This document shows, one piece after another, positions 1-64,000 of a DNA stretch of 64,000 nt. Every line of letters starts with the position of its first letter. Position 1 is the first letter of the stretch. Source of the DNA: Ferruginibacter sp. GTDB lineage: Bacteria > Bacteroidota > Bacteroidia > Chitinophagales > Chitinophagaceae. The stretch is taken from NCBI GenBank assembly GCA_047601875.1, contig JASGIL010000001.1, positions 3,645,294-3,709,293 of the forward strand, in the 5' to 3' direction. Below the pieces are notes generated by a model. That model worked only from the letters and a program-made list of their open reading frames with translations. It was not told the DNA's origin and made no database searches. A program made the translations under genes and the position numbers.

Positions 1-1
1 T

Positions 2-307
2 TGGTGCGGGCCATGTATACGAATGAAGACAGAGATTTTTGAATCAACAGCATTTAAAAATTATTCTGAAGCACATTTGGTTTTATTGAATGCAGATTTT
101 CCACGTTACAAGAAAAATAAATTAAGCAGCGAGCAGTTATTACACAATGAAAAACTTGCTGATAAATATGATCCGCTTGGAAAATTTCCTTACACCGTTT
201 TATTAAATGCAAAAGGAGATATTGTAAAAGAATGGGATGGTTTAGCCGGGCTAAAAGCAAATGAATTTGTAAAACAAATAATGCTCATCAGTGAAAACGC
301 AAAGTGA
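2..307 (+). CDS. thioredoxin-fold protein (TlpA/DsbD-like), 5'-truncated by the window edge
   Basis: The frame is open from nt 2 and reads WCGPCIRMK. That is a CxxC thioredoxin active site lying upstream of the ATG at 23 used in the ORF track. FPYTVLLNAKGDIV is typical of the fold. Confidence 0.75.
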   Translation, partial: WCGPCIRMKTEIFESTAFKNYSEAHLVLLNADFPRYKKNKLSSEQLLHNEKLADKYDPLGKFPYTVLLNAKGDIVKEWDGLAGLKANEFVKQIMLISENAK

Positions 308-1253
308 AGCAATAGCAATTGAACAGGCAATCTTTAAGCGTGTGCTCAAACTGATGGGCAATCGTTTTGAAATAAGTGTTGTGACTGATGATGATAAGGC
401 AGTGTTTGCTGAACAGGCTATTGATGCAGCTGTTGAAGAAATTCAACGCATCGAAAAATTACTTACCACTTACAATGATCATAGCCAAACAAATTTAATT
501 AATCAAGCTGCAGGACTTCACCCGGTTAAAGTTGATAAAGAAGTTTTTGAACTGATCCAACGTTCGATAAGAATATCTGACATTACACAAGGTGCTTTTG
601 ATATCAGCTATGGGTCCATTGATAAATGCTTATGGAATTTTGATAAGAACATGACGGCCTTACCCGACGCCGTTACTGCAAAAAAAATGGTAAGGCTTAT
701 TAATTACCGCAACATTATTCTCAATAAAGAACATAGCACTGTTTTTTTAAAAGAAAAAGGTATGCTCATTGGGTTTGGTGGCATTGGTAAAGGTTATGCA
801 GCAGAAAGAGCAAAAGTGCTACTTCAACAAAAAGGAATTGCGAGTGGTGTTGTAAATGCTGCAGGCGATCTTGTTACCTGGGGCCTTCAACCAAATGGAG
901 ATCCATGGACGATCGGTATTGCAAGTCCTGATCTTGATCATTTGCCTTTCTCTTATCTTGATATTACAGATGCTGCTATTGCAACTTCCGGTAATTATGA
1001 AAAGTTCATCGTAGTAGATGGGAAAAAATATTCGCATACCATTGATCCTAAAACGGGGTTGCCGGTAGAAGGAATTAAATCTGTTACGATCATAAGTTCA
1101 AATGCAGAAATTGCAGATGCCATGGCAACACCGGTTATGATCATGGGAATAGATGTCGGACTTGATATGATCAATCAAATGAAAAATATGGCATGCATCA
1201 TCATTGATGAACACGATAATATTCATGTATCTGAAAATATAAATTTTAAGTAG
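291..1253 (+). CDS. apbE: FAD:protein FMN transferase (ApbE family)
   Basis: Contains ApbE motifs FDISYG, GGIGKGYA, ATSGNYEKF and HTIDPKTG. Uses a GTG start that overlaps the upstream gene by 17 nt. Confidence 0.9.
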   Translation: MKTQSEAIAIEQAIFKRVLKLMGNRFEISVVTDDDKAVFAEQAIDAAVEEIQRIEKLLTTYNDHSQTNLINQAAGLHPVKVDKEVFELIQRSIRISDITQGAFDISYGSIDKCLWNFDKNMTALPDAVTAKKMVRLINYRNIILNKEHSTVFLKEKGMLIGFGGIGKGYAAERAKVLLQQKGIASGVVNAAGDLVTWGLQPNGDPWTIGIASPDLDHLPFSYLDITDAAIATSGNYEKFIVVDGKKYSHTIDPKTGLPVEGIKSVTIISSNAEIADAMATPVMIMGIDVGLDMINQMKNMACIIIDEHDNIHVSENINFK

Positions 1254-1475
1254 ATGAAAAATAGTATTCTTTTTTTTATAGCGGTTTGTGTTTTAGCTTT
1301 TTTAATAAGCAGCTGCAGTTGCGTAAAAGAATATCAAAAGATCCGCATCAATGATCCCGAAATGGAACTTGCTGCAAGGAAGATCCAAAAAACGGAAACA
1401 AGTTTCCAGGTTTATAGGGAAGGTGCTTCAGGTGGGAACGGAGGGAAGACCGGGGGCGGTTGTGGATGTAATTGA
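1254..1475 (+). CDS. small lipoprotein, DUF4266-like, Gly-rich C-terminus ending GGGCGCN
   Basis: Has a lipobox (LISSC). Its ATG directly abuts the apbE stop. Family assignment is from memory of the Gly-rich CGC C-terminal signature. Confidence 0.6.
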   Translation: MKNSILFFIAVCVLAFLISSCSCVKEYQKIRINDPEMELAARKIQKTETSFQVYREGASGGNGGKTGGGCGCN

Positions 1476-1575
1476 TTTGAAGATTAGCTGATTTGAAAAT
1501 TTGAAGATGTAAAGAGACTATCAAATAGTAAGTCTCCTTAATTTTCAAATCAGCAAATTTTCAAATTTTCAAATC
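1474..1575. repeat. word-hairpin family 2 (GATTTGAAAATTTGAAGAT arms) with an inner hairpin
   Basis: Left arm is gatttgaagattagctgatttgaaaatttgaagat. Right arm is attttcaaatcagcaaattttcaaattttcaaatc. Related copies occur at 10888, 12383 and 30979. Confidence 0.75.
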
Positions 1576-1581
1576 TATTTT

Positions 1582-2790
1582 ATGATAAGAATTTGTCTTG
1601 TAGTTGTTGGTTTATATTTAAACTTACTCGGCGCTTTCGCCCAGGTAAAAGATTCTGTGAATTATAAAAAAAGAAAACTTAGCCTGGATGAAATAAATTT
1701 TGTAAGCAGTTATTATTCGCAGGATGGAAATAATTCTGCAGTAACAGGTGGCATCGGCACAGAAAAACTAAAAGATTATTCAAATAGTTTTGAAGTGAAA
1801 TTTTTAAAGTACGATAAGCGCCAGCGAAAAGTAAATTTAGATGTTAATGTAGGTATTGACTATTATACATCAGCTTCATCAGATAATATCAATCCGTATA
1901 CAATATCATCTGCCTCTCATGAAGACCTGCGAATATATCCATCCATTACCCGTACCGTTACCAATGAAAAAAAAGGAAATGCCTTCTTAACGAACCTTTC
2001 TTATTCGCATGAGTCCGATTATGAATCATTTGGACTGGCAACTGGATTTACAAAAAAATCAAGAGACAATAACAGTGAGTTTACTGCAAAGGCGCAGGTT
2101 TATCTTGATAAGGTGAAAATAATTTTGCCTGTAGAATTGCGGGACGCTACTACAGGTGGCCTGTCAGGAACACCCAACGAGTTTAACTATCCACATAAAC
2201 AACGCAACACATTCAGCAGTGCATTTACTTTTTCACAGGTCGTTAATCAGCGCTTTCAGTTAATGGCACTGCTGGATCTTACTTACCAGCATGGGTTCCT
2301 GGGGCTGCCTTTTCATCGCATTTATTTTAATAGTAGTGTACTTACAACAGAGAAGCTGCCATCATCACGTTTTAAAATACCTGTTGCAGTCAGGGCTAAT
2401 TATTTTTTAGGAGACAGGATCATCTTGCGTGGCTTGTATCGTTTTTATAAAGATGACTGGGGATTGAATGCACATACTGCAGATATTGAAACTTCATTTA
2501 AGATAACCCCGTTTTTTTCTGTCTCTCCATTTTACAGGTATTATACACAAACTGCCATTGATTATTTTGCCGGCTACAAACAACACCAGCAATCAGAATC
2601 ATATTATACCAGCAATTACGATCTTTCAAAATTCAACAGCCAGTTCTTTGGAGGAGGAATTCGGTTGGCACCGCCGAAAGGATTGTTTGGTTTAAAACAC
2701 TGGAACATGATCGAGATAAGGTATGGGCATTATAAAAGGAGCAATGGGTTGCATGCGGATATTGTTAGTTTGAATATTCGGTACAAATAA
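1582..2790 (+). CDS. predicted outer-membrane beta-barrel protein, DUF3570-like
   Basis: Has a signal peptide, alternating aromatic beta-strand pattern and a C-terminal ...NIRYK. It occupies the position after ApbE and the DUF4266-like gene. Confidence 0.55.
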   Translation: MIRICLVVVGLYLNLLGAFAQVKDSVNYKKRKLSLDEINFVSSYYSQDGNNSAVTGGIGTEKLKDYSNSFEVKFLKYDKRQRKVNLDVNVGIDYYTSASSDNINPYTISSASHEDLRIYPSITRTVTNEKKGNAFLTNLSYSHESDYESFGLATGFTKKSRDNNSEFTAKAQVYLDKVKIILPVELRDATTGGLSGTPNEFNYPHKQRNTFSSAFTFSQVVNQRFQLMALLDLTYQHGFLGLPFHRIYFNSSVLTTEKLPSSRFKIPVAVRANYFLGDRIILRGLYRFYKDDWGLNAHTADIETSFKITPFFSVSPFYRYYTQTAIDYFAGYKQHQQSESYYTSNYDLSKFNSQFFGGGIRLAPPKGLFGLKHWNMIEIRYGHYKRSNGLHADIVSLNIRYK

Positions 2791-2823
2791 ATTTCCATTA
2801 TACAGTTTCTCAAATTTTAATTT

Positions 2824-2896
2824 GCTCTTTGCGGCTTTGTGATCCTTTGCGTGAAACAATATTTTATTTAACGCAAAGGCGCAAAGACAAATGCAA
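2824..2896. repeat. word-hairpin (CTTTGCG / CGCAAAG words)
   Basis: cctttgcgt...acgcaaagg pair, flanked by additional ctttgcg and gcaaag words. Confidence 0.5.
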
Positions 2897-2931
2897 AAGA
2901 CGCAATGAATAATAACGAAGTATTTATTTCA

Positions 2932-2960
2932 ATAAAAAAGCTTCAAATAAATGAAGCTTT
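2932..2960 (-). terminator. Rho-independent terminator of the alpha-oxoamine synthase gene
   Basis: Hairpin aaagcttca-aataaa-tgaagcttt, followed on the minus strand by a T-run. Confidence 0.6.
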
Positions 2961-2990
2961 AAATTGATCTGTATAATATTTTATTTATAA

Positions 2991-4244
2991 TTAAACTACC
3001 TCGGCCATGTTTGGTATCTCATGCGACTTATATTTTCCTGCATCCAGTTTTTTCTTTGTCTCTTCAAAAGCTTTTAAAGTTTCATCAATGTCTTTATCAC
3101 TATGTGCAGCGGTAGGTATGATGCGATAAATAATATCTCCTTTTGGAATTACAGGATAAACAACGATTGAGCAGAAGATGTGGTAATTCTCTCTCAGGTC
3201 CATTACCATTTGTGTTGCTTCAGGTACATCGCCTTTCATGTAGATCGGTGTAACGGGAGAGTTGGTATGGCCGATGTCAAATCCTCTTTCCTTTAAACCA
3301 GTTTGTAGTCTTTTTACATTGTTCCACAATTTCTCTCTCAGTTCAGGCATTGTTTTTACCATTTCCATTCTTTTCAACATGCCATCAACAATGATCAGCG
3401 GAAGACTTTTTGCAAAAATCTGTGAGCGTGTGTTGTAACGTAAATATTTCATTACTGCTTTTGGTCCGCTGATGAAGGCACCAATGCTTCCCATGCTTTT
3501 TACAAAGGTTGAAAAGTAAAGGTCGATACCAGCCTGGCAGCCCTGTGCTTCATCAGCGCCACCACCTGTCGGTCCCATGTAACCGAAGCCATGAGCATCA
3601 TCGATCAAAATACGGAATTCGAATTTTTTCTTTAGTTCAACGATCTCTTTTAAGATACCCTGTTCACCATCCATGCCAAACACACCTTCTGTTATAAGCA
3701 AAATACCTCCACCGTTTTTAGCAGCCATTTCAGTTGCTCTTTGTAATTGTTTTTCGCAATCTTCAATATCATTGTGTTTGAAAGCATAACGGTGTCCCAT
3801 GTGCAAACGAACACCATCAACGATACATGCATGTGCCTCTGCATCATAAACAATCACATCACGACGGTTTACCAACGCATCAATACAACTCATAATTCCC
3901 TGGTAGCCGAAATTGAGCAACATGGTATCTTCCCTGTTCACAAATTCACTGATCACTTTTTCAAGCGCTTCATGTTTGGTTGAATTGCCACTCATCATCC
4001 TTGCACCCATAGGATTTCCCATTCCGTATTTTGCGGCAGCTTCTGTATCTGCTTTTCTTACATCAGGATGATTTACCAATCCTAAATAATTGTTCAGGCT
4101 CCATACGATCATTTCTTTTCCCCTGAATTGCATGCGTGGCCCCAGTTCGCCTTCCAGTTTCGGAAATGCAAAATAGCCATGTGCCTTGTCCATATGCTGG
4201 CCGATCGGGCCACCATCTTTCACTAATTTTTCAAATACGTCCAT
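2991..4244 (-). CDS. PLP-dependent alpha-oxoamine synthase (KBL / AONS / serine palmitoyltransferase-like)
   Basis: Class-II aminotransferase fold. The PLP-lysine context is STFVKSMGSIGAF, with a DDAHGFG motif. Confidence 0.85.
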   Translation of the reverse strand: MDVFEKLVKDGGPIGQHMDKAHGYFAFPKLEGELGPRMQFRGKEMIVWSLNNYLGLVNHPDVRKADTEAAAKYGMGNPMGARMMSGNSTKHEALEKVISEFVNREDTMLLNFGYQGIMSCIDALVNRRDVIVYDAEAHACIVDGVRLHMGHRYAFKHNDIEDCEKQLQRATEMAAKNGGGILLITEGVFGMDGEQGILKEIVELKKKFEFRILIDDAHGFGYMGPTGGGADEAQGCQAGIDLYFSTFVKSMGSIGAFISGPKAVMKYLRYNTRSQIFAKSLPLIIVDGMLKRMEMVKTMPELREKLWNNVKRLQTGLKERGFDIGHTNSPVTPIYMKGDVPEATQMVMDLRENYHIFCSIVVYPVIPKGDIIYRIIPTAAHSDKDIDETLKAFEETKKKLDAGKYKSHEIPNMAEVV

Positions 4245-4468
4245 ATCCGTTTACTATTTAATATTTGTATTGAATGTGCTGCAAAATTAAGGGTTTGAGG
4301 GCTAATTGCATAACCTTCAGTTAACATACCACTGGCATAGTTTGGTTAACTTGATTCGTCATTGCGAGGAACGAAGTAAAAGAGTTGACATCTCTATATT
4401 TAAAAGAAGATAAATTATTAATGAGAGGTGTCAACTCTTTTGCTTGCACTTATCTTTGAAGAATTAAA

Positions 4469-6124
4469 TTGATAATTATGAGGATCAGATCCTGTTTTAT
4501 TATTCTTTTATTTTCTGTTTGTTTTAAAAACGGAACTGCTCAGCAAAAGATGAATAATACAACCGAGAATAAAAAACCAAAGCTGGTAATCGGTTTGGTG
4601 ATCGACCAGATGCGTTGGGATTATTTGTATCGTTTCAGCGACCTGTATGGCAATGATGGATTTAAACGTTTGTTGAATGAAGGGTTTAGTTATGAAAATA
4701 CAATGGTGCCTTATACGCCTACTTATACGGCGCCGGGCCACACATGTATTTACACAGGTTCGGTTCCTGCAATTCATGGGATCATTGGCAATTACTGGTA
4801 TGATAAAAGGACAGGCAAATCTGTTTATTGTACAGATGATTCAACCGTTTCAACAGTCGGCAATGAAGGGAAGGCCGGGAAGATGAGCCCGAAAAATATG
4901 TGGACAACAACCATTACTGATGAACTGCGTTTGAGCAATAATTTTAAAAGCAGGGTTTTTGGAATTGCATTAAAAGATCGTGGTGCAATACTTCCTGCGG
5001 GGCATAGCGCCAATGCTGCTTATTGGTTCGATACATTGGGAGGTAAATTCATTAGTAGTACTCATTACATGAATCAATTACCTGCTTATGTAAATGAATT
5101 CAACGAAAAAGATCTTGCGGGTAAATACATGACCACAACATGGGAAACTTTATTGCCAATAAATAAATATGTGCAGAGTACAGCTGATGATAAAACATAC
5201 GAGGATCCCATTCCTGGTTTAAAGACAGTAACGTTTCCGTATGATCTTTCTTTAATAACAAAAGGGAAATACGAATCATTTAAATACACGCCCTTTGCAG
5301 CTACTTTCACTTTTGATTTTGCAAAGACGATTGTTGATAATGAAAAGCTGGGTGCAAATAATGTTACAGATTTTCTTACGATCAGTATTTCTTCTACAGA
5401 TTATGCAGGTCATCATTTCGGTCCGAATTCTATTGAAGAAGAAGATACTTACCTGAGACTTGATAAAGATATCGCCGCTTTTCTTACATACCTGGATGGT
5501 AAATTTGGCAAAGGAAATTATCTTGTTTTTTTATCAGCAGATCATGCTGTGGCACATGTTCCCGGGTTTCTTACAGAACATAATATTCCGGCAGGTACAT
5601 TTTCAAATTCAGACCTGCGAACAAAGTTGAATGCAATGATTGAAAGCAAATATGGAATTGTTTCCTGTGTTTCTTCTATTCAAAACTACCAGGTTTATAT
5701 TAACAGGAATAAAATAAAAGAACAGGGAAAGAATGCTGATGATATTATAAGTGATGTGATCAGTAGTTTGAAAGTAGAGCCATTTATTATTGATGCTGTA
5801 GAAACAGCTAAGATCAATGCTGCAAGTATTACCCAACCTCAAAGAGAAAACATGATCAATGGTTACAATGCACAAAGAAGCGGGGATATACAATTCATGG
5901 TAAAGCCAGGTTATTTCGATGCCCTGTTAAAAGGAACTACTCATGGAGCATGGAACCCCTATGATGCACATATTCCTTTATTATTTTTCGGCTGGCACGT
6001 AAAGCAAGGCAAAACCAACCGCGAAACATACATGACAGATATTGCGCCTACCATCGCAGCGATGTTACAGGTACAAATGCCGAGTGGGAATGTGGGGAAG
6101 GTGTTGGAGGAGATGGTCAGGTAA
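4469..6124 (+). CDS. alkaline phosphatase / nucleotide pyrophosphatase family (PafA-like), secreted
   Basis: Has a signal peptide, DQMRWDY, the Thr nucleophile context YTAPGHTCIYTG, and DYAGHHFGP. Confidence 0.8.
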   Translation: MIIMRIRSCFIILLFSVCFKNGTAQQKMNNTTENKKPKLVIGLVIDQMRWDYLYRFSDLYGNDGFKRLLNEGFSYENTMVPYTPTYTAPGHTCIYTGSVPAIHGIIGNYWYDKRTGKSVYCTDDSTVSTVGNEGKAGKMSPKNMWTTTITDELRLSNNFKSRVFGIALKDRGAILPAGHSANAAYWFDTLGGKFISSTHYMNQLPAYVNEFNEKDLAGKYMTTTWETLLPINKYVQSTADDKTYEDPIPGLKTVTFPYDLSLITKGKYESFKYTPFAATFTFDFAKTIVDNEKLGANNVTDFLTISISSTDYAGHHFGPNSIEEEDTYLRLDKDIAAFLTYLDGKFGKGNYLVFLSADHAVAHVPGFLTEHNIPAGTFSNSDLRTKLNAMIESKYGIVSCVSSIQNYQVYINRNKIKEQGKNADDIISDVISSLKVEPFIIDAVETAKINAASITQPQRENMINGYNAQRSGDIQFMVKPGYFDALLKGTTHGAWNPYDAHIPLLFFGWHVKQGKTNRETYMTDIAPTIAAMLQVQMPSGNVGKVLEEMVR

Positions 6125-6206
6125 AGTTGATTGGTTAATAAGTTGAAAGGTTGATAAGGAGAATGCTCTTTTATCAACCTTTCAACTTTTAAACCTGTTA
6201 ACTTTC
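6125..6206. repeat. word-hairpin family 3 (GTTGAAAGGTTGATAA arms)
   Basis: gttgaaaggttgataagg ... ttatcaacctttcaac. Other copies flank tRNA genes at 6284, 28848 and 29006. Confidence 0.7.
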
Positions 6207-6207
6207 G

Positions 6208-6278
6208 TTGGCATGCTAGGATTCGAACCCAGACAAACAGAATCAGAATCTGTGGTGCTACCGTTACACTACATGCCA
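6208..6278 (-). tRNA. tRNA-Gln (anticodon CTG)
   Basis: Hand-folded cloverleaf. Acceptor TGGCATG/CATGCCA, anticodon arm ACAGA-TTCTGAT-TCTGT, T-arm CTGGG-TTCGAAT-CCTAG. Confidence 0.9.
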
Positions 6279-6283
6279 GTTTT

Positions 6284-6366
6284 CAATTGATATGTTGACA
6301 AGTTGATAGTGTTGATAAGGTAAGGGCCTTATTAACTTGTTAACCTCGTCAACTTTATCAACTTCA
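6284..6366. repeat. word-hairpin family 3
   Basis: gttgacaagttgatagtgttgataagg ... ttaacttgttaacctcgtcaactttatcaac. Confidence 0.65.
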
Positions 6367-6409
6367 TACTCAAAGAAAAAGGTTTAAAGAACTGATCTCT
6401 AAACCTCTG

Positions 6410-6480
6410 TTGGGTTACTAGGATTCGAACCTAGACAAACAGAATCAAAATCTGTTGTGCTACCATTACACCATAACCCA
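6410..6480 (-). tRNA. tRNA-Gln (anticodon TTG)
   Basis: Hand-folded. Acceptor TGGGTTA/TAACCCA, anticodon arm ACAGA-TTTTGAT-TCTGT. Confidence 0.9.
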
Positions 6481-6570
6481 ATCGTATTCCAATTTAAATT
6501 GGGAGTGCAAAAATAGGGGATGGGAGAGGATGTTCCAAAAGTTTTTGAGAACAGCTTCAGGCTATTAGCT

Positions 6571-6924
6571 TCAAGCTTTAAGTCTGGCACTAAATATTGT
6601 AAACATTTTTTGTTCCTCGATGATTTGTAAAATTATTGCTTCTATAGATTCAGCATTACCGAATCCTAATTGGCTGGCAATCAGGAATTGAGTTTCTGCT
6701 TCAAAACAAGAGCCGAGTGATATCTCAATAAACCTGTTGTAATCTTTATTACTACTTCTGCTGCTTCCTTCGGCAATATTAGAAGCAATAGATATACATG
6801 CACGATTAAGTTGTGATATGATGCCGAATTTTTCCTGCTTGGGAAATGTATTTGTTATCCTGATACAATCAATAGCTATTTGGATGCCTTTTTGCCAAAT
6901 TTTTAATTGCTTAAAATTTCTCAT
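6571..6924 (-). CDS. four-helix-bundle protein (23S rRNA intervening-sequence protein / Avd-like family)
   Basis: Family-typical motifs FKQLKIWQK, QLNRACISIASNIAEG, NKDYNRFIEISLGSCFEAETQ. Confidence 0.85.
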   Translation of the reverse strand: MRNFKQLKIWQKGIQIAIDCIRITNTFPKQEKFGIISQLNRACISIASNIAEGSSRSSNKDYNRFIEISLGSCFEAETQFLIASQLGFGNAESIEAIILQIIEEQKMFTIFSARLKA

Positions 6925-6973
6925 GTGAGAACTATTTACCAGGCTAAAATAAACTGATTGATCATAGGGGGCA

Positions 6974-7019
6974 ATAAAAAAAGCTAAATATTATTTAGTT
7001 ATTCCAAATAATATTTAGC
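6974..7019 (-). terminator. Rho-independent terminator downstream of cphA
   Basis: Perfect 14-bp stem gctaaatattattt/aaataatatttagc with a 9-nt loop, followed on the minus strand by a 7-T run. Confidence 0.65.
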
Positions 7020-7058
7020 CAGACTTGCACCTTGCAGCTAACAGCTTTTAGCTTCTCC

Positions 7059-9689
7059 TTAAGCCAGCACCTCCATATCCTCCTTCTCCTTCAGCCCTTT
7101 AATCAAATCCAACGCTTCTGCAACCACATCACACATGATCGTAACCAGCGATCCCGGTTTTGCAGTATTGTATGCATGCATAATTGCTTCTTTTTCGTTA
7201 TATATGATCGTTAAAGGGATATCTTTTGGCTTTGTTTCATTAATGCCTTCTACCAGTAGGCCAACGATCTCTTCAGCGGTTCTTCCACGCAGGTTTTTAT
7301 CCTGGCGGATGATGATCTCATCAAAAGATTTTCCTGAAATTCTTCCGAGTTCTTTAATGTCTTCATCCCTTCTGTCACCTGTTCCGCTGATGATACCCAC
7401 TTTTGGTTCGCCATCCATTTTACTTACAAAATCGCAAAGCAACTCAAGTCCCGCAGGATTGTGCGCAAAATCAACCAGGAATTTAAACTGTTTGAACTGG
7501 AACATATTCAACCTTCCCGGGGTTTGTGCAGCAGATGGTACAAATGTTTGCAGGGCCAGCCGGATATCTTCTATTTCAATATTTCTCCAGAAATAACAGG
7601 CAAGTACTGAAGGCAGGCAATTCATGATATTATGTACCGCTTTGCCACCATAAGTAACAGGAACATCGGCCACTCTTATAACACGAATTTTCCAGGTGCC
7701 TTTCATGATGGTAATATATCCATTTTCAAACACTGCCGCATAGCCGCCGCCCTTTGTATGTTCAATGATCCTTGGATTGTTTTCATCCATGCTGAATAAT
7801 GCGATATTACAATCGAGCCCTTTCTGCATATTAAAAACAAGGTCATCATCGGCATTCAAAACTGCATAACCATGTTTGAATACTGTTTCGGGAACAACAG
7901 CCTTTACCTTTGCCATCTGTTCCATAGTATCAATACCACCAAGGCCGATATGATCTGCACTGATATTTGTTACGATGGCCACATCGCAATTCTGAAATGC
8001 AAGCCCGTTCTTTAAAATACCACCTCTTGCACATTCAAGCACAGCAAAATCAACCGTAGGATCTTTTAAAACAAATGTGGATGAAACAGGACCAGTACAA
8101 TCCCCCTTCATCATCATTTGATTTTGTATATACACACCATCGCTGGTTGTGTATCCAACTTTATAACCTGCTGTTTTTGCAATATGGGCAGTGAGCCGGG
8201 TGGTGGTTGTTTTACCATTTGTTCCTGTAATGGCAATGATAGGAATATTGCCTGCGCTTCCTTTTGGAAACAACATATCAACCACCGGTTCGGCCACATT
8301 GCGAGGCAAACCAACAGAAGGATCAATATGCATACGGAAACCAGGTGCTGCATTTACTTCAAGTATACAACCGCCATTCTCGGTAACGGGTGTACGCAGA
8401 TCGGTCGCCATGATGTCGATGCCACAAATATCCAGGCCGATGATCTTTGCAATACGCTCACACATGATGATGTTTGCAGGATGTACTTCATCCGTTACAT
8501 CGGTACTTGTTCCACCTGTAGAAAGGTTAGCTGTTGGTTTTAATAAAACCAGCTCTCCTTTTTTTGGAACCGTTTCCAATGTATATCCTTTTTCATCCAG
8601 CATTTTTTGTGTGAACTGGTCGATGGTAATTTGCGTCAATACTTTTTCATGTCCATAACCACGGCGTGGGTCCTTATTTGTTTCGTCAACCAAATATTGA
8701 ATGGTATTCTTGCCATCACCAACAACTGACGCAGGTGTACGCAATGCAGCACAAATGAATTTATAATTGATAACAAGTATCCTGAAATCAAAACCCGTTA
8801 TGTATTTTTCAACAATTACGCTGCGGCCGTATTGTTTGGCGGCAGCAAACGCTGTAAGTGCCATTGGCCAATCGGTAATATTGGTTGTATTTCCTTTACC
8901 ATGATTGCCATCGATTGGTTTTATTACGATCGGGTATCCAATATCACTGATCACCTCTTTCAATCCTTCTTCAGTTCTTACAACATCTCCTTTAGGAACA
9001 GGAATTTCAGCAGCGCCCAGTAAATTTTTTGTTTCTTCTTTGTCGCATGCAATGTCTACAGCAATATTTCCTGTTGTACTGGCAATGGTGGCTCTTATTC
9101 TTTTTTGATGAACACCGTATCCCAGCTGTACCAATGAATGTTTATTCAAACGGATATAAGGAATACCTCTTTTAGCAGCTTCATCTACAATGCAGCCCGT
9201 GCTTGGTCCCAGCCTGGTATCCTCACGTATTTCACGGAGACGCATAATATCAGCAGCAAGATCATAAGGCGTGTCATCAGTTAATGCCTGGCAAACCTTC
9301 ACTGCGGCTTTGGCTGCATAAACACCTGCATCTTCTTCCATATAGCTGATGCATACATAATATTCGCCTGCTTTGCCTGTACCACGTGTTCTTCCAAAAC
9401 CGGTATCCATTCCTGCGAGTGTTTGCATTTCCAGGGCGATGTGTTCAATCACATGACCCATCCAGGTGCCTTCATCCACACGCTCAAAAAAACCACCACG
9501 TGTACCAACACTGCAGCGGTGCTCGATCATTGTAGGGAACATTTTTTCCAGGCGCTGCCTGAAACCGGGAATCTCGTTGGTAGGACGCTGCTCCATTTCT
9601 TCAAGGTCAAGTTTCATCTGTATCAGCTTGGTGCGGCGAACACTCCAGTAATTCGGGCCTCTCAAAATTTTTATTTCTACGATCTTCAT
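7059..9689 (-). CDS. cphA: cyanophycin synthetase
   Basis: 876 aa. Has the characteristic N-terminus MKIVEIKILRGPNYWS, an ATP-grasp region and a Mur-ligase-like half with P-loop GTNGKTTT. Confidence 0.95.
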   Translation of the reverse strand: MKIVEIKILRGPNYWSVRRTKLIQMKLDLEEMEQRPTNEIPGFRQRLEKMFPTMIEHRCSVGTRGGFFERVDEGTWMGHVIEHIALEMQTLAGMDTGFGRTRGTGKAGEYYVCISYMEEDAGVYAAKAAVKVCQALTDDTPYDLAADIMRLREIREDTRLGPSTGCIVDEAAKRGIPYIRLNKHSLVQLGYGVHQKRIRATIASTTGNIAVDIACDKEETKNLLGAAEIPVPKGDVVRTEEGLKEVISDIGYPIVIKPIDGNHGKGNTTNITDWPMALTAFAAAKQYGRSVIVEKYITGFDFRILVINYKFICAALRTPASVVGDGKNTIQYLVDETNKDPRRGYGHEKVLTQITIDQFTQKMLDEKGYTLETVPKKGELVLLKPTANLSTGGTSTDVTDEVHPANIIMCERIAKIIGLDICGIDIMATDLRTPVTENGGCILEVNAAPGFRMHIDPSVGLPRNVAEPVVDMLFPKGSAGNIPIIAITGTNGKTTTTRLTAHIAKTAGYKVGYTTSDGVYIQNQMMMKGDCTGPVSSTFVLKDPTVDFAVLECARGGILKNGLAFQNCDVAIVTNISADHIGLGGIDTMEQMAKVKAVVPETVFKHGYAVLNADDDLVFNMQKGLDCNIALFSMDENNPRIIEHTKGGGYAAVFENGYITIMKGTWKIRVIRVADVPVTYGGKAVHNIMNCLPSVLACYFWRNIEIEDIRLALQTFVPSAAQTPGRLNMFQFKQFKFLVDFAHNPAGLELLCDFVSKMDGEPKVGIISGTGDRRDEDIKELGRISGKSFDEIIIRQDKNLRGRTAEEIVGLLVEGINETKPKDIPLTIIYNEKEAIMHAYNTAKPGSLVTIMCDVVAEALDLIKGLKEKEDMEVLA

Positions 9690-9768
9690 AAATGTAGTTT
9701 GGTTTATAAGGGATAGTAATTTAGGATAAAGCAGTTGCTTTTCAAAAAAATGGGGCTTTTAAATAAAT

Positions 9769-9852
9769 GTTCAATATTCAACGTACAATGTTCAATATTC
9801 GTCGGAATGCCGTTGAGCATTGAACATTGGATGTTGTATATTGAATATTTTG
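9769..9852. repeat. word-hairpin family 1 (TTCAATATTCAACGTACAATGTTCAATATTC arms)
   Basis: ttcaatattcaacgtacaatgttcaatattc ... cattgaacattggatgttgtatattgaatatt. Six further copies or half-copies occur in the window. Confidence 0.8.
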
Positions 9853-9964
9853 AATGCTGCTACCCTAACGTACATCTAATCATTATATCAGCATGCCTGT
9901 AAGAACAAAATCGTAATTCACATAGCTGGATAAGTTATGCCCGTTTTTCAAATACGATTTACCC

Positions 9965-9972
9965 TATTTTTG
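9965..9972 (+). promoter_or_regulatory. candidate Bacteroidota -7 box (TAttTTTG) for cphB
   Basis: Matches TAnnTTTG, 22 nt upstream of the cphB ATG. Confidence 0.35.
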
Positions 9973-9993
9973 CGTTTTACCAAAAAAAACTAG

Positions 9994-10890
9994 ATGGAAT
10001 TTGCTAAAGGAAAATTGCTTGCTATTGGAGGTGCAGAAGACAAAGGAACCGATCTTGAAAAAGGAGAAATTCACCGCAACAATCTCAATTTTTTTGAACT
10101 TGGAATTTTAAAACGACTCGTGGAAGAAACGGGTGGTATAGATTCACGTATTGAAGTAATTACTACTGCCAGTATGATACCACATGAAGTAGGCGAAAAT
10201 TACCTGGATGCGTTTGGGAAAATAGGTTGTACAGATGTTGGCGTAATGCATATCCGCAATCGTGCCGATGCAATGAATGAAGAATACATTGATAGAATAA
10301 AAAAATGTGATGCTGTTATGTTCAGCGGTGGTAACCAACTGCGACTCACAAGTACATTTGGTGGTACACAGTTTCTTGAAATAGTATTGAGCCGTTATCA
10401 TGATGAAGCGGGCTTTCTTGTTGGAGGAACTTCAGCAGGTGCCATGGCCATGAGCAATACCATGATCTATGAAGGCAATGCGACAAAAGCACATTTAAAA
10501 GGTGAAGTAAAAATAACTACCGGCCTTGGTTTTATGGATGATGTGATCTTCGATTCTCATTTTGAAAAACGTGGTCGCTTTGGAAGGCTTGCGCAGGCGA
10601 TCGCAGCAAATCCATCCTGCATCGGTATCGGTTTGGGAGAAGATACCGGCATGCTCATCACGCAAGGCAACAGGATGGAAGCGATCGGTAGCGGACTTGT
10701 GATCATTGTTGACGGGCATGATATTCGTCACAGCAATATTGCAGATATCCCCGATGGCAACCCGATCAGTATAGAAAATTTAAAAGTGCATTTCTGTGAA
10801 AAAGGAAATGGTTATATGGTGAAAGAACGTTTGTTTCTTCCCGAAGCCAGTGAAGGTGCAGTTGTGAAGAAACAGGTGCATGTGGAATGA
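9994..10890 (+). CDS. cphB: cyanophycinase (peptidase S51)
   Basis: Begins LAIGGAEDKG, carries the Ser nucleophile context GGTSAGAMAMS, and is divergent from cphA. Confidence 0.9.
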   Translation: MEFAKGKLLAIGGAEDKGTDLEKGEIHRNNLNFFELGILKRLVEETGGIDSRIEVITTASMIPHEVGENYLDAFGKIGCTDVGVMHIRNRADAMNEEYIDRIKKCDAVMFSGGNQLRLTSTFGGTQFLEIVLSRYHDEAGFLVGGTSAGAMAMSNTMIYEGNATKAHLKGEVKITTGLGFMDDVIFDSHFEKRGRFGRLAQAIAANPSCIGIGLGEDTGMLITQGNRMEAIGSGLVIIVDGHDIRHSNIADIPDGNPISIENLKVHFCEKGNGYMVKERLFLPEASEGAVVKKQVHVE

Positions 10891-10927
10891 TTTGGATATT
10901 TGGAGATGAGCTGATTTGAAAATGTTG

Positions 10928-10952
10928 ATGCTACTTTTTAGTAGCATTTTTT
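10928..10952 (+). terminator. Rho-independent terminator of cphB
   Basis: atgctact-tttt-agtagcat followed by a T-run. Confidence 0.6.
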
Positions 10953-10963
10953 ATTCAGAAATA

Positions 10964-11043
10964 ATCAATATTCAACGTACAATGTTCAATATTCAAGTGC
11001 GTTCCGATGAGCATTGAACATTGTACGTTGAATATTGAACATT
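10964..11043. repeat. word-hairpin family 1
   Basis: tcaatattcaacgtacaatgttcaatattcaag ... gcattgaacattgtacgttgaatattgaaca, lying between the convergent cphB and tyrS. Confidence 0.8.
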
Positions 11044-11066
11044 TCTTTTTTTGCAGAGTCATCGAA

Positions 11067-12344
11067 TTATACAACCCTCACCAAATAATAGTTCTTCTTC
11101 CCTTTCTGAACCAGTAGATACTTATCATGCAACAACATTGATGCATCCAATTTCATTTGCAGGTTATCTATCTTATTCCTGTTTATACTTACACCACCCC
11201 CCTGTACCATTTTCTTTGCTTCTCCTTTACTTGGAAAAATAGAATTATCAGCAAGAAAACTAACAATATCAATACCTGCGTTAAAAACAGCAGCGGAAAA
11301 ATCTGATTTTACAATTCCTTCAATTGATTCCAGGTCTTCTTCACTCATACTTTCCGCAGCTGCATGCTGGTTTGAAAATAATTTTTGCGTTGTTTCAATT
11401 GCTTTATCAAGTTCATCTTTTCCATGAACAAACAAGGTAACTTCTTCAGCAAGTTTTTTTTGAACCAACCTTGCGCCTGGATTTTTTTCATGAGCCTCCA
11501 ACAGATCATTTATTGCTGCTTCGCTCAAAAAAGTAAAGATCTTTATCCATATTGCCGCATCACTGTCAGAAGCATTTAACCAGAACTGGTAGAAATGAAA
11601 TGGTGTTGTCTTTACGGGATCGAGCCAGATATTTCCTTTTTCTGTTTTGCCGAATTTTCCTCCGTCTGCTTTTTTAATAAGCGGGCAGGTGAAAGCAAAA
11701 GCTTCACCACCAATTTTTCTGCGGATCAGTTCAGTACCCGTAACAATATTTCCCCACTGGTCACTGCCACCCATCTGCAACCTGCAATGCTTGTTTTTAT
11801 ATAACCAGTAATAATCATAACCCTGTACCAGTTGATAAGTAAATTCAGTGAATGACATCCCGTCGCCTTCGATCCTTTTCTTTACACTGTCTTTGGCCAT
11901 CATATAATTCACCGTAATGTGTTTACCGGTGTCACGAATAAAATCAAGGAAATTCATTTCTTTGAACCAATCGTAATTGTTGGCCATTTCGGCCGCATTC
12001 GGCAATGACTTATCGAAATTCAAATATTTCTCAAGTTGTGCTTTTACGCCGGCAACATTATGATTCAGGATGTCTTCACTTAACAGGTTCCTTTCTTCAC
12101 TTTTTCCGCTTGGATCTCCAACCATACCCGTGGCGCCACCTACCAATGCAATGGGTTTATGGCCACATTGTTGGGCATGCACCAGCAATAATATGGGTAC
12201 CAGGCTGCCGATGTGCAGGCTGTCTGCCGTTGGATCGAAACCAATATAAGCCGTGGTCATTTCCTTCATCAATTGTTCTTCCGTACCCGGCATAATATCC
12301 TGTATCATTCCTCTCCATTCAAGTTCCTTTATCAGATTCTTCAT
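11067..12344 (-). CDS. tyrS: tyrosine--tRNA ligase
   Basis: Has the HIGH-type motif SLHIGSL, the KMSKS-type motif KFGKT, and a C-terminal S4-like domain. Confidence 0.95.
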
Positions 12345-12382
12345 GTTTTTTGTCGATCGTTTTGGAATGCAAAAATGCAGGA

Positions 12383-12485
12383 TTAATTTGAAGATTTGAA
12401 AATTTGAAGATTTGATGATGAGCCCAAATGCTGGTTATCACATGATGAAATTTTCAAATCTTCAAATTTTCAAATCTTCAAATCG
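12383..12485. repeat. word-hairpin family 2
   Basis: tttgaagatttgaaaatttgaagatttgatgatg ... attttcaaatcttcaaattttcaaatcttcaaatc. Confidence 0.75.
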
Positions 12486-12687
12486 AATTCCGTACAACAT
12501 TTTACTTAAAAAGAGTATCTTAAAAAAGACCAGTTTAGTGAATAAATTATTAAGCCTTAAGCGGGTTTTAATCGTAAATTTGAAATAGCTTTATATATGC
12601 TGTATATGAGATATTTACACAATTTGTAAAGTAAAATTACGTTTACAAATATTAGTTATCCAAAATTCAGGCTTACAATCCAAACAT

Positions 12688-13797
12688 ATGAGACGTAATC
12701 TCGCTGCTTTTACTCTGCTTCTATTTCTATTTCCACTAGTCGGATTCTCACAATTCCGGATCTATTCCAATGAATTTTTAAACATAGGTGCAGGTGCAAG
12801 GGGCCTTGGTATGGGTAATGCACAGGTCGCTTCTGTAAAAGATGCAACTGCAGGTTATTGGAATCCTGCGGGGCTTACCGGTGTAAAAGATTACGTAAAT
12901 GCTTCTGCCATGCATGCCGAGTATTTTGCCGGCATTGCAAAATATGAATATGCTTCCGTAGCGGTTCCGGTACAGGATAATAAAAGAACGCTTGGATTTT
13001 CTCTTTTACGTTTTGCTGTGGACGATATTCCGAACACACTTTACCTGGTTCAACCAGATGGCAGTGTTAACTACAATAACATAGAAACTTTTTCTTCGGC
13101 AGACTATGCTTTTCTTTTATCCTTTGCACAAAACATAAAGGATACAGAAAAAAAGAAATTAAGCTTTGGTGTAAATGCGAAGATCATTTACAGGAAAGTT
13201 GGCCATTTTGCAAATGCATGGGGATTGGGTATTGATGCGGGATTACAAATGCATGTGGACAGGTGGCATCTCGGCCTCGTTGTACGTGATCTTACAACCA
13301 CCTACAATGCATGGACATTTAAATTCTCTGACAGGGAGAAACAGGTTTTATACCTCACCAACAATGATATACCGGTGAAATCAACAGAATTAACAGCTCC
13401 AAGAATGATACTTGGCGGTGGTTATAATTTCCGTATCAGCAAGGCTGTAAGTTTAATGGCAGAAGTAAATGCTGATGTTACTTTCGACGGCAAACGCAAT
13501 ACGATCATAAGCAGCAAACCTGTTAGTGTGGACCCGCATGTTGGCCTTGAAGCAGGCATAAAGGATATATTCTTTGTGCGTGCAGGTATTACCAATTTTC
13601 AAAGAGCACTGGCAGATGAAGATACTTTGAATCAAAAGAAAGTATGGATCTACCAGCCAAGCTTAGGAGCAGGTTTCAAGATCAAAAATTTTAGTTTTGA
13701 TTATGCATTTACAAATCTTGCCAATCAAAACAATCCATTGTATACGCATGTTTTTTCTATAAGGCTCAATATTGTGAGCCAGAAAAAGAAAAAATAA
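12688..13797 (+). CDS. PorV/PorQ-family outer-membrane beta-barrel protein (T9SS-associated)
   Basis: Has a signal peptide and the N-terminal motif GARGLGMGNAQVASVKDATAGYWNPAGL. Lies immediately upstream of the C25/PorU-like gene. Confidence 0.6.
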   Translation: MRRNLAAFTLLLFLFPLVGFSQFRIYSNEFLNIGAGARGLGMGNAQVASVKDATAGYWNPAGLTGVKDYVNASAMHAEYFAGIAKYEYASVAVPVQDNKRTLGFSLLRFAVDDIPNTLYLVQPDGSVNYNNIETFSSADYAFLLSFAQNIKDTEKKKLSFGVNAKIIYRKVGHFANAWGLGIDAGLQMHVDRWHLGLVVRDLTTTYNAWTFKFSDREKQVLYLTNNDIPVKSTELTAPRMILGGGYNFRISKAVSLMAEVNADVTFDGKRNTIISSKPVSVDPHVGLEAGIKDIFFVRAGITNFQRALADEDTLNQKKVWIYQPSLGAGFKIKNFSFDYAFTNLANQNNPLYTHVFSIRLNIVSQKKKK

Positions 13798-13812
13798 TAA
13801 TTCATAAAACAA

Positions 13813-16800
13813 ATGTTGAAAAAATTACTCATCCCCCTATTTATGTTGCTGGCTTCAGCAACGTATGCCCAGCTGAATAATCAATGGATAGACTACAGTA
13901 AAACTTATTATAAGTTCAGGCTTGCAAAAGATACGCTTTGCAGGATCTCGCAGGGTACACTTGCTACTGTGGGGCTTGGAAGCGTACCTGCGGAACAGTT
14001 CCAGCTTTGGAGGAACGGTGAACAAGTGCGTTTGTACACTTCAGTTAGCGCCGGCCCGTTAGGTGGCAGTGGTTATATAGAATTCTGGGGACTTATGAAC
14101 GACGGTAAACCTGATAACCAGCTCTTCAGGCAGTCCGATTTTCAGCTTGCAGACAGGTATAGCCTGGAGAACGATACATCAAGTTATTATCTTACTGTAA
14201 ATCCTGCAGGAGGAAACCTGAGATTTACAGATGCAGCAAATCCTAACCCCGGTTCAATGACGTCTGATCCGTATTTCATGCGCAGCATTGATTATGCTTA
14301 CAGGAACCAGATAAACAGGGGAGAGGCAAGGATCATATCAGAATATATCTATTCTTCATCCTATGATCCTGCTGAAGGATGGGCAAGCAATACCATTGCC
14401 CCTTGTTGCGACCTTACACAACAAATAAATAACCTGAATGTATATACCGCCGGGCCCACAAACGGGCTATCGGTAAGGGTTAATGCCGCAGGTACAGCCA
14501 ATAATGTGAGGAACCTCAGGATAAAACTTTTCTCAAATGATATTACGCAGACACCTTATGGTTCGCCGATAGACCTGTCTCTTTTCACTTACAAAAAGGT
14601 AAACCTTACAGGTCTTCCAATCTCATTATTACAAAGCACATCATTGTTGCTGGTCAATATTGGCAATACATCTACGAATTCAAATGACAGGCTCGTTGTT
14701 GCAAGCCTTGGTGTAACCTATCCCGCAACTTTTAATTTCAATAGCCAGAAGTACTTTTCTTTTAGCCTGGCACCATCTGCTTCGGGTAATTACCTGCAGA
14801 TAGATAATTTTAATTACGGCAGCACCGCCCCGGTATTGTATGATCTTAATACAGGTGCACGTTATACAGGAGATATCAGTTCAGCACCACAGGTAAGATT
14901 TGTACTTCCTCCTTCTTCAGATCCTGAAAGAAAATTCATCCTTGTGAATGAAGAGGGATCTATGCCAATCAATTCCCTTTCACAAAAGAACTTTACAGAT
15001 TTTTCTGCTCCTGCAAACCAGGGAAATTATATCATTATCAGCAACCCTGTTTTATATAACGATGGCAGTGGTAATAATTACGTTGATCAATACAGGCAAT
15101 ACCGTAGCTCTGTAGCAGGCGGAGGGTATAATGCAAAAATTTATGATATCAATGAGTTGACAGAACAGTTTGGATTTGGCATAAAAAATCATCCCGGTGC
15201 AATAAGAGATTTTATACGTTATACAAATAACCATTTTGATCCACACCCACAATACGTATTTATTATAGGAAGGGGTATGGATTATATAAGCCAGAAACAA
15301 AACGAAGCAAACCCGCTGGCAGCACAGCTTGACCTGGTGCCTACTTTTGGCTGGCCGGCATCAGATGTTTTGCTTGCATCTTTACCGGGAACATCTTTAC
15401 CGCTGGTTCCTATCGGAAGATTGGGGGCTATTAATGGTAGTGAAGTAAGTAGTTACCTGCAAAAAATTATTGAGTATGAACAGGTGCAACAATCATCTTC
15501 TTCATCGATCGCCGACAGGGCATGGATGAAAAAGATCATGCACATCGTAGGTGGAAAAGACAGTGCAGAAAATGCAATGTTTAAGTATTATATGGAAGGT
15601 TATGAAGAGATCGCTGAAGATACACTTTGGGGTGGTAATGTTGAAACGTTTTTAAAAAATTCGACTGGTACCGTGCAGCAGGCTAGCAGTGATCGCATTG
15701 AACAATTGATCAATGGCGGACTTGGATTCATTGGTTACTTCGGTCACTCATCGGCAAATACATTTGAATTCAATCTTAGCAACCCGGATATATATACCAA
15801 TGCCGGTAAATATCCATTCTTTAATGTGAGTGGTTGTAGCGCAGGTAACTTCTTTATTTTCGATCCACTCAGGTTAAGTGGTAATTTATCATTATCAGAA
15901 AAATATGTTTTAGCACATCAACGTGGAAGTATCGGGTTCCTTGCAGATACGCACTATGGTATTCCACAGGTTCTGGATCCGTATAATACACAATTGTATA
16001 CAGCCATTTCAAGAACGATGTACGGTAATACCATCGGTAACCAGATGGTACGTACAATACAAAATTTAGGTGGTGCAGACCCTGGCCTGAACTATTATAC
16101 AAGGATACACGTAGAAGAGCTGACACTTCATGGTGACCCGGCGCTTAAAATAAATACATTTGAAAAACCGGATTATGCGATCGAGGACCAGGATGTAAGG
16201 ATCAGCCCGAATATTATAACGGTTGCGGATGCCAGTTTTTCTGTTAACATTAAAATGCACAATTTAGGACGTGCAACAAACGATTCTATCTGGGTTTCTG
16301 TAAAAAGAAAACTACCAAATGATTCAATACGTGTTTTATCTCATGAACTGATCCGTGGAATAAGGAACCTCGATTCAATTGTTCTTCCTGCTGTAACTAT
16401 TATCCCAACTTCGGATAAAGGATTGAACCAGATCATTGTTACGCTTGATGAAACCAACAGGGTTGATGAATTGTATGAAACAAACAATACCGTTACCAAA
16501 GAATTTTACATTTTTGAAGATGAGTTACGTCCTACGTTCCCATATGATTACTCTATCATCAACCAGCAAAATATTACTTATGTTGCCAATACGGCCGATC
16601 CGCTTAGCGCCGGGCAACGGCAATATGTAATGGAGATTGATACAACTGAATTATTCAACTCTCCATTTAAAAAATCCTATAACCAAACAGGCGGGGGTGG
16701 TATCGTAGAATTTACACCAACGAATATAACCTTTACCGATAGTACTGTTTATTACTGGCGTGTTGCAATGGTTCCAAGCGGATCTGCTGCTTATATCTGG

Positions 16801-18939
16801 AATGGATTTTCATTTATATACCTTCCAAATAGTTCAACTGGTTTTAACCAGTCGCATTATTACCAGCATTTAAAATCTACTTATTCAAACATTACGCTGG
16901 ATGCAGACAGGAAATTCCGTTTTAAAGAACTTCCGAGAAATTTGATTATCCGTACAGGACTCTATCCTTATTTTGCGGCCTTCGATATCAACGTTAACCT
17001 TGATGTTGAGCAATTGGAATTATATGGATGCAGGTATAGAAGTATACAGGTTTATGTTTTTGATACCACCACGCTCAGGCCATGGCGCAACTACAATGTA
17101 ACAACTCCTCAAGGACTATCGGGTAGGTTTGGTAGTTACCCCGTATGTCAAAACAGTGCTACGCCAAATGATCCATCAAGGGCATTTTTTGAATTCCCTT
17201 ATTATGATGCACCGCATAGAAAAGCTGCCATCGACTTTATAACAGATTCAATTCCCGATGGAATGTATGTTGCTATCACCAACCTTGGGTTAACGACCAA
17301 TACTTTTTTCATCAGGCATTGGAAAGACGATACACTAGCATTGGGATCGGGCCATTCATTGTATCATACCTTAAAAAATATCGGGTTTACCCAGATAGAT
17401 AGTTTTTATCACAACCTTCCCTTCCTTTATTTTTATCAGAAAGGAATGCCTGGCTATACACCAAGGCAGGTGATGGGACCAACCGATACTGTTAAGATCG
17501 ATGAAACATTTACATTAAGAACGATCAGTACAGAAGGTTCGATACAGTCTGTGAATTACGGTCCTGCACGTGCATGGACGTCTATGCATTGGCGTGGGTC
17601 GAGTGTGGATACTGATCCGCAAACGGATAGTGTAGAGGTTGAGGTCTGGGGTGTGAGGGTAAATGGTACAGCAGATTCACTTGCAACTGTAAATCCATCG
17701 CAGGATACAACACTGAACTTTGTGAATGCAACTACATATCCATACCTGCGACTGAAAATGAAGAATGCAGATAGGCTACACATTACACCACACCAGTTAA
17801 GATACCTGCGTGTAAATGCCGACCTCGTTCCGGAAGGAGCGGTAGCACCGGGCATCGTATACCAGATGAAAGATAGCGTGTTGCAGGGTGAGCCCATTGA
17901 GTTTAAACTTGCATTTAAAAATATCAGCCAGACTGCATTTGACAGTTTACTAAAAGTGAACCTGGTTGTAAAAGACAGGAATAATGTTGATCATCCATTG
18001 CCTATACCAAAACGTAAAGCATTGGTAGCAGGCGATACCCTGATCATTAGTTATACAATTGATACAAAAGATCTTCCAGGCCTTAATACACTTGCCATAG
18101 ATGTGAATCCTGCTTTTGACCAGCCTGAACAATATCATTACAACAATGTACTGTTCAAAGAATTTTATGTGAAAGAAGACCTGTTCAATCCATTGCTGGA
18201 TGTAACGTTTGATGGTATACATATTTTAAACAGGGATATCGTATCGGCAAAACCACATATACTTATTAAACTGAAAGATGAAAGCCGTTTCCTTGAATTG
18301 AAAGATACCAACTCAATAAAATTACAGGTAAGGTATCCTGACAACAGCCTGCACACTTATTACTTTGGAGATACGATGCGCTTTACACCAGCTAATTTAG
18401 CAAATGGTGAGAACAGCGCCAGCATCGACTTTAATCCAAACTTCATAACTGCTGATCAGTCGGAAGAGGGTGAAGATTATGAGTTGATCGTTACCGGTAA
18501 AGATGCGGTAGGAAATAAAGCAGGCGATCTCGATTATCATGTAATGTTCAAAGTGATCAACAAGCCGATGATCTCAAACCTTTTCAACTACCCAAATCCG
18601 TTTACAACATCAACAGCATTTGTATTTACTGTTACAGGAAGTGAAATTCCGCAAATGCGTATCCAGATATTAACGATCACCGGGAAAGTTGTAAAAGAAA
18701 TTCCAAGGAGTGAACTCGGTAATATCCATATCGGGAATAATATCACTGATTACAAATGGGACGGTACCGATATGTACGGACAAAAACTTGCAAACGGTGT
18801 TTACATTTACAGGGTGATCACTTCTTTAAACGGTAAGAAAATGGATAAATATAAAACGCTCTTTGGCACCGGATCTAATCAAAAGAATACCGATAAATTA
18901 TTTAATAAAGGATACGGAAAAATGTATTTGATGAGATAG
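13813..18939 (+). CDS. giant C25-family cysteine peptidase, PorU-like T9SS sortase candidate with a T9SS C-terminal sorting domain
   Basis: His/Cys dyad contexts are GYFGHSSANTFEF and NVSGCSAGNFF. The C-terminal domain is CTD-like: NYPNPFTTSTAFVFTV...ANGVYIYRVI. Confidence 0.7.
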   Translation: MLKKLLIPLFMLLASATYAQLNNQWIDYSKTYYKFRLAKDTLCRISQGTLATVGLGSVPAEQFQLWRNGEQVRLYTSVSAGPLGGSGYIEFWGLMNDGKPDNQLFRQSDFQLADRYSLENDTSSYYLTVNPAGGNLRFTDAANPNPGSMTSDPYFMRSIDYAYRNQINRGEARIISEYIYSSSYDPAEGWASNTIAPCCDLTQQINNLNVYTAGPTNGLSVRVNAAGTANNVRNLRIKLFSNDITQTPYGSPIDLSLFTYKKVNLTGLPISLLQSTSLLLVNIGNTSTNSNDRLVVASLGVTYPATFNFNSQKYFSFSLAPSASGNYLQIDNFNYGSTAPVLYDLNTGARYTGDISSAPQVRFVLPPSSDPERKFILVNEEGSMPINSLSQKNFTDFSAPANQGNYIIISNPVLYNDGSGNNYVDQYRQYRSSVAGGGYNAKIYDINELTEQFGFGIKNHPGAIRDFIRYTNNHFDPHPQYVFIIGRGMDYISQKQNEANPLAAQLDLVPTFGWPASDVLLASLPGTSLPLVPIGRLGAINGSEVSSYLQKIIEYEQVQQSSSSSIADRAWMKKIMHIVGGKDSAENAMFKYYMEGYEEIAEDTLWGGNVETFLKNSTGTVQQASSDRIEQLINGGLGFIGYFGHSSANTFEFNLSNPDIYTNAGKYPFFNVSGCSAGNFFIFDPLRLSGNLSLSEKYVLAHQRGSIGFLADTHYGIPQVLDPYNTQLYTAISRTMYGNTIGNQMVRTIQNLGGADPGLNYYTRIHVEELTLHGDPALKINTFEKPDYAIEDQDVRISPNIITVADASFSVNIKMHNLGRATNDSIWVSVKRKLPNDSIRVLSHELIRGIRNLDSIVLPAVTIIPTSDKGLNQIIVTLDETNRVDELYETNNTVTKEFYIFEDELRPTFPYDYSIINQQNITYVANTADPLSAGQRQYVMEIDTTELFNSPFKKSYNQTGGGGIVEFTPTNITFTDSTVYYWRVAMVPSGSAAYIWNGFSFIYLPNSSTGFNQSHYYQHLKSTYSNITLDADRKFRFKELPRNLIIRTGLYPYFAAFDINVNLDVEQLELYGCRYRSIQVYVFDTTTLRPWRNYNVTTPQGLSGRFGSYPVCQNSATPNDPSRAFFEFPYYDAPHRKAAIDFITDSIPDGMYVAITNLGLTTNTFFIRHWKDDTLALGSGHSLYHTLKNIGFTQIDSFYHNLPFLYFYQKGMPGYTPRQVMGPTDTVKIDETFTLRTISTEGSIQSVNYGPARAWTSMHWRGSSVDTDPQTDSVEVEVWGVRVNGTADSLATVNPSQDTTLNFVNATTYPYLRLKMKNADRLHITPHQLRYLRVNADLVPEGAVAPGIVYQMKDSVLQGEPIEFKLAFKNISQTAFDSLLKVNLVVKDRNNVDHPLPIPKRKALVAGDTLIISYTIDTKDLPGLNTLAIDVNPAFDQPEQYHYNNVLFKEFYVKEDLFNPLLDVTFDGIHILNRDIVSAKPHILIKLKDESRFLELKDTNSIKLQVRYPDNSLHTYYFGDTMRFTPANLANGENSASIDFNPNFITADQSEEGEDYELIVTGKDAVGNKAGDLDYHVMFKVINKPMISNLFNYPNPFTTSTAFVFTVTGSEIPQMRIQILTITGKVVKEIPRSELGNIHIGNNITDYKWDGTDMYGQKLANGVYIYRVITSLNGKKMDKYKTLFGTGSNQKNTDKLFNKGYGKMYLMR

Positions 18940-18959
18940 TGCTCATAAATTGGAAAATA

Positions 18960-18990
18960 AAAAGCTGCTTCTCTCTGGGGCAGCTTTTTT
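18960..18990 (+). terminator. Rho-independent terminator
   Basis: aaagctgc...gcagcttttttatt. Confidence 0.65.
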
Positions 18991-19025
18991 ATTAATAGTA
19001 AGTTTATTTCGAATGTGGCTTTTTT

Positions 19026-19112
19026 GAATTTTCAATATCCAACGTACAATGTTCAATGCTCAGGAAATTCCGATGAAAATTGAACATTGTACGTTGGATA
19101 TTGAAAATTTTT
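19026..19112. repeat. word-hairpin family 1
   Basis: ttttcaatatccaacgtacaatgttcaatgctc ... aaaattgaacattgtacgttggatattgaaaa. Confidence 0.8.
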
Positions 19113-19151
19113 TACAAGAGCTATCCTTAAGATAAAGTCCCTATCAATCAT

Positions 19152-19159
19152 TAGCTTTG
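19152..19159 (+). promoter_or_regulatory. candidate -7 box (TAgcTTTG)
   Basis: TAnnTTTG match 23 nt upstream of the Hsp70 gene start. Confidence 0.35.
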
Positions 19160-19181
19160 CCAAAAAAAGAGCTACACCACA

Positions 19182-21038
19182 ATGGCAAAGATTGCAATCA
19201 ATATAGCAACAGGCAGTTTACAACAGGAAGAAATAATAGTCGGCATCGACCTTGGTACAACAAACAGTTTAATAGCGATCATCCATCCCGATACAAAAAA
19301 GGCGGTAGCATTAAAGGAACATGATAGCTCCTCCCTTGTGCCATCAATCGTTTATTTTGATGAAACAGGAAATGTAGTAGTTGGGGAAAATGCAAAGCAA
19401 CACCTGCTTATCTCACCGGAGCGTACTATTTTTTCTGCCAAGCGTTTGATGGGAAAAAGTTATAACGACATAAAGAACAATGCATCATTTTTTTCTTATA
19501 AAGTAATTGATGACAATACCGAAAGTTTGGTGAAAGTGCAGGTTGGCGATAAATTTTATTCGCCTGTTGATCTTTCTTCTTTTATCCTTAAAGAATTAAA
19601 GAATCGTGCTGAACATATTTTAAAAACGCCGGTAAACAAAGCTGTGATCACCGTACCAGCTTATTTCAATGATGCACAAAGGCAGGCAACACGTGATGCG
19701 GGAAAACTTGCAGGACTTGATGTGTTGCGCATCATCAACGAACCTACAGCTGCAAGCCTTGCATACGGAGTTGGACTTGATAAAAATGAAAATAAGATAA
19801 TTGCTGTGTATGATCTTGGTGGTGGCACTTTTGATATTTCAATATTGAGGATCGCAGGTGGAATATTTGAAGTATTGTCAACCAATGGTGATACTTATCT
19901 GGGTGGCGATGATTTTGACAACAGCATTGTAAAATACTGGGCGGGCATCATGGGGTTGTCAGAAACGCAGTTGCATAACGACTCATCAACAGCACAAACA
20001 CTGAGGTTGAAAGCGGAAGCGGCAAAAAAGCAATTATCCGGTAGCGATAGTTACAACGATGAGATCAATGGAATACCGGTTTCACTTACAAAAAAACAAT
20101 TTGAAGAACTCATACAACCATTCATAAAAAAAACTATTGATTCATGTCGCAATGCTTTAAAAGATGCTGGATTAAAAGCAAGCGATATTGAAACAGTGGT
20201 AATGGTTGGCGGCAGCACAAGGGTTCCGCTGGTAAAAGATTCGGTCAGTAATTTTTTCGGCAGGCCCGTTAATGATTCTGTGAACCCTGATGAAGTAGTT
20301 GCATTGGGCGCAGCCATACAGGCTGATATTTTATCGGGCAATAACAAAGAATTTTTATTGCTTGATATAACGCCATTGAGCCTGGGCATTGAAACAGCAG
20401 GTGGTTTAATGGATGTATTGATACCACGTAATGCAAAGATCCCTTCCAAAGCGGCAAGACAATATACAACGCAGGTAGATGGACAGGCGGGTATGCGTAT
20501 CAGTGTTTTCCAGGGTGAAAGAGATCTTGTAAAAGATAACAGGAAGCTGGCTGAATTCAATCTTACAAATATACCGGGTATGCCTGCGGGACTTCCGAAA
20601 GTGGAAGTAAGTTTTTTAATAAATGCAGACGGGATATTAACGGTATCGGCAAAAGAATTAAGAAGTGGTGTTGAACAAAGCATCGAAGTAAAACCACAAT
20701 ATGGTTTAACAGATGCAGAAGTAGAAAAGATGTTGCTTGAATCGATCACGCATGCAAAAGATGATATTTCAATAAGAGCATTAACAGAAGCGAGAACAGA
20801 AGGGGAGCAGTTATTAAAAACAACAGAGCGCTTTCTTCAAAAAAATGCTGACCAGTTATTAAAAGAAGAATTGTTGCAAACTGCTGCTGCTATGCAGGCG
20901 TTACAGCTTGCAATAACAATGGATGATAAGGACCTTGTTCATAAAAAAATTGAAGAGTTGAATGATGTCTCACGTCCTTATGCAGAAAGGGTAATGGATA
21001 ATGCTATTGCCGGCGCAATGAAAGGGAAATCGATTTAG
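19182..21038 (+). CDS. hscA: Hsp70-family chaperone, HscA-like
   Basis: [24 protein letters not shown], and the substrate-binding and lid regions are present. Length of 618 aa and the N-terminal extension resemble HscA more than DnaK. No isc genes are adjacent. Confidence 0.7.
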
Positions 21039-21113
21039 ATCAAAGCTAATCTCTGATGTTTGATTTCTGATCACTGATATGCGACAGCCTGAATAATTTG
21101 TATCTTCAACCTC

Positions 21114-22070
21114 ATGACACCAGTAAAAAATATTACCATCATTGTTCCTGTTTATAATGAAGCAGCATCACTGCCGGAATTATTTAGAAGATTGGATACG
21201 CTCATATTAAATGCAGGTTTAAATATAAGTGTGATCATGGTGGATGATGGCAGTACCGATGGATCAACAATGTTACTGGAAGATACCATCATGGGTAAAG
21301 AAAAATATTCAGCCATTTTTTTATCAAGGAATTTCGGCCATGCAATGGCGATCACTGCAGGGCTTGCCAATGTAGGTGATGCATGTGATGCTGTATTTAT
21401 CATTGATGGTGATCTGCAGGATCCGCCTGAATTACTTTCACAGTTTGTTGAAAAAATGAATACAGGTTATGATGTTGTTTATGGTATCCGCAAAAAAAGA
21501 AAGGAAGGTATCCTGAAAAAACTTTGCTACAAATTATATTACAGGCTGCTGAAAAGATTTTCAAATATTAAGATGCCGCTCGATGCCGGCGATTTTTCTT
21601 TAATTAGCAATAAGGTTGTAAAGCAACTCAATAGCCTTCCGGAGGAGAGTCGCTATTTGCGAGGCTTAAGAAGTTGGGTAGGATTTAAACAAGTTGGGCT
21701 GGAATATGAAAGAGATAAACGTGCAGGAGGAGAAACAAAATATTCCCTGCGTTCATTATTCAGATTAGCTTTTAACGGTATTTTCAATTTCAGTGAATTT
21801 CCAATCAGGTTTATTGGAATGCTTGGCTTTATCACCATCATCTTTTCCTTGATCTATATTGGCATCGTTCTATATAAGAAATTTGTTTTTGGTACGGTGC
21901 CCGAAGGTTTTACAACATTGATCTTTGCGATCGTGTTGTTTAGTGGCGTGCAGTTGCTTTCATTGGGGATCATCGGTGAATACATCCTGCGTATTTTTTT
22001 CCAGGTAAAGAACCGCCCGCTTTATATAGTTAAATCAAAGATCACAAACGGCAAGCCAGCGAATGAATAA
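21114..22070 (+). CDS. GT2 polyprenyl-phosphate glycosyltransferase (GtrB/CsbB/ArnC-like) with 2 C-terminal TM helices
   Basis: Motifs IIVPVYNE, VDDGSTDGS and DGDLQDPPE. Confidence 0.85.
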   Translation: MTPVKNITIIVPVYNEAASLPELFRRLDTLILNAGLNISVIMVDDGSTDGSTMLLEDTIMGKEKYSAIFLSRNFGHAMAITAGLANVGDACDAVFIIDGDLQDPPELLSQFVEKMNTGYDVVYGIRKKRKEGILKKLCYKLYYRLLKRFSNIKMPLDAGDFSLISNKVVKQLNSLPEESRYLRGLRSWVGFKQVGLEYERDKRAGGETKYSLRSLFRLAFNGIFNFSEFPIRFIGMLGFITIIFSLIYIGIVLYKKFVFGTVPEGFTTLIFAIVLFSGVQLLSLGIIGEYILRIFFQVKNRPLYIVKSKITNGKPANE

Positions 22071-22821
22071 AGAATATGTACAACAATACGCTAAGCTGGA
22101 ACGGGAACACTGGTGGTTTTTGGTCAGGCAAAAGATTATCCTGCAATTTTTACAAAAACATATCGCTTCTCCTGGTAAACAACTCCGGGTTTTAAATGTC
22201 GGTGCAGCCGGCGGTGCATCAAGTGAATTTTTAAAAGCATTTGGCGATGTTGTTTCAGTTGAAACAGAACCATTATTCATTGAATATTTACGGCAACAAA
22301 ACATTGTTGTTACAGAAGCATCCATTACAAAACTTCCTTTCAACGACAATTGTTTTGATCTTGTTTGTGCATTCGATGTAATAGAACATGTTGCTGATGA
22401 TGTACAGGCAATGAAAGAAATGGAAAGGGTTTGTAAAAAAGATGGATCTATTTGTATAACGGTTCCGGCATTTATGTCTTTATGGAGCCAGCATGATGTT
22501 GTGAATGGTCATCACAGGAGGTATAAAAAAAATGGCCTGCGATCTTTGTTTGAAAAAACAATACTATTAAAGCCAATTGAAATAACTTATTTCAACAGCT
22601 TATTATTTTTGCCGATATTAATGACAAGAAAAATGTCGAACCTGTTCAGGAAAAACAAAAAGCAAACAGAATCTGACTTTACTTATTTTAAAACTTCTTC
22701 TTTAAGCAATAGCATACTTAAAAAAATATTTGCTGTAGAATTAACAACAATGAAATTATTTCATTTCCCCTTCGGTGCTTCTTTGATCGCTGTTCTTAAA
22801 AAAAACAATGGCCATCCATAA
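22063..22821 (+). CDS. class I SAM-dependent methyltransferase
   Basis: Motif I is VLNVGAAGGASS, with DLVCAFDVIEH. The ATG overlaps the GT2 stop by 8 nt. Confidence 0.8.
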   Translation: MNKEYVQQYAKLEREHWWFLVRQKIILQFLQKHIASPGKQLRVLNVGAAGGASSEFLKAFGDVVSVETEPLFIEYLRQQNIVVTEASITKLPFNDNCFDLVCAFDVIEHVADDVQAMKEMERVCKKDGSICITVPAFMSLWSQHDVVNGHHRRYKKNGLRSLFEKTILLKPIEITYFNSLLFLPILMTRKMSNLFRKNKKQTESDFTYFKTSSLSNSILKKIFAVELTTMKLFHFPFGASLIAVLKKNNGHP

Positions 22822-24861
22822 TAAAACAATAACAAGACTGGTAACTGAGATATACCATGCAATAATAACTTTAGAAGGTTTGTATTTGAAAACAACTTCA
22901 TGAACGCCCGGTTCAACATAGGTTCCTATAAAAGTTATATTCACTGTAGAGATTGATTTTATTTTATTATCAACATATACCTGCCACCCCGGGTAATTAT
23001 TTTGAAGATAAACCAGCATCCCTCCTGTTTTTGTTTCAACCGTTGCTTTTATGTTATTAGCAGAAAAAGAATGAATGGTTATTTTATTCGAAGTAGCAGC
23101 ATCTTTTTTTGAAACCAATGCACCATTAACTGTTGTATCAGAAATATAGAGTACAGGATTTTTAAAAACAGCATCTTTTATTCCAGATTCATAAAAGCTG
23201 TCTTGTAAGGACAGGTTTCCCGGTGTAATGAAATAATTATTACGGCCGATCTTTTTTGTGAAGTGAAGTATGGTGCCTGTGATTACATTTTCACCGGATG
23301 AATTCATTGAGTTTTCTTCAATAGATGTATTGCCGGGTATGGGAAATTTCTCATGGTTCCTGTTGATCAGTTTTTCAACATCTGTAAATTTTTTTGCACC
23401 AATGATCGTAACAGGTGTGTTTAACTGTGTTGCAAAAAAAAGATCGGCAATTGTAATAAGGCAGAGCAAACCAACATGCTTTCTTTTTACAATAGCAAAA
23501 TATGTAAGGCTAAGGGTTATTAATAAAAAAGGAAGCTGAATTAAATAACGTTGTTGAAAATTAAATTCGGCCAAAAGATTTTTAAGATTACTTACTGTAA
23601 TATCTGCAGCAGGAATTTTATTATTAAGAAAAACGATGCAACCAATACCTGCAATCACAGCAATGATCAACAATGCAGCTATTAATTTTTTAAATAGTAA
23701 TGTTTTTGATTCTTTATTGTTTTCCCATTCTTTAATGGCTATGGCCGAAATTAAAAGCAGGAAAATGATACCGAACAACCTGAATAAAGCCGGGTGCCTG
23801 AAACTGTTCATCAATGGAAGTACATAATAGGCAAGTTTTCTTATGAAGAAGAATTGTCCCCATGCCATTGCGATCATTACCAATGCGCAGATAAAAAAGA
23901 AACGCAACTCTTTGTTGCCAATGAGTTTTCTATAAAAAAATGCAGACACTAAAAACATCAATGGAACAACCCCAATGTAAATGCTTCTCATTAATATCAA
24001 TGAATTCAGCCAATGGTCATTTGCAGTTGTGGCGAAAGGAAATAGTAGTGAGATGAGGGTAACAGGATTCATTGAATTTTCCATAACAACAGATAGCGAT
24101 TGGCTTTTTCCTCTTGCTATTGTTGGAAGGTGTACAATAAAAGATATTAATGCTGGAAGAGCAAGTAATAAAAAAGATATGCATGCAATGAGTATAGGAG
24201 CAAATATTTTTTTCAGGAAAAGCAATTTGTTTCCGCTTGAAAAAAAGATAAATAAAAACCAGCCGATCAAAGTATATGCTGTAATGATAAACAAAGAAGG
24301 GTAGCCGCCGGTGAATAATAAAAAAAGAAACAATGCCAATCCCAATGAATCCGGGATCTTGTATTGCATGATCATTCTCCTGAAAAATAAAAAGATCCAT
24401 GGAATATAACAGGCTGAGCTTATGCATGTAAAAAACTGAACACTATCGATCATGAAGCCGCTAAACTGGTAAGCAAATGCAATGGCATATGCAATTGGTT
24501 TACTGCAGCCAAGGTTCCTGCATAAATAATAAAACCCGATTCCTGCAAAAGCAATATAAAATAAAAGTTCAACGTGAAAAGCAGCAAGGCTGTAATTACT
24601 TAAAAAACCAAGGATCCATATAACAGGGTTCCATGCTCCACTTTGCATATCGGCATGTAAAGGATATCCCATATTAATATAAGGCGTCCAGAGTGGTAAT
24701 TCAGCATTGTGAAGTGCATCACTGATCAAAGTGCGTACAGGATAATAATAAGTAAGTGCATCATTTTTCAGTGTAAAAAGAAAGAGGCTGATCGGCCAAA
24801 AAAATACAAGAGCGCTGGCACAGAAAATAGTAAAGGGGTTTACAAAGATTTTTTTTAGCAT
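22756..24861 (-). CDS. YfhO-like polytopic membrane protein (GT-C-type glycosyltransferase candidate)
   Basis: About 14 predicted TM segments, a large extracytoplasmic C-terminal domain and a terminal TM helix. Size and topology match the YfhO family. Confidence 0.65.
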   Translation of the reverse strand: MLKKIFVNPFTIFCASALVFFWPISLFLFTLKNDALTYYYPVRTLISDALHNAELPLWTPYINMGYPLHADMQSGAWNPVIWILGFLSNYSLAAFHVELLFYIAFAGIGFYYLCRNLGCSKPIAYAIAFAYQFSGFMIDSVQFFTCISSACYIPWIFLFFRRMIMQYKIPDSLGLALFLFLLFTGGYPSLFIITAYTLIGWFLFIFFSSGNKLLFLKKIFAPILIACISFLLLALPALISFIVHLPTIARGKSQSLSVVMENSMNPVTLISLLFPFATTANDHWLNSLILMRSIYIGVVPLMFLVSAFFYRKLIGNKELRFFFICALVMIAMAWGQFFFIRKLAYYVLPLMNSFRHPALFRLFGIIFLLLISAIAIKEWENNKESKTLLFKKLIAALLIIAVIAGIGCIVFLNNKIPAADITVSNLKNLLAEFNFQQRYLIQLPFLLITLSLTYFAIVKRKHVGLLCLITIADLFFATQLNTPVTIIGAKKFTDVEKLINRNHEKFPIPGNTSIEENSMNSSGENVITGTILHFTKKIGRNNYFITPGNLSLQDSFYESGIKDAVFKNPVLYISDTTVNGALVSKKDAATSNKITIHSFSANNIKATVETKTGGMLVYLQNNYPGWQVYVDNKIKSISTVNITFIGTYVEPGVHEVVFKYKPSKVIIAWYISVTSLVIVLLWMAIVFFKNSDQRSTEGEMK

Positions 24862-24915
24862 TTACAGGCGTGTAGTTTGTTCCAGCAGGATAAAATTAGC
24901 CAAGTTTTATGAAAA

Positions 24916-25045
24916 AGCTGTGAGCTGCGAGCTATGAGCTTTGAGCTTGTCTCTGAAAATTTGTAAGCTGTATTTTATAAACATCAATTTAGTAATAAGG
25001 CTACAAGTATTGTGAACTGACTCGCAGCTCGTAGCTCACAGCTCC
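24916..25045. repeat. word-hairpin family 4 (AGCT-containing words)
   Basis: aagctgtgagctgcgagctatgagctttgagcttg ... gactcgcagctcgtagctcacagctcc. The right arm overlaps the acyltransferase stop codon. Confidence 0.7.
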
Positions 25046-26136
25046 TTCAGCTTAAGAAACTTCGATTCCATATACCTATAACTAATATGCGAAACAATAA
25101 AAGTGAGAATAAATGCGATCAGCATGTGAAATATATTCATCCATAAAAGTGATTGTCCATTATAATTGAATAAATGAAACTGTTTTTGCAACAGCACAAA
25201 AATAATAGCGTGGTAGAGGTATAGCCCGTACGATATTTTTCCAAGATAATTGATGAATGAAATTTTACCTGCGTGAAAGATCCGGTGTTCATTAAAGGCC
25301 TGGTCGTAAATGATCAAGCTATAGCAAATACTTTTGATGATGTTGCGTAATATCATATCACTTATATAGTAATTGCTTACGATGAGTATTGCATATACTG
25401 GCAGGAACGAAGCAGCTGGTATTTTTTGTAAAAAAGAAAGGGCTTTTCCTTTTCTTACACATATAAATGCGATCATGGCCCCGGTGCAAAAATTTTGTAA
25501 GATGAATATACTGTGAATGGCAAGATTGGTGGCGGGCTTATGTTGTACCAGTAAATAATAATAACTGAATGCAATGCTGAAAATAAAAAGAACTGCAATG
25601 AATGCACTCATCCATTTTGTAGTAATGAACTTTAGGAACCATCCCCATACCAAATAAAATTGCTCTTCAATTGAAATGGACCATAATATTAAGAGGCCAA
25701 ATGTAAAAGCGCTTCCATGTTCAATGATATAAAAGTTTGCATAAAAGAAAATGAAGGGAATGATTGGTGGCAGGCTGAGCTGTTGAATATTTAATAAAGA
25801 AGATATCCATGGTATTAAAAGAAAACAGGCGATGATCAATAAATAATAAGCAGGCCAGATGCGTAAGATGCGGTTCTTATAAAACTTCAGCAAACTGATG
25901 TTCCCGGTATTTTCTTTTTCTGTCAATAACCTGTAAGTGATCAGGAAACTTGAAAGGGTGAAGAAGAAAGGAACCATTAATGAATCCAGTGTTATAACTG
26001 AAAACAAAAATCCTTTAAAACCAAACCCTGGGCCAGGAATAATTAAAGTATGTGTAATGAAAACACCCAAAAATGAAAGGAACCTAAGCGCATCAAGATT
26101 ATTGAAATAAATTTGTTTTGATAACGGGTTACTCAT
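25036..26136 (-). CDS. acyltransferase family 3 (membrane O-acyltransferase)
   Basis: Begins NNLDALRFLSFLGVFITH and is a 10-TM-type hydrophobic protein. Confidence 0.8.
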   Translation of the reverse strand: MSNPLSKQIYFNNLDALRFLSFLGVFITHTLIIPGPGFGFKGFLFSVITLDSLMVPFFFTLSSFLITYRLLTEKENTGNISLLKFYKNRILRIWPAYYLLIIACFLLIPWISSLLNIQQLSLPPIIPFIFFYANFYIIEHGSAFTFGLLILWSISIEEQFYLVWGWFLKFITTKWMSAFIAVLFIFSIAFSYYYLLVQHKPATNLAIHSIFILQNFCTGAMIAFICVRKGKALSFLQKIPAASFLPVYAILIVSNYYISDMILRNIIKSICYSLIIYDQAFNEHRIFHAGKISFINYLGKISYGLYLYHAIIFVLLQKQFHLFNYNGQSLLWMNIFHMLIAFILTFIVSHISYRYMESKFLKLKEL

Positions 26137-26146
26137 GTAGGGTCGT

Positions 26147-26734
26147 TTATTTCAATTGCATCAGCCGGTTCACGTATTTACCGATCATGTCAAATTCAAT
26201 ATTAACCAGGTCGCCCTCTTTTATAAACTGCATATTGGTGTGATCGTACGTATAGGGAATGATCGCAACCATAAAAGAATCTTCTGTTACATTAAAAATA
26301 GTAAGGCTGATGCCGTTGAGTGTGATCGAGCCTTTTTCAATGATCAGCGCCGCAAATTTTTTATCAATACTAAAACGGTATTCCCAGCTTCCTTCTTTTG
26401 CAATGCATGAAGTGCATGTGGCAACAGTATCAACATGGCCTTGTACAATATGGCCATCGATCCTGCCATTCATTTGCATGCATCTTTCCAGGTTGATGCT
26501 TGCGCCGGTTTCCCATTTGCCGAGGTTTGTTTTTTGAAGCGTTTCATCTATGGCGGTAACACGGTATTTGTTTCCGTCTATTTCTTCAATGGTAAGGCAA
26601 ACGCCGTTGTGGCTTACACTTTGGTCCACCTTTAATTCAGGAGCCAGGGTCGATTTTATCCAAAAACTACGGTTGGTTCCCTGTTCTTTGATCTTTTTTA
26701 TAATGCCGGTTTGTTCAATGATGCCTGTAAACAT
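26147..26734 (-). CDS. ribE: riboflavin synthase alpha chain
   Basis: Starts MFTGIIEQTG and has duplicated lumazine-binding halves (SHNGVCLT / ITLNGISLT). Confidence 0.9.
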   Translation of the reverse strand: MFTGIIEQTGIIKKIKEQGTNRSFWIKSTLAPELKVDQSVSHNGVCLTIEEIDGNKYRVTAIDETLQKTNLGKWETGASINLERCMQMNGRIDGHIVQGHVDTVATCTSCIAKEGSWEYRFSIDKKFAALIIEKGSITLNGISLTIFNVTEDSFMVAIIPYTYDHTNMQFIKEGDLVNIEFDMIGKYVNRLMQLK

Positions 26735-26908
26735 TTTTCAAATTTCGGGTATTTGCCACTGATTCACTGATTTTGTCTGAACTATGATTTGTATGATTTT
26801 TTGATAGGCTATGATTGATCCTGAAAGCTTTGGTCGGTGGCGCCACCTACCGAAATAGTATTTCCAATATTTTAATCAGTGAATTGGCGGCAATTTCTTC
26901 CTTAGATA

Positions 26909-26939
26909 TTTGTTGTTTTCAATAATTCTATTATCTTTG
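26909..26939 (+). promoter_or_regulatory. candidate Bacteroidota promoter (-33 TTTG / -7 TAtcTTTG) for rpsU
   Basis: TTTG at 26909-26912 and TAtcTTTG at 26932-26939, with a 19-nt spacer. Confidence 0.4.
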
Positions 26940-26993
26940 CGACCCCTGTCCAAAATGGGCAGAATTTAATCACCTAAAGGAGGTATATACAAC

Positions 26994-27191
26994 ATGTTAA
27001 TTATCGATTCAAAAGATTGCGAAAACATCGACAAAGCACTTAAGAAGTACAAAAAGAAGTTTGAAAAAAGCCGCGTTTTGTTACAATTAAGGGAAAGACA
27101 AGCTTTTACAAAGCCATCTGTAAAGCGTCGTACCGAAGTTTTGAAAGCTGTGTACAAGCAACAACTGACTACAGGCCAGTTAGATAAATAA
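26994..27191 (+). CDS. rpsU: 30S ribosomal protein S21
   Basis: 65 aa, basic, with ALKKYKKKFEKSRVLLQLRERQAFTKPS. Confidence 0.9.
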   Translation: MLIIDSKDCENIDKALKKYKKKFEKSRVLLQLRERQAFTKPSVKRRTEVLKAVYKQQLTTGQLDK

Positions 27192-27261
27192 GATATTAAA
27201 TAAGCCGGCAAAATATATTAAACTGATAACAGGTTGAATTAACTTCGTTATCAGTTTTTTT

Positions 27262-28164
27262 ATGCCCCTAACTCCACAACAACATATACAAAGCTTTCTC
27301 GATTACCTGAAGTACCAGAAGCGATACTCCCGGCATACCATTATATCGTATGAAACCGACCTCGTTGCTTTTTTTGATTACCTGCAGTTGCAGTACCAGG
27401 AAAATTCGGTAGAAAATATAAAGCCTGCTTTCGTCAGGAGCTGGCTGGCAGAAGCAAAGGCAAATGGCATTAGTTCCAAAACCATCAACAGGAAGATATC
27501 GTCTTTAAGGTCCTTTTTTAAGCAGCAGCTAAAACAAGGAACGATAACTGTAAGTCCCATGGCGACCATCATTGCTCCAAAGATCAATAAAAGACTGCCG
27601 CAGTTTGTAGAAGAAAAGGATATAGACACTTTATTTGATCATGTTGAATTCCCGGATGACTGGAATGGCAATACCGAAAGAATGCTGATAAACCTGTTAT
27701 ATAATACGGGCATGCGAAAGGCTGAGCTTATCAGCTTAAAAGAAAACCAGGTGGATGTATCGAACAGTACCATAAAAGTATTGGGAAAGGGGAGTAAAGA
27801 ACGCATCATACCGGTTAGTAAAAAACTAATAGAGGTCCTTCAACAATACATGGTGCTAAAACATAATACACTCGTTGAGCCAGATAAAATACATTTATTG
27901 GTAAACGACCATGGGAAGAAACTGGATCCTAAATATGTATATAATGTAGTTAGAAAATACCTCAGCCTTGTAACTACTATTGATAAAAAGAGCCCACATA
28001 TATTAAGGCACACGTTCGCTACTCACTTAATGAATAATGGTGCTGATCTGAATGCAGTAAAGGAACTACTTGGTCACAGCAGCCTTGCTGCAACGCAGGT
28101 ATATACACACAATACGATCGAAAAATTAAAAGACGTATATAAAAAAGCTCATCCCAAAGCTTAG
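27262..28164 (+). CDS. tyrosine recombinase, XerC/XerD family
   Basis: N-terminal SAM-like domain. The catalytic region has GMRKAEL, HILRHTFATHL, LGHSSLAATQVYTH. Confidence 0.85.
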   Translation: MPLTPQQHIQSFLDYLKYQKRYSRHTIISYETDLVAFFDYLQLQYQENSVENIKPAFVRSWLAEAKANGISSKTINRKISSLRSFFKQQLKQGTITVSPMATIIAPKINKRLPQFVEEKDIDTLFDHVEFPDDWNGNTERMLINLLYNTGMRKAELISLKENQVDVSNSTIKVLGKGSKERIIPVSKKLIEVLQQYMVLKHNTLVEPDKIHLLVNDHGKKLDPKYVYNVVRKYLSLVTTIDKKSPHILRHTFATHLMNNGADLNAVKELLGHSSLAATQVYTHNTIEKLKDVYKKAHPKA

Positions 28165-28363
28165 TAACTTAATTCGTCGTTCCTCGTAATGACGTTCGTT
28201 ACATCTTATAAAATAAAATATTTGCCTATAAAATTTTATTTTGAAAACTACGTTTAATGCGGTAACTTGAACATAAGAGAAAAAATCAGGTGAAGTCCCA
28301 ATCTATTGCCTATGGTATAATTGCTACCTTTTAATTTTTATTTTTCATTTAAAATCAGATGTT

Positions 28364-28663
28364 ATGAACGTAAACATTCAGACTGTGCATTTCGACGCAG
28401 ACAGTAAGTTATTGGAGTTAATAGAGAAAAAAGTCACGAAGCTTAATCAATTTCACGAGCGAATAACGAAAGTTTATATTTATTTAAAGTTGGATAATAT
28501 TGTACACAACATTAAAGACAAAGTGGTAGAGATAAAAGTGATGATACCGAGACACGAGTTTTTTGTAAAACAATCTTCCAAATCATTTGAAGAAAGTTTT
28601 GACGGGGCGATGGATGCAGTGATCAATCAAATTAAAAAGAAAAAAGAAAGACTCGCGGCGTAA
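28364..28663 (+). CDS. hpf: ribosome hibernation promoting factor / RaiA family
   Basis: 99 aa, with MNVNIQTVHFDADSKL...ESFDGAMDAVINQIKK. Confidence 0.85.
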   Translation: MNVNIQTVHFDADSKLLELIEKKVTKLNQFHERITKVYIYLKLDNIVHNIKDKVVEIKVMIPRHEFFVKQSSKSFEESFDGAMDAVINQIKKKKERLAA

Positions 28664-28688
28664 GGAAATATTTTTTTAGGAGAAAAAA

Positions 28689-28718
28689 GTCCCCCGCAAA
28701 CCGGGGGATTTTTTTTTA
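28689..28718 (+). terminator. Rho-independent terminator of hpf
   Basis: gtcccccg-caaa-ccggggga followed by a 9-T run. Confidence 0.7.
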
Positions 28719-28753
28719 TTTCAAAATCCTTTAAAAAAATCTTTTACAAAGTT

Positions 28754-28782
28754 TTTGTATTAATCATTTTCTCTTACCTTTG
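28754..28782 (+). promoter_or_regulatory. candidate promoter of the tRNA-tuf operon (-33 TTTG / -7 TAccTTTG)
   Basis: TTTG at 28754-28757 and TAccTTTG at 28775-28782. Confidence 0.4.
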
Positions 28783-28847
28783 CCTTCCCAAAAAATAGGG
28801 TGCATTGTTGTGAGCCTTAAATAGTGGGAAGCTCTTTTAAATAGTTT

Positions 28848-28918
28848 ACTGGTTTAAAAGTTTATAGGTTAACAGGGTTTCGAACTCGTTAACTTTCCAA
28901 CTTTTCAACCTTTAAACC
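28848..28918. repeat. word-hairpin family 3
   Basis: ggtttaaaagtttataggttaacagg ... cgttaactttccaacttttcaacctttaaacc. Confidence 0.6.
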
Positions 28919-28926
28919 ATACTAAT

Positions 28927-29002
28927 GCCGAAATAGCTCAGTTGGTAGAGCAACTGATTTGTAATCAGTAGGTCGCTGGTTCGACTCCAGTTTTCGGCTC
29001 CA
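28927..29002 (+). tRNA. tRNA-Thr (anticodon TGT), CCA encoded
   Basis: Acceptor GCCGAAA/TTTCGGC, anticodon arm ACTGA-TTTGTAA-TCAGT. Confidence 0.9.
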
Positions 29003-29005
29003 ATC

Positions 29006-29070
29006 AGTTTGAAGTTGGCAGGTTGATTTGTTAATTAGGTAACTAGTCAACAGGTAAACCTTTCAACTTC
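29006..29070. repeat. word-hairpin family 3
   Basis: gtttgaagttggcaggttgatttgttaa ... ctagtcaacaggtaaacctttcaacttc. Confidence 0.6.
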
Positions 29071-29079
29071 TTTCCGAAA

Positions 29080-29165
29080 GGGCAGATGGCCGAGAGGTTA
29101 AAGGCGACAGACTGTAAATCTGTTCACGTAAGTGTACGTAGGTTCGAACCCTACTCTGCCCACCA
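29080..29165 (+). tRNA. tRNA-Tyr (anticodon GTA), long variable arm, CCA encoded
   Basis: Acceptor GGGCAGA/TCTGCCC, anticodon loop CTGTAAA, variable arm TTCACGTAAGTGTACG. Confidence 0.9.
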
Positions 29166-29171
29166 AGTTCT

Positions 29172-29240
29172 TTGAACATTGAAAATTGTACGTTGAGCAT
29201 TGAATATTCAATAAACAACGTTCAATGTTCAATATTCAAG
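29172..29240. repeat. word-hairpin family 1 (inverted orientation) between tRNA-Tyr and tRNA-Gly
   Basis: ttgaacattgaaaattgtacgttgagcattgaatattc ... aacgttcaatgttcaatattcaa. Confidence 0.7.
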
Positions 29241-29246
29241 TTTTAA

Positions 29247-29319
29247 GCGGAAGTAGCTCATTTGGTAGAGCGATAGCCTTCCAAGCTATAGGTGGCCAGT
29301 TCGAGCCTGGTCTTCCGCT
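29247..29319 (+). tRNA. tRNA-Gly (anticodon TCC)
   Basis: Acceptor GCGGAAG/CTTCCGC, anticodon arm ATAGC-CTTCCAA-GCTAT. Confidence 0.9.
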
Positions 29320-29360
29320 CATTTAAGTTCATTGTAAAACTCAAAGGTTTTGCTCTGCAA

Positions 29361-29427
29361 GCCGTGGTAGCTCAGGGGTAGAGCATCCCGATGATATCGG
29401 GAGGGTCGTGAGTTCGATTCTCTGGCT
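29361..29427 (+). pseudogene. degenerate tRNA-Thr-like copy with a replaced anticodon arm (would read GAT) and a 5-nt deletion in the T-stem/acceptor
   Basis: The first 25 nt and the T-arm 5' half are identical to the downstream tRNA-Thr(GGT). The 3' end reads TTCGATTCTC-TGGCT instead of TTCGATTCTCACCTATGGCT, so the T-stem and acceptor stem cannot pair. Confidence 0.6.
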
Positions 29428-29438
29428 ACAACTAATAA

Positions 29439-29510
29439 GCCGTGGTAGCTCAGGGGTAGAGCACTTCCTTGGTAGGGAAGGGGTCGTGAGTTCGATTCTC
29501 ACCTATGGCT
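29439..29510 (+). tRNA. tRNA-Thr (anticodon GGT)
   Basis: Acceptor GCCGTGG/CTATGGC with 2 G-U pairs, anticodon arm CTTCC-TTGGTAG-GGAAG. Confidence 0.85.
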
Positions 29511-29587
29511 CTCGAAAAAATACTGTCGATGGTTTACAGACATTAAATTGAAGACCAATTTTCAAAACAAACAATAAAATATAAACA

Positions 29588-30775
29588 ATGGCAAAAGAAT
29601 CATTCAAGAGGGATAAACCCCATCTTAACGTTGGTACTATCGGTCACGTGGATCATGGTAAAACGACACTTACAGCCGCTATAACCGATGTTTTGTCTAA
29701 AAAAGGTTTAGCGGAAAAGAAAAATTATGACGATATCGACGGTGCTCCTGAAGAAAAAGAAAGGGGTATTACGATCAATACAGCGCACGTAGAGTATGCT
29801 ACAGCTACTCGTCACTACGCACACGTTGACTGTCCAGGTCACGCTGACTATGTAAAGAACATGATCACTGGTGCTGCTCAGATGGACGGAGCGATCCTTG
29901 TAGTTGCTGCTACTGACGGACCAATGCCTCAGACAAAAGAACACATCCTTTTGGCTCGCCAGGTAGGTGTACCTCAGATCGTTGTTTTCATGAACAAAGT
30001 TGATCTTGTTGATGACGTAGAATTATTGGAACTGGTTGAAATGGAAATCCGTGAATTATTGACTTCATATGGTTTTGATGGCGATAAAACACCGATCATC
30101 CAGGGTTCTGCAACGGGCGCTCTGGCTGGTGAAGAAAAATGGGTTGCTAAGATCGATGAATTAATGGCTGCAGTTGATAGCTACATTCCATTACCTCCAC
30201 GCTTAGTTGATCAGCCGTTCCTGATGTCTGTGGAAGATGTATTCTCTATCACTGGTCGTGGTACCGTTGCTACTGGTCGTATCGAAAGAGGCCGTATCAA
30301 AGTTGGTGAAGCGATCGAGATCGTAGGTTTACAGGAAAAACCACTTGCTACTACATGTACAGGTGTTGAAATGTTCAAGAAATTGCTTGACGAAGGTGAA
30401 GCTGGTGATAACGCAGGTCTTCTGTTACGTGGTATTGAAAAGACCCAGATCCGTCGTGGAATGGTTCTTTGCAAACCAGGTTCTATCACTCCACACACTG
30501 AATTCAAAGGTGAAGTTTACGTATTGAGCAAAGAAGAAGGTGGACGTCACACTCCATTCTTCAACAAATATCGTCCTCAGTTCTACTTCCGTACTACGGA
30601 CGTAACTGGAGAAGTTACTTTGAATGCAGGTACTGAAATGGTTATGCCAGGCGATAACACAAGCTTATCAGTTACTTTGATCCAGCCAATTGCGATGGAA
30701 AAAGGTCTTAAGTTTGCGATTCGTGAAGGTGGCCGTACAGTAGGTGCTGGCCAGGTTACTGAGATCATTAAATAA
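29588..30775 (+). CDS. tuf: elongation factor Tu
   Basis: Contains [18 protein letters not shown] and NKVDLV. Length is 395 aa. Confidence 0.98.
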
Positions 30776-30778
30776 GAT

Positions 30779-30890
30779 AGCTTTTGGCTTTTAGCTATTA
30801 GTTATTAGCCGAAAGGCATTGCTAATAATTAATTACTATCTTTGAAATATAATGCTAAAAGCTATTGGCTAACCGCTAATAGCTTTTAGC
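30779..30890. repeat. word-hairpin family 4 (imperfect)
   Basis: agcttttggcttttagctattagttattagc ... gctaaaagctattggctaaccgctaatagcttttagc. Confidence 0.55.
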
Positions 30891-30896
30891 TTTCTT

Positions 30897-30967
30897 ACGG
30901 GCATGGTGCAACGGTAGCATACGGGTCTCCAAAACCTTTGATCTGGGTTCGAATCCTAGTGCCCGTG
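30897..30967 (+). tRNA. tRNA-Trp (anticodon CCA)
   Basis: Acceptor ACGGGCA/TGCCCGT, anticodon loop CTCCAAA, discriminator G. Confidence 0.85.
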
Positions 30968-30978
30968 CTAATTAATGA

Positions 30979-31056
30979 GGTGATTTGAAAATTTGAAGAT
31001 GAGCTGATTAAATACTGCTCATCAACGAATCTTCAAATCTTCAAATCTTCAAATTG
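30979..31056. repeat. word-hairpin family 2
   Basis: ggtgatttgaaaatttgaagatgagc ... gctcatcaacgaatcttcaaatcttcaaatcttcaaat. Confidence 0.75.
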
Positions 31057-31061
31057 TTATT

Positions 31062-31256
31062 ATGAACAAATTCAGTGTTTTTGTAAAAGAGTCTTACAAA
31101 GAAATGATGGAGAAAGTGAGTTGGCCTAAATGGGAACAACTTCAACAATCTACCATGATCGTATTGGGTGCTACTTTATTCATCACGGCAATTGTGGCCC
31201 TGATGGACCTGATCGCTAATGGATCTATGAAATTTATTTACTCTTTATTTAAGTAA
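31062..31256 (+). CDS. secE: preprotein translocase subunit SecE
   Basis: 64 aa with a single C-terminal TM helix, sited between tRNA-Trp and nusG. Confidence 0.85.
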   Translation: MNKFSVFVKESYKEMMEKVSWPKWEQLQQSTMIVLGATLFITAIVALMDLIANGSMKFIYSLFK

Positions 31257-31258
31257 TT

Positions 31259-31879
31259 ATGGAAGCAACAACACCTCTGGATAACCTCACTGAGGGCAAA
31301 CCTGCAGATAAAGCGGAGAAGGAAAGCAAATGGTATGTGCTTAGGGTAGTAAGTGGTAAAGAGCGTAAAGTAAAAGAATACCTTGATAAGGATATTGTGC
31401 GTAATGGATGGGACAAGGTTATTAAGCAGATATTCCTGCCTGTAGAAAAAGTATACAAGGTTCTTAATGGAAAAAAAGTAATGCGTGAAAGGAACTTCTA
31501 TCCTGGTTATATCATGATCGAAGTTGCAGGTGATAAATTAAATGATGATATCATCCAGCACGTAAGCAATATCAGCAACGTTATGCACTTCTTAACGGAC
31601 GGTAAAGGTTCTAAAGGAAATATCATTTCTTTAAGAAAAGCTGAGGTTAATAAGATGCTTGGTAAGGTGGATGAGATGAGTGATATCGGCGGTGTAACGA
31701 TGAGTGAGCCATTTATTATTGGCGAAACGATCAAGATCATCGACGGACCATTCAATGATTTCAATGGTGTGATTGAAGAAGTGAGTGATGAAAAGAAAAA
31801 ATTAAAAGTCCAGGTAAAAATATTCGGAAGGGCTACCCCGGTAGAATTAAGTTATATGCAGGTGGAAAAACTTGCGTAA
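31259..31879 (+). CDS. nusG: transcription termination/antitermination factor NusG
   Basis: NGN domain has KWYVLRVVSGKERKV. KOW domain has GETIKIIDGPFNDFNGVIEEV. Confidence 0.95.
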   Translation: MEATTPLDNLTEGKPADKAEKESKWYVLRVVSGKERKVKEYLDKDIVRNGWDKVIKQIFLPVEKVYKVLNGKKVMRERNFYPGYIMIEVAGDKLNDDIIQHVSNISNVMHFLTDGKGSKGNIISLRKAEVNKMLGKVDEMSDIGGVTMSEPFIIGETIKIIDGPFNDFNGVIEEVSDEKKKLKVQVKIFGRATPVELSYMQVEKLA

Positions 31880-31975
31880 TCAATCAAAGTTATCAAACCA
31901 ACTGTTTCAAACCGCTCCATTTTTTAGGGCGGTTTTTTTTGTCTTTAACATCGGGAATGTTTAGCCTTAAATCTG
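31736..31975 (+). repeat. direct-repeat copy 1: intact nusG 3' end (KOW region) plus terminator
   Basis: Aligns by eye, at roughly 70-75% identity, with 36757-36985. That alignment covers atcatcga..ttcaatgatttcaatg..ttatatgcag and the terminator tttagggc(g/t)ggtttttt. Confidence 0.8.
31909..31940 (+). terminator. Rho-independent terminator after nusG
   Basis: aaaccgctcc-atttttta-gggcggtt followed by an 8-T run. Confidence 0.7.
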
Positions 31976-32279
31976 TAGTTGCCTGTTTTACCCATAAGTT
32001 TTGAGTAATTTTTTATATCAATTGATATAAAATTGGAGGTGGTAAAAGATAAAATGCTATTTTGATAAATTTTTGTAGTAACATATTGCCTGAAATTCGT
32101 TGATGAAAAAAGTCACCATAGATATAGAAGCATAAGCTAACTCACTATAGTCTCGTTTGAAAACTACAAAAAAAATAAATTTTTTCTTATGTCTCAAGTC
32201 GCGTTAAGTATCATAAGTGTAATTGGCTTGAAATGAAGTTTTATGATGAATAGTAGTATAAAATTTATCTTTTAAAAAA

Positions 32280-33044
32280 ATGAGTATGGAGTTTATAAAA
32301 GAGTGGGGAATGATAGCAGGTATCGCCGGGATGGCCATTGGTGTGTTCCTTATTTTGTTTCGGGAACTTATTGGTAAAATAATTTTTTCAACGCTAACTA
32401 AAAAACAGTCTTACGTAATTATCATACTCTTTATGGTATTAGTTTGGTCCTTTTCAATATTTTGTATAGTACAATATTATTATGGTAAGGATAAAGCTTC
32501 ACAGCAGGTAACAGTATTGGTTCATGGAGAAAATGGTAAAGATGATTTAATATTACCAACCCGGGGAAAAGTAAAATTAATTTATGGCGACGCTAATGTA
32601 TTGGAAACAATAAATGATAAAGGAGAAGCAACGTTCAAACAAATTCCCAGTCAATTCTTCAATTCAGATTTAACCGTTGAAATACTTTTTTTTGATCCAG
32701 GTGGCGAACCTTATCGTGCTGTAAAGCCAGATTCGCTTTATCATCTTAAAAAAGCCAGTTACATAGATTTAACTGTAAAACTTTACGGATTAGACATGTT
32801 AAAAGGAATTGTAACTGACTTTAAAACAGGCGACCCGATTCCGAACGTTCGTATTAGTATTCTTGGTATAGATACAATGTCCAATAATTATGGAGAATTT
32901 ACATTGTTGATCCCCCGTGAACATCAACGCAAATTCCAAACAGTTAGAGCTTTCAAAGAAGGATATGAACTATTTGAGCTTAACAATATTCCGGTACAAA
33001 CCCAAAGCGAATTCCCAATTGTAATGAAACCTAAACAGGATTAA
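32280..33044 (+). CDS. membrane-anchored protein: 2 N-terminal TM helices plus beta-sandwich (carboxypeptidase-regulatory-like) domain(s)
   Basis: TM segments are GMIAGIAGMAIGVFLILF and YVIIILFMVLVWSFSIFCIV. The C-terminal LKGIVTDFKTGDPIPNVRISILG...YGEFTLLIP is a CarboxypepD_reg-like signature. Confidence 0.5.
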   Translation: MSMEFIKEWGMIAGIAGMAIGVFLILFRELIGKIIFSTLTKKQSYVIIILFMVLVWSFSIFCIVQYYYGKDKASQQVTVLVHGENGKDDLILPTRGKVKLIYGDANVLETINDKGEATFKQIPSQFFNSDLTVEILFFDPGGEPYRAVKPDSLYHLKKASYIDLTVKLYGLDMLKGIVTDFKTGDPIPNVRISILGIDTMSNNYGEFTLLIPREHQRKFQTVRAFKEGYELFELNNIPVQTQSEFPIVMKPKQD

Positions 33045-33045
33045 A

Positions 33046-35112
33046 GTGAGGTATTATTTTGTAATATTAGGTTTAATCATTTTTAATTTTTATGCTCATT
33101 CTCAACAAGTGAAATTGTATGGGCAAATTTGTCTCCATAACAGTAAACTTAGTAAGGATAAACTTAAGTATGTAAATGGTTCATTTATTACTGCTCCTTA
33201 TTCGAAACCCTTTAAAGTTGTGGACAGTGGCAAATTTGAACTTGAGTTTGTAAACATTGCTTTGGGTACACCGATAAAAATTAACGTAGAGACCAATGGT
33301 TATGAAGTTGTGAATGATGATGATCTACGAAAAGTTATTATTGGAAGGAAGCTGCCATTGAATGTGTATTTGACTACCAAAGGGCAACTGGCATTTGCTC
33401 AAACCGAATTTTATAATATTAGTTTAAAAGCAATCTATGCAGAGAGAGACGCAAAAATCACAAAATTATCTGCAAGCGTGGCTGAAAGTAAAATTATTAT
33501 CGCTGAATTGGAGAAGAAGTTCGGACGAAAAATTGCAGATCGTTTTGAGGCTGAAAAATTATTAAATGCAAAAGTTGAAGAACTAAAAAAACGATTGCCG
33601 GAATTTGCACAGAGCATGGCTTATCAGAACCTGGACTTTGCTTCCGATATGTATGTAAAAGCGTATGAATATTTTGAAAAAGGAAACATTGAAAAAGCCA
33701 TTGAAGAATTAGATGAATCACAACTGGAAAAATCTTATCAAAATGCAAAGGAAAGTTTCATTGAAGGGGAGAGATTAGATAATTTAGGTAAAGATATAAA
33801 GGAGAAAAGCCTTTTGCAGATAGATCAGGTAATCAAAAGTCTAGAACTTAAGGCAGCATCATTTAGTTGGACTTTTAATTTTATCGGCTCAGCAACGATT
33901 TATGAAAAAATAATTGAAAAATACAGTTCTCATAATCCTGCCAGTGAAAAATTGGCTAATTATTATTTAAAAGCAGCTAAAGCCTTTTATGATGGTGGAC
34001 AGTTTGAAAAGGCTCTGAAACTTCTTCAAACAAATATTAAAATTCATGAAGAAATTCCTGAGATAGGCCACGCTGCCATAGCAAAATCCTATTCCCTGAT
34101 CGGCATTATTTATAGTATTTTAGGGCAATATGAAAAATCTTTAAAATACCAGGATACTGCGCTCAATAGTTTAAGAGAAATTTCCAATAGTAAGAGTTTG
34201 GATTTAGCACTTGTTTATTGCAATATTGGTGGTGCTTATTATTCTTTACATGAGTATGATAAAGCATTAAATTATCAAAAAAAAGATCTTAGTATACTGC
34301 AAGAACTTTTAGATAGTAATAATACAGATTTGGCTGGCTCTTATGGTAATATCGCAAACACTTACCTTGCTATGGGAAACTATGAACTGGCAATGAAATA
34401 TCAACAAAACTGTACTGAAATTTTTACCCAGGTTTTAGATTCCACACATCCTGATTTGCTTGGCTCTTACATAAATTTAGGTAATATATATAACGTTACT
34501 GGTGAGAAAGAAAAAGCACTCGCCATTTATCAGAAAGTCATCGAAAAAATAGAGCAAAGTTCAGGTCCTAAGAAACCGGACCTGGCCTTCGCTTATACAA
34601 ATGCAGGAGACATTTACTATTTATCTGGTCAATTTGAAAAGGCAATTGAGTGTTATAAACAAGGAATAAAATTTAAAGAGGTGCTTTTGCCTGGTCACTA
34701 TACTTTGGCCCATACGAATTATTCCCTGGGCCGGTGTTACTTATATTTAAAAGAGTACTCGCAGGCTATAGAGTACTTGCAGATATCAGTCAAAATTTCT
34801 CCCGTCCTAAAAGATTCTTTTTATTATAATGATATTGGTATTGCCTTTGCCAAAAGCGGGCAATTCGATAAAGCTAAATCAGCCTTTACTGAATTTGAGG
34901 ACCTTTCTAACGATAAAAGCAAGGTTTTTAAAGATTGGTGCATATACTATGCTTTGAGGGATGAGAAAAATAAAGCTCTTACAAATCTTAAAATGGCAAT
35001 AGATTTAGGATACGATGATTTAAATGTACCAACAGATGAAAGTATCGAAAATATTTTAGGAGATTCTTTGTACACCCAATTAATGAATGACTTTAAAAAT
35101 AGTACAAATTAA
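33046..35112 (+). CDS. secreted protein: signal peptide, beta-sandwich domain, long coiled coil, about 9 TPR (TPR_12-like) repeats
   Basis: GTG start lies 1 nt after the upstream stop. The signal is ILGLIIFNFYAHSQQ. Repeats follow an A..Y.N.G..Y...G.Y..A..Y pattern from about aa 300 to 680. No P-loop was seen. Confidence 0.55.
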   Translation: MRYYFVILGLIIFNFYAHSQQVKLYGQICLHNSKLSKDKLKYVNGSFITAPYSKPFKVVDSGKFELEFVNIALGTPIKINVETNGYEVVNDDDLRKVIIGRKLPLNVYLTTKGQLAFAQTEFYNISLKAIYAERDAKITKLSASVAESKIIIAELEKKFGRKIADRFEAEKLLNAKVEELKKRLPEFAQSMAYQNLDFASDMYVKAYEYFEKGNIEKAIEELDESQLEKSYQNAKESFIEGERLDNLGKDIKEKSLLQIDQVIKSLELKAASFSWTFNFIGSATIYEKIIEKYSSHNPASEKLANYYLKAAKAFYDGGQFEKALKLLQTNIKIHEEIPEIGHAAIAKSYSLIGIIYSILGQYEKSLKYQDTALNSLREISNSKSLDLALVYCNIGGAYYSLHEYDKALNYQKKDLSILQELLDSNNTDLAGSYGNIANTYLAMGNYELAMKYQQNCTEIFTQVLDSTHPDLLGSYINLGNIYNVTGEKEKALAIYQKVIEKIEQSSGPKKPDLAFAYTNAGDIYYLSGQFEKAIECYKQGIKFKEVLLPGHYTLAHTNYSLGRCYLYLKEYSQAIEYLQISVKISPVLKDSFYYNDIGIAFAKSGQFDKAKSAFTEFEDLSNDKSKVFKDWCIYYALRDEKNKALTNLKMAIDLGYDDLNVPTDESIENILGDSLYTQLMNDFKNSTN

Positions 35113-35376
35113 ATTCCTGCTAGCTTAATTGTAGGAACTCTCAAGCGGATAAATGCCCGGAACTATTATTGTAACTTTTTAAGTTTGCCAGTCTTGATGA
35201 TGTTAAGCTGTTTGGACCAATGTTAGTTTTGTTATCTAAATGTACCGGGTACGCTTACCTGTATAAGTCTATAATTATTTTTCAAACCATATCCGCCACC
35301 TGCCAATCGTTCCTTATATGCCGACCTTTATTTATATTTAGATATGCATTCATTTTTCCAAAGCTAAAACTGTAAT

Positions 35377-36732
35377 ATGAACCGCCGAAGTTTTATCAAG
35401 CATTCAACAATACTTACCGGTGGACTTGTGCTTTCAAACAGCCTTGCTGCATCCTTTCATATTTCTAAAAAGACAAGTGTAATTATTATCGGTGCCGGGT
35501 TTGCAGGTTTGGCGGCTGCCTATGCATTGAGTAAAAAGAAAATTCCTTTTGTCATCCTGGAAGCCCGGAACCGAATTGGCGGCAGGGTATTTTCATTTGA
35601 AGCGGACCCGGCAGAAAAATTAGTGATTGAACTGGGGGCCGAATGGGTGGGCAAATCGCATGAAAGGCTGATGGACCTTTGTAAGGAATTCAACCTTGAA
35701 TTACAGAACAATCAATTCGATACGCATCTTTTGTACAAGGGAAAATACAGCCCGCAAGGGCAATGGGATTATTCCGAACCCTGGAAAAAGAAATGGGATA
35801 GCATGCTAAAAACCTATAGACATTTGACCGAAGTTGATAAGAGAAAACTGGATAAATACGATTGGTGGCGATACCTTGTAAATAATGGTTGTGAAGCTTC
35901 AGATCTCGAAATAAAGGAGCTACTCGACAGCACCGATTTTGGTGAGAGTATTCGCCATGTTTCTGCCTTTGCAGCTTTGGCCGAATACGCCGAGAGCAGC
36001 AAAAAGAACGAAATGGATTATAAGATAAAGGGAGGCAATGGTAAACTTGCGGAAGCATTGGCAGATAAAGTTGGAAGGGAATTTATCAAAACCGGTTATA
36101 AAGTAGTTACGATCAATCAAACCGATAAAGTAAAAGTTGTTTGCGCCAATGGCGAAACATTTACTGCGGATAAACTGATTTGCACAGCCCCCACTTTTGC
36201 TGCGAAGAAAATAAACTGGCAGCCTGCTTTACCTGCAAATGTGATGCAGGCAATGAATGAATTGCAATATGCCCGGATCAACAAGCACCCTGTATTGTTC
36301 AATCAACGTTTTTGGAAAGATGAGTCTTTTGACATGATCACTGATACCCCGGCGCATTATATTTATCATGCTACCAAAAACCAACCCTCACAAAAAGGAG
36401 TGTTGATCTCTTATACAATTGGTGATAAAGCGGCAATGATCAGTAATCAATCGGAGGAATGGAATGGCCGTAATGTACTGGAAGCATTATCGCCGGGCTT
36501 CGGGGACGTAAAATCGTTGGTGGAAAAACAATTCAATTACTATTGGGGGCAAGATGAATTTTCAATGGGGGCATATGCTTTATATGGTGTCGGGCAATGG
36601 TTTGATGTAAGACCCATTTTACGTAAATCATTTTTACATACCCATTTTGCCGGTGAACATTTGGCCGATTGGCAGGGCTTTATGCAAGGGGCGATTGATA
36701 CCGGGGAAGAGGCGGCGGGTAAAATAAGTTAA
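35377..36732 (+). CDS. Tat-exported flavin-containing amine oxidase family protein
   Basis: Twin-arginine signal MNRRSFIKHSTILTGG...LAAS. FAD fingerprint IIIGAGFAGLAAAYAL...ILEARNRIGGRV. C-terminal FAGEH motif. Confidence 0.75.
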   Translation: MNRRSFIKHSTILTGGLVLSNSLAASFHISKKTSVIIIGAGFAGLAAAYALSKKKIPFVILEARNRIGGRVFSFEADPAEKLVIELGAEWVGKSHERLMDLCKEFNLELQNNQFDTHLLYKGKYSPQGQWDYSEPWKKKWDSMLKTYRHLTEVDKRKLDKYDWWRYLVNNGCEASDLEIKELLDSTDFGESIRHVSAFAALAEYAESSKKNEMDYKIKGGNGKLAEALADKVGREFIKTGYKVVTINQTDKVKVVCANGETFTADKLICTAPTFAAKKINWQPALPANVMQAMNELQYARINKHPVLFNQRFWKDESFDMITDTPAHYIYHATKNQPSQKGVLISYTIGDKAAMISNQSEEWNGRNVLEALSPGFGDVKSLVEKQFNYYWGQDEFSMGAYALYGVGQWFDVRPILRKSFLHTHFAGEHLADWQGFMQGAIDTGEEAAGKIS

Positions 36733-36756
36733 TGGAGCATTTGTAATAACATTAGA

Positions 36757-36985
36757 ATCATCGATAAATCGTTCAATGATTTCAATGCTGTAATCCATGT
36801 AAGAGAAAAAAAGAAAATTAAAGGTAAAGGTATCTGGCAGGGCTAATTCGGAAGAATTAATTATATGCAGCTGAAAGCTTAGTAATGTATAAATTAACTG
36901 TTAGGAGGGTGTCTCATGTTTAGGGCTGGTTTTTTGTGCTTTAATATTTCGGATTTGTATATGTTACCTTAATACCATATAAAAA
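36757..36985 (+). pseudogene. direct-repeat copy 2: decayed fragment of the nusG KOW-domain coding region plus a decayed terminator
   Basis: Translates as IIDKSFNDFNAVIHVREKKKIKGKG... versus NusG IIDGPFNDFNGVIEEVSDEKKKLKVQVK. It is followed by tttagggctggttttttgtgc, which matches the nusG terminator. Confidence 0.75.
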
Positions 36986-37027
36986 GGGAAATTATCTCAC
37001 TTGGATTGCCACCACGATACTCATATT

Positions 37028-38041
37028 TTAAGACCCGTATTTTTCATAATCTGTTAATGTGTTAGGAGGCAAAAATAGCGGCCCTTTAAAATAACAATTT
37101 CCGCCTTTTTTCTTTGCTCGAAAACATCCATGTATAGCTCTTACGATCCATTGATTCATTTGTTCGATCTGTGATTTACCATAAGAATCAAATAGAAGCT
37201 CTGCATATCCAAAACTAGCTGTTACATACAATTTTGGTGATATTATTTCCCAGTCAAATCTCATTATGCTCTCTCGAATATGTTCTATTAATCTAACAGT
37301 CATATCCTCACCGTAAAATGTTGGGCAAATTATAAATTCGTCACTATTAATATTTTTTCGCAAAGAGTCTGGAGCAGCGCTTGCGACAATCTTATTTATT
37401 TCTAACAAAATTTTATTGCCAATTTCTTTACTATATATTCGATTAATAGCGTTAAAATTATCAATATCAAAGTAAATTAAAAAAGTAATTCGTTTTTCAG
37501 AGAAATGCCTAAACATCAATTTTAATATAGTATTTGTAAAAGCTGACTTATCTACTGTTTTTACTAATTTTTTTTCAACGCCTTCCGGATCATCTAAATA
37601 ATCAAATGGTTTAAATTTTACTGATAAAGCTCCAAATTGCGATAAGCTTTTATGTAATCTTTGGACTAATGTGGAATCTAATTCATTTTTAACGTGAATT
37701 CCAAATATCCTTCGAAGACCATAAGGCACATCTTTTTGGTTTAAAGTATCTCCAACAAATAATGGAATAACTTTATGTTTAGTAGGGTTCTGCCTGTTTA
37801 ATGCAATCGCAGTACTTATTTCCTCCTTTTCGTAAAAAGAAGTTTCTGTATTTTCAGTGCTAAGAATAATTGAAATATATGATTGAGCTTGTGCTTCTGG
37901 TATTTTTACATCCCATAAATCCCCCGGCAGTAGCGATTCTGAATCTAAAAAAACCTCAAACTGTAAGTCCAAAAGATTAAACAATTGTTTGGCTAAAAGA
38001 GTATCTATTGCGGAATGTGCGATAAAAAAATGATATTTCAT
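37028..38041 (-). CDS. TIR domain fused to a divergent GGDEF-type (palm) nucleotide-cyclase-like domain (signature NSDEF)
   Basis: N-terminal HFFIAHSAIDTLLAKQL...VFLDSESLLPGDLWDVKIPEAQAQSYISIILS...SFYEKEEIS fits the TIR pattern. C-terminal FLIYFDIDNFNAINRIYSKEIGN..., NINSDEFIICP, TASFGYAE and RAKKKGGNCY align by eye to the GGDEF motifs of PleD-type cyclases. Start placed at the ATG at 38041 (MKYHFF); the ORF-track start is 38101. Confidence 0.65.
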   Translation of the reverse strand: MKYHFFIAHSAIDTLLAKQLFNLLDLQFEVFLDSESLLPGDLWDVKIPEAQAQSYISIILSTENTETSFYEKEEISTAIALNRQNPTKHKVIPLFVGDTLNQKDVPYGLRRIFGIHVKNELDSTLVQRLHKSLSQFGALSVKFKPFDYLDDPEGVEKKLVKTVDKSAFTNTILKLMFRHFSEKRITFLIYFDIDNFNAINRIYSKEIGNKILLEINKIVASAAPDSLRKNINSDEFIICPTFYGEDMTVRLIEHIRESIMRFDWEIISPKLYVTASFGYAELLFDSYGKSQIEQMNQWIVRAIHGCFRAKKKGGNCYFKGPLFLPPNTLTDYEKYGS

Positions 38042-38569
38042 ACAAAATGCGATTTTGTAATTATGTCTTTTACAAAGATTTGCGAAATCCCTAAAATACA
38101 ATTTAAATTTCTGTAATGTTCAAAAATTAAATGATTAGGGGGATATCTTAACTAAGATGCAAACTTTTCCAAATCGAGGAAAATGTGACTACCTTAACTA
38201 GAGCCAGTGTTCAGGAGTATCGCAGGTGTCATTTAAATCTGATAGTCTGCAACTGGTTTAAGATATAATATTTCTCCTACCAAACTAAATTTTCATTAGT
38301 TGTAATATATTTTCAAAGAAGTTTCAATAGATATCTTAGTATTAAAATGTACGCTAAATCAAATTGAATCATTATGCCAAATAAAGAATTGCAGATATTG
38401 GTAGTTGAACAAAAATACTGGTTGCACATTTTTTCAAAAATGTTTTTTATGCAATAACGAGGCTTGATAACCAACAAACTGCGTTTTTCAAAAGTCTTTC
38501 GTGCAGATTTGTAGTCGACACACAAACTTAGGAATGAAAAAAATCCCCCATTTCCTCTCTCCATTCCAA

Positions 38570-38577
38570 CAAATTCC
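38570..38577 (+). promoter_or_regulatory. candidate -7 box (TActTTTG) for the rplKAJL operon
   Basis: TAnnTTTG match about 115 nt upstream of rplK. Confidence 0.3.
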
Positions 38578-38691
38578 CTTACTTTTGCCGCCCCAATTAG
38601 TTCTTTATTGAATTTGTCCCACTAAAACGGACAGGTTTGGGAGTCAGACCGTAAGATGCGGAAAGACGTTAACACCAAAAACATTTTATAA

Positions 38692-39135
38692 ATGGCAAAA
38701 GAAGTAACCGGCTTTGTCAAGCTCCAGTGTAAAGGAGGACAAGCCAACCCGGCGCCGCCAATCGGACCAGCCCTTGGTTCCAAAGGCGTGAACATCATGG
38801 AGTTCTGCAAACAATTCAATGCAAGAACACAGGATAAACCCGGAAAAGTATTACCAGTGTTGATCACTGTGTATGCAGACAAGTCTTTCGACTTCATTAT
38901 CAAAACCCCTCCAGCTGCAGTTCAGTTAATGGACGCTGCCAAGATCCAGAGCGGTAGTAAAGAACCCAATCGTGTAAAAGTTGGTAAAGTTACCTGGGCG
39001 CAGGTTGAAGAGATCGCCAAGGATAAAATGTCTGACTTAAATGCTTTCACGATGAAAAGTGCAATGAGCATGGTTGCCGGTACAGCCCGCAGCATGGGTT
39101 TAACTGTTGAAGGAAAAGCCCCATGGGATAATTAA
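38692..39135 (+). CDS. rplK: 50S ribosomal protein L11
   Basis: [35 protein letters not shown]. Confidence 0.97.
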
Positions 39136-39162
39136 TTGTCAACCTAAAAATTTCTAAAAAAA

Positions 39163-39852
39163 ATGATTACTAAAAAAAGAAAAATAGCAAACGCTAAGGT
39201 TGACGTTAACAAAGCTTATACGCTTAAAGAAGCATCATCCCTGGTTAAAGAAGTTAATACAACAAAATTTGATAGTTCAGTTGACCTGCATGTGAAATTA
39301 GGAGTTGATCCTAAGAAAGCAGACCAGGCGATCCGTGGTACTGTATCACTTCCTCACGGTACAGGTAAAACGAAAAAAGTGCTGGTACTTTGTACTCCTG
39401 ATAAAGTAGCAGAAGCTACTGCTGCAGGTGCTGACTTCGTTGGACTGGACGAATACATCACAAAAATTGAAGGTGGCTGGACAGATATTGATGTTATCGT
39501 GGCTACACCATCGGTGATGCCTAAGATCGGTAAGTTGGGTAAAGTGTTAGGTCCACGTAACCTGATGCCGAATCCAAAAACAGGAACTGTTACCAATGAT
39601 ATCACTGGTGCAGTGAATGATCTTAAAGGTGGTAAAATTGCTTTTAAAGTTGATAAAGTTGGTATCATTCACGCATCTATTGGCCGTGTAAGTTTTGCAC
39701 CTGAAAAGATCGCTGAAAACTGCCAGGAATTTTTAAACGCAATCATCAAATTAAAACCAGCATCATCTAAAGGTACTTACCTGAAAGGTGTTAGCATGGC
39801 AAGCTCAATGAGCCCCGGCATCCTGGTTGACACAAAATCTGTTCAAAACTAA
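39163..39852 (+). CDS. rplA: 50S ribosomal protein L1
   Basis: [34 protein letters not shown]; 229 aa. Confidence 0.97.
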
Positions 39853-39885
39853 TCCGGTCATTATCGGGTTTACAAAATATTTGTT

Positions 39886-40521
39886 ATGACAAAACAAGAG
39901 AAAAATGAAGTGATAGATTTGCTGAAAGGCAAATTCTCTCAATACAATAATTTCTACATTACCGATACAGAAAGCCTTACAGTTGACCAGGTTGGTAAAT
40001 TGCGCAGGGTTTGTTTCGATAAACAGGTAGAAATGAAAGTGGCTAAGAACACTTTGATCAAAAAAGCACTGGAAGGAATAGACGCAGAAAAATATGCAGG
40101 TGTTTATGATTCTTTACATAAAGTAACTGCTTTGCTTTTCAGCGAAAATCCTAAAGAACCAGCAATGATCATCAGCAGTTTCCGTAAGGATAACAATAAT
40201 GAAAAGCCTGTTTTGAAAGCAGCTTTCATTAATGGTGATGTATTCGTTGGCGACAACCAATTGAAAGCACTTACGCAGATCAAGACGAAGAACGAATTGA
40301 TCGGCGAGATCATCGGTTTGTTACAATCACCTATTCAACGTGTATTAGGTGCTTTGCAAAACAAGGACAATGCTAAAGGTAAAGTTGAAGAAGCACCTGT
40401 TGCAGCAGCGCCGGTAGCAGAAGCAGCCCCAGCAGCAGCTCCTGAAGCACCTGTTGCAGAAACACCTGCAGCTGATGCAGCACCAGAAGCAACAACTGAC
40501 GAAGCTCCAAAAGCTGAGTAA
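39886..40521 (+). CDS. rplJ: 50S ribosomal protein L10 with an Ala/Pro/Glu-rich C-terminal extension
   Basis: Position in the operon, an L10-like body, and an approximately 45-aa tail EEAPVAAAPVAEAAPAAAPEAPVAETPAADAAPEATTDEAPKAE. Confidence 0.9.
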   Translation: MTKQEKNEVIDLLKGKFSQYNNFYITDTESLTVDQVGKLRRVCFDKQVEMKVAKNTLIKKALEGIDAEKYAGVYDSLHKVTALLFSENPKEPAMIISSFRKDNNNEKPVLKAAFINGDVFVGDNQLKALTQIKTKNELIGEIIGLLQSPIQRVLGALQNKDNAKGKVEEAPVAAAPVAEAAPAAAPEAPVAETPAADAAPEATTDEAPKAE

Positions 40522-40633
40522 GTTTAAATAATTAACTGGCCGGATGTTACAATAAAGGCATAAACATATTTTTTTAAACTCTCCGACGGATCCCGGAAAA
40601 TCGGGATATGAAGTCGGAAAAAATCAAATCAAA

Positions 40634-41005
40634 ATGGCAGACGTAAAAGCATTAGCAGAAAGCTTAGTAAGCTTAACAGTAAAAGATGTTCAGGAATTAG
40701 CTGAATTCTTAAAATCAGAATACGGTATCGAACCAGCTGCAGCTGCAGTAGTAGTAAGCGGCGATGGTGGTGGTGCTGCAAAAGTTGAAGAAAAAACTTC
40801 TTTCAACGTTATTCTTAAGAGCGGTGGCGCTAACAAATTAGCGGTTGTAAAAATCGTTAAAGAATTAACCGGATTGGGACTTAAAGAAGCTAAGGATTTA
40901 GTTGATACAGCTCCAAAACCAGTTAAAGAAGGTGTTGATAAAGCAGCAGCTGACGAATTAAAAGCTAAATTAACTGAAGCAGGTGCTGAAGTTGAAATCG
41001 CTTAA
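40634..41005 (+). CDS. rplL: 50S ribosomal protein L7/L12
   Basis: Has an AAAAVVV hinge and C-terminal [21 protein letters not shown]. Confidence 0.97.
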
Positions 41006-41024
41006 TTCAATTGAAATAAATTCC

Positions 41025-41053
41025 AAAAGCCTCCGGTTTATCGGGGGCTTTTG
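41025..41053 (+). terminator. Rho-independent terminator after rplL
   Basis: aaaagcctccg-gtttat-cgggggcttttgcttt. Confidence 0.6.
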
Positions 41054-41057
41054 CTTT

Positions 41058-41105
41058 CATTGAATATTGAATATTCAATACTTAATATTCAATACTCATC
41101 GGAAA
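41058..41105. repeat. word-hairpin family 1, partial or rearranged copy
   Basis: cattgaatattgaatattcaatacttaatattcaatactcatcgga. It shares the ...ttcaatactcatcgga end with the copy at 51866. Confidence 0.55.
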
Positions 41106-41239
41106 ATACCACAATTAAGCATTTCCCATAAATACGAGGTGCAGCTTCCCCATAATAGTGCTTTTGTTGGCTTTTTATTGTGGTATTCTCTCCTTTGGCA
41201 CAACGGTACAACCTTTGTTTTCTCATAGAAAAAAGATCT

Positions 41240-42121
41240 ATGAGAAAGGCTTTAATATTTGGAACAGCATTGATAATATTTTCATCAATTCGTTCAACAG
41301 CACAAGAGGTACCCGTTATTGATAGTGTCACTACAGTTAAACAAGCTGCCAATCAACCCGTATATAAAATAAAAAAGGGAATAGATTATCCCTTAACCAT
41401 TGCAACAGCTGCGTGGGGAATATTGGGTTCACAAAAGATATATGGTCGCGATACCATTCCATCTTCAGAAATCATGGGACTTGATAGAAAGACAATTAAT
41501 AATGTAGACAGGTGGGTGAGTTACAATTATTCAAAAGCTGCGGCGAAGGTCAGCGATTATTTCTTTGTTGGAAGCATGCCTTTTCCACTGATCTTGCTTT
41601 TTGATAAAAAAATACGAAAAGATGGGCCTAAAGTAGGCGTTTTATACCTGGAAGCGATTGGGATCACAAGCGCAGTATATGTCACATCGGCCATGCTTGC
41701 TGATCGCCATCGTCCTTATTCCTACAATCCCGATGTTGATATGGGTAAACGTACCAGGGGGGGAGCAAGAAATTCTTTTTTTGCCGGTCACGTGGCGATT
41801 GTAGCAACATCCATGTTTTTTACCGCCCAGACATATATCAATTATCACCCTGAAATGAAAAATAAATGGATACTTTATACGGGTGCCGGATTAATAACTT
41901 CTACAACAGGATATCTAAGGCTTAAAGCAGGTCAACACTTTTTAACTGATGTTTTGACCGGGGCTGCAATAGGTACCCTCTCTGGTTTATTGACCCCTTA
42001 TTTCCATAAAATACGGCACTTTGAAAACGCCAGGCTAACCATATTGCCAAATTTTCAGCAGTCTTCCTCAGGAGGGTTCACTTTACTCTATAACCTGGAC
42101 AAGCATCGTAATAGCAAATAA
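41240..42121 (+). CDS. PAP2-family membrane phosphatase
   Basis: Signal MRKALIFGTALIIFSS. PAP2 motifs are ADRHRP, SFFAGH and RLKAGQHFLTD. Start set at the ATG at 41240. Confidence 0.75.
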   Translation: MRKALIFGTALIIFSSIRSTAQEVPVIDSVTTVKQAANQPVYKIKKGIDYPLTIATAAWGILGSQKIYGRDTIPSSEIMGLDRKTINNVDRWVSYNYSKAAAKVSDYFFVGSMPFPLILLFDKKIRKDGPKVGVLYLEAIGITSAVYVTSAMLADRHRPYSYNPDVDMGKRTRGGARNSFFAGHVAIVATSMFFTAQTYINYHPEMKNKWILYTGAGLITSTTGYLRLKAGQHFLTDVLTGAAIGTLSGLLTPYFHKIRHFENARLTILPNFQQSSSGGFTLLYNLDKHRNSK

Positions 42122-42226
42122 CCTTAGTTTATTAAAAATTTTAATGTAAAATTTGTCATTTTATCAAAAATCTTACCAATCACATAATTTTCATATTTCG
42201 GAATAGATTTGTACTGAATTATTCCG

Positions 42227-42234
42227 TAACTTTG
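42227..42234 (+). promoter_or_regulatory. candidate -7 box (TAacTTTG) upstream of rpoB
   Basis: TAnnTTTG match about 80 nt upstream of the rpoB ATG. Confidence 0.3.
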
Positions 42235-42313
42235 CCCTCCTTTAATTTAGGATCAGTGGCGCAAGCTGTGATCTCTTCAGAAAAAGGCCTTCACTAAAAG
42301 TTTTAATTAATAT

Positions 42314-45300
42314 ATGTCTGCAACAAAATCACCCGCTGCTAAACGTATCAATTTCGGAAAAGTTGAACTTTTGGCAGAACAACCAGATTTGCTCGGAATT
42401 CAGATCCAATCGTTCAAAGATTTTTTTCAGTTAGAAACCACTCCCGATAAACGTAACGTTGAGGGATTGTTTCGTGTGTTCAAGGAAAACTTTCCTATTA
42501 CTGACACACGTAACATTTTCGTACTGGAATTTCTTGACTACTTCGTGGATCCTCCGCGTTACACCATTGAAGAGTGTATTGAAAGAGGTCTCACTTATGC
42601 GGTACCGTTAAAAGCAAAACTTCGCCTTAGTTGTAATGATGAAGAGCATGTGGATTTCCAAACAATTGTACAGGATGTATTCTTAGGAAATATCCCTTAC
42701 ATGACGCCACGTGGTACTTTTGTTATCAATGGTGCTGAAAGGGTTGTTGTTAGCCAGCTTCACCGTTCACCTGGTGTATTCTTCGGTCAGTCGATGCACC
42801 CGAACGGAACCAAGATCTACTCTGCAAGGGTTATTCCTTTCAAAGGAGCTTGGATGGAGTTCGCAACTGATATCAATAACGTAATGTTTGCTTACATCGA
42901 TCGTAAGAAAAAATTCCCGGTAACTACTTTGTTACGTTCAATCGGTTTTGAAACGGATAAAGATATCCTGGAACTTTTCGGCATGGCTGATGAAGTAAAA
43001 GCTGATAAGAAGACTTTAGAGAAACATGTTGGCAAACGTCTTGCTGCACGTGTATTACGTACATGGGTAGAAGATTTTGTGGATGAAGATACCGGTGAAG
43101 TTGTTTCTATCGAAAGAAATGAGATCGTTCTTGAAAGAGATACTATTCTTGATGAATCAAACATTGCAATGATCCTGGAAATGGATGTAAAGAGCGTGTT
43201 TATCCAGAAAGAAGAAGTAAGTGGTGATTATGCGATCATTTATAACACATTGAATAAAGATACTTCCAACAGTGAACTGGAAGCGGTTCAGCATATCTAC
43301 AAGCAATTGCGTGGTGCTGATGCTCCGGATGATGAAACTGCACGTGGTATCATTGATAAATTATTCTTCAGCGATAAACGTTATGACCTTGGAGAAGTTG
43401 GTCGTTATAAGATCAACCGTCGTCTTGGTTTGAATTATCCATTAGAGAAAAAAGTATTAACAAAAGAAGATATCATCTCTATCATTAAATACCTGGTGTT
43501 ATTAACCAATGGTAAGAGTGAGGTGGATGATATCGATCACTTAAGCAACCGTCGCGTTCGTACCGTTGGTGAACAATTGTATGCACAGTTCGGAGTTGGT
43601 CTTGCACGTATGGCACGTACCATCCGTGAAAGGATGAACGTAAGGGATAACGAGGTATTTACGCCAGTTGATCTGATCAATGCAAGAACGCTTTCTTCTG
43701 TTATCAATTCATTCTTTGGTACTTCACAGTTGTCGCAGTTCCTTGATCAGACAAATCCTTTGAGTGAGATCACGCACAAGCGTCGTATCTCCGCACTCGG
43801 ACCCGGCGGTTTGAGCAGGGAAAGAGCTGGTTTCGAGGTTCGTGACGTACACTATTCTCACTACGGCCGTCTTTGTACCATCGAAACACCGGAAGGACCA
43901 AACATTGGTTTGATCTCAACGTTATGCGTACACGCTAAAATAAACGATATGGGCTTTATCGAAACGCCTTATCGTAAAGTAGAACAGGGTAAAGTGGATA
44001 TGAAGAAGATCACTTTCCTGAGTGCAGAAGAAGAAGATACAGCAAAGATCGCACAGGCTAATATTGATCTTGATGATAAAGGAAACTTTGTTGAAGATAT
44101 GATCAAGTCACGTCAAACCGGTGACTTCCCGATCCTTCCAAAAAATGAAGTGGAATATATGGACGTTGCTCCGAACCAGATCGTTGGTTTGAGTGCTTCT
44201 TTGATCCCGTTCCTTGAACATGATGATGCTAACCGTGCCTTGATGGGATCGAACATGCAACGCCAGGCAGTTCCATTGTTGCGTCCTGAAGTTCCGATCG
44301 TAGGAACTGGTTTGGAAGCAAAAGCTGCACGTGATGCACGTATCCAGATCCATGCAGATGGTGAAGGTGTGGTAGAGTATGTTGATTCAATTGAAATACA
44401 TGTTCGTTATAAGAGAAACGAAACTCAACAATTAGTAAGCTTCGAAGACGATCTTAAAGTATATAAATTAACCAAGTTTGTTCGTACCAACCAGGAAACA
44501 ACGATCAATCTCCGCCCTGCGGTTGTAAAAGGCCAGAAGGTTTCTGAAGGTGATTTCTTAACCGAAGGTTATGCAACAAAAGGTGGTGAGATCGCTCTTG
44601 GACGTAACCTGAAAGTGGCATTTATGCCATGGAAAGGATACAACTTCGAGGATGCGATCGTTATCTCTGAAAAAGTTGTAAAAGACGACTGGTTTACATC
44701 TATCCATATCAGTGAGTTTGAAACAGAAGTGCGTGATACCAAATTGGGAGAAGAAGAACTTACGCCGGATATTCCAAACGTAAGTGAAGAAGCTACCAAA
44801 GACCTTGATCAGAATGGTATTATCCGTATCGGTGCAAATATTAAGGAAGGAGATATCATTATCGGAAAGATAACTCCAAAAGGAGAAAGCGATCCTACAC
44901 CGGAAGAAAAACTATTGCGTGCCATCTTTGGTGACAAAGCGGGTGATGCAAAAGATGCTTCATTGAAAGCACCAAGTGGAACTGAAGGTGTTGTTATCAA
45001 TAAGAAATTATTCCAGCGTGCAAAGAAAGATAAGAATGCAAAGGTTCGTGAAAAAGCACAATTGGATAAGATTGAAAAGACACACGAGAAGAACGAACAG
45101 GACCTGATGGAACTGTTGCAAAACAAACTACAAACTTTGTTGAAAGACAAAACGAGCCAGGGTGTTAGCAACAACTTCGGTGAAGTGTTGATTGGTAAAG
45201 GAGCTAAGTTCAATCCAAAGAACCTTTCGAACATCGACTATCAAAACGTAAATCCATTAGGATGGAGTGGTGATGCAAAAACAGATAACCTGATCAACGT

Positions 45301-46123
45301 ATTGCTTCATAATTATAACATCAAATTCAACGAAGAATTGGGTCGTTATAAGAGAGAGAAATTCAATATCTCTATTGGGGATGAATTACCAGCTGGTGTA
45401 TTGAAACTTGCAAAAGTATACATGGCGGTTAAACGCAAATTGAAAGTGGGAGATAAGATGGCGGGTCGTCACGGTAACAAAGGTATTGTTGCCAAGATCG
45501 TTCGCCAGGAAGATATGCCATTCCTTGAAGATGGAACTCCTGTTGATATCGTATTGAATCCATTGGGCGTACCAAGTCGTATGAACCTTGGACAGATCTA
45601 CGAGACAGCGCTTGGATGGGCCGGAGAAAAATTAGGTGTTCGTTTCGCAACGCCAATCTTCGACGGAGCTTCTGTAGATGAGATCGCTGAGAATATTGAA
45701 AAAGCAGGTTTACCTAAATTCGGGCATACATATTTATATGATGGAGAAACAGGTGACCGCTTCGATCAGAAAGCAACAGTAGGTATCATCTATATCATCA
45801 AGCTTCACCACATGGTGGATGATAAAATGCACGCACGTTCAATCGGGCCATACAGTCTCATTACGCAACAACCTTTGGGTGGTAAAGCCCAGTTTGGTGG
45901 TCAGCGTTTTGGTGAGATGGAGGTTTGGGCACTTGAAGCTTATGGTGCGTCAAACATCCTGCAGGAATTACTTACACTTAAATCGGATGATATCATCGGA
46001 AGGGCGAAAACTTATGAAGCCATCGTAAAAGGTGATAACATTCCAAGAGCAGGTATTCCGGAGTCGTTCAATGTATTGGTACATGAATTACGTGGGTTGG
46101 GATTGGATCTGAAGTTTGAGTAA
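42314..46123 (+). CDS. rpoB: DNA-directed RNA polymerase subunit beta
   Basis: 1269 aa, with [12 protein letters not shown] and [18 protein letters not shown]. Confidence 0.99.
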
Positions 46124-46231
46124 GGAGCTGCAAGTTGCAAGCAACAAGCTGCAAGCCGCCCTTTCCGAATTAAAAATTATTAAATAATTACACAGTCTTA
46201 AGCTTGAAGCTTGAGGCTTACAGCTAAAAGC
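46124..46231. repeat. word-hairpin family 4 in the rpoB-rpoC spacer
   Basis: ggagctgcaagttgcaagcaacaagctgcaagc ... cttaagcttgaagcttgaggcttacagctaaaagc. The arms are approximately complementary. Confidence 0.6.
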
Positions 46232-46240
46232 TAAATAAAT

Positions 46241-49200
46241 ATGGCATTCAAAAAAGAAAATCGTCCAAGGCCAACATTTTCTCAAATCACAATTGGTTTG
46301 GCTTCGCCTGATAGTATTCTTGAAAGAAGCTATGGTGAAGTTTTAAAGCCGGAAACCATTAACTATCGTACTTACAAACCTGAAAGAGATGGTTTGTTCT
46401 GCGAAAGGATCTTTGGGCCGGTAAAAGATTACGAATGTGCGTGCGGAAAGTACAAGCGTATCCGTTATAAGGGTATTGTTTGCGACCGTTGTGGTGTTGA
46501 AGTAACAGAGAAGAAAGTACGTCGTGAAAGAATGGGACACATCAAATTGGTTGTTCCTGTTGTTCATATCTGGTATTTTAAATCGCTTCCAAATAAGATC
46601 GGTTATTTATTGGGCATGAGCTCTAAAAAGTTAGAAACGATTGTTTATTACGAACGTTTTGTAGTTATTCAATCTGGTATTCGTGCTGATAAAGGGCAGA
46701 ACTACGGTGATCTTTTAACAGAAGAAGAATACCTCGACATCCTGGATACTTTGCCAAAAGACAACCAGATGTTGCCTGATGAAGATCCTGAAAAATTCAT
46801 CGCTAAAATGGGAGCTGAAGCCGTTCATGCAATGCTTGAGCGTCTTGATCTTGACCAGTTGAGTTTTGATCTTCGCAACGCAGCAGCAAACGAAACTTCA
46901 CAACAACGTAAAGCAGATGCGTTAAAGCGTCTAAGCGTTGTAGAAAGCTTCCGTGACGCTAATACAAGAATTAACAACCGTCCTGAATGGATGGTAATGC
47001 AATACATCCCGGTTATTCCACCGGAACTTCGCCCGCTTGTTCCATTGGATGGTGGCCGTTTCGCCTCATCTGACCTGAATGATCTTTATCGTCGTGTTAT
47101 TATCCGTAATAACCGTTTGAAAAGGTTATTGGAAATTAAAGCACCTGAAGTGATCCTTCGTAATGAAAAAAGGATGTTGCAGGAAGCGATCGATTCATTG
47201 TTCGATAACAGCCGTAAATCAAATGCTGTAAAAGCTGAAGGTGGGCGTGCTTTGAAATCTTTGAGCGATGTATTAAAAGGTAAACAAGGTCGTTTCCGCC
47301 AGAACCTTCTTGGTAAACGTGTTGACTACTCTGGTCGTTCGGTTATCGTGGTAGGTCCTGAATTAAAAATGCACGAGTGCGGTCTTCCAAAAGATATGGC
47401 GGCTGAATTATTTAAACCGTTTATTATCCGTAAGCTGATCGAAAGAGGTATTGTTAAAACGGTGAAGAGTGCACGCAAACTCGTTGATAAAAAAGAAGCA
47501 ATTATCTGGGATATCCTGGAAAATATATTGAAAGGTCACCCTGTATTATTGAACAGTGCCCCAACTCTTCACAGGTTGTCAATCCAGGCTTTCCAGCCAA
47601 AACTGATCGAAGGTAAAGCAATACAATTGCACCCATTGGTAACTACGGCGTTCAACGCGGATTTCGATGGTGACCAGATGGCGGTTCACGTTCCATTGAG
47701 CAATGCTGCTATTCTGGAAGCGCAATTGTTGATGCTTTCTTCACACAATATTCTTAACCCACAGAACGGTACACCGATCACACTTCCTTCACAGGACATG
47801 GTACTCGGACTGTACTATATCACCAAGGGTAAGAAAACAATGGGTGATGATATCGTAAGAGGAGAAGGAAAAGCATTTTACTCTGCGGAAGAAGTGATCA
47901 TCGCTTACAACGAAAAACAAATCGACCTTCACGCAAACATTAAAGTAAAGGTTAACTGGCGTAATAATGATGGTACACTTGTTTTCAAATTAATTGATAC
48001 AACTGTTGGTAGGGTGATCTTCAACCAGTTTGTTCCTAAAGAAGTTGGTTTCATCAATGCATTGCTTACTAAAAAAGCATTGCGTGAAATCATCGGTGAT
48101 ATTATTAAATGGACAAGTGTTCCGATCACTGCTAAATTTTTGGATGATATTAAAACACTTGGATACCGCATGGCATTCCGTGGTGGATTATCGTTCAACA
48201 TCAATGACCTGATCATCCCTGCTATTAAAGCTGAACTGGTAGAAAATGCACAAGGTGAGGTTGCTGAAGTTTGGGATAGTTACAATATGGGGCTTATTAC
48301 AAACAACGAGCGTTACAACCAGATCATTGATATCTGGAGTCGTGTAGATACGAAAGTAACTGAAACGCTTATCCGCGAACTGGCAACTGATAAACAAGGT
48401 TTCAACTCTGTTTATATGATGCTTGATTCAGGCGCCCGTGGTAGTAAACAACAGATCAAACAGCTTGCAGGTTTAAGGGGATTGATGGCTAAGCCTCGTA
48501 AATCAGGTTCATCAGGATCTGAGATCATCGAGAACCCGATCCTTGCAAACTTTAAAGATGGTTTGAGTGTATTGGAATACTTTATCTCTACGCATGGTGC
48601 CCGTAAAGGTCTTGCAGATACAGCGTTGAAAACAGCGGATGCCGGTTACCTTACACGTAGGCTGGTGGACGTTGCACAGGATGTTGTTATTAATGAAGAA
48701 GATTGCGGAACACTTCGTGGTATTGCTGCACAGGCATTGAAAGATAACGAGGATGTGATCGAACCATTGGCAGACAGGATCGAAGGACGTACATCATTAC
48801 ACGATGTATTCCACCCCGTAACTGAAGAGTTGATCTTAAGTGCAGGTGAAGAGATCAGTATTGACCAGGCAAAGAAAATAGATGAAATAGGAATTGATAC
48901 AGTTGAAATACGTTCAGTACTTACCTGCGAAAGCAAACGCGGTGTATGTGTGAAATGTTATGGTAAGAACCTTGCTTCAGGTTACCTGGCGCAACGTGGT
49001 GATGCCGTTGGTATCATCGCTGCACAGTCGATCGGTGAGCCAGGTACACAGCTTACACTTCGTACCTTCCACGTGGGTGGTGTGGCCGGTTCTACTTCTG
49101 TTGAATCTTCATTGTATGCTAAGTTTGATGGTACGATCCAGTTCGATGGATTGCGTACGGTACATACTGAAAATGCTGAAGGCAAGAAAATTACAGTTGT

Positions 49201-50533
49201 TATTGGCCGTACAGGTGAGGTTAGAAACCTTGATGTTAAATCAGATCGTTTACTGAACACGATGAATATTCCTTACGGAGCTATATTGAATGTTAAGGAC
49301 GGACAGAAAGTTTCAAAAGGTGATGTTATCTGTACATGGGATCCATTCAACAACGTTATTGTTGCGGAAGTAAATGGTAAGATCAAGTTTGAAGCCGTAT
49401 TAGAGGGTATCACTTACCGTGATGAAGCTGATGAACAAACAGGTCACCGTGAAAAAGTGGTTATCGAAACAAAAGATAAAACCAAACTTCCATCTATCAT
49501 TGTAGAAGGAAAAGAAAAGAAAGCATATAACTTACCGGTAGGTTCACACATCGTTGTTGACGAAAATGAAGAAGTGAAGAGTGGCCAGGTGCTTGTGAAA
49601 ATTCCAAGGGTGTTAAGCAAACTGAAAGATATCACGGGAGGTCTTCCAAGGGTAACAGAATTGTTTGAAGCAAGAAACCCAAGCAACCCAGCGGTTGTTT
49701 GTGAGATCGATGGTGTTACAACTTTCGGGGCTATCAAACGTGGTAACAGGGAGATCATTGTTGAAGCAAAAGATGGTGTTGTTCGCAAATACCTGGTTCC
49801 ATTGAGCCGCCAGATCCTGGTGCAGGATGGTGACTTCGTAAAAGCAGGTGCTGCATTGAGTGATGGTCAGACTTCACCGGCAGATATTCTTGCGATCAAA
49901 GGGCCATTTGCAGTTCAGGAATATGTTGTGAACGAGATACAGGAAGTTTATCGTTTACAAGGTGTGAAGATCAATGATAAACACATCGAAGTAATCGTTC
50001 GCCAGATGATGCGTAAGATCAATATCGAAGATGCAGGTGATACTAAATTCCTTGAAGGAGATACAGAAGACAGGCTGGACTTCAACATAGAGAATGATTA
50101 TATCTATGATAAGAAAGTTGTTACTGAACATGGAGACAGCAGCAAATTAAAAACAGGCCAGATCGTTACACTTCGTGATATCAGGGAAGAAAATTCTGTA
50201 TTGAGAAGAGCAGATAAGAAACTTGTTGAATACCGCGATGCACATCCTGCAACTTCATCACCGTTGTTGCAAGGTATCACCAAGGCTTCATTGGGAACAC
50301 ATAGCTGGATATCTGCAGCATCATTCCAGGAAACGACCAAAGTATTAAGCTCTGCTGCAATACAAGGTAAGACAGATGAAATGCTTGGATTGAAAGAAAA
50401 CGTTATCACCGGCCATCACATCCCTGCAGGTACAGGTTTGCGTGAGTTTGAAAATATGATCGTTGGAAGCAAGGAAGAATATGAATTGCTGATGACTACC
50501 AAAGAAGCGATGAGCTTTGATGAAGAAGAATAA
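46241..50533 (+). CDS. rpoC: DNA-directed RNA polymerase subunit beta'
   Basis: 1430 aa, with a zinc motif CACGKYK...CDRCGVEV and the catalytic NADFDGDQM. Confidence 0.99.
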
Positions 50534-50563
50534 CTGAACATACTTTATAAATTCTAAAATGTG

Positions 50564-50596
50564 AGGAGCGGTGTTAAATACACCGCTCCTTTTTTG
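50564..50596 (+). terminator. Rho-independent terminator after rpoC
   Basis: aggagcggtg-ttaaata-caccgctcct followed by a T-run. Confidence 0.75.
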
Positions 50597-50621
50597 TTTA
50601 AAACGGTTAATTTAAGTAAGA

Positions 50622-51827
50622 TTGTATATGAGATTTTGTTTCGTCTTATTCTTTCTCTTTCTTATTACCAGTACCGAAGGACAAACAAACACAATTAAAG
50701 GAATTGTTGTTAGCGCAGATGGAAATTTTCCACTGGCAAACTGTAATGTTTTCATAAGTAATTCTTCAAAAGGTACCATGACGGATGCTGAGGGGAAATT
50801 TACTTTATCTCAAATTCCGGAAGGAAATTCCCTTGATCTTCTTGTATCAAACGCAGGATATGAAACTTACGTTTATACATTCTCAACAAAAGACCTGCCA
50901 CTGGATCTGAACATTAAACTCAATAAGAAAATAATTAATCTTGCTGCAGTGGTCATAACAAATGCTGATCCTAATGGATGGGAAAACTGGGGCAAGGTAT
51001 TCAGGGATAAATTTCTTGGTGAATCAGACAATGGAAACTCCTGTAAAATTGAAAATTTTGAAGTACTTAAATTTCGCTATAACAAACGAGAGAATAAACT
51101 GACTGTTGATGCCGACTCAATTCTCATTATAAAAAATGTAAGGCTTGGTTATATTGTCAAATACCAGTTGGAAGATTTTGTTTATAACATGAATGCACAA
51201 ACAATAAGATATACTGGTTACCCGGTTTTTGAAGAATTGGAACCTGATTCTAATAAACGTGTAGCCTATATAGCAAGAAGAAGCAGAACCTATATTGGAT
51301 CAATGCTTCATTTCATGCGGGCCGTTTACAATGATCAACTCGCCGAACAAAGATATAAAGTAGTAAAAACCGAACCTGAGGCCGGTTATGGTACGCTTGG
51401 AAATGATGGCAGGGCCATTCAAATTGATATTGGTGGTGCTGCAAGCAATGAGCCAAAGAAAAATAAACGATCCCAGAATGTAAACGAAGAGCAGGAAGGC
51501 AAAAAAGAAATAAAATATATTACCCGCAAGGATATTCTTTTTAAAGGCAGTGACAGCACAAGAAACGTTTTGTCATTCGATAATTATTTATCCATTACCA
51601 TCAATGAACCCGAAGATGAGGGATACGCACAGTTTACCGGGTACGAACAAAAAAGCAGGCTCTACATACTCACTGACGAAAAACGAATTACGATAGAGCC
51701 CAACGGTCGTTATTATCCTGCACTCGATCTGCTGATTGAGGGATATATGACATGGAAAAAAGTAGGGGATCTACTGCCATTCGATTATACCCCACCAGAG
51801 AAGAAAAAAAAGAGTAAAGTGCATTAA
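50622..51827 (+). CDS. secreted protein with an N-terminal carboxypeptidase-regulatory-like domain (paralog 1)
   Basis: Signal peptide, then IKGIVVSADGNFPLANCNVFISNSSKGTMTDAEGKFTL. Confidence 0.6.
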   Translation: MYMRFCFVLFFLFLITSTEGQTNTIKGIVVSADGNFPLANCNVFISNSSKGTMTDAEGKFTLSQIPEGNSLDLLVSNAGYETYVYTFSTKDLPLDLNIKLNKKIINLAAVVITNADPNGWENWGKVFRDKFLGESDNGNSCKIENFEVLKFRYNKRENKLTVDADSILIIKNVRLGYIVKYQLEDFVYNMNAQTIRYTGYPVFEELEPDSNKRVAYIARRSRTYIGSMLHFMRAVYNDQLAEQRYKVVKTEPEAGYGTLGNDGRAIQIDIGGAASNEPKKNKRSQNVNEEQEGKKEIKYITRKDILFKGSDSTRNVLSFDNYLSITINEPEDEGYAQFTGYEQKSRLYILTDEKRITIEPNGRYYPALDLLIEGYMTWKKVGDLLPFDYTPPEKKKKSKVH

Positions 51828-51865
51828 ATAGAAAATGATTTATTTTCAAAGTTTCTGCTTTAAGA

Positions 51866-51950
51866 AATATTCGATATTCAACGTACAATATTCAATACTC
51901 ATCGGAGTTACACCAGAACATTGAATATTGTACGTTGAATATCGAATATT
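51866..51950. repeat. word-hairpin family 1
   Basis: aatattcgatattcaacgtacaatattcaatactc ... gaacattgaatattgtacgttgaatatcgaatatt. Confidence 0.8.
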
Positions 51951-52012
51951 TTTTTTTAAAGCTTTGTAGTTAATGTATCAGCAAATCAGGTTTTAATGTG
52001 TAAGATTGTGCT

Positions 52013-53203
52013 ATGAAATTTTTCTTCTCTCTTATAGCATTACTCTGTATTAACATAGCAGTTGCACAAACAAATGCAATTATAGGAGTTGTTATAGATG
52101 CTGAAAAGAGTTTGCCATTGCCAAACAGCAATGTGTTTATCAGCAATACAAACAAAGGTATCATAACCGATAACGCAGGAAAATTCGCTTTGTATAATGT
52201 ACCGGAAGGTAAATCGCTGGAACTCGTTGTATCCTGTATCGGCTACGAAACTTTCACCTATACATTTTCTTCTACGCAGTTGCCACTTAATTTGAAGATC
52301 AGTTTGAATAACAAGATCGTTGAGATGAACAACCTGGTGATCATTCCTGTCGATACACGTGGTTGGGAAAAATGGGGACGAACCTTTATGAATAATTTTC
52401 TTGGCGAATCAGAGAATGGTTATGGTTGCGAGATAGAGAATAGCCGCAATATTAAATTCAGGTACAATAAGAAGGAAGGTGTACTGGAAGCATCATCTGA
52501 TGAAATGCTTATAATCAGGAATTATAAACTCGGATACTTTATAAAATACCAGTTGGAAAATTTTGTTTTGGATTTCAAAAAAAATCGTGTTAGCTATTCT
52601 GGTTACCCTTTGTTCCAGGAAATGGAACCCAACCAGCCATTGGATGCTGATTACAGGCGAAGAAGATTAAAAGCATACAATGGTTCTATTATGCATTTTA
52701 TACGAAGCCTGTATGCTGATAAATTAAAAGAAGAAGGATTTAAAGTAATGCGAATGGTTCGAACACTTGTTGATGATACGATAATCAACGACAGGAGATC
52801 AGCGCATAAATTATATGTGGTCGATTCGGCTGGTAATAAACAGGCTACTCGGAATATAATCAGGAAAACTTACAGGGATAAAATAGATACAATATTATTA
52901 TCGAGGGATAGCATTGTTTTCAGTGGGGCCGATAATATAAAAGATATTTTGTCTTTTAATAATTTCCTGTATGTTCAATACATGTTGGAGAAGGAACCGG
53001 CAGAGTACAGGAGCACATACCGGCTTGAACCAAAAAGAGATTTCCAGCTATCAAAATTTACAATTCTTAATGATGACAAAATAATACTGATAGCACCGGG
53101 TGGCTATTATTATCCCGGGCTTGAATTATTTGTAGAGGGATATCTTGCCTGGGAAAAAATAGGAGACCTGTTGCCGATGGATTATATGCCAGCAAAGGAT
53201 TAA
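52013..53203 (+). CDS. secreted protein with an N-terminal carboxypeptidase-regulatory-like domain (paralog 2)
   Basis: Collinear similarity to 50622-51827 along the whole length, for example WGKVFRDKFLGESDNG versus WGRTFMNNFLGESENG and GYIVKYQLEDFV versus GYFIKYQLENFV. Confidence 0.6.
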   Translation: MKFFFSLIALLCINIAVAQTNAIIGVVIDAEKSLPLPNSNVFISNTNKGIITDNAGKFALYNVPEGKSLELVVSCIGYETFTYTFSSTQLPLNLKISLNNKIVEMNNLVIIPVDTRGWEKWGRTFMNNFLGESENGYGCEIENSRNIKFRYNKKEGVLEASSDEMLIIRNYKLGYFIKYQLENFVLDFKKNRVSYSGYPLFQEMEPNQPLDADYRRRRLKAYNGSIMHFIRSLYADKLKEEGFKVMRMVRTLVDDTIINDRRSAHKLYVVDSAGNKQATRNIIRKTYRDKIDTILLSRDSIVFSGADNIKDILSFNNFLYVQYMLEKEPAEYRSTYRLEPKRDFQLSKFTILNDDKIILIAPGGYYYPGLELFVEGYLAWEKIGDLLPMDYMPAKD

Positions 53204-53354
53204 GCTTCAGGTTACAAGCTATAACTGCAAGCTGTTTTATAAGTTAAAAGGCTTTCACTATTTGCATGTTAAACTTCATTTTAAGATATGATCAAACATT
53301 TAATGTACTTGTTTTTCAGATACTGACCTGTAGCTTTGGGCTTATGGCTAGCAG

Positions 53355-54179
53355 CTATTTCTTAATTTTTCTAACCCTCACTTCATTGGCTGTATTTGTT
53401 TCCATCAGCCACATTGCGCCTTCATCATCAAATAAACCGCTGCAAGGTTTCCATGGGCCGGGACTGTAAACGACATTAGTAACCGTTCCTGTTGCTGTTA
53501 TTTTTTTTACAACCTGGCCACCCATTATTGCAACATAAATGTTTTCATTTTTATCAAGCCATATTCCATATACGTTATGATCCAGTGAAGTATATTCAAG
53601 AACAGAGGTTCTTTCATGAAGATCTTTTTTCAACAGTGTGAATTTTCCATTTTCTAATTTGTACAGATCGGTAAGATCCACAAAATAGATCGTGCCATTC
53701 TTTGCGGCATGCATCCACCTGATGTTTTTGAATTTTCCTTCTGCGATTGTTATTACCTGGCCATTTTTAGTTCTCTTTTTAAATTTACTAACGGTGAATC
53801 TCTGCACCCAATACATATTTCCTGCACCGTCTCTTACAAAAGAATAATCATTTAAAAATTCTCCCGTTTGATTGAGGATGGTATCAAGTTTACCGGTATG
53901 ACGCAGGCACCATACATAACGCCCCCATGTATTAAGTGTCTTGCCGTTATACCAGAGATGTTCGCCATAAAGGTCATCGTTTGCGTCCATATATAGCTCA
54001 TGCGTGTGTACGCCTGTTACAACAACGACTCGTTTTCCATCAACGGTTATTTTCCAGATGTTTTTTAAGTCTGTGTAATAAATATTTCCTTTGCTGTCTT
54101 TTACAATTCCGATACCCGGGTGTGCAGGAACAGCATAAGAAATAACAAGTGTCAAAAAAGGAATAAGAAAATATTTCAT
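53355..54179 (-). CDS. secreted beta-propeller-like repeat protein (NHL/SMP-30-like), function unknown
   Basis: Signal peptide plus recurring G-N-[IM]-Y-[YFW]-x-D type blades (GNIYYTD, GNMYWVQ, GTIYFVD, ENIYVAI). Confidence 0.4.
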   Translation of the reverse strand: MKYFLIPFLTLVISYAVPAHPGIGIVKDSKGNIYYTDLKNIWKITVDGKRVVVVTGVHTHELYMDANDDLYGEHLWYNGKTLNTWGRYVWCLRHTGKLDTILNQTGEFLNDYSFVRDGAGNMYWVQRFTVSKFKKRTKNGQVITIAEGKFKNIRWMHAAKNGTIYFVDLTDLYKLENGKFTLLKKDLHERTSVLEYTSLDHNVYGIWLDKNENIYVAIMGGQVVKKITATGTVTNVVYSPGPWKPCSGLFDDEGAMWLMETNTANEVRVRKIKK

Positions 54180-54188
54180 GGCTATACT

Positions 54189-55352
54189 TTAAATAGTTTC
54201 TGAGTCAATTTTTTCAAGCATTTGTTTAACAGCATCACCTGTATAATCCATATTAATGTATTTGGCAATTACTTTTCTTTTTTTATAAACGAATACTGTG
54301 TTTTTTGCACCAGGATTGATCAGGTAAATCCCACAGGTTTCAGCATCAACCGGTGAAGGAACCCACAACAATGCAACTTTTTTTAATTGCTGTTCTTCTG
54401 CCCATTTTATTAATTTACCACGCAGAATTTTTTGCCCTGTTTCATCATTGTACTTATACGCCGGATTCATATATACAAGAAAAACCCTGAAATTTGTTTC
54501 TCCTCTTTGTTGCATGGTTGTTTCCAGAAGGCTGACAAAATTTTTCATTTGTTCAAGATTTTTATGATTGAACCAAACCATAATACCCTGGCCCTTTCCA
54601 TATTTACACATGGGACATGCTTTCTTTTCTTTATCGATACCAGAAAGATGGATGGGATCAAAAGCCGGGCAATTAGCACCAATGGCTAACCCCGATAGTA
54701 AACCGGTATTTGAACTTGTTGGGTAGTTCAAAATATTTTTACCAAGATAAATATCCCTGTGTGCAACAAGTATCCCGTTTTCATTGGAAAGTTTTACAAT
54801 TCCATTACCGGCTTTTCCTGTATTTTCTTCTTTTCTTTTTTCGGGAGTAAGAAAAGGATCATCATCAAATAAATATGAATCGATGGAGTATTCATTTTTA
54901 TCTGTTTCTTTTACAATTGTATGAATGTGTTTTACTACAGTTGAATTTGGATAAGATGCAGGTAACAACGTGTAAAATTTATATTCACCTCTTTCATTTG
55001 TTTTCATCCAGCCACGTATATAACCTTGTTGCCTGGCCCATCCCTTCTCGTTGTTTTTATTTGAATAGTTTCCCGATTGGTCGGTATGATAGATAAAAAG
55101 TACCACATCTTTTGCGGGTGTTTTTCCATCTGCTTTGTAGATCACGCCGCTGATCATGAGTTTTGGGCCAGGTTCATTGAAATCAGGAAGTGTATCAACA
55201 TATGATAGTTTATCAAATGGTACAGGGCTTTCAAATACAGCTGTACAACCTTCACAAGGTTCGCCTACCCGCTGCGTGTGAGATTTTTTTTGAGAACAGG
55301 CACTCAATGTAAAAAGCAACATTGTAAAAAGTATCGCAACAAATGATTTCAT
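54189..55352 (-). CDS. lipoprotein: intradiol-dioxygenase-like N-terminal domain fused to a thioredoxin/redoxin-like C-terminal domain
   Basis: Lipobox LSACSQ. Motifs ISGVIYKADGKTPAKDVVLFIYHTDQSGNYS, YKFYTLLPASYP and VKHIHT. The C-terminal half has CPMC. Start set at the ATG at 55352. Confidence 0.5.
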   Translation of the reverse strand: MKSFVAILFTMLLFTLSACSQKKSHTQRVGEPCEGCTAVFESPVPFDKLSYVDTLPDFNEPGPKLMISGVIYKADGKTPAKDVVLFIYHTDQSGNYSNKNNEKGWARQQGYIRGWMKTNERGEYKFYTLLPASYPNSTVVKHIHTIVKETDKNEYSIDSYLFDDDPFLTPEKRKEENTGKAGNGIVKLSNENGILVAHRDIYLGKNILNYPTSSNTGLLSGLAIGANCPAFDPIHLSGIDKEKKACPMCKYGKGQGIMVWFNHKNLEQMKNFVSLLETTMQQRGETNFRVFLVYMNPAYKYNDETGQKILRGKLIKWAEEQQLKKVALLWVPSPVDAETCGIYLINPGAKNTVFVYKKRKVIAKYINMDYTGDAVKQMLEKIDSETI

Positions 55353-55540
55353 ATACTTAAGTTTTAAAACACAAATTTGTTCAAACAAAAAGGTGGGTAA
55401 AAATCTTTTACATCAATAGCATGCAATACTTGATGAACTGTGGAAATGGTCATTCGTCATGAAAAAATGCCCATTGGCGTAATCTGTTTTACCGTGTAGA
55501 ATCTGTACTTTTATTTTGCTGGTGGCTTATTTCCCAAAAA

Positions 55541-55789
55541 ACGTCATTGCGAGCAAATTTCTTAATGATGATCTACTTCGAGGATTGGAACGCAGATGAT
55601 ACGGATGAACGGATAATTACGGATCAATGCTGCTGACGCAGCATATCACTGATAATAAATTACTATTGATCCGTAATTTTTTGGAACAAAAAATAAATCC
55701 GTGTTCATCCGTTCATCCGTATCATCTGCGTTCCAATCATAGCTGTAGATAAAAATGAAAATTTTTGAACAGTTGTCCTCGCAATGACG
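55541..55789. repeat. about 250-bp nested palindrome (MITE-like) with CGTCATTGCGAG termini
   Basis: Outer 12-bp arms at 55541/55778. Perfect 32-bp arms at 55583-55614 / 55707-55738. Perfect 14-bp arms at 55615-55628 / 55665-55678. Central hairpin tgctg-acg-cagca. Confidence 0.8.
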
Positions 55790-55830
55790 AACCAGAAAAA
55801 TAAACTAAGGCCTTACTTTCATTTTGATAT

Positions 55831-56856
55831 ATGAAATACCCGGACTTTATATTCAGGAATAAACTCCACCATCTTTTTTTCTGGATGATGCTATTCGGGC
55901 TGTGGTATTTTTTAAGATACGAAGACTATTCTACAAACCTGAAAGCATTCCAGGTTACTTTCATTAAAGTGATTGATCTTGCTTTACTTGTTTATTTCAC
56001 CAATTATGTTTTCATTCCAAACCTGTTGTACAAAAAAAAGTATGGATGGTTCCTGCTTGTTTTTGTGTTGATGATCGTGATCAGTAGTGTTATAAAAATG
56101 TATATACTTGGCCGCCTTTTGAACAACCCGGCATTGTTATCATTAAGCGGTAATATCAAAGCAAGAATATATGATAATGTAATTCCTCATTTCTTTCTTG
56201 TTACATCGGGCGCTGCGATAAAACTAATGATCGATTACACCAGGATGCAACAAAGAGTAGTAGAGATGGCAAAAGAAAAAGCAGAAGCTGAATTGAATTT
56301 TCTTAAATCACAGATCAATCCGCATTTTCTTTTTAATACATTGAACTCTGTTTATTTCCTCATTGAAAAATCAAACCACGAAGCAAGGAATACACTGCAC
56401 AAATTTTCTGACATGCTTAGGTACCAGTTGTATGAAATGAGTGGAGATCGAATTCCTGTTGAAAAAGAAATACACTACCTGAACGATTATATCGATCTTC
56501 AAAAAATACGCAGGGATGAGCAACATAATATAATATTCAATTGTGCTGCGGAAGTAAAAGGTTTTTCAATTGAGCCATTATTGCTGATACCCTTTGTTGA
56601 AAATGCTTTTAAACATATTTCTCATCACAAGGATCAAAATGATTTTATCAAGATAAATATGCGGTATCAGCAGGGAGAATTTAAATTCAGCATAGAAAAC
56701 TCAAAAGAAAATACAATGCAAAAAAACGGAGCTCCGGGTGGTATTGGCCTTGAAAATGTTAAGAAAAGATTAGCGCTTTTATATCCACAAAAACATTCAT
56801 TGCATATAAATAATGGAACTGCTATTTATACTGTAGATTTAAGTATTAAAATATAA
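55831..56856 (+). CDS. LytS/YehU-type sensor histidine kinase
   Basis: Four to five TM helices, NPHFLFNTLNS (His_kinase), and an ATPase motif GGIGLENVKKRL. Confidence 0.85.
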   Translation: MKYPDFIFRNKLHHLFFWMMLFGLWYFLRYEDYSTNLKAFQVTFIKVIDLALLVYFTNYVFIPNLLYKKKYGWFLLVFVLMIVISSVIKMYILGRLLNNPALLSLSGNIKARIYDNVIPHFFLVTSGAAIKLMIDYTRMQQRVVEMAKEKAEAELNFLKSQINPHFLFNTLNSVYFLIEKSNHEARNTLHKFSDMLRYQLYEMSGDRIPVEKEIHYLNDYIDLQKIRRDEQHNIIFNCAAEVKGFSIEPLLLIPFVENAFKHISHHKDQNDFIKINMRYQQGEFKFSIENSKENTMQKNGAPGGIGLENVKKRLALLYPQKHSLHINNGTAIYTVDLSIKI

Positions 56857-56867
56857 TGATGTAAACC

Positions 56868-57596
56868 ATGGACATCAACTGTATTGTGATAGATGATGAG
56901 CCACTTGCAAGGAAAGGGCTCAAAGAATACATCGCCGACGTAGGATTTTTAAACCTGCAGGCAGAGTTTGATAATCCTGTCAGCGCTATGGAACTATTGA
57001 ATAAAGGTACAGTGCAATTGCTTTTTCTTGATATACAAATGCCCAAGATAACGGGATTGGATTTTTTTAAAACTTTATTGCATCCGCCACCCGTTATCTT
57101 TACTACTGCATATCCACAATACGCATTGGAAGGATTTGAAGTGAATGCACTTGATTACCTGGTTAAACCAATTTCTTTCGAACGTTTTTTTAAAGCAGCA
57201 GTAAAAGCAAGAGAATTTTACGAAGTGCGGCAAAAGAATATTACTGTATCAAGCCAGGAAAACCAGGCGCCCGATCATTTCTTTATAAAAACAGATAACA
57301 GGCTTGTTAAAATATTATTTGATGAATTATTATTTGTTGAGGCATTACAAAATTATGTAATGGTACATACCAAAGAGAAAAGCTATATGACTTACCTTAC
57401 TTTCAAATCGGTTGAAGATTATTTACCCACTGATAAATTTATCAAATCACATAAATCTTTTATTGTTTCCATTTCGGGGATCGATCATATTGACGGGAAC
57501 GAGATAAAGATAGGATCGCATCTTGTACCCATAAGCAGGAACCTTAAAGATGCACTGATGGACAGGATCGTGAAAGGAAAGTTTTTAAAACGGTAG
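56868..57596 (+). CDS. LytTR-family response regulator
   Basis: Receiver domain with CIVIDDEPLA...LLFLDIQMP, and a C-terminal LytTR DNA-binding domain. Confidence 0.85.
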   Translation: MDINCIVIDDEPLARKGLKEYIADVGFLNLQAEFDNPVSAMELLNKGTVQLLFLDIQMPKITGLDFFKTLLHPPPVIFTTAYPQYALEGFEVNALDYLVKPISFERFFKAAVKAREFYEVRQKNITVSSQENQAPDHFFIKTDNRLVKILFDELLFVEALQNYVMVHTKEKSYMTYLTFKSVEDYLPTDKFIKSHKSFIVSISGIDHIDGNEIKIGSHLVPISRNLKDALMDRIVKGKFLKR

Positions 57597-57599
57597 TTT

Positions 57600-57690
57600 T
57601 AATTGACAATTGACAGTGGACAATTGACAATGCCCACATATAGAAAACCTGTATTTAATTGTCAATTATCCATTGTTCATTGTCAATTGC
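57600..57690. repeat. word-hairpin (AATTGACAAT words), probable terminator
   Basis: aattgacaattgacagtggacaattgacaatg ... taattgtcaattatccattgttcattgtcaattg. Confidence 0.7.
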
Positions 57691-57779
57691 GAATTGGTTA
57701 AGCCTTTCATAAAAGTATAGTGGGAAATATGGTATTGTACGGCTTTGTAATTATCTTGCCGCCAAACAAAGCGTAATTA

Positions 57780-58391
57780 ATGAAGCATTTATCCTTAGTA
57801 TTGAATTTTGTGTTGATCATCGCGGTAGGCATCTTATTTTTCCTCCATTTTTCCAATAAAAAACCAGTTGATAAAAAAGCTCCGGCATTTGTGCCAACAG
57901 CCGGCGGAACGAATATGACCCGTCCAGCCATCGCTTATGTTGAACTTGATTCATTGAATGAAAAAATAAGCTATATAAAGAACAGGAGAAAGGAATTGGA
58001 AAAAGAACAAAATGCGATCGAATCCGAATGGGAAACCGGTTACAGGGGACTGGAAGAACAAAAGAATAATTTTTTAAAGAAGGGTAATGCCATTACACAG
58101 GAAGAAGCCCAGCAGTTTCAAAATCATTTATTGGGGCAACAGCAGCAAATAGACGAGAAGAAGCAGGCGCTTAATCAAAAGCTGAATGAAAAAAGTTACA
58201 AGTTTATGGATGACATTCAAACGAAATTGAAAGACTTTTTGGCTGAATACAACAAAGAAAAAAATTACATGTACATTTTTACTACAGGCACCGGGCTTGA
58301 TTATATGGTGTATAAAGACTCGTCTATGAATATCACTGATGATGTGATAGAGGGTATGAATAAAAAAATGAAGGCGTTGGGCGAACAATAA
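57780..58391 (+). CDS. OmpH/Skp-family periplasmic chaperone
   Basis: N-terminal TM/signal, a Gln/Lys/Glu-rich coiled coil, and a family-typical size of 203 aa. Confidence 0.7.
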   Translation: MKHLSLVLNFVLIIAVGILFFLHFSNKKPVDKKAPAFVPTAGGTNMTRPAIAYVELDSLNEKISYIKNRRKELEKEQNAIESEWETGYRGLEEQKNNFLKKGNAITQEEAQQFQNHLLGQQQQIDEKKQALNQKLNEKSYKFMDDIQTKLKDFLAEYNKEKNYMYIFTTGTGLDYMVYKDSSMNITDDVIEGMNKKMKALGEQ

Positions 58392-58414
58392 TGTAGATAG
58401 ATTTATTTAACTTG

Positions 58415-58445
58415 AATCCCGTTACCAAACGGGATTTTTTATTTT
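58415..58445 (+). terminator. Rho-independent terminator
   Basis: aatcccgtt-accaa-acgggatt followed by a T-run. Confidence 0.7.
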
Positions 58446-58480
58446 TACATTTACACATCCAATAAATTTAAAACTGCAGC

Positions 58481-59899
58481 ATGACTGAAACAACTCCTTC
58501 CTTTAAGCCAACACTTGGTTTATTCGACGCAACAATGATCGTTGCAGGTTCTATGATCGGTTCAGGAATATTCATCGTTAGTGCAGACATAACACGCAAT
58601 GTAGGCAGTGCAGGCTGGCTCATAGCGATATGGCTCATTACAGGATTTATGACGCTTACCGCGGCAGTAAGCTATGGAGAATTAAGTTCCATGTTTCCAA
58701 AAGCAGGAGGCCAGTATGTTTATTTAAAAGAAGCATTTAACCCGCTCGCCGGTTTTTTATATGGTTGGAGTTTTTTTGCCGTTATACAAACAGCTACCAT
58801 TGCAGCAGTTGGTGTAGCCTTCTCAAAATTTGCAGGATATTTTATACCGGCACTGGAAGTTACAGATAGCAATATTATTTTCCAGCTTGGAAGTTTTAAG
58901 GTTTATCCTGCACAACTCGTATCGATCGTGCTGATCATCTTTCTCACTTATATTAATACAAAAGGTGTAAAAGGTGGTAAAACAATACAAACAACTTTCA
59001 CAGTTGTAAAATTAGTATCACTGTTCGGGTTGATCATTTTTGGTTTTTTGATGGCATCAAAGCCTGGCGTGTGGAGCGCAAACTGGGCCGATGCATGGAG
59101 TATGAAAGGTTTGAGTGCAGACGGAACGATGACCGGTGTTGCAGGAAGTGCCATACTGGGAGCAATAGCCGCTTCTATGGTGGGCTCAATATTCAGCAGT
59201 GATGCATGGAACAACGTAACATTCATTGCAGGAGAAGTGAAAAATCCAAAAAGAAATATCGGGCTGGCTTTATTTTTTGGAACATTGATCGTTACACTTA
59301 TTTATGTAACAGCAAACCTGATGTACATAAATGTGTTGCCTTTACATGATATTGCTTATGCACCACAGGACCGTGTAGCCGTAGCAGCAAGCAATGCGAT
59401 TTTTGGAAACATCGGTACCTATGTTATTGCTGTGATGATCATGATCTCCACTTTTGGTTGTAACAATGGATTGATACTTGCCGGGGCAAGGGTTTATTAT
59501 ACAATGGCAAAAGATGGTTTATTCTTTAAGAAAACAGGACAGCTGAATGATCATGGCGTACCGGAATTTGCATTGTGGATACAATGTGTTGTTGCCGGTG
59601 CATTGTGCCTGAGTGGTAAATACGGCGATCTCCTGGATATGATATCATTTGTTGTGGTGCTATTCTATGCACTAACAATATTGGGCATATTCATTCTCAG
59701 AAAAAAACAACCCAATGCAGAACGCCCATACAAAGCTTTTGGTTACCCGATTTTACCGGCGATCTATATACTGATGGCCATTGCATTTTGTGTATTGCTC
59801 ATCAAATTCAAACCAACATTTACATGGCCGGGTCTTATCATTGTATTGATAGGAATTCCTATTTATTATCTTGCAGTTGCAAATAAAAACAAAGCCTGA
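58481..59899 (+). CDS. APC-superfamily amino acid permease
   Basis: 12 TM helices, with GLFDATMIVAGSMIGSGIF. Confidence 0.85.
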   Translation: MTETTPSFKPTLGLFDATMIVAGSMIGSGIFIVSADITRNVGSAGWLIAIWLITGFMTLTAAVSYGELSSMFPKAGGQYVYLKEAFNPLAGFLYGWSFFAVIQTATIAAVGVAFSKFAGYFIPALEVTDSNIIFQLGSFKVYPAQLVSIVLIIFLTYINTKGVKGGKTIQTTFTVVKLVSLFGLIIFGFLMASKPGVWSANWADAWSMKGLSADGTMTGVAGSAILGAIAASMVGSIFSSDAWNNVTFIAGEVKNPKRNIGLALFFGTLIVTLIYVTANLMYINVLPLHDIAYAPQDRVAVAASNAIFGNIGTYVIAVMIMISTFGCNNGLILAGARVYYTMAKDGLFFKKTGQLNDHGVPEFALWIQCVVAGALCLSGKYGDLLDMISFVVVLFYALTILGIFILRKKQPNAERPYKAFGYPILPAIYILMAIAFCVLLIKFKPTFTWPGLIIVLIGIPIYYLAVANKNKA

Positions 59900-59904
59900 T
59901 CAAT

Positions 59905-60900
59905 ATGAGTGCTACTGATTTTAATAAACTGTTTCAATCATTCACACAAATTAAAGTGGGTGTGATCGGTGATATGATGCTGGATACTTATTGGTGGGGC
60001 AGGGTAGATCGCATTTCACCTGAAGCACCTGTGCCCGTTGTTGCGGTAAGCAAAAAAGAACAACGTATTGGCGGTGCAGGCAATGTTGCATTGAATATAC
60101 AATCACTTGGTGCAACAGTTCATGCGATCAGTGTGTTGGGCGATGATGCAGATGGGGAGCAGCTTACAGATTTATTAAAAAGCAATAATATCAATACTGG
60201 TTACCTGCTTAAAAGCGGTGGTCGTATTACCACGAACAAGATTCGCATCATAAGTCGCAACCAGCACATGATGCGGCTTGATGCAGAGATTACCAAAGAA
60301 CTTGCAACAACAGAAGAAGAAAAACTGGTAGCATGTTTTGAAGAATATATAAAGAAAGAAAAACCACAGATCGTAATACTGGAAGATTATAACAAAGGTG
60401 TACTTACACCTGCGGTAATAGAAAAGGTAATTTCTCTTTGTAAGGCCAATAATATTTTGACAGCAGTAGATCCAAAGCGAAAGAATTTTTTTGCTTATCG
60501 CTTTGCAGATATTTTTAAACCAAATCTTCATGAGGCGAAGGAAGGGTTGAATATCATCAGTGATGAAGTAACAGGTGAACTGCTTTCCAATATTCACGCA
60601 GCACTGTTTGAAAAATTAAATCATCATATCTCTTTTATAACACTTTCTGAAAAAGGTGTTTTTTATCAAACCAATAATGAGAAGGCAATCATACCAACAC
60701 ATATCCGCAGCATTGCAGATGTGAGTGGTGCAGGCGATACCGTTATTGCAGTAGCATCGGTAGTGTATGCAGCAACAAAAGATATTAAGCTAATGGCCGA
60801 AATGGCAAATATTGCCGGTGGATTGGTTTGCGAAGAAGTAGGTACAGTTGCTATCGATAAGAATAAATTTCTGCTGGAATGCCAGCAACTTCTAAAATAA
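59905..60900 (+). CDS. PfkB-family sugar kinase, RfaE domain-I-like (D-glycero-beta-D-manno-heptose-7-phosphate kinase)
   Basis: VIGDMMLDTYWWGRVDRISPEAPVPVV, GGAGNVA and the C-terminal DVSGAGDTV. Confidence 0.7.
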   Translation: MSATDFNKLFQSFTQIKVGVIGDMMLDTYWWGRVDRISPEAPVPVVAVSKKEQRIGGAGNVALNIQSLGATVHAISVLGDDADGEQLTDLLKSNNINTGYLLKSGGRITTNKIRIISRNQHMMRLDAEITKELATTEEEKLVACFEEYIKKEKPQIVILEDYNKGVLTPAVIEKVISLCKANNILTAVDPKRKNFFAYRFADIFKPNLHEAKEGLNIISDEVTGELLSNIHAALFEKLNHHISFITLSEKGVFYQTNNEKAIIPTHIRSIADVSGAGDTVIAVASVVYAATKDIKLMAEMANIAGGLVCEEVGTVAIDKNKFLLECQQLLK

Positions 60901-60905
60901 AAAGT

Positions 60906-61640
60906 ATGAGACTTGTTCTTGTTCTTTTGATGTCTTCCCTTTTATTATTTTCCTGCAATCAAAATAAGGAAATTGATTTTCATAAAACTTCATGGAAACC
61001 CATTGATACAGCTGGTTATTATGAATATATAACTACTAAGATTACCGAAGATCCGGCTGTAAATAAGAAAGTAGTTTTAAAATTAGTTGGTTGGTTAAAT
61101 AATGATAGTAATAAGATAGATTCTTCTTCAATTCATGATCCTGATGCACTTGCATCCTTTTTTAAACCGGAGTTAAGCAATTATGATTTTGCAAGATCAC
61201 TAGGGGCGAATTCTACTGGTTATATTAAAATGGATTTCAAAAAATACCTGTTTGTCAGTTTCAAGAATGCAATTCATTTTACCGTTTATTTTTCAAAAGA
61301 TCACAGTTTTGAAGAGCTCCAAAAAGATTCTGCTAGACTTTCTGCAATGAAAATATTCAAAGAAATAGATATTATGTCTTCTGAAAAGGCAGCAAAGAAA
61401 TGGGAGGAGGAAAATGATACTACATGGAGAAAATTTATAACAGATAATCCATTGCCTGTATCATTGGAGTTGAAGCTAAATGATCCTTTTCTTCAGAAAA
61501 ATAAGTTTGATTCTGTAGAGCATTTATTGGAAAATGAATTACCTGGTAAAACTCAAATAATGACAGGTGGGATAAAGAGGATATTGGACAATGAGTTTTA
61601 TAAAAACGCTACACTTATTTTTAAGTTTACCATTTTCTGA
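60906..61640 (+). CDS. hypothetical lipoprotein
   Basis: Lipobox LLLFSCNQ. No recognisable domain. Start set at the ATG at 60906. Confidence 0.45.
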   Translation: MRLVLVLLMSSLLLFSCNQNKEIDFHKTSWKPIDTAGYYEYITTKITEDPAVNKKVVLKLVGWLNNDSNKIDSSSIHDPDALASFFKPELSNYDFARSLGANSTGYIKMDFKKYLFVSFKNAIHFTVYFSKDHSFEELQKDSARLSAMKIFKEIDIMSSEKAAKKWEEENDTTWRKFITDNPLPVSLELKLNDPFLQKNKFDSVEHLLENELPGKTQIMTGGIKRILDNEFYKNATLIFKFTIF

Positions 61641-61779
61641 TAAATAGCCTTTCTTATCCCATTAGCAAATATTAAACAAACCACATTGTTCTTTAATGAC
61701 CATTTAAGCTTTCTTCTAAAAGATTCGATGGTATTTGGGCATTAATTAAATATTTTTGTGCCATAAACCAACAAGGAAT

Positions 61780-62730
61780 ATGCGACCATTTTCAATTGTA
61801 ATACACGGCGGTGCCGGAACGATCCTGAAATCAGATATGACTCCTGAACTGGAGGAAGCTTATATTCTTGCATTGGAAGATGCATTGAATGCCGGCTATG
61901 CAGTACTGGAGCAGGACGGTACTTCAGCAAATGCAGTGAAAGCTGCTATCGTAGTGCTGGAGGATAATCTATTGTTTAATGCGGGCCGTGGTTCTGTTTT
62001 TACAAAGAAGGGGCTACAGGAAATGGATGCTGCTATCATGGACGGGCAAACGCTGGAAGCAGGTGCAGTTGCTGCAGTGCGTAACGTTAGAAACCCGATA
62101 GAACTTGCCACCGAAGTGATGACAAACAGCAACCATGTTTTTTTAAGTGGCAAAGGCGCCAATGATTTTGCCATCAAGCAAGGAATAAAATTAGAACCCG
62201 ACGAATATTTTTTCTCACAGTTCCGCTATGATCAATGGAAGGAAATGCGTGACAGTGATAATTATTCTTTGGACCATACCCACCAGGGACTGGAAGAATT
62301 GATGAAGGATAAAAAATTCGGAACCGTTGGAGCAGTGGCGTGCGATATTTTTGGAAACATTGCAGCGGCTACGAGTACCGGTGGTATGACCAATAAAAAA
62401 TATGGCCGCATTGGAGATAGTCCCATCATTGGAGCAGGAACCTATGCGAATAATAAAACCTGTGCAATCAGTTGTACCGGTCACGGTGAGCCGTTTATAA
62501 GAGCGGTTGCAGCACATACTGTAAGTTGCCTGATGGAATATAAAGGGTTGAATTTGCAGGAAGCAATGGATGAAGTAGTGCATGGTAAACTTGTAGAAAT
62601 GGAAGGAGAAGGCGGTATGATCGGGGTAGATGCGCAGGGGAATACAGCCATGGCGTTTAATAGTGCGGGGATGTACAGGGCGATGAAGAATAGTGATGGG
62701 GAGATCGTAATCGGAATTTATAAGGACTAA
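61780..62730 (+). CDS. isoaspartyl peptidase / L-asparaginase (Ntn hydrolase)
   Basis: IVIHGGAG, the autoprocessing site KFGTVGAVA, and GAGTYA. Start set at the ATG at 61780. Confidence 0.85.
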   Translation: MRPFSIVIHGGAGTILKSDMTPELEEAYILALEDALNAGYAVLEQDGTSANAVKAAIVVLEDNLLFNAGRGSVFTKKGLQEMDAAIMDGQTLEAGAVAAVRNVRNPIELATEVMTNSNHVFLSGKGANDFAIKQGIKLEPDEYFFSQFRYDQWKEMRDSDNYSLDHTHQGLEELMKDKKFGTVGAVACDIFGNIAAATSTGGMTNKKYGRIGDSPIIGAGTYANNKTCAISCTGHGEPFIRAVAAHTVSCLMEYKGLNLQEAMDEVVHGKLVEMEGEGGMIGVDAQGNTAMAFNSAGMYRAMKNSDGEIVIGIYKD

Positions 62731-62771
62731 ATAAGTATTCAACGTACAATATCTATTTTTTAAGCATAGTA

Positions 62772-62824
62772 GTTTGGTGTTTGTAGTTTGGTGTTAATAG
62801 AACACCAAACTACAAACACCAAAC
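62772..62824. repeat. perfect 24-bp-stem hairpin (GTTTGGTGTTTGTAG words), 5-nt loop
   Basis: gtttggtgtttgtagtttggtgtt-aatag-aacaccaaactacaaacaccaaac. Confidence 0.85.
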
Positions 62825-62839
62825 GTTTTATTTGAGCAC

Positions 62840-63514
62840 ATGAAAAAATTTGCAATAATTGTAGCCGGTGGTAGTGGCAGCAGGATGAATAGCTCTTTAC
62901 CGAAACAATTTCTTCTCTTAAAAGGAAAACCTGTACTATATTATACGATCAGCGCTTTTTTAAATGCTTACGACGACTGCAAAATAATATTGGTATTACC
63001 TGAGGATCATGTTGCAGCTGGCCAGGAGATCATTGATGCTTTTTTTGATTATAGCAGGATACAGATCGCTATCGGCGGTCGCACACGTTTTCATTCTGTT
63101 CAAAATGGTTTGCAACTGGTAGATGAAGACAGTGTTGTTTTTGTTCATGATGCTGTTCGCTGTTTATTGACAAAAGAACTTATTCATCGCTGTTATGATG
63201 CAGTGATTGAGTTTGGTTCTGCAGTTCCTGTAATTGCATCCAAAGACAGTTTAAGGATCGTTACCGAAGATGGTAATGAACCGATCGATCGTGATCTTGT
63301 TAAACTCGTACAAACTCCACAGGCTTTTTACAGCAAGATATTACTCCCCGCATTTAATATAGATTATAAAGATAAGTTTACAGATGAAGCTACCGTTGTA
63401 GAAGCATTTGGACTTAAAATTTATTTGGTGGAAGGGGAAGACAACAACATTAAAATTACAAGACCGGTTGACCTGGTTATAGCAGAAAAATTATTAGATG
63501 CAGTTGTTAAATAA
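62840..63514 (+). CDS. ispD: 2-C-methyl-D-erythritol 4-phosphate cytidylyltransferase
   Basis: AIIVAGGSGSRM...LPKQFL, VHDAVRC and KITRPVDL. Confidence 0.9.
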   Translation: MKKFAIIVAGGSGSRMNSSLPKQFLLLKGKPVLYYTISAFLNAYDDCKIILVLPEDHVAAGQEIIDAFFDYSRIQIAIGGRTRFHSVQNGLQLVDEDSVVFVHDAVRCLLTKELIHRCYDAVIEFGSAVPVIASKDSLRIVTEDGNEPIDRDLVKLVQTPQAFYSKILLPAFNIDYKDKFTDEATVVEAFGLKIYLVEGEDNNIKITRPVDLVIAEKLLDAVVK

Positions 63515-63529
63515 ATGAATATTGTACGA

Positions 63530-64000
63530 GAATATTCTATTTGCTCCGGCGGAGCATTCATTAGCAGGATATATTTATAAAATTGGAATCGTTCCGTAGG
63601 AACGATTTGTATTTATCGGTGTACACTACGTTCCTACGTAACGAAATGAATGATTCAAATCATCATTCTATAAACGAAGTGCTCCGATGGAGCATGTTTC
63701 GAATAATAAAATAAAAAATCAGCAAATCTGTGGCAATTACTACCGCTTAAATATTTATACCTGCGCTAATAACGCGAATATTCTATTTGCTCCGGCGGAG
63801 CATTTCATTTGCAGGATATATTTATATAATTGGAATCGTTCCGTAGGAACGATTTGTATTTATGGCTGTACACTACGTTCCTACGTAACGAAATGAATGA
63901 TTCAAATCATCATTCTATAAACGAAGTGTTCGGATGGAGCATGTTTCGAATAATAAAATAAAAAATCAGCAAATCTGTGGCAATTATTACCGCTTAAATA
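63530..64000. repeat. tandem direct repeat, unit about 246-247 bp, at least 1.9 copies, truncated by the window edge
   Basis: Copy 1 is 63530-63775 and copy 2 is 63776-64000+. I count about 8 differences over about 225 aligned nt. Each unit contains several short hairpins, for example tgctcc-ggc-ggagca, aatcgttcc-gta-ggaacgatt and tgctcc-gat-ggagca. Confidence 0.85.

Follow-up and report, generated by a model that had tools for sequence, protein, structure and literature searches.

The secE-nusG-rplKAJL-rpoBC block is often taken as a frozen marker of bacterial gene order. In Escherichia coli, one transcription unit ends with nusG and another begins at rplK, which has a promoter of its own and an L1-regulated leader, and the spacer between the two genes is roughly 150–200 bp long there and in most bacteria. 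In a genome of Ferruginibacter sp. the same spacer measures 6.8 kb, and within the Chitinophagaceae it ranges from 0.15 to >10 kb. What fills this spacer, and how could DNA enter a cluster of essential genes? We analyzed a window of 64,000 nucleotides from contig JASGIL010000001.1 (positions 3,645,294 to 3,709,293), in which the locus is organized as follows (positions in the window).

31062–31256, plus strand: secE (ORF list), directly 5′ of nusG in 79 of 80 relatives
31259–31879, plus strand: intact nusG, 206 amino acids (Pfam NusG and KOW)
31909–31940, plus strand: nusG intrinsic terminator, a bulged GC hairpin and U-run (RNA fold)
31956–32279, no strand: AT-rich orphan spacer 5′ of gene 1, presumed cassette promoter (GC ∼28–31%)
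32280–33044, plus strand: gene 1, membrane protein with a transmembrane N terminus and a C-terminal CarboxypepD_reg-like domain (weak Pfam match)
33046–35112, plus strand: gene 2, signal peptide, coiled coil, and TPR (Pfam TPR_12, E = 3e-47)
35377–36732, plus strand: gene 3, flavin amine oxidase with a twin-arginine signal (RRSFIK motif; Pfam Amino_oxidase, E = 3e-59)
36757–36955, plus strand: relic of a nusG 3′ end (KOW domain) with a dead terminator, ∼77% identical to 31736–31955 with indels
37028–38041, minus strand: gene 4, TIR plus degenerate GGDEF (NSDEF) (Pfam TIR_2, 3e-10; GGDEF, 4e-9)
38042–38562, no strand: orphan non-coding DNA that must include the gene 4 promoter (no similarity found)
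38563–38691, plus strand: native rplK promoter and leader, conserved in relatives
38692–41005, plus strand: rplK-rplA-rplJ-rplL (ORF list; rplK 38692–39135, rplL 40634–41005)
41180–42121, plus strand: PAP2-family gene between rplL and rpoB (Pfam PAP2, E = 1e-12)
42314–46123, plus strand: rpoB (ORF list)

According to the ORF coordinates, the gap between nusG and rplK extends from 31880 to 38691 (6,812 bp) and splits the cluster as originally described. It contains four non-housekeeping genes, a description that the Pfam domains confirm, together with a decayed nusG 3′ end and its terminator. The functional nusG upstream of the gap encodes a protein with 73–95% identity to 80 NusG proteins of Chitinophagaceae. 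Its own terminator, already proposed in the initial annotation, consists of a hairpin at 31909–31935 followed by a U-run and folds with −12.6 kcal/mol (z = −2.9 against shuffled sequences). A simple terminator scan missed this hairpin because its stem is bulged.

The right end of the gap carries the conserved elements of the rplK promoter and leader: a TTTG motif (38584–38587), a 21-nt spacer, TGAATTTG at 38609–38616, and a leader hairpin GGGAGUC...GACG at 38639–38669. These elements, which we assign by eye as the putative rplK promoter and L1 site, are conserved in the relatives L001, L003, L004, L005, L009, and others, as well as in all loci with an empty site. The stretch at 38102–38691 had been read as ∼590 bp of non-coding DNA. 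Such DNA is present, but it comprises 650 bp when gene 4 starts at ATG 38041, and its last ∼130 bp are the rplK promoter and leader. ATG 38041 rather than TTG 38101 is the most likely start, because a 100%-identical NCBI protein (P0001) has 337 amino acids and homologues align from this methionine.

The remaining non-coding DNA is of orphan character. The segment 38042–38562 has no Rfam match and no similarity to relatives or to the rest of the window, and an 83-amino acid ORF on its minus strand (38313–38564) has no support as a gene. Likewise, the spacer 31956–32279 resembles neither any relative nor the loci of cassette homologues. With a permissive threshold, Rfam returned only tRNAs; neither the rplK leader nor any non-coding stretch gave a match, and a sensitive BLAST search with four non-coding stretches found no match in the window or in any relative locus.

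The source is a metagenome-assembled genome, which raises the question of whether the gap is an artefact of assembly or binning. This is highly improbable: identical proteins come from one contig of 5.97 Mb, and the insert is bordered exactly by the conserved terminator half of the native spacer on one side and by its conserved promoter half on the other. Furthermore, the duplicated nusG segment is only ∼77% identical to its source and carries indels, so it does not represent a collapsed or mis-joined repeat.

We compared the junction in 80 Chitinophagaceae species, using the 10 kb downstream of nusG and 20-kb loci. The interval between nusG and rplK spans 148–8,882 bp in 57 closed loci and exceeds 500 bp in 43 of them; in 12 further loci, no rplK lies within 10 kb of nusG. 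Fourteen species, including the close relatives L003 and L009, have empty sites that retain a hairpin and T-run terminator, followed by the conserved rplK promoter and leader. The 57 closed loci fall into 30 gap architectures by clustering, or ∼22 once low-complexity histone-like genes are merged. From the gaps we took 240 ORFs, with 138 singletons; in relatives, the site is mostly occupied by ordinary chromosomal genes, and integrases are absent.

All four gap genes are unique to the window. None of the 80 species carries any of them within 10 kb downstream of nusG, and the window holds no remnants of gap genes from relatives (e.g. DUF4920). The initial annotation had named the occurrence of the same four genes at this position throughout the family as the sign of an ancient, fixed arrangement; with the cargo found in 0 of 80 relatives, we reject that arrangement. 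Its proposal of a local insertion hotspot is supported, as the interval is hypervariable in the family, whereas neighboring junctions within the cluster are invariant.

Compared with seven neighboring junctions in the 20-kb loci, nusG|rplK is more variable, and only rplL|rpoB is comparable. These two are the only variable junctions from tuf to rpoB. In relatives, rplL and rpoB are separated by 230–4,697 bp, the secE-nusG, rplK-rplA, rplA-rplJ, and rplJ-rplL spacers by ≤356 bp, and tuf and secE by ≤683 bp. In the window, the rplL-rpoB junction holds the PAP2-family gene, which among the relatives compared is common only to L003 (51% identity).

On both sides, the gap is flanked by persistent genes whose order is maintained in related genomes. 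On this comparison, the nusG|rplK junction of Ferruginibacter appears to be a real but fairly ordinary hotspot of gene exchange, and it behaves as a permissive inter-operon gap or synteny breakpoint rather than as an attachment site dedicated to mobile elements. We found no report of a hotspot between nusG and rplK in the literature. The general kind is known from core-gene-flanked hotspots of horizontal transfer (Oliveira, Touchon, Cury & Rocha 2017, PMC5635113) and from the defence-island hotspots of E. coli (Hochhauser et al. 2023, PMC10121019), which share with the present site the persistent and syntenic core flanks, different accessory genes per genome, rapid turnover, and many occupants without recognizable mobile-element genes; recombination in the flanks is the proposed driver. 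The present site differs in that its flanks are the secE-nusG and rplKAJL-rpoBC operons, usually viewed as one frozen cluster, and in that the comparison extends across species and genera of a family instead of within a species. A further difference is that the occupants in relatives are mostly ordinary chromosomal genes and not defence genes.

The four genes of the gap differ in origin. Genes 1 and 2 form a tight pair, with gene 2 starting 1 nt past the stop of gene 1. Pairs of a gene 1-type and a TPR gene are also found in L084 and L087 (Puia and Aequorivita), and elsewhere the two-gene cassette occurs in unrelated, partly mobile contexts; the Puia homologue adjoins mobile-element genes of the ParB/PrimPol type. 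Homologues of gene 1 combine this C-terminal domain with TIR, CHAT, or PF19964 N termini. BLASTP between genes 1 and 2 revealed no significant common domain; only motifs recognized by eye, such as VKLYG and GYE, hint at a β-sandwich in the N terminus of gene 2 as well. Gene 1 has no match in the plasmid database. A metagenome scan with the TPR protein returned only generic TPR proteins (22–29% identity), and neither a donor nor a sister genome. In a paper on Chryseobacterium, the cassette is included among the predicted islands, the sole reason being an IS110 insertion.

The amine oxidase has 3,457 homologues, and its orthologues are found throughout the Chitinophagaceae with 65–88% identity. 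In L085 and L086 the orthologues lie at different loci, and homology of the oxidase region to L085 is confined to 35326–36727. Given these orthologues, their other positions in relatives, and its host-like GC content, the oxidase is a family-native gene that was relocated and not a foreign one.

Gene 4, in turn, is rare, with only seven full-length homologues among 5.8 billion clusters and none in the plasmid database. Its GGDEF domain scores 36.9 bits and so exceeds the Pfam cut-off (23.8), and the GG[DE]EF active-site motif is replaced by NSDEF. The seven homologues carry NSDEF, SGDQF, GEDEF, GKDEF, or GSDEF, and the acidic residues of DxD and xxD[EQ]F are invariant throughout. The homologues adjoin Rep3/ParA genes or sit in an AbiGi/TIR/IS110 island.

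Gene 4 has its TIR domain in common with Thoeris ThsB and relatives but differs from these in having no ThsA-type partner; its immediate neighbors are the nusG relic and non-coding DNA, and the homologues likewise stand alone. Compared with GGDEF cyclases and the minimal CRISPR polymerase-type cyclases of Panoptes (PMC12657218), the predicted palm-domain cyclase fold of gene 4 keeps the acidic metal-binding residues. It differs in its motif (NSDEF, or [GNS]xD[EQ]F) and in the fusion of TIR and cyclase in one protein. The plasmid-like or defence-island contexts of the homologues fit those of TIR antiphage proteins. PADLOC returned only domain-level matches in the gap, a ThsB-like TIR (E = 6e-5) and generic TPR. 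Taken together, the contexts of the homologues (AbiGi, TIR, IS110, Rep3/ParA, and ParB/PrimPol) and the swapping of effectors (TIR, CHAT, and PF19964) suggest conflict systems, and we infer a defence or conflict role for both the cassette and the TIR gene.

The base composition agrees in part with the initial description. GC contents are 34.1% for gene 1, 32.9% for gene 2, 42.6% for the oxidase, and 30.9% for gene 4, against 38.5 ± 3.3% for the 39 other genes of the window. Three of the genes had been called clearly AT-rich, which holds for the TIR gene, the only clear outlier (z = −2.3), but not for genes 1 and 2, whose deviations are modest (z = −1.3 and −1.7). The earlier contrast was inflated because the ribosomal and RNA polymerase genes that served as reference are themselves high-GC outliers. 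Composition gives weak support to a foreign origin of the cassette. The cargo is a mosaic of at least three origins, namely the cassette, the relocated oxidase, and the rare TIR-GGDEF gene; the initial proposal of at least two acquisitions is reasonable, and we count at least three modules.

A clue to how these modules arrived is the relic at 36757–36955. The duplication of the nusG 3′ end had been recognized before and is substantiated here. When translated, it gives a NusG KOW pseudogene interrupted by a stop codon, its terminator has lost the hairpin fold, and its best matches are nusG genes of its own lineage. The relic starts within ∼25 nt of the stop codon of the oxidase, exactly where the homology to the L085 oxidase ends. 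None of the 80 relatives has a duplicated nusG 3′ end, which makes this duplication unique to the Ferruginibacter window. With 93% identity to L001, the functional nusG 3′ end agrees with the remainder of the cluster, and identity profiles along the cluster reveal no foreign affinity, a result that speaks neither for nor against a closely related donor.

A ∼200-bp direct repeat derived from the nusG 3′ end therefore brackets a 5-kb segment, as in islands bounded by direct repeats. The two copies might be attL and attR of a site-specific element that integrated at the nusG 3′ end, much as many islands do at the 3′ ends of tRNA genes, by means of an attP copy of that end and later lost its integrase, a reading to which the mobile-element neighbors of the Puia cassette would also lend themselves. 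However, neither the ORF list nor Pfam reveals an integrase, excisionase, or transposase between 31880 and 38691, and the plasmid collections contain no matches. The 80 relatives show no second nusG 3′ duplication and no cargo homologues at this site, homologues of the cassette elsewhere are free of nusG-like sequence, and the bracketed segment includes a family-native gene. Moreover, the repeat would be unusually extended for an attachment site, as it takes in the entire terminator together with ∼145 bp of coding sequence. We consider such an element improbable. A nearby xerC-like gene (27262–28164) was rejected as the integrase of an island, being conserved in place in most relatives.

That the relic is closest to nusG of its own lineage would equally be expected if nusG had been duplicated locally in tandem, the second copy mostly lost, and unrelated genes inserted independently, with no involvement of foreign nusG-bearing DNA. 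Indeed, the same cluster holds a pseudo-tRNA derived from tRNA-Thr (29361–29433), another local tandem duplication. This scenario nevertheless requires more steps, namely the duplication, a large deletion that ends precisely at the oxidase stop codon, and two to three insertions, and nothing remains of any other duplicated sequence, be it secE or the 5′ part of nusG. It is accordingly rather unlikely.

The best explanation, to which we assign a probability of about 0.7, is a slot at an operon boundary that was filled by recombination anchored in its conserved flanks. The nusG|rplK junction would form such a boundary, with the intrinsic terminator of nusG on one side and the promoter and leader of rplK ∼20–60 bp further on, so that DNA inserted between the two would leave both essential operons untouched. 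The tuf-secE-nusG and rplKAJL-rpoBC flanks, which are among the most conserved DNA of the family, could serve as recombination anchors. A boundary tolerant of inserts together with conserved anchors would account for a slot that varies throughout the family.

In Ferruginibacter, this slot would have been filled in at least three steps, the order of which we infer from the layout. First, the rare gene with TIR and GGDEF-like domains would have been placed directly behind the nusG terminator. Later, a segment with a nusG 3′ end, a terminator, and cargo would have arrived, its left end recombining inside nusG and its right end being joined non-homologously, either by homology-facilitated illegitimate recombination (as defined in PMC3240628) or by single-crossover integration of a circle. 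This cargo would comprise the two-gene effector and TPR cassette and the family-native amine oxidase, and its arrival would have pushed the former nusG 3′ end, together with its terminator, further downstream to decay into the relic. The cargo itself was probably assembled from two sources, since the cassette and the oxidase (GC 33% and 43%, respectively) differ in history.

A comparable displacement is known from Rhs and T6SS effector loci (C-terminal or sequential displacement; Kirchberger et al. 2017, PMC5361080), where incoming DNA anchored upstream brings a new 3′ end and cargo and orphans the old 3′ end and the downstream gene. The succession of nusG, new cargo, nusG 3′ relic, and older TIR gene would match this pattern. 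The difference is that the anchor is an essential housekeeping gene with its 3′ end restored unchanged, instead of a polymorphic toxin gene, and that one layer of displacement is visible at nusG. The event is reconstructed from this one footprint, because our searches revealed no donor genome in which cassette and oxidase follow nusG, and the steps are undatable, as the nearest available relative is only ∼87–90% identical in DNA. The relic being unique to this genome, the mechanism does not generalize to the other 60-odd occupied sites.

A broader reading, which we regard as speculative and on balance unlikely, is that nusG|rplK (and rplL|rpoB) of the Chitinophagaceae would be a site of cassette capture without a mobile element, at which conflict or defence modules are swapped by recombination anchored in ultra-conserved genes. 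The relic would then record, for the first time, a C-terminal displacement in which the affected gene is an essential housekeeping gene, and two of the modules might be undescribed defence systems. One would consist of two genes, with exchangeable N-terminal effectors (membrane, TIR, CHAT, and PF19964) on a common β-sandwich adaptor and with a TPR partner, the other a single-protein fusion of TIR and a palm cyclase.

The nusG-rplK slot adds a new example to the known kind of core-flanked hotspots, and its nusG relic would be a rare visible footprint of how such a slot is filled without mobile-element machinery. Because its anchors make it easy to locate, the site could serve as a source of accessory genes and candidate defence genes from the Chitinophagaceae. 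In this family, the block is interrupted at exactly two junctions, each an operon boundary, and the junctions within operons are fixed. This offers a natural illustration that the structure of transcription units, and not gene function, sets where a core cluster tolerates insertions.

In E. coli, nusG and rplK lie in different transcription units. In the Ferruginibacter (Chitinophagaceae) metagenome-assembled genome from which the window was taken, an ORF listing places 6,812 bp between the two genes, bearing out the initial annotation both in its coordinates and in its claim that non-housekeeping DNA splits the cluster. This gap holds four genes (genes 1 and 2, here called the cassette; gene 3, the oxidase; and gene 4) and a relic of the nusG 3' end.

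Features of the cluster and the nusG-rplK gap (window positions; domains from Pfam)
27262-28164, xerC-like gene, followed by hpf and the tRNA array
29588-30775, tuf, followed by tRNA-Trp
31062-31256, secE
31259-31879, nusG
31909-31935, nusG terminator directly 3' of nusG (RNA fold): bulged GC hairpin, then U-run
32280-33044, gene 1: transmembrane helices and a weak CarboxypepD_reg-like C-terminal domain
33046-35112, gene 2: signal peptide, coiled-coil stretch and strong TPR repeats
35377-36732, gene 3: flavin amine oxidase (E = 3e-59) with an RRSFIK twin-arginine motif
36757-36955, nusG relic: decayed copy of 31736-31955
37028-38041, minus strand, gene 4: TIR_2 and GGDEF domains (start likely the ATG at 38041)
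38042-38562, orphan non-coding DNA
38692-39135, rplK, followed by rplA, rplJ and rplL (rplL ends at 41005)
41180-42121, PAP2 gene
42314 (start), rpoB, followed by rpoC

Upstream of tuf, ARAGORN calls a tRNA-Ile(GAT) at 29361-29433, 5 nt before tRNA-Thr(GGT), which reaches only 30.7 bits with Rfam. Compared with tRNA-Thr(GGT), of which it is a tandem copy, it has lost 5 nt in the T-stem and acceptor strand and has another anticodon arm, which pairs perfectly. The copy is absent from seven relatives, each having only Thr-Tyr-Gly-Thr before tuf.

Both ends of the gap retain recognizable regulatory DNA. RNA folding supports the proposal that nusG has its own terminator (−12.6 kcal/mol, z = −2.9 versus shuffles). 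At the opposite end, positions 38563-38691 upstream of rplK are conserved with related loci and include an element (38584-38669) composed of TTTG, 21 nt, TGAATTTG, and then a leader hairpin bordered by GGGAGUC and GACG (also given as GGGAGU and ACGUUA). The TTTG-21 nt-TGAATTTG pair, which we take to be a putative Bacteroidota-type promoter, and the hairpin, which looks like a putative L1 autoregulatory site, recur unchanged in four relatives with an empty nusG-rplK spacer (alignment A2: L003, L009, L022, and L039); neither element nor leader matched an Rfam family. At these empty sites, the promoter-like pair is preceded, 20–60 bp upstream, by a terminator hairpin and its T-run. Because such sites consist of the terminator and the invariant promoter and leader elements, the native spacer is about 180–200 bp of terminator, promoter, and leader. 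All of the extra DNA of the window is placed between the terminator half and the promoter/leader half.

We compared this junction across the family by a NusG scan with one genome per species, which yielded 80 Chitinophagaceae loci (L001–L080; 73–95% NusG identity), including up to 10 kb of flanking DNA on both sides, from genera including Ferruginibacter, Ginsengibacter, Hanamia, Sediminibacterium, and Lacibacter. Homologues of the four gap genes are absent from all 80 loci; the interval is either empty or holds different cargo, and the four genes are thus no family-wide arrangement. In the 57 loci with both genes, the spacer measures 148–8,882 bp (median 890); it is empty (no ORF of at least 100 aa) in 14, at about 150–390 bp, and exceeds 500 bp in 43. 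In 12 further loci, the 10 kb downstream of nusG lack rplK. Even the nearest relatives disagree, L003 and L009 being empty and L001, L004, L005, L006, and L018 carrying 4.5–8.9 kb of mutually different genes. Clustering of the 240 gap ORFs left 138 singletons and gave 30 architectures in the 57 closed loci, or ∼22 once low-complexity histone-like genes, which BLAST leaves unclustered, are allowed for.

As an internal control, all junctions of the cluster were measured across the same loci. The secE-nusG, rplK-rplA, rplA-rplJ, and rplJ-rplL spacers are at most 356 bp, and the xer-hpf and tuf-secE spacers at most about 700 bp, in all loci measured. The postulated local insertion hotspot holds, because only nusG-rplK and rplL-rpoB (230–4,697 bp) vary.

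In the window, the rplL-rpoB junction (41006-42313) is itself split by the PAP2-family membrane phosphatase gene, ahead of which rplL has a strong terminator (41024-41053); among relatives, a homologue at this junction occurs only in L003 (51% identity). In a Hanamia MAG (L040, 2658-8762), about 2.3 kb separates nusG from rpoB and rplKAJL is absent between them, the ribosomal-protein operon having been relocated or lost from the cluster.

The occupants in relatives are mainly ordinary genes. A DUF4920 gene occurs in 20 loci and lies directly 3' of nusG in about 20 loci of the Ferruginibacter group, and the Lacibacter group (L066–L080) has a lone histone H1-like (HC2-type), lysine/alanine-rich gene of ∼150 aa on the opposite strand (e.g. 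L076 10612-11100, minus strand); both look like clade-level residents of the slot. Other occupants are thrABC, two-component regulators, SusC/SusD, a beta-lactamase-family hydrolase, SSB with a PIF1-type helicase, and, in Sediminibacterium, sugar-modifying enzymes. Mobile-element genes in these gaps amount to one transposase fragment, with no integrase, and the few matches to defence models are generic. The site therefore behaves as a permissive inter-operon gap, and neither as an attachment site for mobile elements nor as a dedicated defence island.

The gap genes of the window differ in their apparent origins. Homologues of gene 1 (50–72% identity) are scattered across Bacteroidota, and in many of them the C-terminal beta-sandwich domain is fused to TIR, CHAT, or PF19964 N termini that replace the membrane segment. 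The next gene is always a large partner, often a TPR protein, abutting or overlapping the end of the gene 1 homologue; this holds for a TIR-bearing variant and for Puia and Aequorivita, which have a TPR protein as in the window. The Puia homologue adjoins mobile-element genes of the ParB, PrimPol, and AAA types. At the DNA level, similarity to these loci begins at the gene 1 start codon.

Loci with homologues of the gap genes
Cassette: window 32280-35112; L084 8001-12346; L087 8001-10895; L088 2678-6356
Gene 4 family: window 37028-38041, minus strand; L081 10001-11026; L083 10001-11107

Genes 1 and 2 form a conserved, portable two-gene cassette whose effector end is swappable. This pattern is typical of conflict systems, and the cassette looks like an uncharacterised conflict or defence system.

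Gene 4 belongs to a very rare family of TIR and GGDEF-like fusions, with only seven full-length relatives in a 5.8-billion-cluster search, and its homologues are stand-alone genes. Two of them, on long contigs, adjoin Rep3/ParA genes or belong to an island of AbiGi, a second TIR, PLD, and IS110 copies. Its GGDEF motif reads NSDEF (family pattern NSDEF or [GNS]xD[EQ]F); the acidic DxD and D[EQ]F positions and the TIR glutamate are conserved across this small family.

The oxidase, initially counted as acquired cargo, is a family-native gene that has moved. Its homologues number thousands, with orthologues 65–88% identical throughout Chitinophagaceae at other loci. One orthologue (L086, 1-11362) adjoins a block of OmpH, amino-acid permease, PfkB, asparaginase, and IspD genes situated a few kb past rpoC, and the window keeps this block at 57780-63514, downstream of rpoC and 21 kb from the oxidase, which suggests a local relocation.

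The AT-richness ascribed to three gap genes is clear only for gene 4 (30.9% GC, z = −2.3), relative to 39 genes outside the gap averaging 38.5 ± 3.3% (window, 38.0%). It is modest for gene 1 (34.1%, z = −1.3) and gene 2 (32.9%, z = −1.7), and the oxidase is at 42.6% (z = +1.2); the contrast had been overstated because the ribosomal and polymerase genes used as reference sit at the high-GC end.

The relic shares about 77% identity with nusG over several indels and translates into a recognizable NusG KOW fragment with an internal stop. It extends through the old terminator, whose hairpin folds no better than shuffled sequence, and begins within about 25 nt of the oxidase stop, the exact end of homology to the oxidase orthologue at L085. 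Divergence of the repeat makes an assembly artefact very unlikely, as does the 5.97-Mb length of the contig, on which proteins identical to two of the gap genes are recorded. The closest matches of the relic are nusG genes of the window's own lineage; no relative has a nusG 3' duplication, and no nusG-like DNA lies beside cassette homologues elsewhere. Rival explanations are a tandem duplication of the nusG region followed by insertions, and a degraded integrase-type island at nusG.

The simplest reading, and an inferred one, is an anchored displacement. A related bacterium would have supplied DNA with a nusG 3' end, terminator, and cargo, which would have entered by homologous recombination inside or upstream of nusG on the left and an illegitimate join on the right; integration of a circle through one crossover would lead to the same outcome. 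This would have shifted downstream the resident nusG 3' end with its terminator, along with the TIR gene that already followed them. Such a layout fits the displacement model put forward for Rhs and T6SS effector loci (PMC5361080), and the proposed event fits the definition of homology-facilitated illegitimate recombination (PMC3240628). Identity profiles along the cluster show no foreign signal in the functional nusG 3' end, and the donor arrangement was not found among the 80 loci or in a metagenome scan.

Overall, the initial interpretation is supported, except that the oxidase is native, the AT-richness modest, and the site a generally permissive slot and no target of mobile elements. Core-gene-flanked hotspots that turn over rapidly and often lack mobile-element genes are well described (PMC5635113), and defence-gene hotspots are known in E. 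coli (PMC10121019); our literature search returned no report of the nusG-rplK junction as one. The slot is a fresh example of such hotspots, distinctive in lying inside a cluster usually regarded as frozen, in confining its variability to two operon boundaries, and in its visible nusG relic. It is conceivable, albeit rather unlikely, that this site captures new defence cassettes through anchored displacement at an essential gene, with no mobile element involved.

Follow-up and report, generated by a model that had tools for sequence, protein, structure and literature searches.

The Ferruginibacter sp. DNA analyzed here (the window, that is, the whole stretch of 64,000 nucleotides) carries, between nusG and rplK, a second, non-functional copy of the nusG 3′ end and terminator at positions 36757 to 36947. 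We interpret this copy, with moderate confidence, as the scar of a 3′-end displacement, in which a homologous crossover in a conserved flank would have been combined with an illegitimate join. Accessory genes, some of them of defense type, are thereby found wedged between two of the most conserved operons without a dedicated mobility gene, and the event has left a datable scar.

The nusG 3′ end and terminator are duplicated

The window has the standard Bacteroidota arrangement of a XerC-like gene, hpf, a tRNA cluster, tuf, tRNA-Trp, secE, nusG, rplK, rplA, rplJ, and rplL. The intact nusG gene (31259 to 31879, plus strand), which is preceded by secE (31062 to 31256), encodes a protein of 206 aa with Pfam NusG (5e-20) and KOW matches. 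This protein has 94% amino acid identity to the NusG of L001, an uncultured Ferruginibacter and the best relative in the GTDB representatives and JGI metagenomes that were scanned; neither collection contained a relative closer than 93 to 94% NusG identity. The gene is full length and is followed by a predicted terminator that looks functional, so that the putative target has been kept intact. The distance from nusG to rplK (38692 to 39135, plus strand, from the ORF list) is 6.8 kb.

The XerC/XerD-like tyrosine recombinase gene (27262 to 28164, plus strand) lies upstream of hpf and the tRNA-tuf cluster, ~4 kb upstream of nusG and outside of the repeats described below. Because it is syntenic in 34 of the 36 relatives with enough flanking sequence, it is part of the conserved backbone and not of an island. 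Within the tRNA cluster, ARAGORN calls a tRNA-Ile(GAU) at 29361 to 29433 (plus strand; Rfam score of 30.7 bits at a threshold of 29), which adjoins tRNA-Thr(GGU) at 29439 to 29511. The called tRNA closely copies tRNA-Thr(GGU), but its anticodon stem-loop differs and its acceptor end is disturbed on the 3′ side. In four relatives the cluster reads Thr-Tyr-Gly-Thr and nothing more, which marks the extra tRNA as a tandem duplicate private to this lineage; it is a pseudo-tRNA or else a remolded tRNA.

A first-pass annotation of the window, made by eye, had described a duplicated nusG 3′ end and terminator with a decaying second copy and had proposed a formal pairwise alignment of the two. When the region 31650 to 32050 was searched against 36680 to 37060, local alignment paired 31736 to 31951 with 36757 to 36947 at a score of 86, about 26 standard deviations above shuffled controls (n = 300; mean 20.8, standard deviation 2.5, maximum 34), and the duplication is thus confirmed. 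An independent repeat search returned the same pair at offsets of 5021, 5016, and 5009, and blastn, run as a control, gave an E value of 1.5e-13. The identity, estimated earlier at 70 to 75%, amounts to 79% over ungapped columns (150/189) and to ~69% when gap columns are counted. The left end of the second copy stands as first placed, at 36757, whereas the right end had been drawn ~40 nt too far, at 36985, since the similarity stops at 36947. Extension of the repeat beyond ~36751 upstream or 36947 downstream was not significant, the observed scores being reached by 13/500 and 128/500 shuffles, respectively.

The first copy (31736 to 31951, plus strand) comprises the last 48 codons of nusG, the stop codon, the 3′ UTR, and the intrinsic terminator. 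The second (36757 to 36947, plus strand) is a truncated pseudo-copy of nusG codons ~160 to 206, the stop codon, and a decayed terminator. It differs from the first by several indels and translates as IIDKSFNDFNAVIHVREKKKIKGKG before a stop (the same frame has also been given as IIDKSFNDFNAVIHVREKKKIKGKGIWQG before the stop). It is frameshifted, because GRANSEELIICS, the counterpart of GRATPVELSYMQ in the intact protein, sits in a second frame. The translation quoted in the first-pass annotation and both of its terminator-like strings could be reproduced. The longest identical run between the copies is 16 nt and falls within the KOW-motif codons, where a 38-nt stretch is identical also between the window nusG and L001.

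The terminator hairpins were folded directly, a consensus terminator scan having missed the bulged nusG terminator. In the first copy, the hairpin at ~31909 to 31935, with a T-run extending to 31941, folds at −12 kcal/mol (z score of −2.5). The second copy has lost the 5′ arm of the hairpin and folds at −4.1 kcal/mol (z score of +1.6); the 3′ half of the hairpin and the T-run persist just downstream of the amine-oxidase gene described below. Rfam detected only tRNAs in the whole window and nothing at the second copy. The segment from 36757 to 36947 is a non-functional fragment, a piece of nusG pseudogene, and we suggest that it be annotated as such rather than as an att site.

The nusG-rplK boundary is hypervariable in Chitinophagaceae

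A nusG-anchored scan of GTDB representative genomes (80 Chitinophagaceae loci) and of JGI metagenome contigs (80 loci) provided 160 related loci for comparison. rplK was found downstream of nusG in 93 of these and was not found within 9 kb or more in 20 further loci. The first-pass annotation had proposed an insertion between nusG and rplK and recommended a search of related genomes for the empty site. This search supports the insertion: 27 of the 93 loci have a gap of less than 300 bp (~100 to 260 bp) and represent empty sites. The gap measures 300 to 1000 bp in 30 loci, 1 to 5 kb in 32, and more than 5 kb in 4. In these 93 loci the range is ~100 bp to over 8.8 kb, and across Chitinophagaceae gaps of more than 10 kb occur.

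The gap content is diverse. Clustering of the 229 gap ORFs from the first 80 loci gives 153 clusters of ordinary or accessory genes, and the Pfam families that recur are ordinary ones (response regulators, glycosyltransferases, peptidases, sigma factors, PIN, and TPR); neither an integrase nor a transposase is among these families, a listing of recurrent families that leaves room for a lone integrase. None of the four cargo genes of the window was found in any of the 160 related loci. With conserved syntenic flanks, unrelated content, and empty sites, the nusG-rplK boundary is a hypervariable site with rapid turnover across Chitinophagaceae, and it has the properties of a hotspot flanked by core genes. 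A conserved, secreted-looking ORF of ~155 aa follows nusG in 20 of the related loci and is missing from the window; no trace of this gene, which would have marked the native copy, was found after the second nusG tail.

The DNA homology of the window to its relatives (L001, L002, and L003) ends at ~31941, just past the T-run of the nusG terminator, and returns at 38563 to 38575 with the rplK upstream region. This conserved region (38575 to 38691) forms, together with rplK, the right flank of the hotspot, and its blastn matches to ~50 loci start between 38563 and 38666. Even L001, the closest relative, has nothing in common with the window between ~31941 and ~38563. Since flank homology ends at ~31941 and returns at ~38565, the lineage-specific insert extends from 31942 to 38570, is 6.6 kb long, and includes a gene for a TIR-GGDEF protein. 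The insert of ~4.8 kb bracketed by the repeats, as originally described, is accordingly too short, and the second copy sits not at an edge of the lineage-specific DNA but 1.6 kb inside it. Among the 161 genomes, a displaced nusG fragment was present in that of the window alone: no nusG remnant was detected at the 160 other nusG loci, many with filled gaps, by the same procedure that recovers the window's own repeat.

The insert is an accretion of independent modules

The insert begins with an AT-rich non-coding spacer (31942 to 32279; GC content of 0.27) without homology in the 160 loci and ends with ~470 nt of non-coding DNA (38102 to 38570; GC content of 0.31) that is likewise without homology in the related loci. 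Four genes lie between these edges. Consistent with the earlier observation that the interval lacks an integrase, a transposase, and a tRNA target, searches of the four gap ORFs with Pfam, NCBIfam, and PADLOC recovered no recombinase or transposase, and the tRNA scans found no tRNA between nusG and rplK. The GC content is mosaic, at 0.33 to 0.34 for orf254 and the TPR gene, 0.42 for the amine-oxidase unit, and 0.31 for the TIR-GGDEF gene, relative to a window mean of 0.38. At least three independent modules have thus accumulated in the gap; their homologues occur elsewhere in mobile- or defense-like or in ordinary chromosomal contexts and never adjoin nusG.

The first module consists of orf254 (32280 to 33044, plus strand), whose predicted product has an N-terminal transmembrane head and a CarboxypepD_reg-like C-terminal module (Pfam), and of a gene for a 688-aa TPR protein (33046 to 35112, plus strand; Pfam TPR_12, 2.9e-47; PADLOC TPR, 7.7e-11) that starts immediately after the orf254 stop codon. 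In homologues of orf254, the CarboxypepD_reg-like C-terminal module is fused to interchangeable heads, which are TIR, CHAT, EAD11, or transmembrane. One homologue is followed by a large TPR protein gene beside ParB, Prim-Pol, and DUF4942 genes (L087, 8001 to 12346), and another is followed by a 396-aa ORF (L088). Judging from these arrangements, orf254 and the TPR gene form a two-gene cassette resembling a conflict or defense system, to which PADLOC assigned no system.

The amine-oxidase transcription unit (35326 to 36757, plus strand) contains a flavin amine-oxidase coding sequence at 35377 to 36732 (Pfam Amino_oxidase, 3e-59). There are 2930 homologues, the best of them 88% identical and the best 120 at 65 to 88% identity, and the gene is a widespread, conserved chromosomal gene of Chitinophagaceae that is here away from its usual contexts. 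In L081 to L083 it occupies at least three different ordinary chromosomal neighborhoods, none of them next to nusG, and in L081, the closest homologue, the DNA similarity to the window covers only 35326 to 36727. In Ferruginibacter HRS2-29 and one relative, the amine-oxidase gene and the OmpH gene of an OmpH...IspD block are ~3.4 kb apart. This OmpH-AA permease-PfkB-asparaginase-IspD block is present in the window at 57780 to 63514, 21 kb away, without the amine oxidase. These data suggest that the amine oxidase was relocated or reacquired as a single gene.

Beyond the second nusG tail, the TIR-GGDEF gene (37028 to 38101, minus strand) is a 357-aa ORF, annotated at 337 aa in the source MAG, with matches to Pfam TIR_2 (2.7e-10) and GGDEF (3.9e-9). 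Only 12 homologues were found among 5.8 billion proteins, one of them the source MAG's own protein (100%); their contexts include a plasmid-like one with Rep3 and ParA genes (L084) and a defense-island-like one with AbiGi, TIR, IS110, and PLD (L086). The protein may not be a canonical diguanylate cyclase, the GG[DE]EF signature reading NSDEF by eye. Searches for exact matches to the amine oxidase, to the TIR-GGDEF protein, and to its 337-aa version retrieved no contig.

The displaced copy stems from a housekeeping nusG locus

Only with the window's own copy, L001, and L002 does the alignment of the second copy continue through the 3′ UTR and terminator. Because the similarity covers these parts, the second copy comes from a housekeeping nusG locus of the genus-level clade formed by the window, L001, and L002. 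An UpxY-type NusG paralogue was considered as its source and ruled out, since the homology spans the housekeeping 3′ UTR and terminator.

Within this clade, the second copy scores 86 against the window's own nusG and 99 against L001. Three-way site counts assign 21 sites to agreement of the window's own copy with the remnant, 15 to agreement of the remnant with L001, and 57 to agreement of the window's own copy with L001. The remnant is thus a long branch that joins near the split between the window and L001. Its distances to the two are roughly equal, which is what a descent of the two copies from different lineages would predict. The intact nusG was also compared with L001, to which it is 85% identical in its 5′ part and 93.5% identical in its 3′ part. 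A maximum chi-square test found no significant mosaic breakpoint (P = 0.16), and the raised third-position identity of the 3′ part is common to the window, L001, L002, and L003. A degenerate 28-mer specific to the second copy had 0 matches in the metagenome scan.

Probable displacement by recombination and alternative explanations

The second copy begins at a sharp junction at ~36755 to 36758, where the amine-oxidase 3′ UTR meets nusG codon ~160. Past the amine-oxidase stop codon, ~25 nt are weakly similar to L081 and L083, and then the nusG homology begins; comparison by eye with L081 and with the intact nusG of the window gives only ~2 to 4 nt of microhomology there. We infer that recombination produced this arrangement and that one of the two nusG tails is of foreign origin. 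Accessory DNA would have entered by recombination between the secE-nusG transcription unit and that of rplKAJL, duplicating the nusG 3′ end and terminator. A related bacterium in which nusG and rplK are placed alike but enclose different genes would have supplied the linear donor DNA. One homologous crossover would have occurred in a conserved flank, and one illegitimate, microhomology-level join would have created the junction at ~36757.

The exchange could have run in either direction. In one, the donor would have given the nusG 3′ end, its terminator, orf254, the TPR gene, and the amine oxidase, pushing the resident nusG tail, terminator, and TIR-GGDEF gene downstream. In the other, the donor would have given the nusG tail, terminator, TIR-GGDEF gene, and rplK, anchored in rplK. 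One copy alone stayed under selection, and the other has gained substitutions, several indels, and frameshifts and has lost its terminator stem. The gene order in the window (nusG, cargo, nusG tail and terminator, TIR-GGDEF, rplK) is that of an anchor gene, new DNA, and an orphaned 3′ fragment with the old neighbor. Several points speak against this reading: the intact nusG shows no mosaic breakpoint, the microhomology at the junction is short, the collections searched yielded neither a donor nor an intermediate arrangement, and a displaced nusG fragment was seen at the nusG-rplK boundary in just 1 of 161 genomes. Homologous-recombination capture, the third alternative offered in the first-pass annotation, is the one that fits best.

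The first-pass annotation had regarded the repeats as attL/attR-like sites bracketing an insertion, which implies that an element with a tyrosine or serine recombinase entered the nusG 3′ end with a replacement tail and later lost its integrase. The geometry suits such an origin, the gene being intact while a displaced copy of its 3′ end decays ~5 kb downstream, two of the cargo modules are of the accessory type borne by mobile elements, and the duplicated coding length of ~145 nt is comparable to that of the icd case discussed below. We nevertheless consider a decayed integrative element quite unlikely. The ORFs include no recombinase or recombinase remnant. As the amine-oxidase 3′ UTR abuts the second copy, there is no room for an attP arm. 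An att core is not recognizable, the 16-nt identical run lying in KOW-motif codons that are also identical to L001, and no identical core was found at the edges of the insert. The right repeat has variable DNA on both sides, because the TIR-GGDEF gene and the 470 nt that follow are lineage specific as well, and the interval is a compositional and phylogenetic mosaic that includes a conserved chromosomal gene. The filled gaps among the 160 other loci show no nusG remnant and hence no recurrence. Most of the features that define an integrative element are thus missing, although the target gene is intact, and the att reading of the repeats is not upheld. A recombinase would be dispensable if a circle, either an excised chromosomal circle or a plasmid, carrying the nusG 3′ end and terminator with orf254, the TPR gene, and the amine oxidase had integrated by a Campbell-type single crossover within the ~215 bp of homology. 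This would give exactly two direct copies flanking the insert, and homologues of the cargo do occur on plasmid-like or conjugative-element-like DNA. However, it needs an earlier illegitimate circularization that joined the amine-oxidase 3′ UTR to the interior of nusG. The hybrid copies would be expected to be nearly identical on one side, and no such tract remains; moreover, a single-crossover duplication is unstable and normally resolves back. We hold this route to be slightly less probable still.

Foreign DNA might not have been involved at all if the nusG tail was duplicated locally in an illegitimate recombination and the amine oxidase moved from its ancestral site. The proximity of the OmpH...IspD block (57780 to 63514), near which the amine oxidase is found in Ferruginibacter HRS2-29 and which here lies only 21 kb off without it, is in favor of such an intragenomic rearrangement, as is a second private decayed duplication in this lineage, the pseudo-tRNA of tRNA-Thr(GGU) 2.3 kb upstream of nusG that is missing in four relatives. 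Against it, orf254-TPR and TIR-GGDEF are low-GC accessory genes of patchy distribution with no counterpart in the gaps of the relatives, and the closest amine-oxidase homologue (L081) is in a third context. The second nusG tail, in addition, resembles the window's own copy no more than it resembles L001, by alignment scores as by site counts, which would be unexpected unless the duplication is very old. We therefore view a purely intragenomic origin as unlikely. It is extremely improbable that the second copy is a chance similarity, an assembly artifact, or a conserved element with a function, for instance a regulatory RNA or the terminator of the amine-oxidase gene. Survival of the T-run and the 3′ half of the hairpin just downstream of that gene would be compatible with a function, but the hairpin is destroyed, Rfam is silent at the second copy, and neither the other loci nor the metagenome scan contained the copy. 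The distance of the alignment score from the shuffled controls speaks against chance, and a 79%-identical copy with indels is unlike the product of a repeat misassembly.

A bolder idea, which we regard as highly improbable, is that the nusG terminator and 3′ end are the preferred entry of a recombinase-independent or trans-mobilized process of cassette insertion in Chitinophagaceae that stacks conflict and defense cassettes in the nusG-rplK gap. Each new cassette would come in on the nusG side and push the older ones toward rplK, much as in an integron-like array that lacks an integrase, and the decayed tail would be the sole surviving footprint of the process.

Comparison with known systems

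The repeats resemble the arrangement left by e14 and phage 21 in E. coli icd. These elements supply a replacement of the last ~50 codons of a gene in an essential pathway, and the native tail remains at the far end as icdC, a diverged pseudogene; an integrase is encoded next to att, which has a defined core. The window shares with them an intact gene and a displaced, diverged 3′ tail at the far end. It differs in having neither a recombinase nor an att core (the 16-mer lies in KOW codons), in its mosaic cargo, and in the internal position of the right repeat.

Genomic- and defense-island hotspots offer a second comparison. As in these, the flanks are fixed core sequences (the nusG terminator and the rplK leader), the content is highly variable among relatives, and cassettes of defense type are present in the window, namely, TIR-GGDEF and the head-swapping CarboxypepD_reg protein with its TPR partner. 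Unlike at such hotspots, the gap cargo of the other genomes is mostly metabolic or regulatory in appearance, and no hotspot integrase or tRNA was seen. The hypervariability of the nusG-rplK boundary should help comparative annotation and the search for new conflict systems.

The best parallel to the preferred explanation, 3′-end displacement, is found in Rhs, CDI, and T6SS effector-immunity arrays, whose orphaned 3′ regions have been attributed to homology-facilitated illegitimate recombination with a conserved upstream anchor (PMC5361080). In Rhs arrays, CDI orphan CT arrays, and Vibrio T6SS arrays, as in the window, a conserved upstream gene serves as the anchor, a new 3′ end is installed together with downstream genes, and the old 3′ fragment and its neighbor are orphaned distally without a recombinase. 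The anchor in the window is, however, a housekeeping transcription factor gene and not a polymorphic toxin gene, nusG 3′ ends are not functionally diversified, and a single orphan, decaying rather than retained, was seen in one genome of the 161. The second nusG tail does not represent a new kind of element but an ordinary scar, one more example of a type of event already known. Of greater interest, as by-products, are the hotspot and the two cassettes in it that resemble conflict systems.

Follow-up and report, generated by a model that had tools for sequence, protein, structure and literature searches.

A minus-strand gene in the nusG-rplK gap of Ferruginibacter encodes a TIR domain fused to a diverged GGDEF domain

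A gene lying between nusG and rplK of a Ferruginibacter genome encodes a protein composed of an N-terminal TIR_2 and a C-terminal GGDEF domain, each scoring above its curated Pfam cut-off. The pattern of conservation among its relatives indicates that the TIR is constrained for catalysis, and the palm for binding and not for cyclase chemistry. The explanation that we prefer, at somewhat less than even confidence, is a mobile one-gene module: the TIR would consume NAD+ as its output, under the regulation of a degenerate GGDEF domain that would bind nucleotide like the GEDEF domain of PdeA. In the following sections "the window" refers to the whole stretch of DNA analysed, which is 64,000 nucleotides in length.

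The gene and its surroundings

The ORF called in the window at 37028..38101 is intact, begins with TTG and specifies 357 amino acids. The ATG at 38041 is, from the sequence, the likely start, because all homologues begin no more than 17 residues ahead of the motif MKYHFFIAHS, with which the resulting protein of 337 residues commences. This protein is identical to the NCBI entry "MAG: diguanylate cyclase [Ferruginibacter sp.]". The name is an automatic annotation that is probably misleading for this protein, a point of relevance for genome annotation. All of the motifs quoted in the original prediction, which had been made from the sequence, were found (FFIAHS, VFLDSESLLPGDLW, SYISIILS, SFYEKEE, DIDNFNAIN, NINSDEFIICP, TASFGYAE and RAKKKGGNCY), and the covalent fusion of a TIR with a diverged GGDEF domain that it proposed is borne out by Pfam, NCBIfam and AlphaFold/Foldseek. 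The coordinates of the features are collected in Table 1.

The genes nusG (31259-31879) and rplK (38692-39135) are separated by a gap of 6.8 kb containing four genes, and the earlier notion of a single-gene insertion into an otherwise uninterrupted gap was therefore wrong. None of the other three gap genes recurs beside homologues of the TIR-GGDEF gene. Look-ups by exact sequence with the window's L11 and EF-Tu and with the fusion protein, made for comparison of the gap in close relatives, gave no record. Since a PAP2 gene separates rplL from rpoB, this lineage tolerates insertions in the ribosomal cluster. The TIR-GGDEF gene is the sole one on the minus strand from approximately 27.2 kb (a xerC-like gene) to 53.3 kb, and between these points it does lie, as had been claimed, on the strand opposite to its surroundings. 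Its GC content (30.9%) and GC3 (21.3%) are each about 2.1 SD under the window gene mean (38.4% and 33.9%). The description of the gene as strongly AT-rich is correct as to its low GC content, but the gene is not unique in the window, that at 60879-61640 being equally low (30.6%), and rpoB has 41.4% GC rather than the 42-48% originally given.

No meaningful direct or inverted repeats flanking the gene or the gap, and no integrase or tRNA, were found that would mark an insertion boundary; the only tRNAs are the normal ones of the tuf cluster, and the flanks contain neither an Rfam element nor a terminator. In the absence of insertion scars the gene is therefore not callable as a defined mobile insertion. 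The Rfam scan of the divergent intergenic region (38042..38691) returned no family, and a scan for sigma-70-type promoters found fewer sites there than in shuffled controls, the model being uninformative for Bacteroidota. No defence genes were found near the TIR-GGDEF gene in the window, where the neighbours are housekeeping genes; its neighbours are ribosomal-protein genes and the amine oxidase, TPR and PAP2 genes.

Table 1. Coordinates of the TIR-GGDEF gene, its parts and the adjacent features in the window
Feature	Position	Strand	Basis or remark
254-aa unknown protein	32280-33044	+	In nusG-rplK gap, context only
688-aa TPR protein	33046-35112	+	In nusG-rplK gap, context only
Tat-signal flavin amine oxidase	35377-36732	+	In nusG-rplK gap, context only
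Remainder of nusG-rplK gap	31880..37027	+	Three genes, not part of module
TIR-GGDEF fusion CDS, 337 aa	37028..38041	-	Stop codon 37028-37030; mechanical ORF reaches TTG 38101
TIR domain, residues 1-138	37628..38041	-	Pfam TIR_2, AlphaFold, Foldseek
Codon of Glu74, predicted TIR catalytic Glu in S68-F-Y70-E-K-E-E74-I	37820..37822	-	Alignment and conservation
Variable linker, residues 139-164	37550..37627	-	pLDDT <50 for residues 137-163
Diverged GGDEF domain, residues 165-318	37088..37549	-	Pfam, family profile, Foldseek
NSDEF replacing the GG[D/E]EF signature, residues 232-236	37334..37348	-	Sequence and 3ign alignment
Family-specific C-terminal tail, residues 319-337	37031..37087	-	Consensus GPxxLPxxxSxxxxDYxS
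Divergent intergenic region, gene to rplK, 650 bp	38042..38691	.	Must hold both promoters

The two domains and their conservation

Residues 5-118 match Pfam TIR_2 (PF13676; model 1-109 of 122) with an E-value of 2.3e-10 and 41.5 bits against a cut-off of 28. An AlphaFold model of the TIR alone has a pLDDT of 93, and the best 50 matches of this model in a Foldseek search of the PDB are all TIR domains. The closest structure is the TIR-APAZ protein of SPARTA (TM 0.83, rmsd 2.0 Å, 24% identity), and a TIR-STING structure is also found among the matches, while the family profile matches Roq1, AbTIR and TcpB in the PDB. Glu74 aligns with the second Glu of "WCLEEL" in Roq1, the profile reading "AYYqrEEI" opposite "STWCLEEL", and does not vary among the 50 TIR-GGDEF relatives or in the wider TIR clade (74/74 members). 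The candidate catalytic Glu of the original prediction is thus located at the exact TIR active-site position, S-x-W-C-x-x-E. The domain is apparently an active, NAD-cleaving TIR, although a conserved Glu alone is no proof of NADase activity. Members of the wider clade show 35-50% identity and a common PYGLR motif, and are joined at the C-terminus to FHA, HAD, TPR, CHAT, STAND ATPase, WD40, HEAT, REC-LuxR or tandem TIR partners, which is the usual layout of a constant effector and a variable sensor.

The C-terminal part, residues 165-315, matches nearly the whole of Pfam GGDEF (PF00990; model 12-160 of 161) with an E-value of 3.4e-9 and 37.1 bits against a cut-off of 23.8, and NCBIfam TIGR00254 with 40.8 bits against 37.4. 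By Foldseek it superimposes on 6eib, an active GGEEF domain (TM 0.87, rmsd 2.1 Å), and the family profile matches DosC (2.8e-19) and PleD (4e-16). The AlphaFold model and Foldseek therefore recovered a TIR fold and a GGDEF fold alike, as foreseen. The structures nearest to the latter are ordinary diguanylate cyclases.

The GG[D/E]EF active-site signature is missing from this copy; in a phmmer alignment with PDB 3ign, NSDEF stands opposite GGEEF, and IGN opposite the GD/GS position. Retention of the acidic residues of DEF with replacement of both glycines had been noticed from the sequence and is confirmed by this alignment, as is replacement of the GD aspartate, here Asn209. Over the five signature positions the family has G in 30/50, G in 10/50, D in 50/50, E in 37/50 and F in 44/50. 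Only four members carry the canonical motif (P0013, P0095, P0124 and P0184) and five carry GEDEF; the position-4 catalytic Glu is replaced by Q, S, T, A or D in 13/50, as in RQDAW and SGDQF. The residues kept are D192 (50/50), D194 (49/50), N200 (47/50), D234 (50/50) and K310 (48/50), and the GGDEF part also has a family-specific invariant Trp264. The invariant metal ligands would equally fit an active nucleotidyl-transferase, an observation that runs counter to a regulatory reading of the domain.

This copy possesses the metal-binding acidic residues D192, D234 and E235 and the phosphate-binding Lys, K310, which is followed by a Lys or Arg. Guanine-recognition Asn200, which we take to be N335 of PleD by mapping through the 3ign alignment, is retained; the corresponding Asp position is Asn209 (Asp in 36 and Asn in 12 relatives), and the two flanking Arg positions are Asn230 and Gly314. 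The altered positions are presumably R366, D344 and R446 in PleD numbering, again mapped through 3ign. Judged by its sequence, this copy ranks with the most degenerate members of the family, with NSDEF, Asn209 at the GD position, GGN in place of GRN, no Arg two residues ahead of NSDEF and no RxxD I-site. The I-site position reads APDS, and binding of c-di-GMP there of the product-inhibition type is therefore unlikely.

Since the signature decays in the family and this copy is altered at the PleD-mapped R366, D344 and R446, the GGDEF domain resembles a regulator or sensor more than a cyclase. A sensor role, which the original prediction had mentioned as a passing alternative, is consequently now favoured over the cyclase, and the palm as signal generator becomes the weaker reading, given a second Gly in 10/50 and a catalytic Glu gone from 13/50 against a TIR Glu present in 50/50. 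A cyclase or signal-generating role for this particular copy is less likely. Degeneracy affects approximately 24% of GGDEF domains overall (PMC3974145). The first-position variants AGDEF and SGDEF are active, and the same authors warn that each diguanylate cyclase follows its own rules (PMC3974145).

The segment joining the two domains is, from the predicted structure, probably flexible, and mean pairwise identity among the 50 relatives is 10% in the linker, 34% in the TIR and 28% in the GGDEF domain. With a linker both flexible and variable, tight allosteric coupling of the domains is not obvious. The C-terminal tail (P321 in 43/50, L324 in 40/50, terminal Ser in 38/50) continues beyond where the Pfam GGDEF model stops. 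Whole-chain Foldseek matches extend across both domains and are REC-GGDEF regulators, namely PleD (1.3e-12), WspR and DgcR.

Relatives and their loci

The family is rare: an exhaustive profile search of 1.84 billion representatives yielded approximately 50 full-length relatives, which constitute the family set used throughout. Its distribution over phyla is patchy, including Ferruginibacter, another Bacteroidetes MAG and Desulfomonilaceae. As a raw count, mobile-element or defence genes are present at six of the seven homologue loci with usable flanks, which speaks for a setting in variable, mobile or defence loci and not for a uniformly housekeeping one. One homologue adjoins SPARTA (short pAgo, 3.8e-183; TIR-APAZ, 5.7e-125) together with AbiGi (5e-53), and another adjoins the GajA gene of Gabija (5e-196), all by PADLOC. 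Elsewhere the neighbouring genes encode a tyrosine integrase with ParA, Rep3 with ParA and Fic, a transposase of the IS4 or IS110 type, or a WD40-Roc-TIR protein. A frameshift is present in one relative (L024).

Comparison of 10 distinct loci revealed no conserved partner gene, nor is there a conserved small ORF upstream, those of 132 (L011), 171 (L009) and 83 (window) amino acids being unrelated. Searches with tblastn found nothing in the INPHARED phages, and in the PLSDB plasmids ordinary GGDEF-EAL matches only, with no TIR-GGDEF fusion. A search with a GGDEF-only profile listed P0210, P0211 and then ordinary diguanylate cyclases at 99 bits or less; the TIR-GGDEF proteins themselves were not listed, and this search is thus no census. 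In P0210 the same GGDEF subtype follows hydrophobic, apparently transmembrane N-terminal segments in place of the TIR, which from its sequence could be an effector swap. The case concerns a single sequence, and ordinary cyclases, too, often have transmembrane N-termini.

Interpretation and comparison with known systems

In the explanation that we prefer, the fusion would be a self-contained, horizontally mobile protein of two domains. The TIR would be the enzymatic output, cleaving NAD+ by means of Glu74 and needing TIR-TIR association as other TIR enzymes do. The GGDEF domain, having lost the cyclase signature and kept Asp192, Asp194, Asn200, Asp234 and Lys310, would be a nucleotide-binding, dimerising regulator, whose ligand is probably guanine-based, for example GTP, c-di-GMP or (p)ppGpp. 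Occupancy by this ligand may set whether the TIR domains associate, a coupling like that of TIR-STING and TIR-SAVED, in which the TIR is activated by ligand-driven assembly. Judging from the loci of the relatives, the protein might act as a conflict module of the abortive-infection or stress type with no need of a partner gene.

A working cyclase, producing c-di-GMP or an altered cyclic dinucleotide, with the TIR as an oligomerisation or regulatory module like the REC domain of PleD, WspR and DgcR, appears unlikely to us. TIR and REC domains are both flavodoxin-like folds, and it is REC-GGDEF regulators that the whole chain resembles. Both metal-binding aspartates, Asn200, Lys310 and the basic residue following the latter are conserved, and Asp occupies the guanine-recognition position in 36/50 relatives, with the full GGDEF motif in 4/50; the NCBI name points the same way. 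Against this, the second Gly is absent from 40/50 and the fourth-position Glu from 13/50, and this copy is altered at the positions mapped to Arg366, Asp344 and Arg446 of PleD. A TIR serving as a mere scaffold would not require a Glu that is invariant in 50/50 and 74/74 proteins, and the disordered linker is unlike the coiled-coil relay of REC-GGDEF enzymes. Non-canonical AGDEF and SGDEF enzymes are indeed active, but activity has been demonstrated for first-position substitutions only (PMC3974145). The original proposal was that both domains are catalytic, the TIR making an NAD-derived signal or depleting NAD+ and the palm making a cyclic (oligo)nucleotide. Candidate catalytic residues exist in TIR and palm alike, and the signal generators of defence systems include the Thoeris TIR as well as Cas10, mCpol and GGDEF palms (PMC12657218; PMC10118264). 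However, the gene has no conserved neighbour that could serve either putative signal as receptor or effector, the palm signature, which ought to be preserved in a signal synthase, decays in this family, and no such fusion was found described in the literature; we consider this the least probable of the accounts.

Only a little more credible, and still quite improbable, is the view of the gene product as a chromosomal signalling or scaffold protein of ordinary kind with no conflict role, or as a drifting, functionally decaying acquisition, for which GC content and position would be incidental. The ribosomal-protein, amine oxidase, TPR and PAP2 neighbours, among which nothing is defence-related, would suit such a protein, as would the frequency of degenerate GGDEF domains (~24%; PMC3974145) and the frameshift in L024. 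Yet the ORF has remained open at a GC content (31%) that readily gives rise to stop codons, this copy has all of the family-invariant residues, the family is patchy over phyla, and six of the seven homologue loci with flanks contain mobile-element or defence genes.

The preferred module, with its NAD+-consuming TIR and regulatory palm, can be taken a step further, as a speculation that we put forward tentatively and think rather doubtful: TIR-GGDEF may be an unrecognised one-protein abortive-infection or stress system, in which the palm monitors the guanine-nucleotide pool and licenses assembly of an NAD+-destroying TIR. What is monitored might be GTP, (p)ppGpp or c-di-GMP, or depletion or sequestration of the pool by phage; in a bolder variant, both domains would make messengers. 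The TIR is an NAD-cleaving engine common to bacterial, plant and animal immunity, and the systems differ in the switch that controls it. A GGDEF palm as TIR switch, or as a covalent second enzyme, was not found described in the literature. If guanine-nucleotide sensing is true, the family would tie c-di-GMP/GTP signalling to NAD+-depletion immunity in one gene, a package easily tested and moved between hosts, and would be the first link of a c-di-GMP-type palm domain with TIR immunity. It also offers a natural series on the function of degenerate GGDEF domains, running from GGDEF to RQDAW over some 50 members with the binding residues fixed.

As originally supposed, no named system fits: PADLOC matches are weak and at the level of the TIR only, and no literature description of a TIR-GGDEF fusion was found, though Burroughs et al. 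2015 (NAR) may contain a prior mention. TIR-STING and TIR-SAVED of CBASS/Pycsar and the TIR-APAZ of SPARTA have the same N-terminal TIR with catalytic Glu, followed by a C-terminal domain controlling assembly; that domain is STING, SAVED or APAZ, whereas here it is a GGDEF palm. Neither the CD-NTase partner of CBASS nor the Argonaute partner of SPARTA is conserved beside TIR-GGDEF homologues. With a C-terminal GGDEF domain and no CD-NTase neighbour, the protein is not a CBASS-type TIR effector, and the likeness is in logic only. Similarity to Thoeris ThsB is likewise at the TIR level (PADLOC ThsB1, E 6.8e-5 over 75 residues; NCBIfam ThcB4, E 5e-4), and membership of Thoeris was rejected, as the ThcB4 score of 19 bits falls far short of the required 220 and no ThsA-type effector lies close by at any locus.

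Among the palm-domain relatives, mCpol/OptS of Panoptes and Hypr-GGDEF have, as here, a non-canonical signature (PMC12657218). The analogies drawn to both in the original prediction fail, for the whole GGDEF model is matched, the TM-score to 6eib is 0.87, and the Hypr position is Asn. Panoptes/mCpol membership was set aside on the full-length model match, the diguanylate cyclase structural neighbours and the lack of a 2TM effector partner. Hypr enzymes keep the GGDEF motif and have Ser at the guanine-specifying Asp, where TIR-GGDEF proteins have Asn or Asp; Asn209 lies opposite the Ser of Geobacter Hypr (6d9m) and the motif is NSDEF, and membership of Hypr-GGDEF was rejected on these grounds. 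The REC-GGDEF proteins PleD, WspR and DgcR, the top whole-chain Foldseek matches, have the same shape, a flavodoxin-like N-domain, a helix and GGDEF. Their N-domain is a phospho-receiver, while here it is a TIR by sequence profile and fold; the signature, the I-site and the PleD-mapped R366, D344 and R446 are also changed here, and the linker is disordered.

The GEDEF domain of PdeA (CC3396) from Caulobacter is a GTP binder that activates the enzyme next to it (PMC4823724). It looks inactive as a diguanylate cyclase, and the present protein shares with it a degenerate signature, retained nucleotide-binding residues and an adjacent catalytic domain. In PdeA that partner is EAL; here it is a TIR with the order reversed, GGDEF being C-terminal, and the TIR-GGDEF family has its own invariant Trp264 and GPxxLP...S tail.

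A TIR domain joined to a degenerate GGDEF domain

The gene is the only long ORF on the minus strand at its position, and its homologues start no more than 17 residues ahead of the KYHFFIAHS motif, from which we place the true start at the ATG at 38041. This gives a protein of 337 aa, the length originally predicted, and all the sequence motifs then quoted are found in it. The NCBIfam GGDEF domain model also scores above its cut-off, and its sequence is shared exactly by the NCBI entry "MAG: diguanylate cyclase [Ferruginibacter sp.]", which lies on a 5.97-Mb contig; the window is hence chromosomal DNA of Chitinophagaceae.

Features of the window (nucleotides), of the TIR-GGDEF protein (residues) and of loci carrying homologues
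Source	Position	Strand	Feature
Window	13813-18939	+	1708-aa protein with Peptidase_C25 (gingipain-like) domain; unrelated to the TIR-GGDEF gene
Window	29361-29433	+	tRNA-Ile(GAT) call (ARAGORN) within a Thr-Tyr-Gly-Thr cluster upstream of tuf; barely over the Rfam tRNA threshold (30.7 bits vs 29)
Window	31259-31879		nusG
Window	32280-36732	+	Three further nusG-rplK gap genes: 254-aa protein, 688-aa TPR protein, flavin amine oxidase
Window	37028-38101	-	TIR-GGDEF ORF
Window	41180-42121	+	PAP2-family phosphatase gene between rplL and rpoB (Pfam E 1.1e-12)
Protein	5-118		TIR_2 (Pfam E 2.3e-10; 41.5 bits, cut-off 28)
Protein	165-315		GGDEF (Pfam E 3.4e-9; 37.1 bits, cut-off 23.8; model positions 12-160/161)
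L008 (homologue P0004)	465-3366 and 9035-9799		SPARTA: short pAgo (3.8e-183), TIR-APAZ (5.7e-125); AbiGi (5e-53) directly upstream of TIR-GGDEF
L010 (homologue P0014)	3138-5612		Mrr_cat (Mrr-like) protein and Gabija GajA-type OLD nuclease (PADLOC 5e-196), directly downstream
L011	98-2608		836-aa WD40-Roc/Ras GTPase-TIR_2 protein, upstream of homologue
L011	3456-3854		132-aa ORF, no Pfam match; its end coincides with the homologue start
L024	4836-5961		Homologue broken into two overlapping ORFs

A TIR-only AlphaFold model built on 74 sequences (pLDDT 93) retrieved TIR domains in all of its top 50 PDB matches, the highest TM-score being that of the SPARTA TIR-APAZ protein (0.83, rmsd 2.0 Å, 24% identity); AbTir, TcpB/BtpA, RUN1, SARM1 and one TIR-STING were also matched. 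The full-length model, built on seven sequences, has a mean pLDDT of 76 with residues 137-163 disordered, and its C-terminal half superposes on isolated active GGDEF domains (TM 0.87, rmsd about 2 Å). Both predicted folds were thus recovered, and at the sequence level the family profiles match DosC (2.8e-19), PleD (4e-16), the Roq1 TIR (7e-7) and AbTIR (3e-6). The two-domain TIR plus GGDEF make-up of the protein is solid.

A rare family and its conserved residues

Word-indexed searches of 5.8 billion proteins yielded 12 full-length relatives with TIR_2 and GGDEF (31-48% identity, all singletons), and about 50 full-length members, besides fragments, came out of an exhaustive hmmsearch against 1.84 billion representatives at 50% identity. 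Among 185,579 species genomes the full-length gene occurs twice, once in a MAG of Bacteroidetes and once in a MAG of Desulfomonilaceae. A further four full-length loci come from JGI metagenomes; one of these repeats the ENA-derived L010. The family exists, then, but is rare, and its distribution over phyla is patchy. Pairwise identity averages 34% in the TIR domain, 28% in the GGDEF domain, 10% in the linker and 28% in a family-specific tail (GPxxLP...S).

Alignment to Roq1 places "AYYqrEEI" opposite "STWCLEEL", so that Glu74 falls where TIR NADases have their catalytic Glu; in plant TIR domains this Glu is the catalytic residue. Glu74 is found in 50/50 members, as are D192, D234 and W264, with D194 in 49, K310 in 48 and N200 in 47. 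The signature itself is variable (GEDEF, GKDEF, GADSF, SGDQF and RQDAW among others): Gly occurs at position 1 in 30 of the 50 and at position 2 in 10, Glu at position 4 in 37, and the full canonical GGDEF in four.

By phmmer, NSDEF lies opposite GGEEF of 3ign, and Gly208-Asn209 opposite GD in canonical domains or GS in the Hypr structure 6d9m. Relative to PleD, the window copy retains D192 (first metal Asp), N200 (guanine-contacting Asn), D234, E235 and K310 (phosphate Lys). Both signature glycines are changed, N230 stands in place of the Arg that lies two residues ahead of the motif, N209 in place of the guanine Asp, and GGN in place of GRN at the C-terminal Arg. At the RxxD I-site position the residues are APDS. 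Taken over the family, the pattern of conservation suggests selection for catalysis in the TIR domain and, in the palm domain, for the binding of nucleotide and metal, but not for cyclase chemistry.

The TIR subtype, with a common PYGLR motif and Glu74 in 74/74 sequences, is fused elsewhere to FHA, HAD phosphatase, TPR, CHAT, STAND ATPase, WD40, HEAT, REC-LuxR or a second TIR, a layout in which the effector stays constant and the sensor or regulatory domain can be exchanged. The tandem TIR-TIR proteins of this clade (P0086, P0113, P0125) fit a need for TIR-TIR contacts. A GGDEF-only profile found P0210 (287 aa), in which hydrophobic, apparently transmembrane N-terminal segments replace the TIR ahead of the family's GGDEF subtype (GADTF motif, invariant Trp, GP tail). 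This one sequence hints that effectors may be swapped on the same regulatory domain. Seven tandem GGDEF-like domains matching the palm profile, with no TIR, make up the unusual architecture of P0106 (1274 aa).

Genomic surroundings

The gene order is tuf, tRNA-Trp, nusG, the three further gap genes, the TIR-GGDEF gene, rplK-rplA-rplJ-rplL, the PAP2 gene and rpoB-rpoC. The gene was originally described as a lone insertion into an uninterrupted locus; it does lie opposite to its gap neighbours and rplK-rplA-rplJ-rplL, but the nusG-rplK gap is 6.8 kb long and holds four genes, and in this genome the PAP2 gene breaks the rplKAJL-rpoBC cluster, which is usually contiguous, at a second place. The 254-aa protein has no match in Pfam or NCBIfam, and its stop is overlapped by the start of the TPR gene, whose product has a signal-like N-terminus, so the two likely form an operon. 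The amine oxidase carries a twin-arginine signal (MNRRSFIKH...). The AT-richness noted earlier stands (GC 30.9%, GC3 21.3%, about 2.1 SD under the window's genes), but one other window gene is equally low, and the 254-aa and TPR genes have 33-34% GC. Around the gene, the window shows neither bounding repeats nor an integrase, an RNA element or a terminator. A foreign origin is plausible, not demonstrated.

When the ORFs of 10 distinct loci were compared by all-against-all BLAST, no partner gene proved to be conserved, and the 132-aa ORF of L011 is not conserved at the others. L008, which also carries two IS110 transposases of identical length, Imm63 and a PLD-family protein, is a defence island; the L010 contig stops at the expected GajB position. 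L002 has a tyrosine integrase and ParA, L006 has Rep3, ParA, Fic and a caspase-like peptidase, and L009 an IS4 transposase. As a raw count, defence or mobile-element genes are present at six of the seven homologue loci with usable flanks, two of which are bona fide defence islands; in the window, no defence-related genes lie near the gene.

Proposed function and relation to known systems

Active GGDEF variants have been documented with first-position changes only, the roles otherwise described for degenerate domains being those of receptors or regulators (PMC3974145), and PdeA/CC3396 has a GEDEF domain that, besides binding GTP, activates the neighbouring enzyme (PMC4823724). Together with the conservation pattern, these reports lead us to favour, tentatively, a single-protein module in which the GGDEF-like domain would sense a nucleotide, probably guanine-based, and govern self-association, the TIR domain being the output that would consume NAD+. 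The PDB match list includes two PleD entries, 9g85 and 9g86, whose titles name complexes with c-di-GMP and (p)ppGpp, so that an alarmone is conceivable as ligand.

The best PDB matches of the full-length model are the REC-GGDEF cyclases PleD, WspR and DgcR, with both domains aligned, as would suit an active cyclase regulated by a REC-like TIR; given the replaced second glycine, we consider this unlikely. A gene outside conflict, or one in decay, is distinctly improbable. L024 has housekeeping-looking neighbours, and its split copy reflects either a pseudogene with a frameshift or a fault in the assembly. That both domains are catalytic is less probable still, the canonical signature being rare in the family. 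Part of the probability is assigned to none of these readings.

Returning to the sensor-output module, PADLOC gave the protein weak, TIR-level matches only, in agreement with the original remark that the fusion was not recognised as a named system, and the fusion is not mentioned in the literature searched, which missed the likeliest prior source. Tested for membership, TIR-GGDEF fell outside Thoeris, Panoptes/mCpol, Hypr-GGDEF and the CBASS effectors; the suggested likeness to Hypr-GGDEF and mCpol is accordingly withdrawn. On an entirely computational basis, we rate TIR-GGDEF as a TIR effector joined to a regulator of a new kind, a one-gene hypothesis that is directly testable. The proposed logic resembles that of TIR-STING and TIR-SAVED, but TIR-GGDEF has no separate cyclase.
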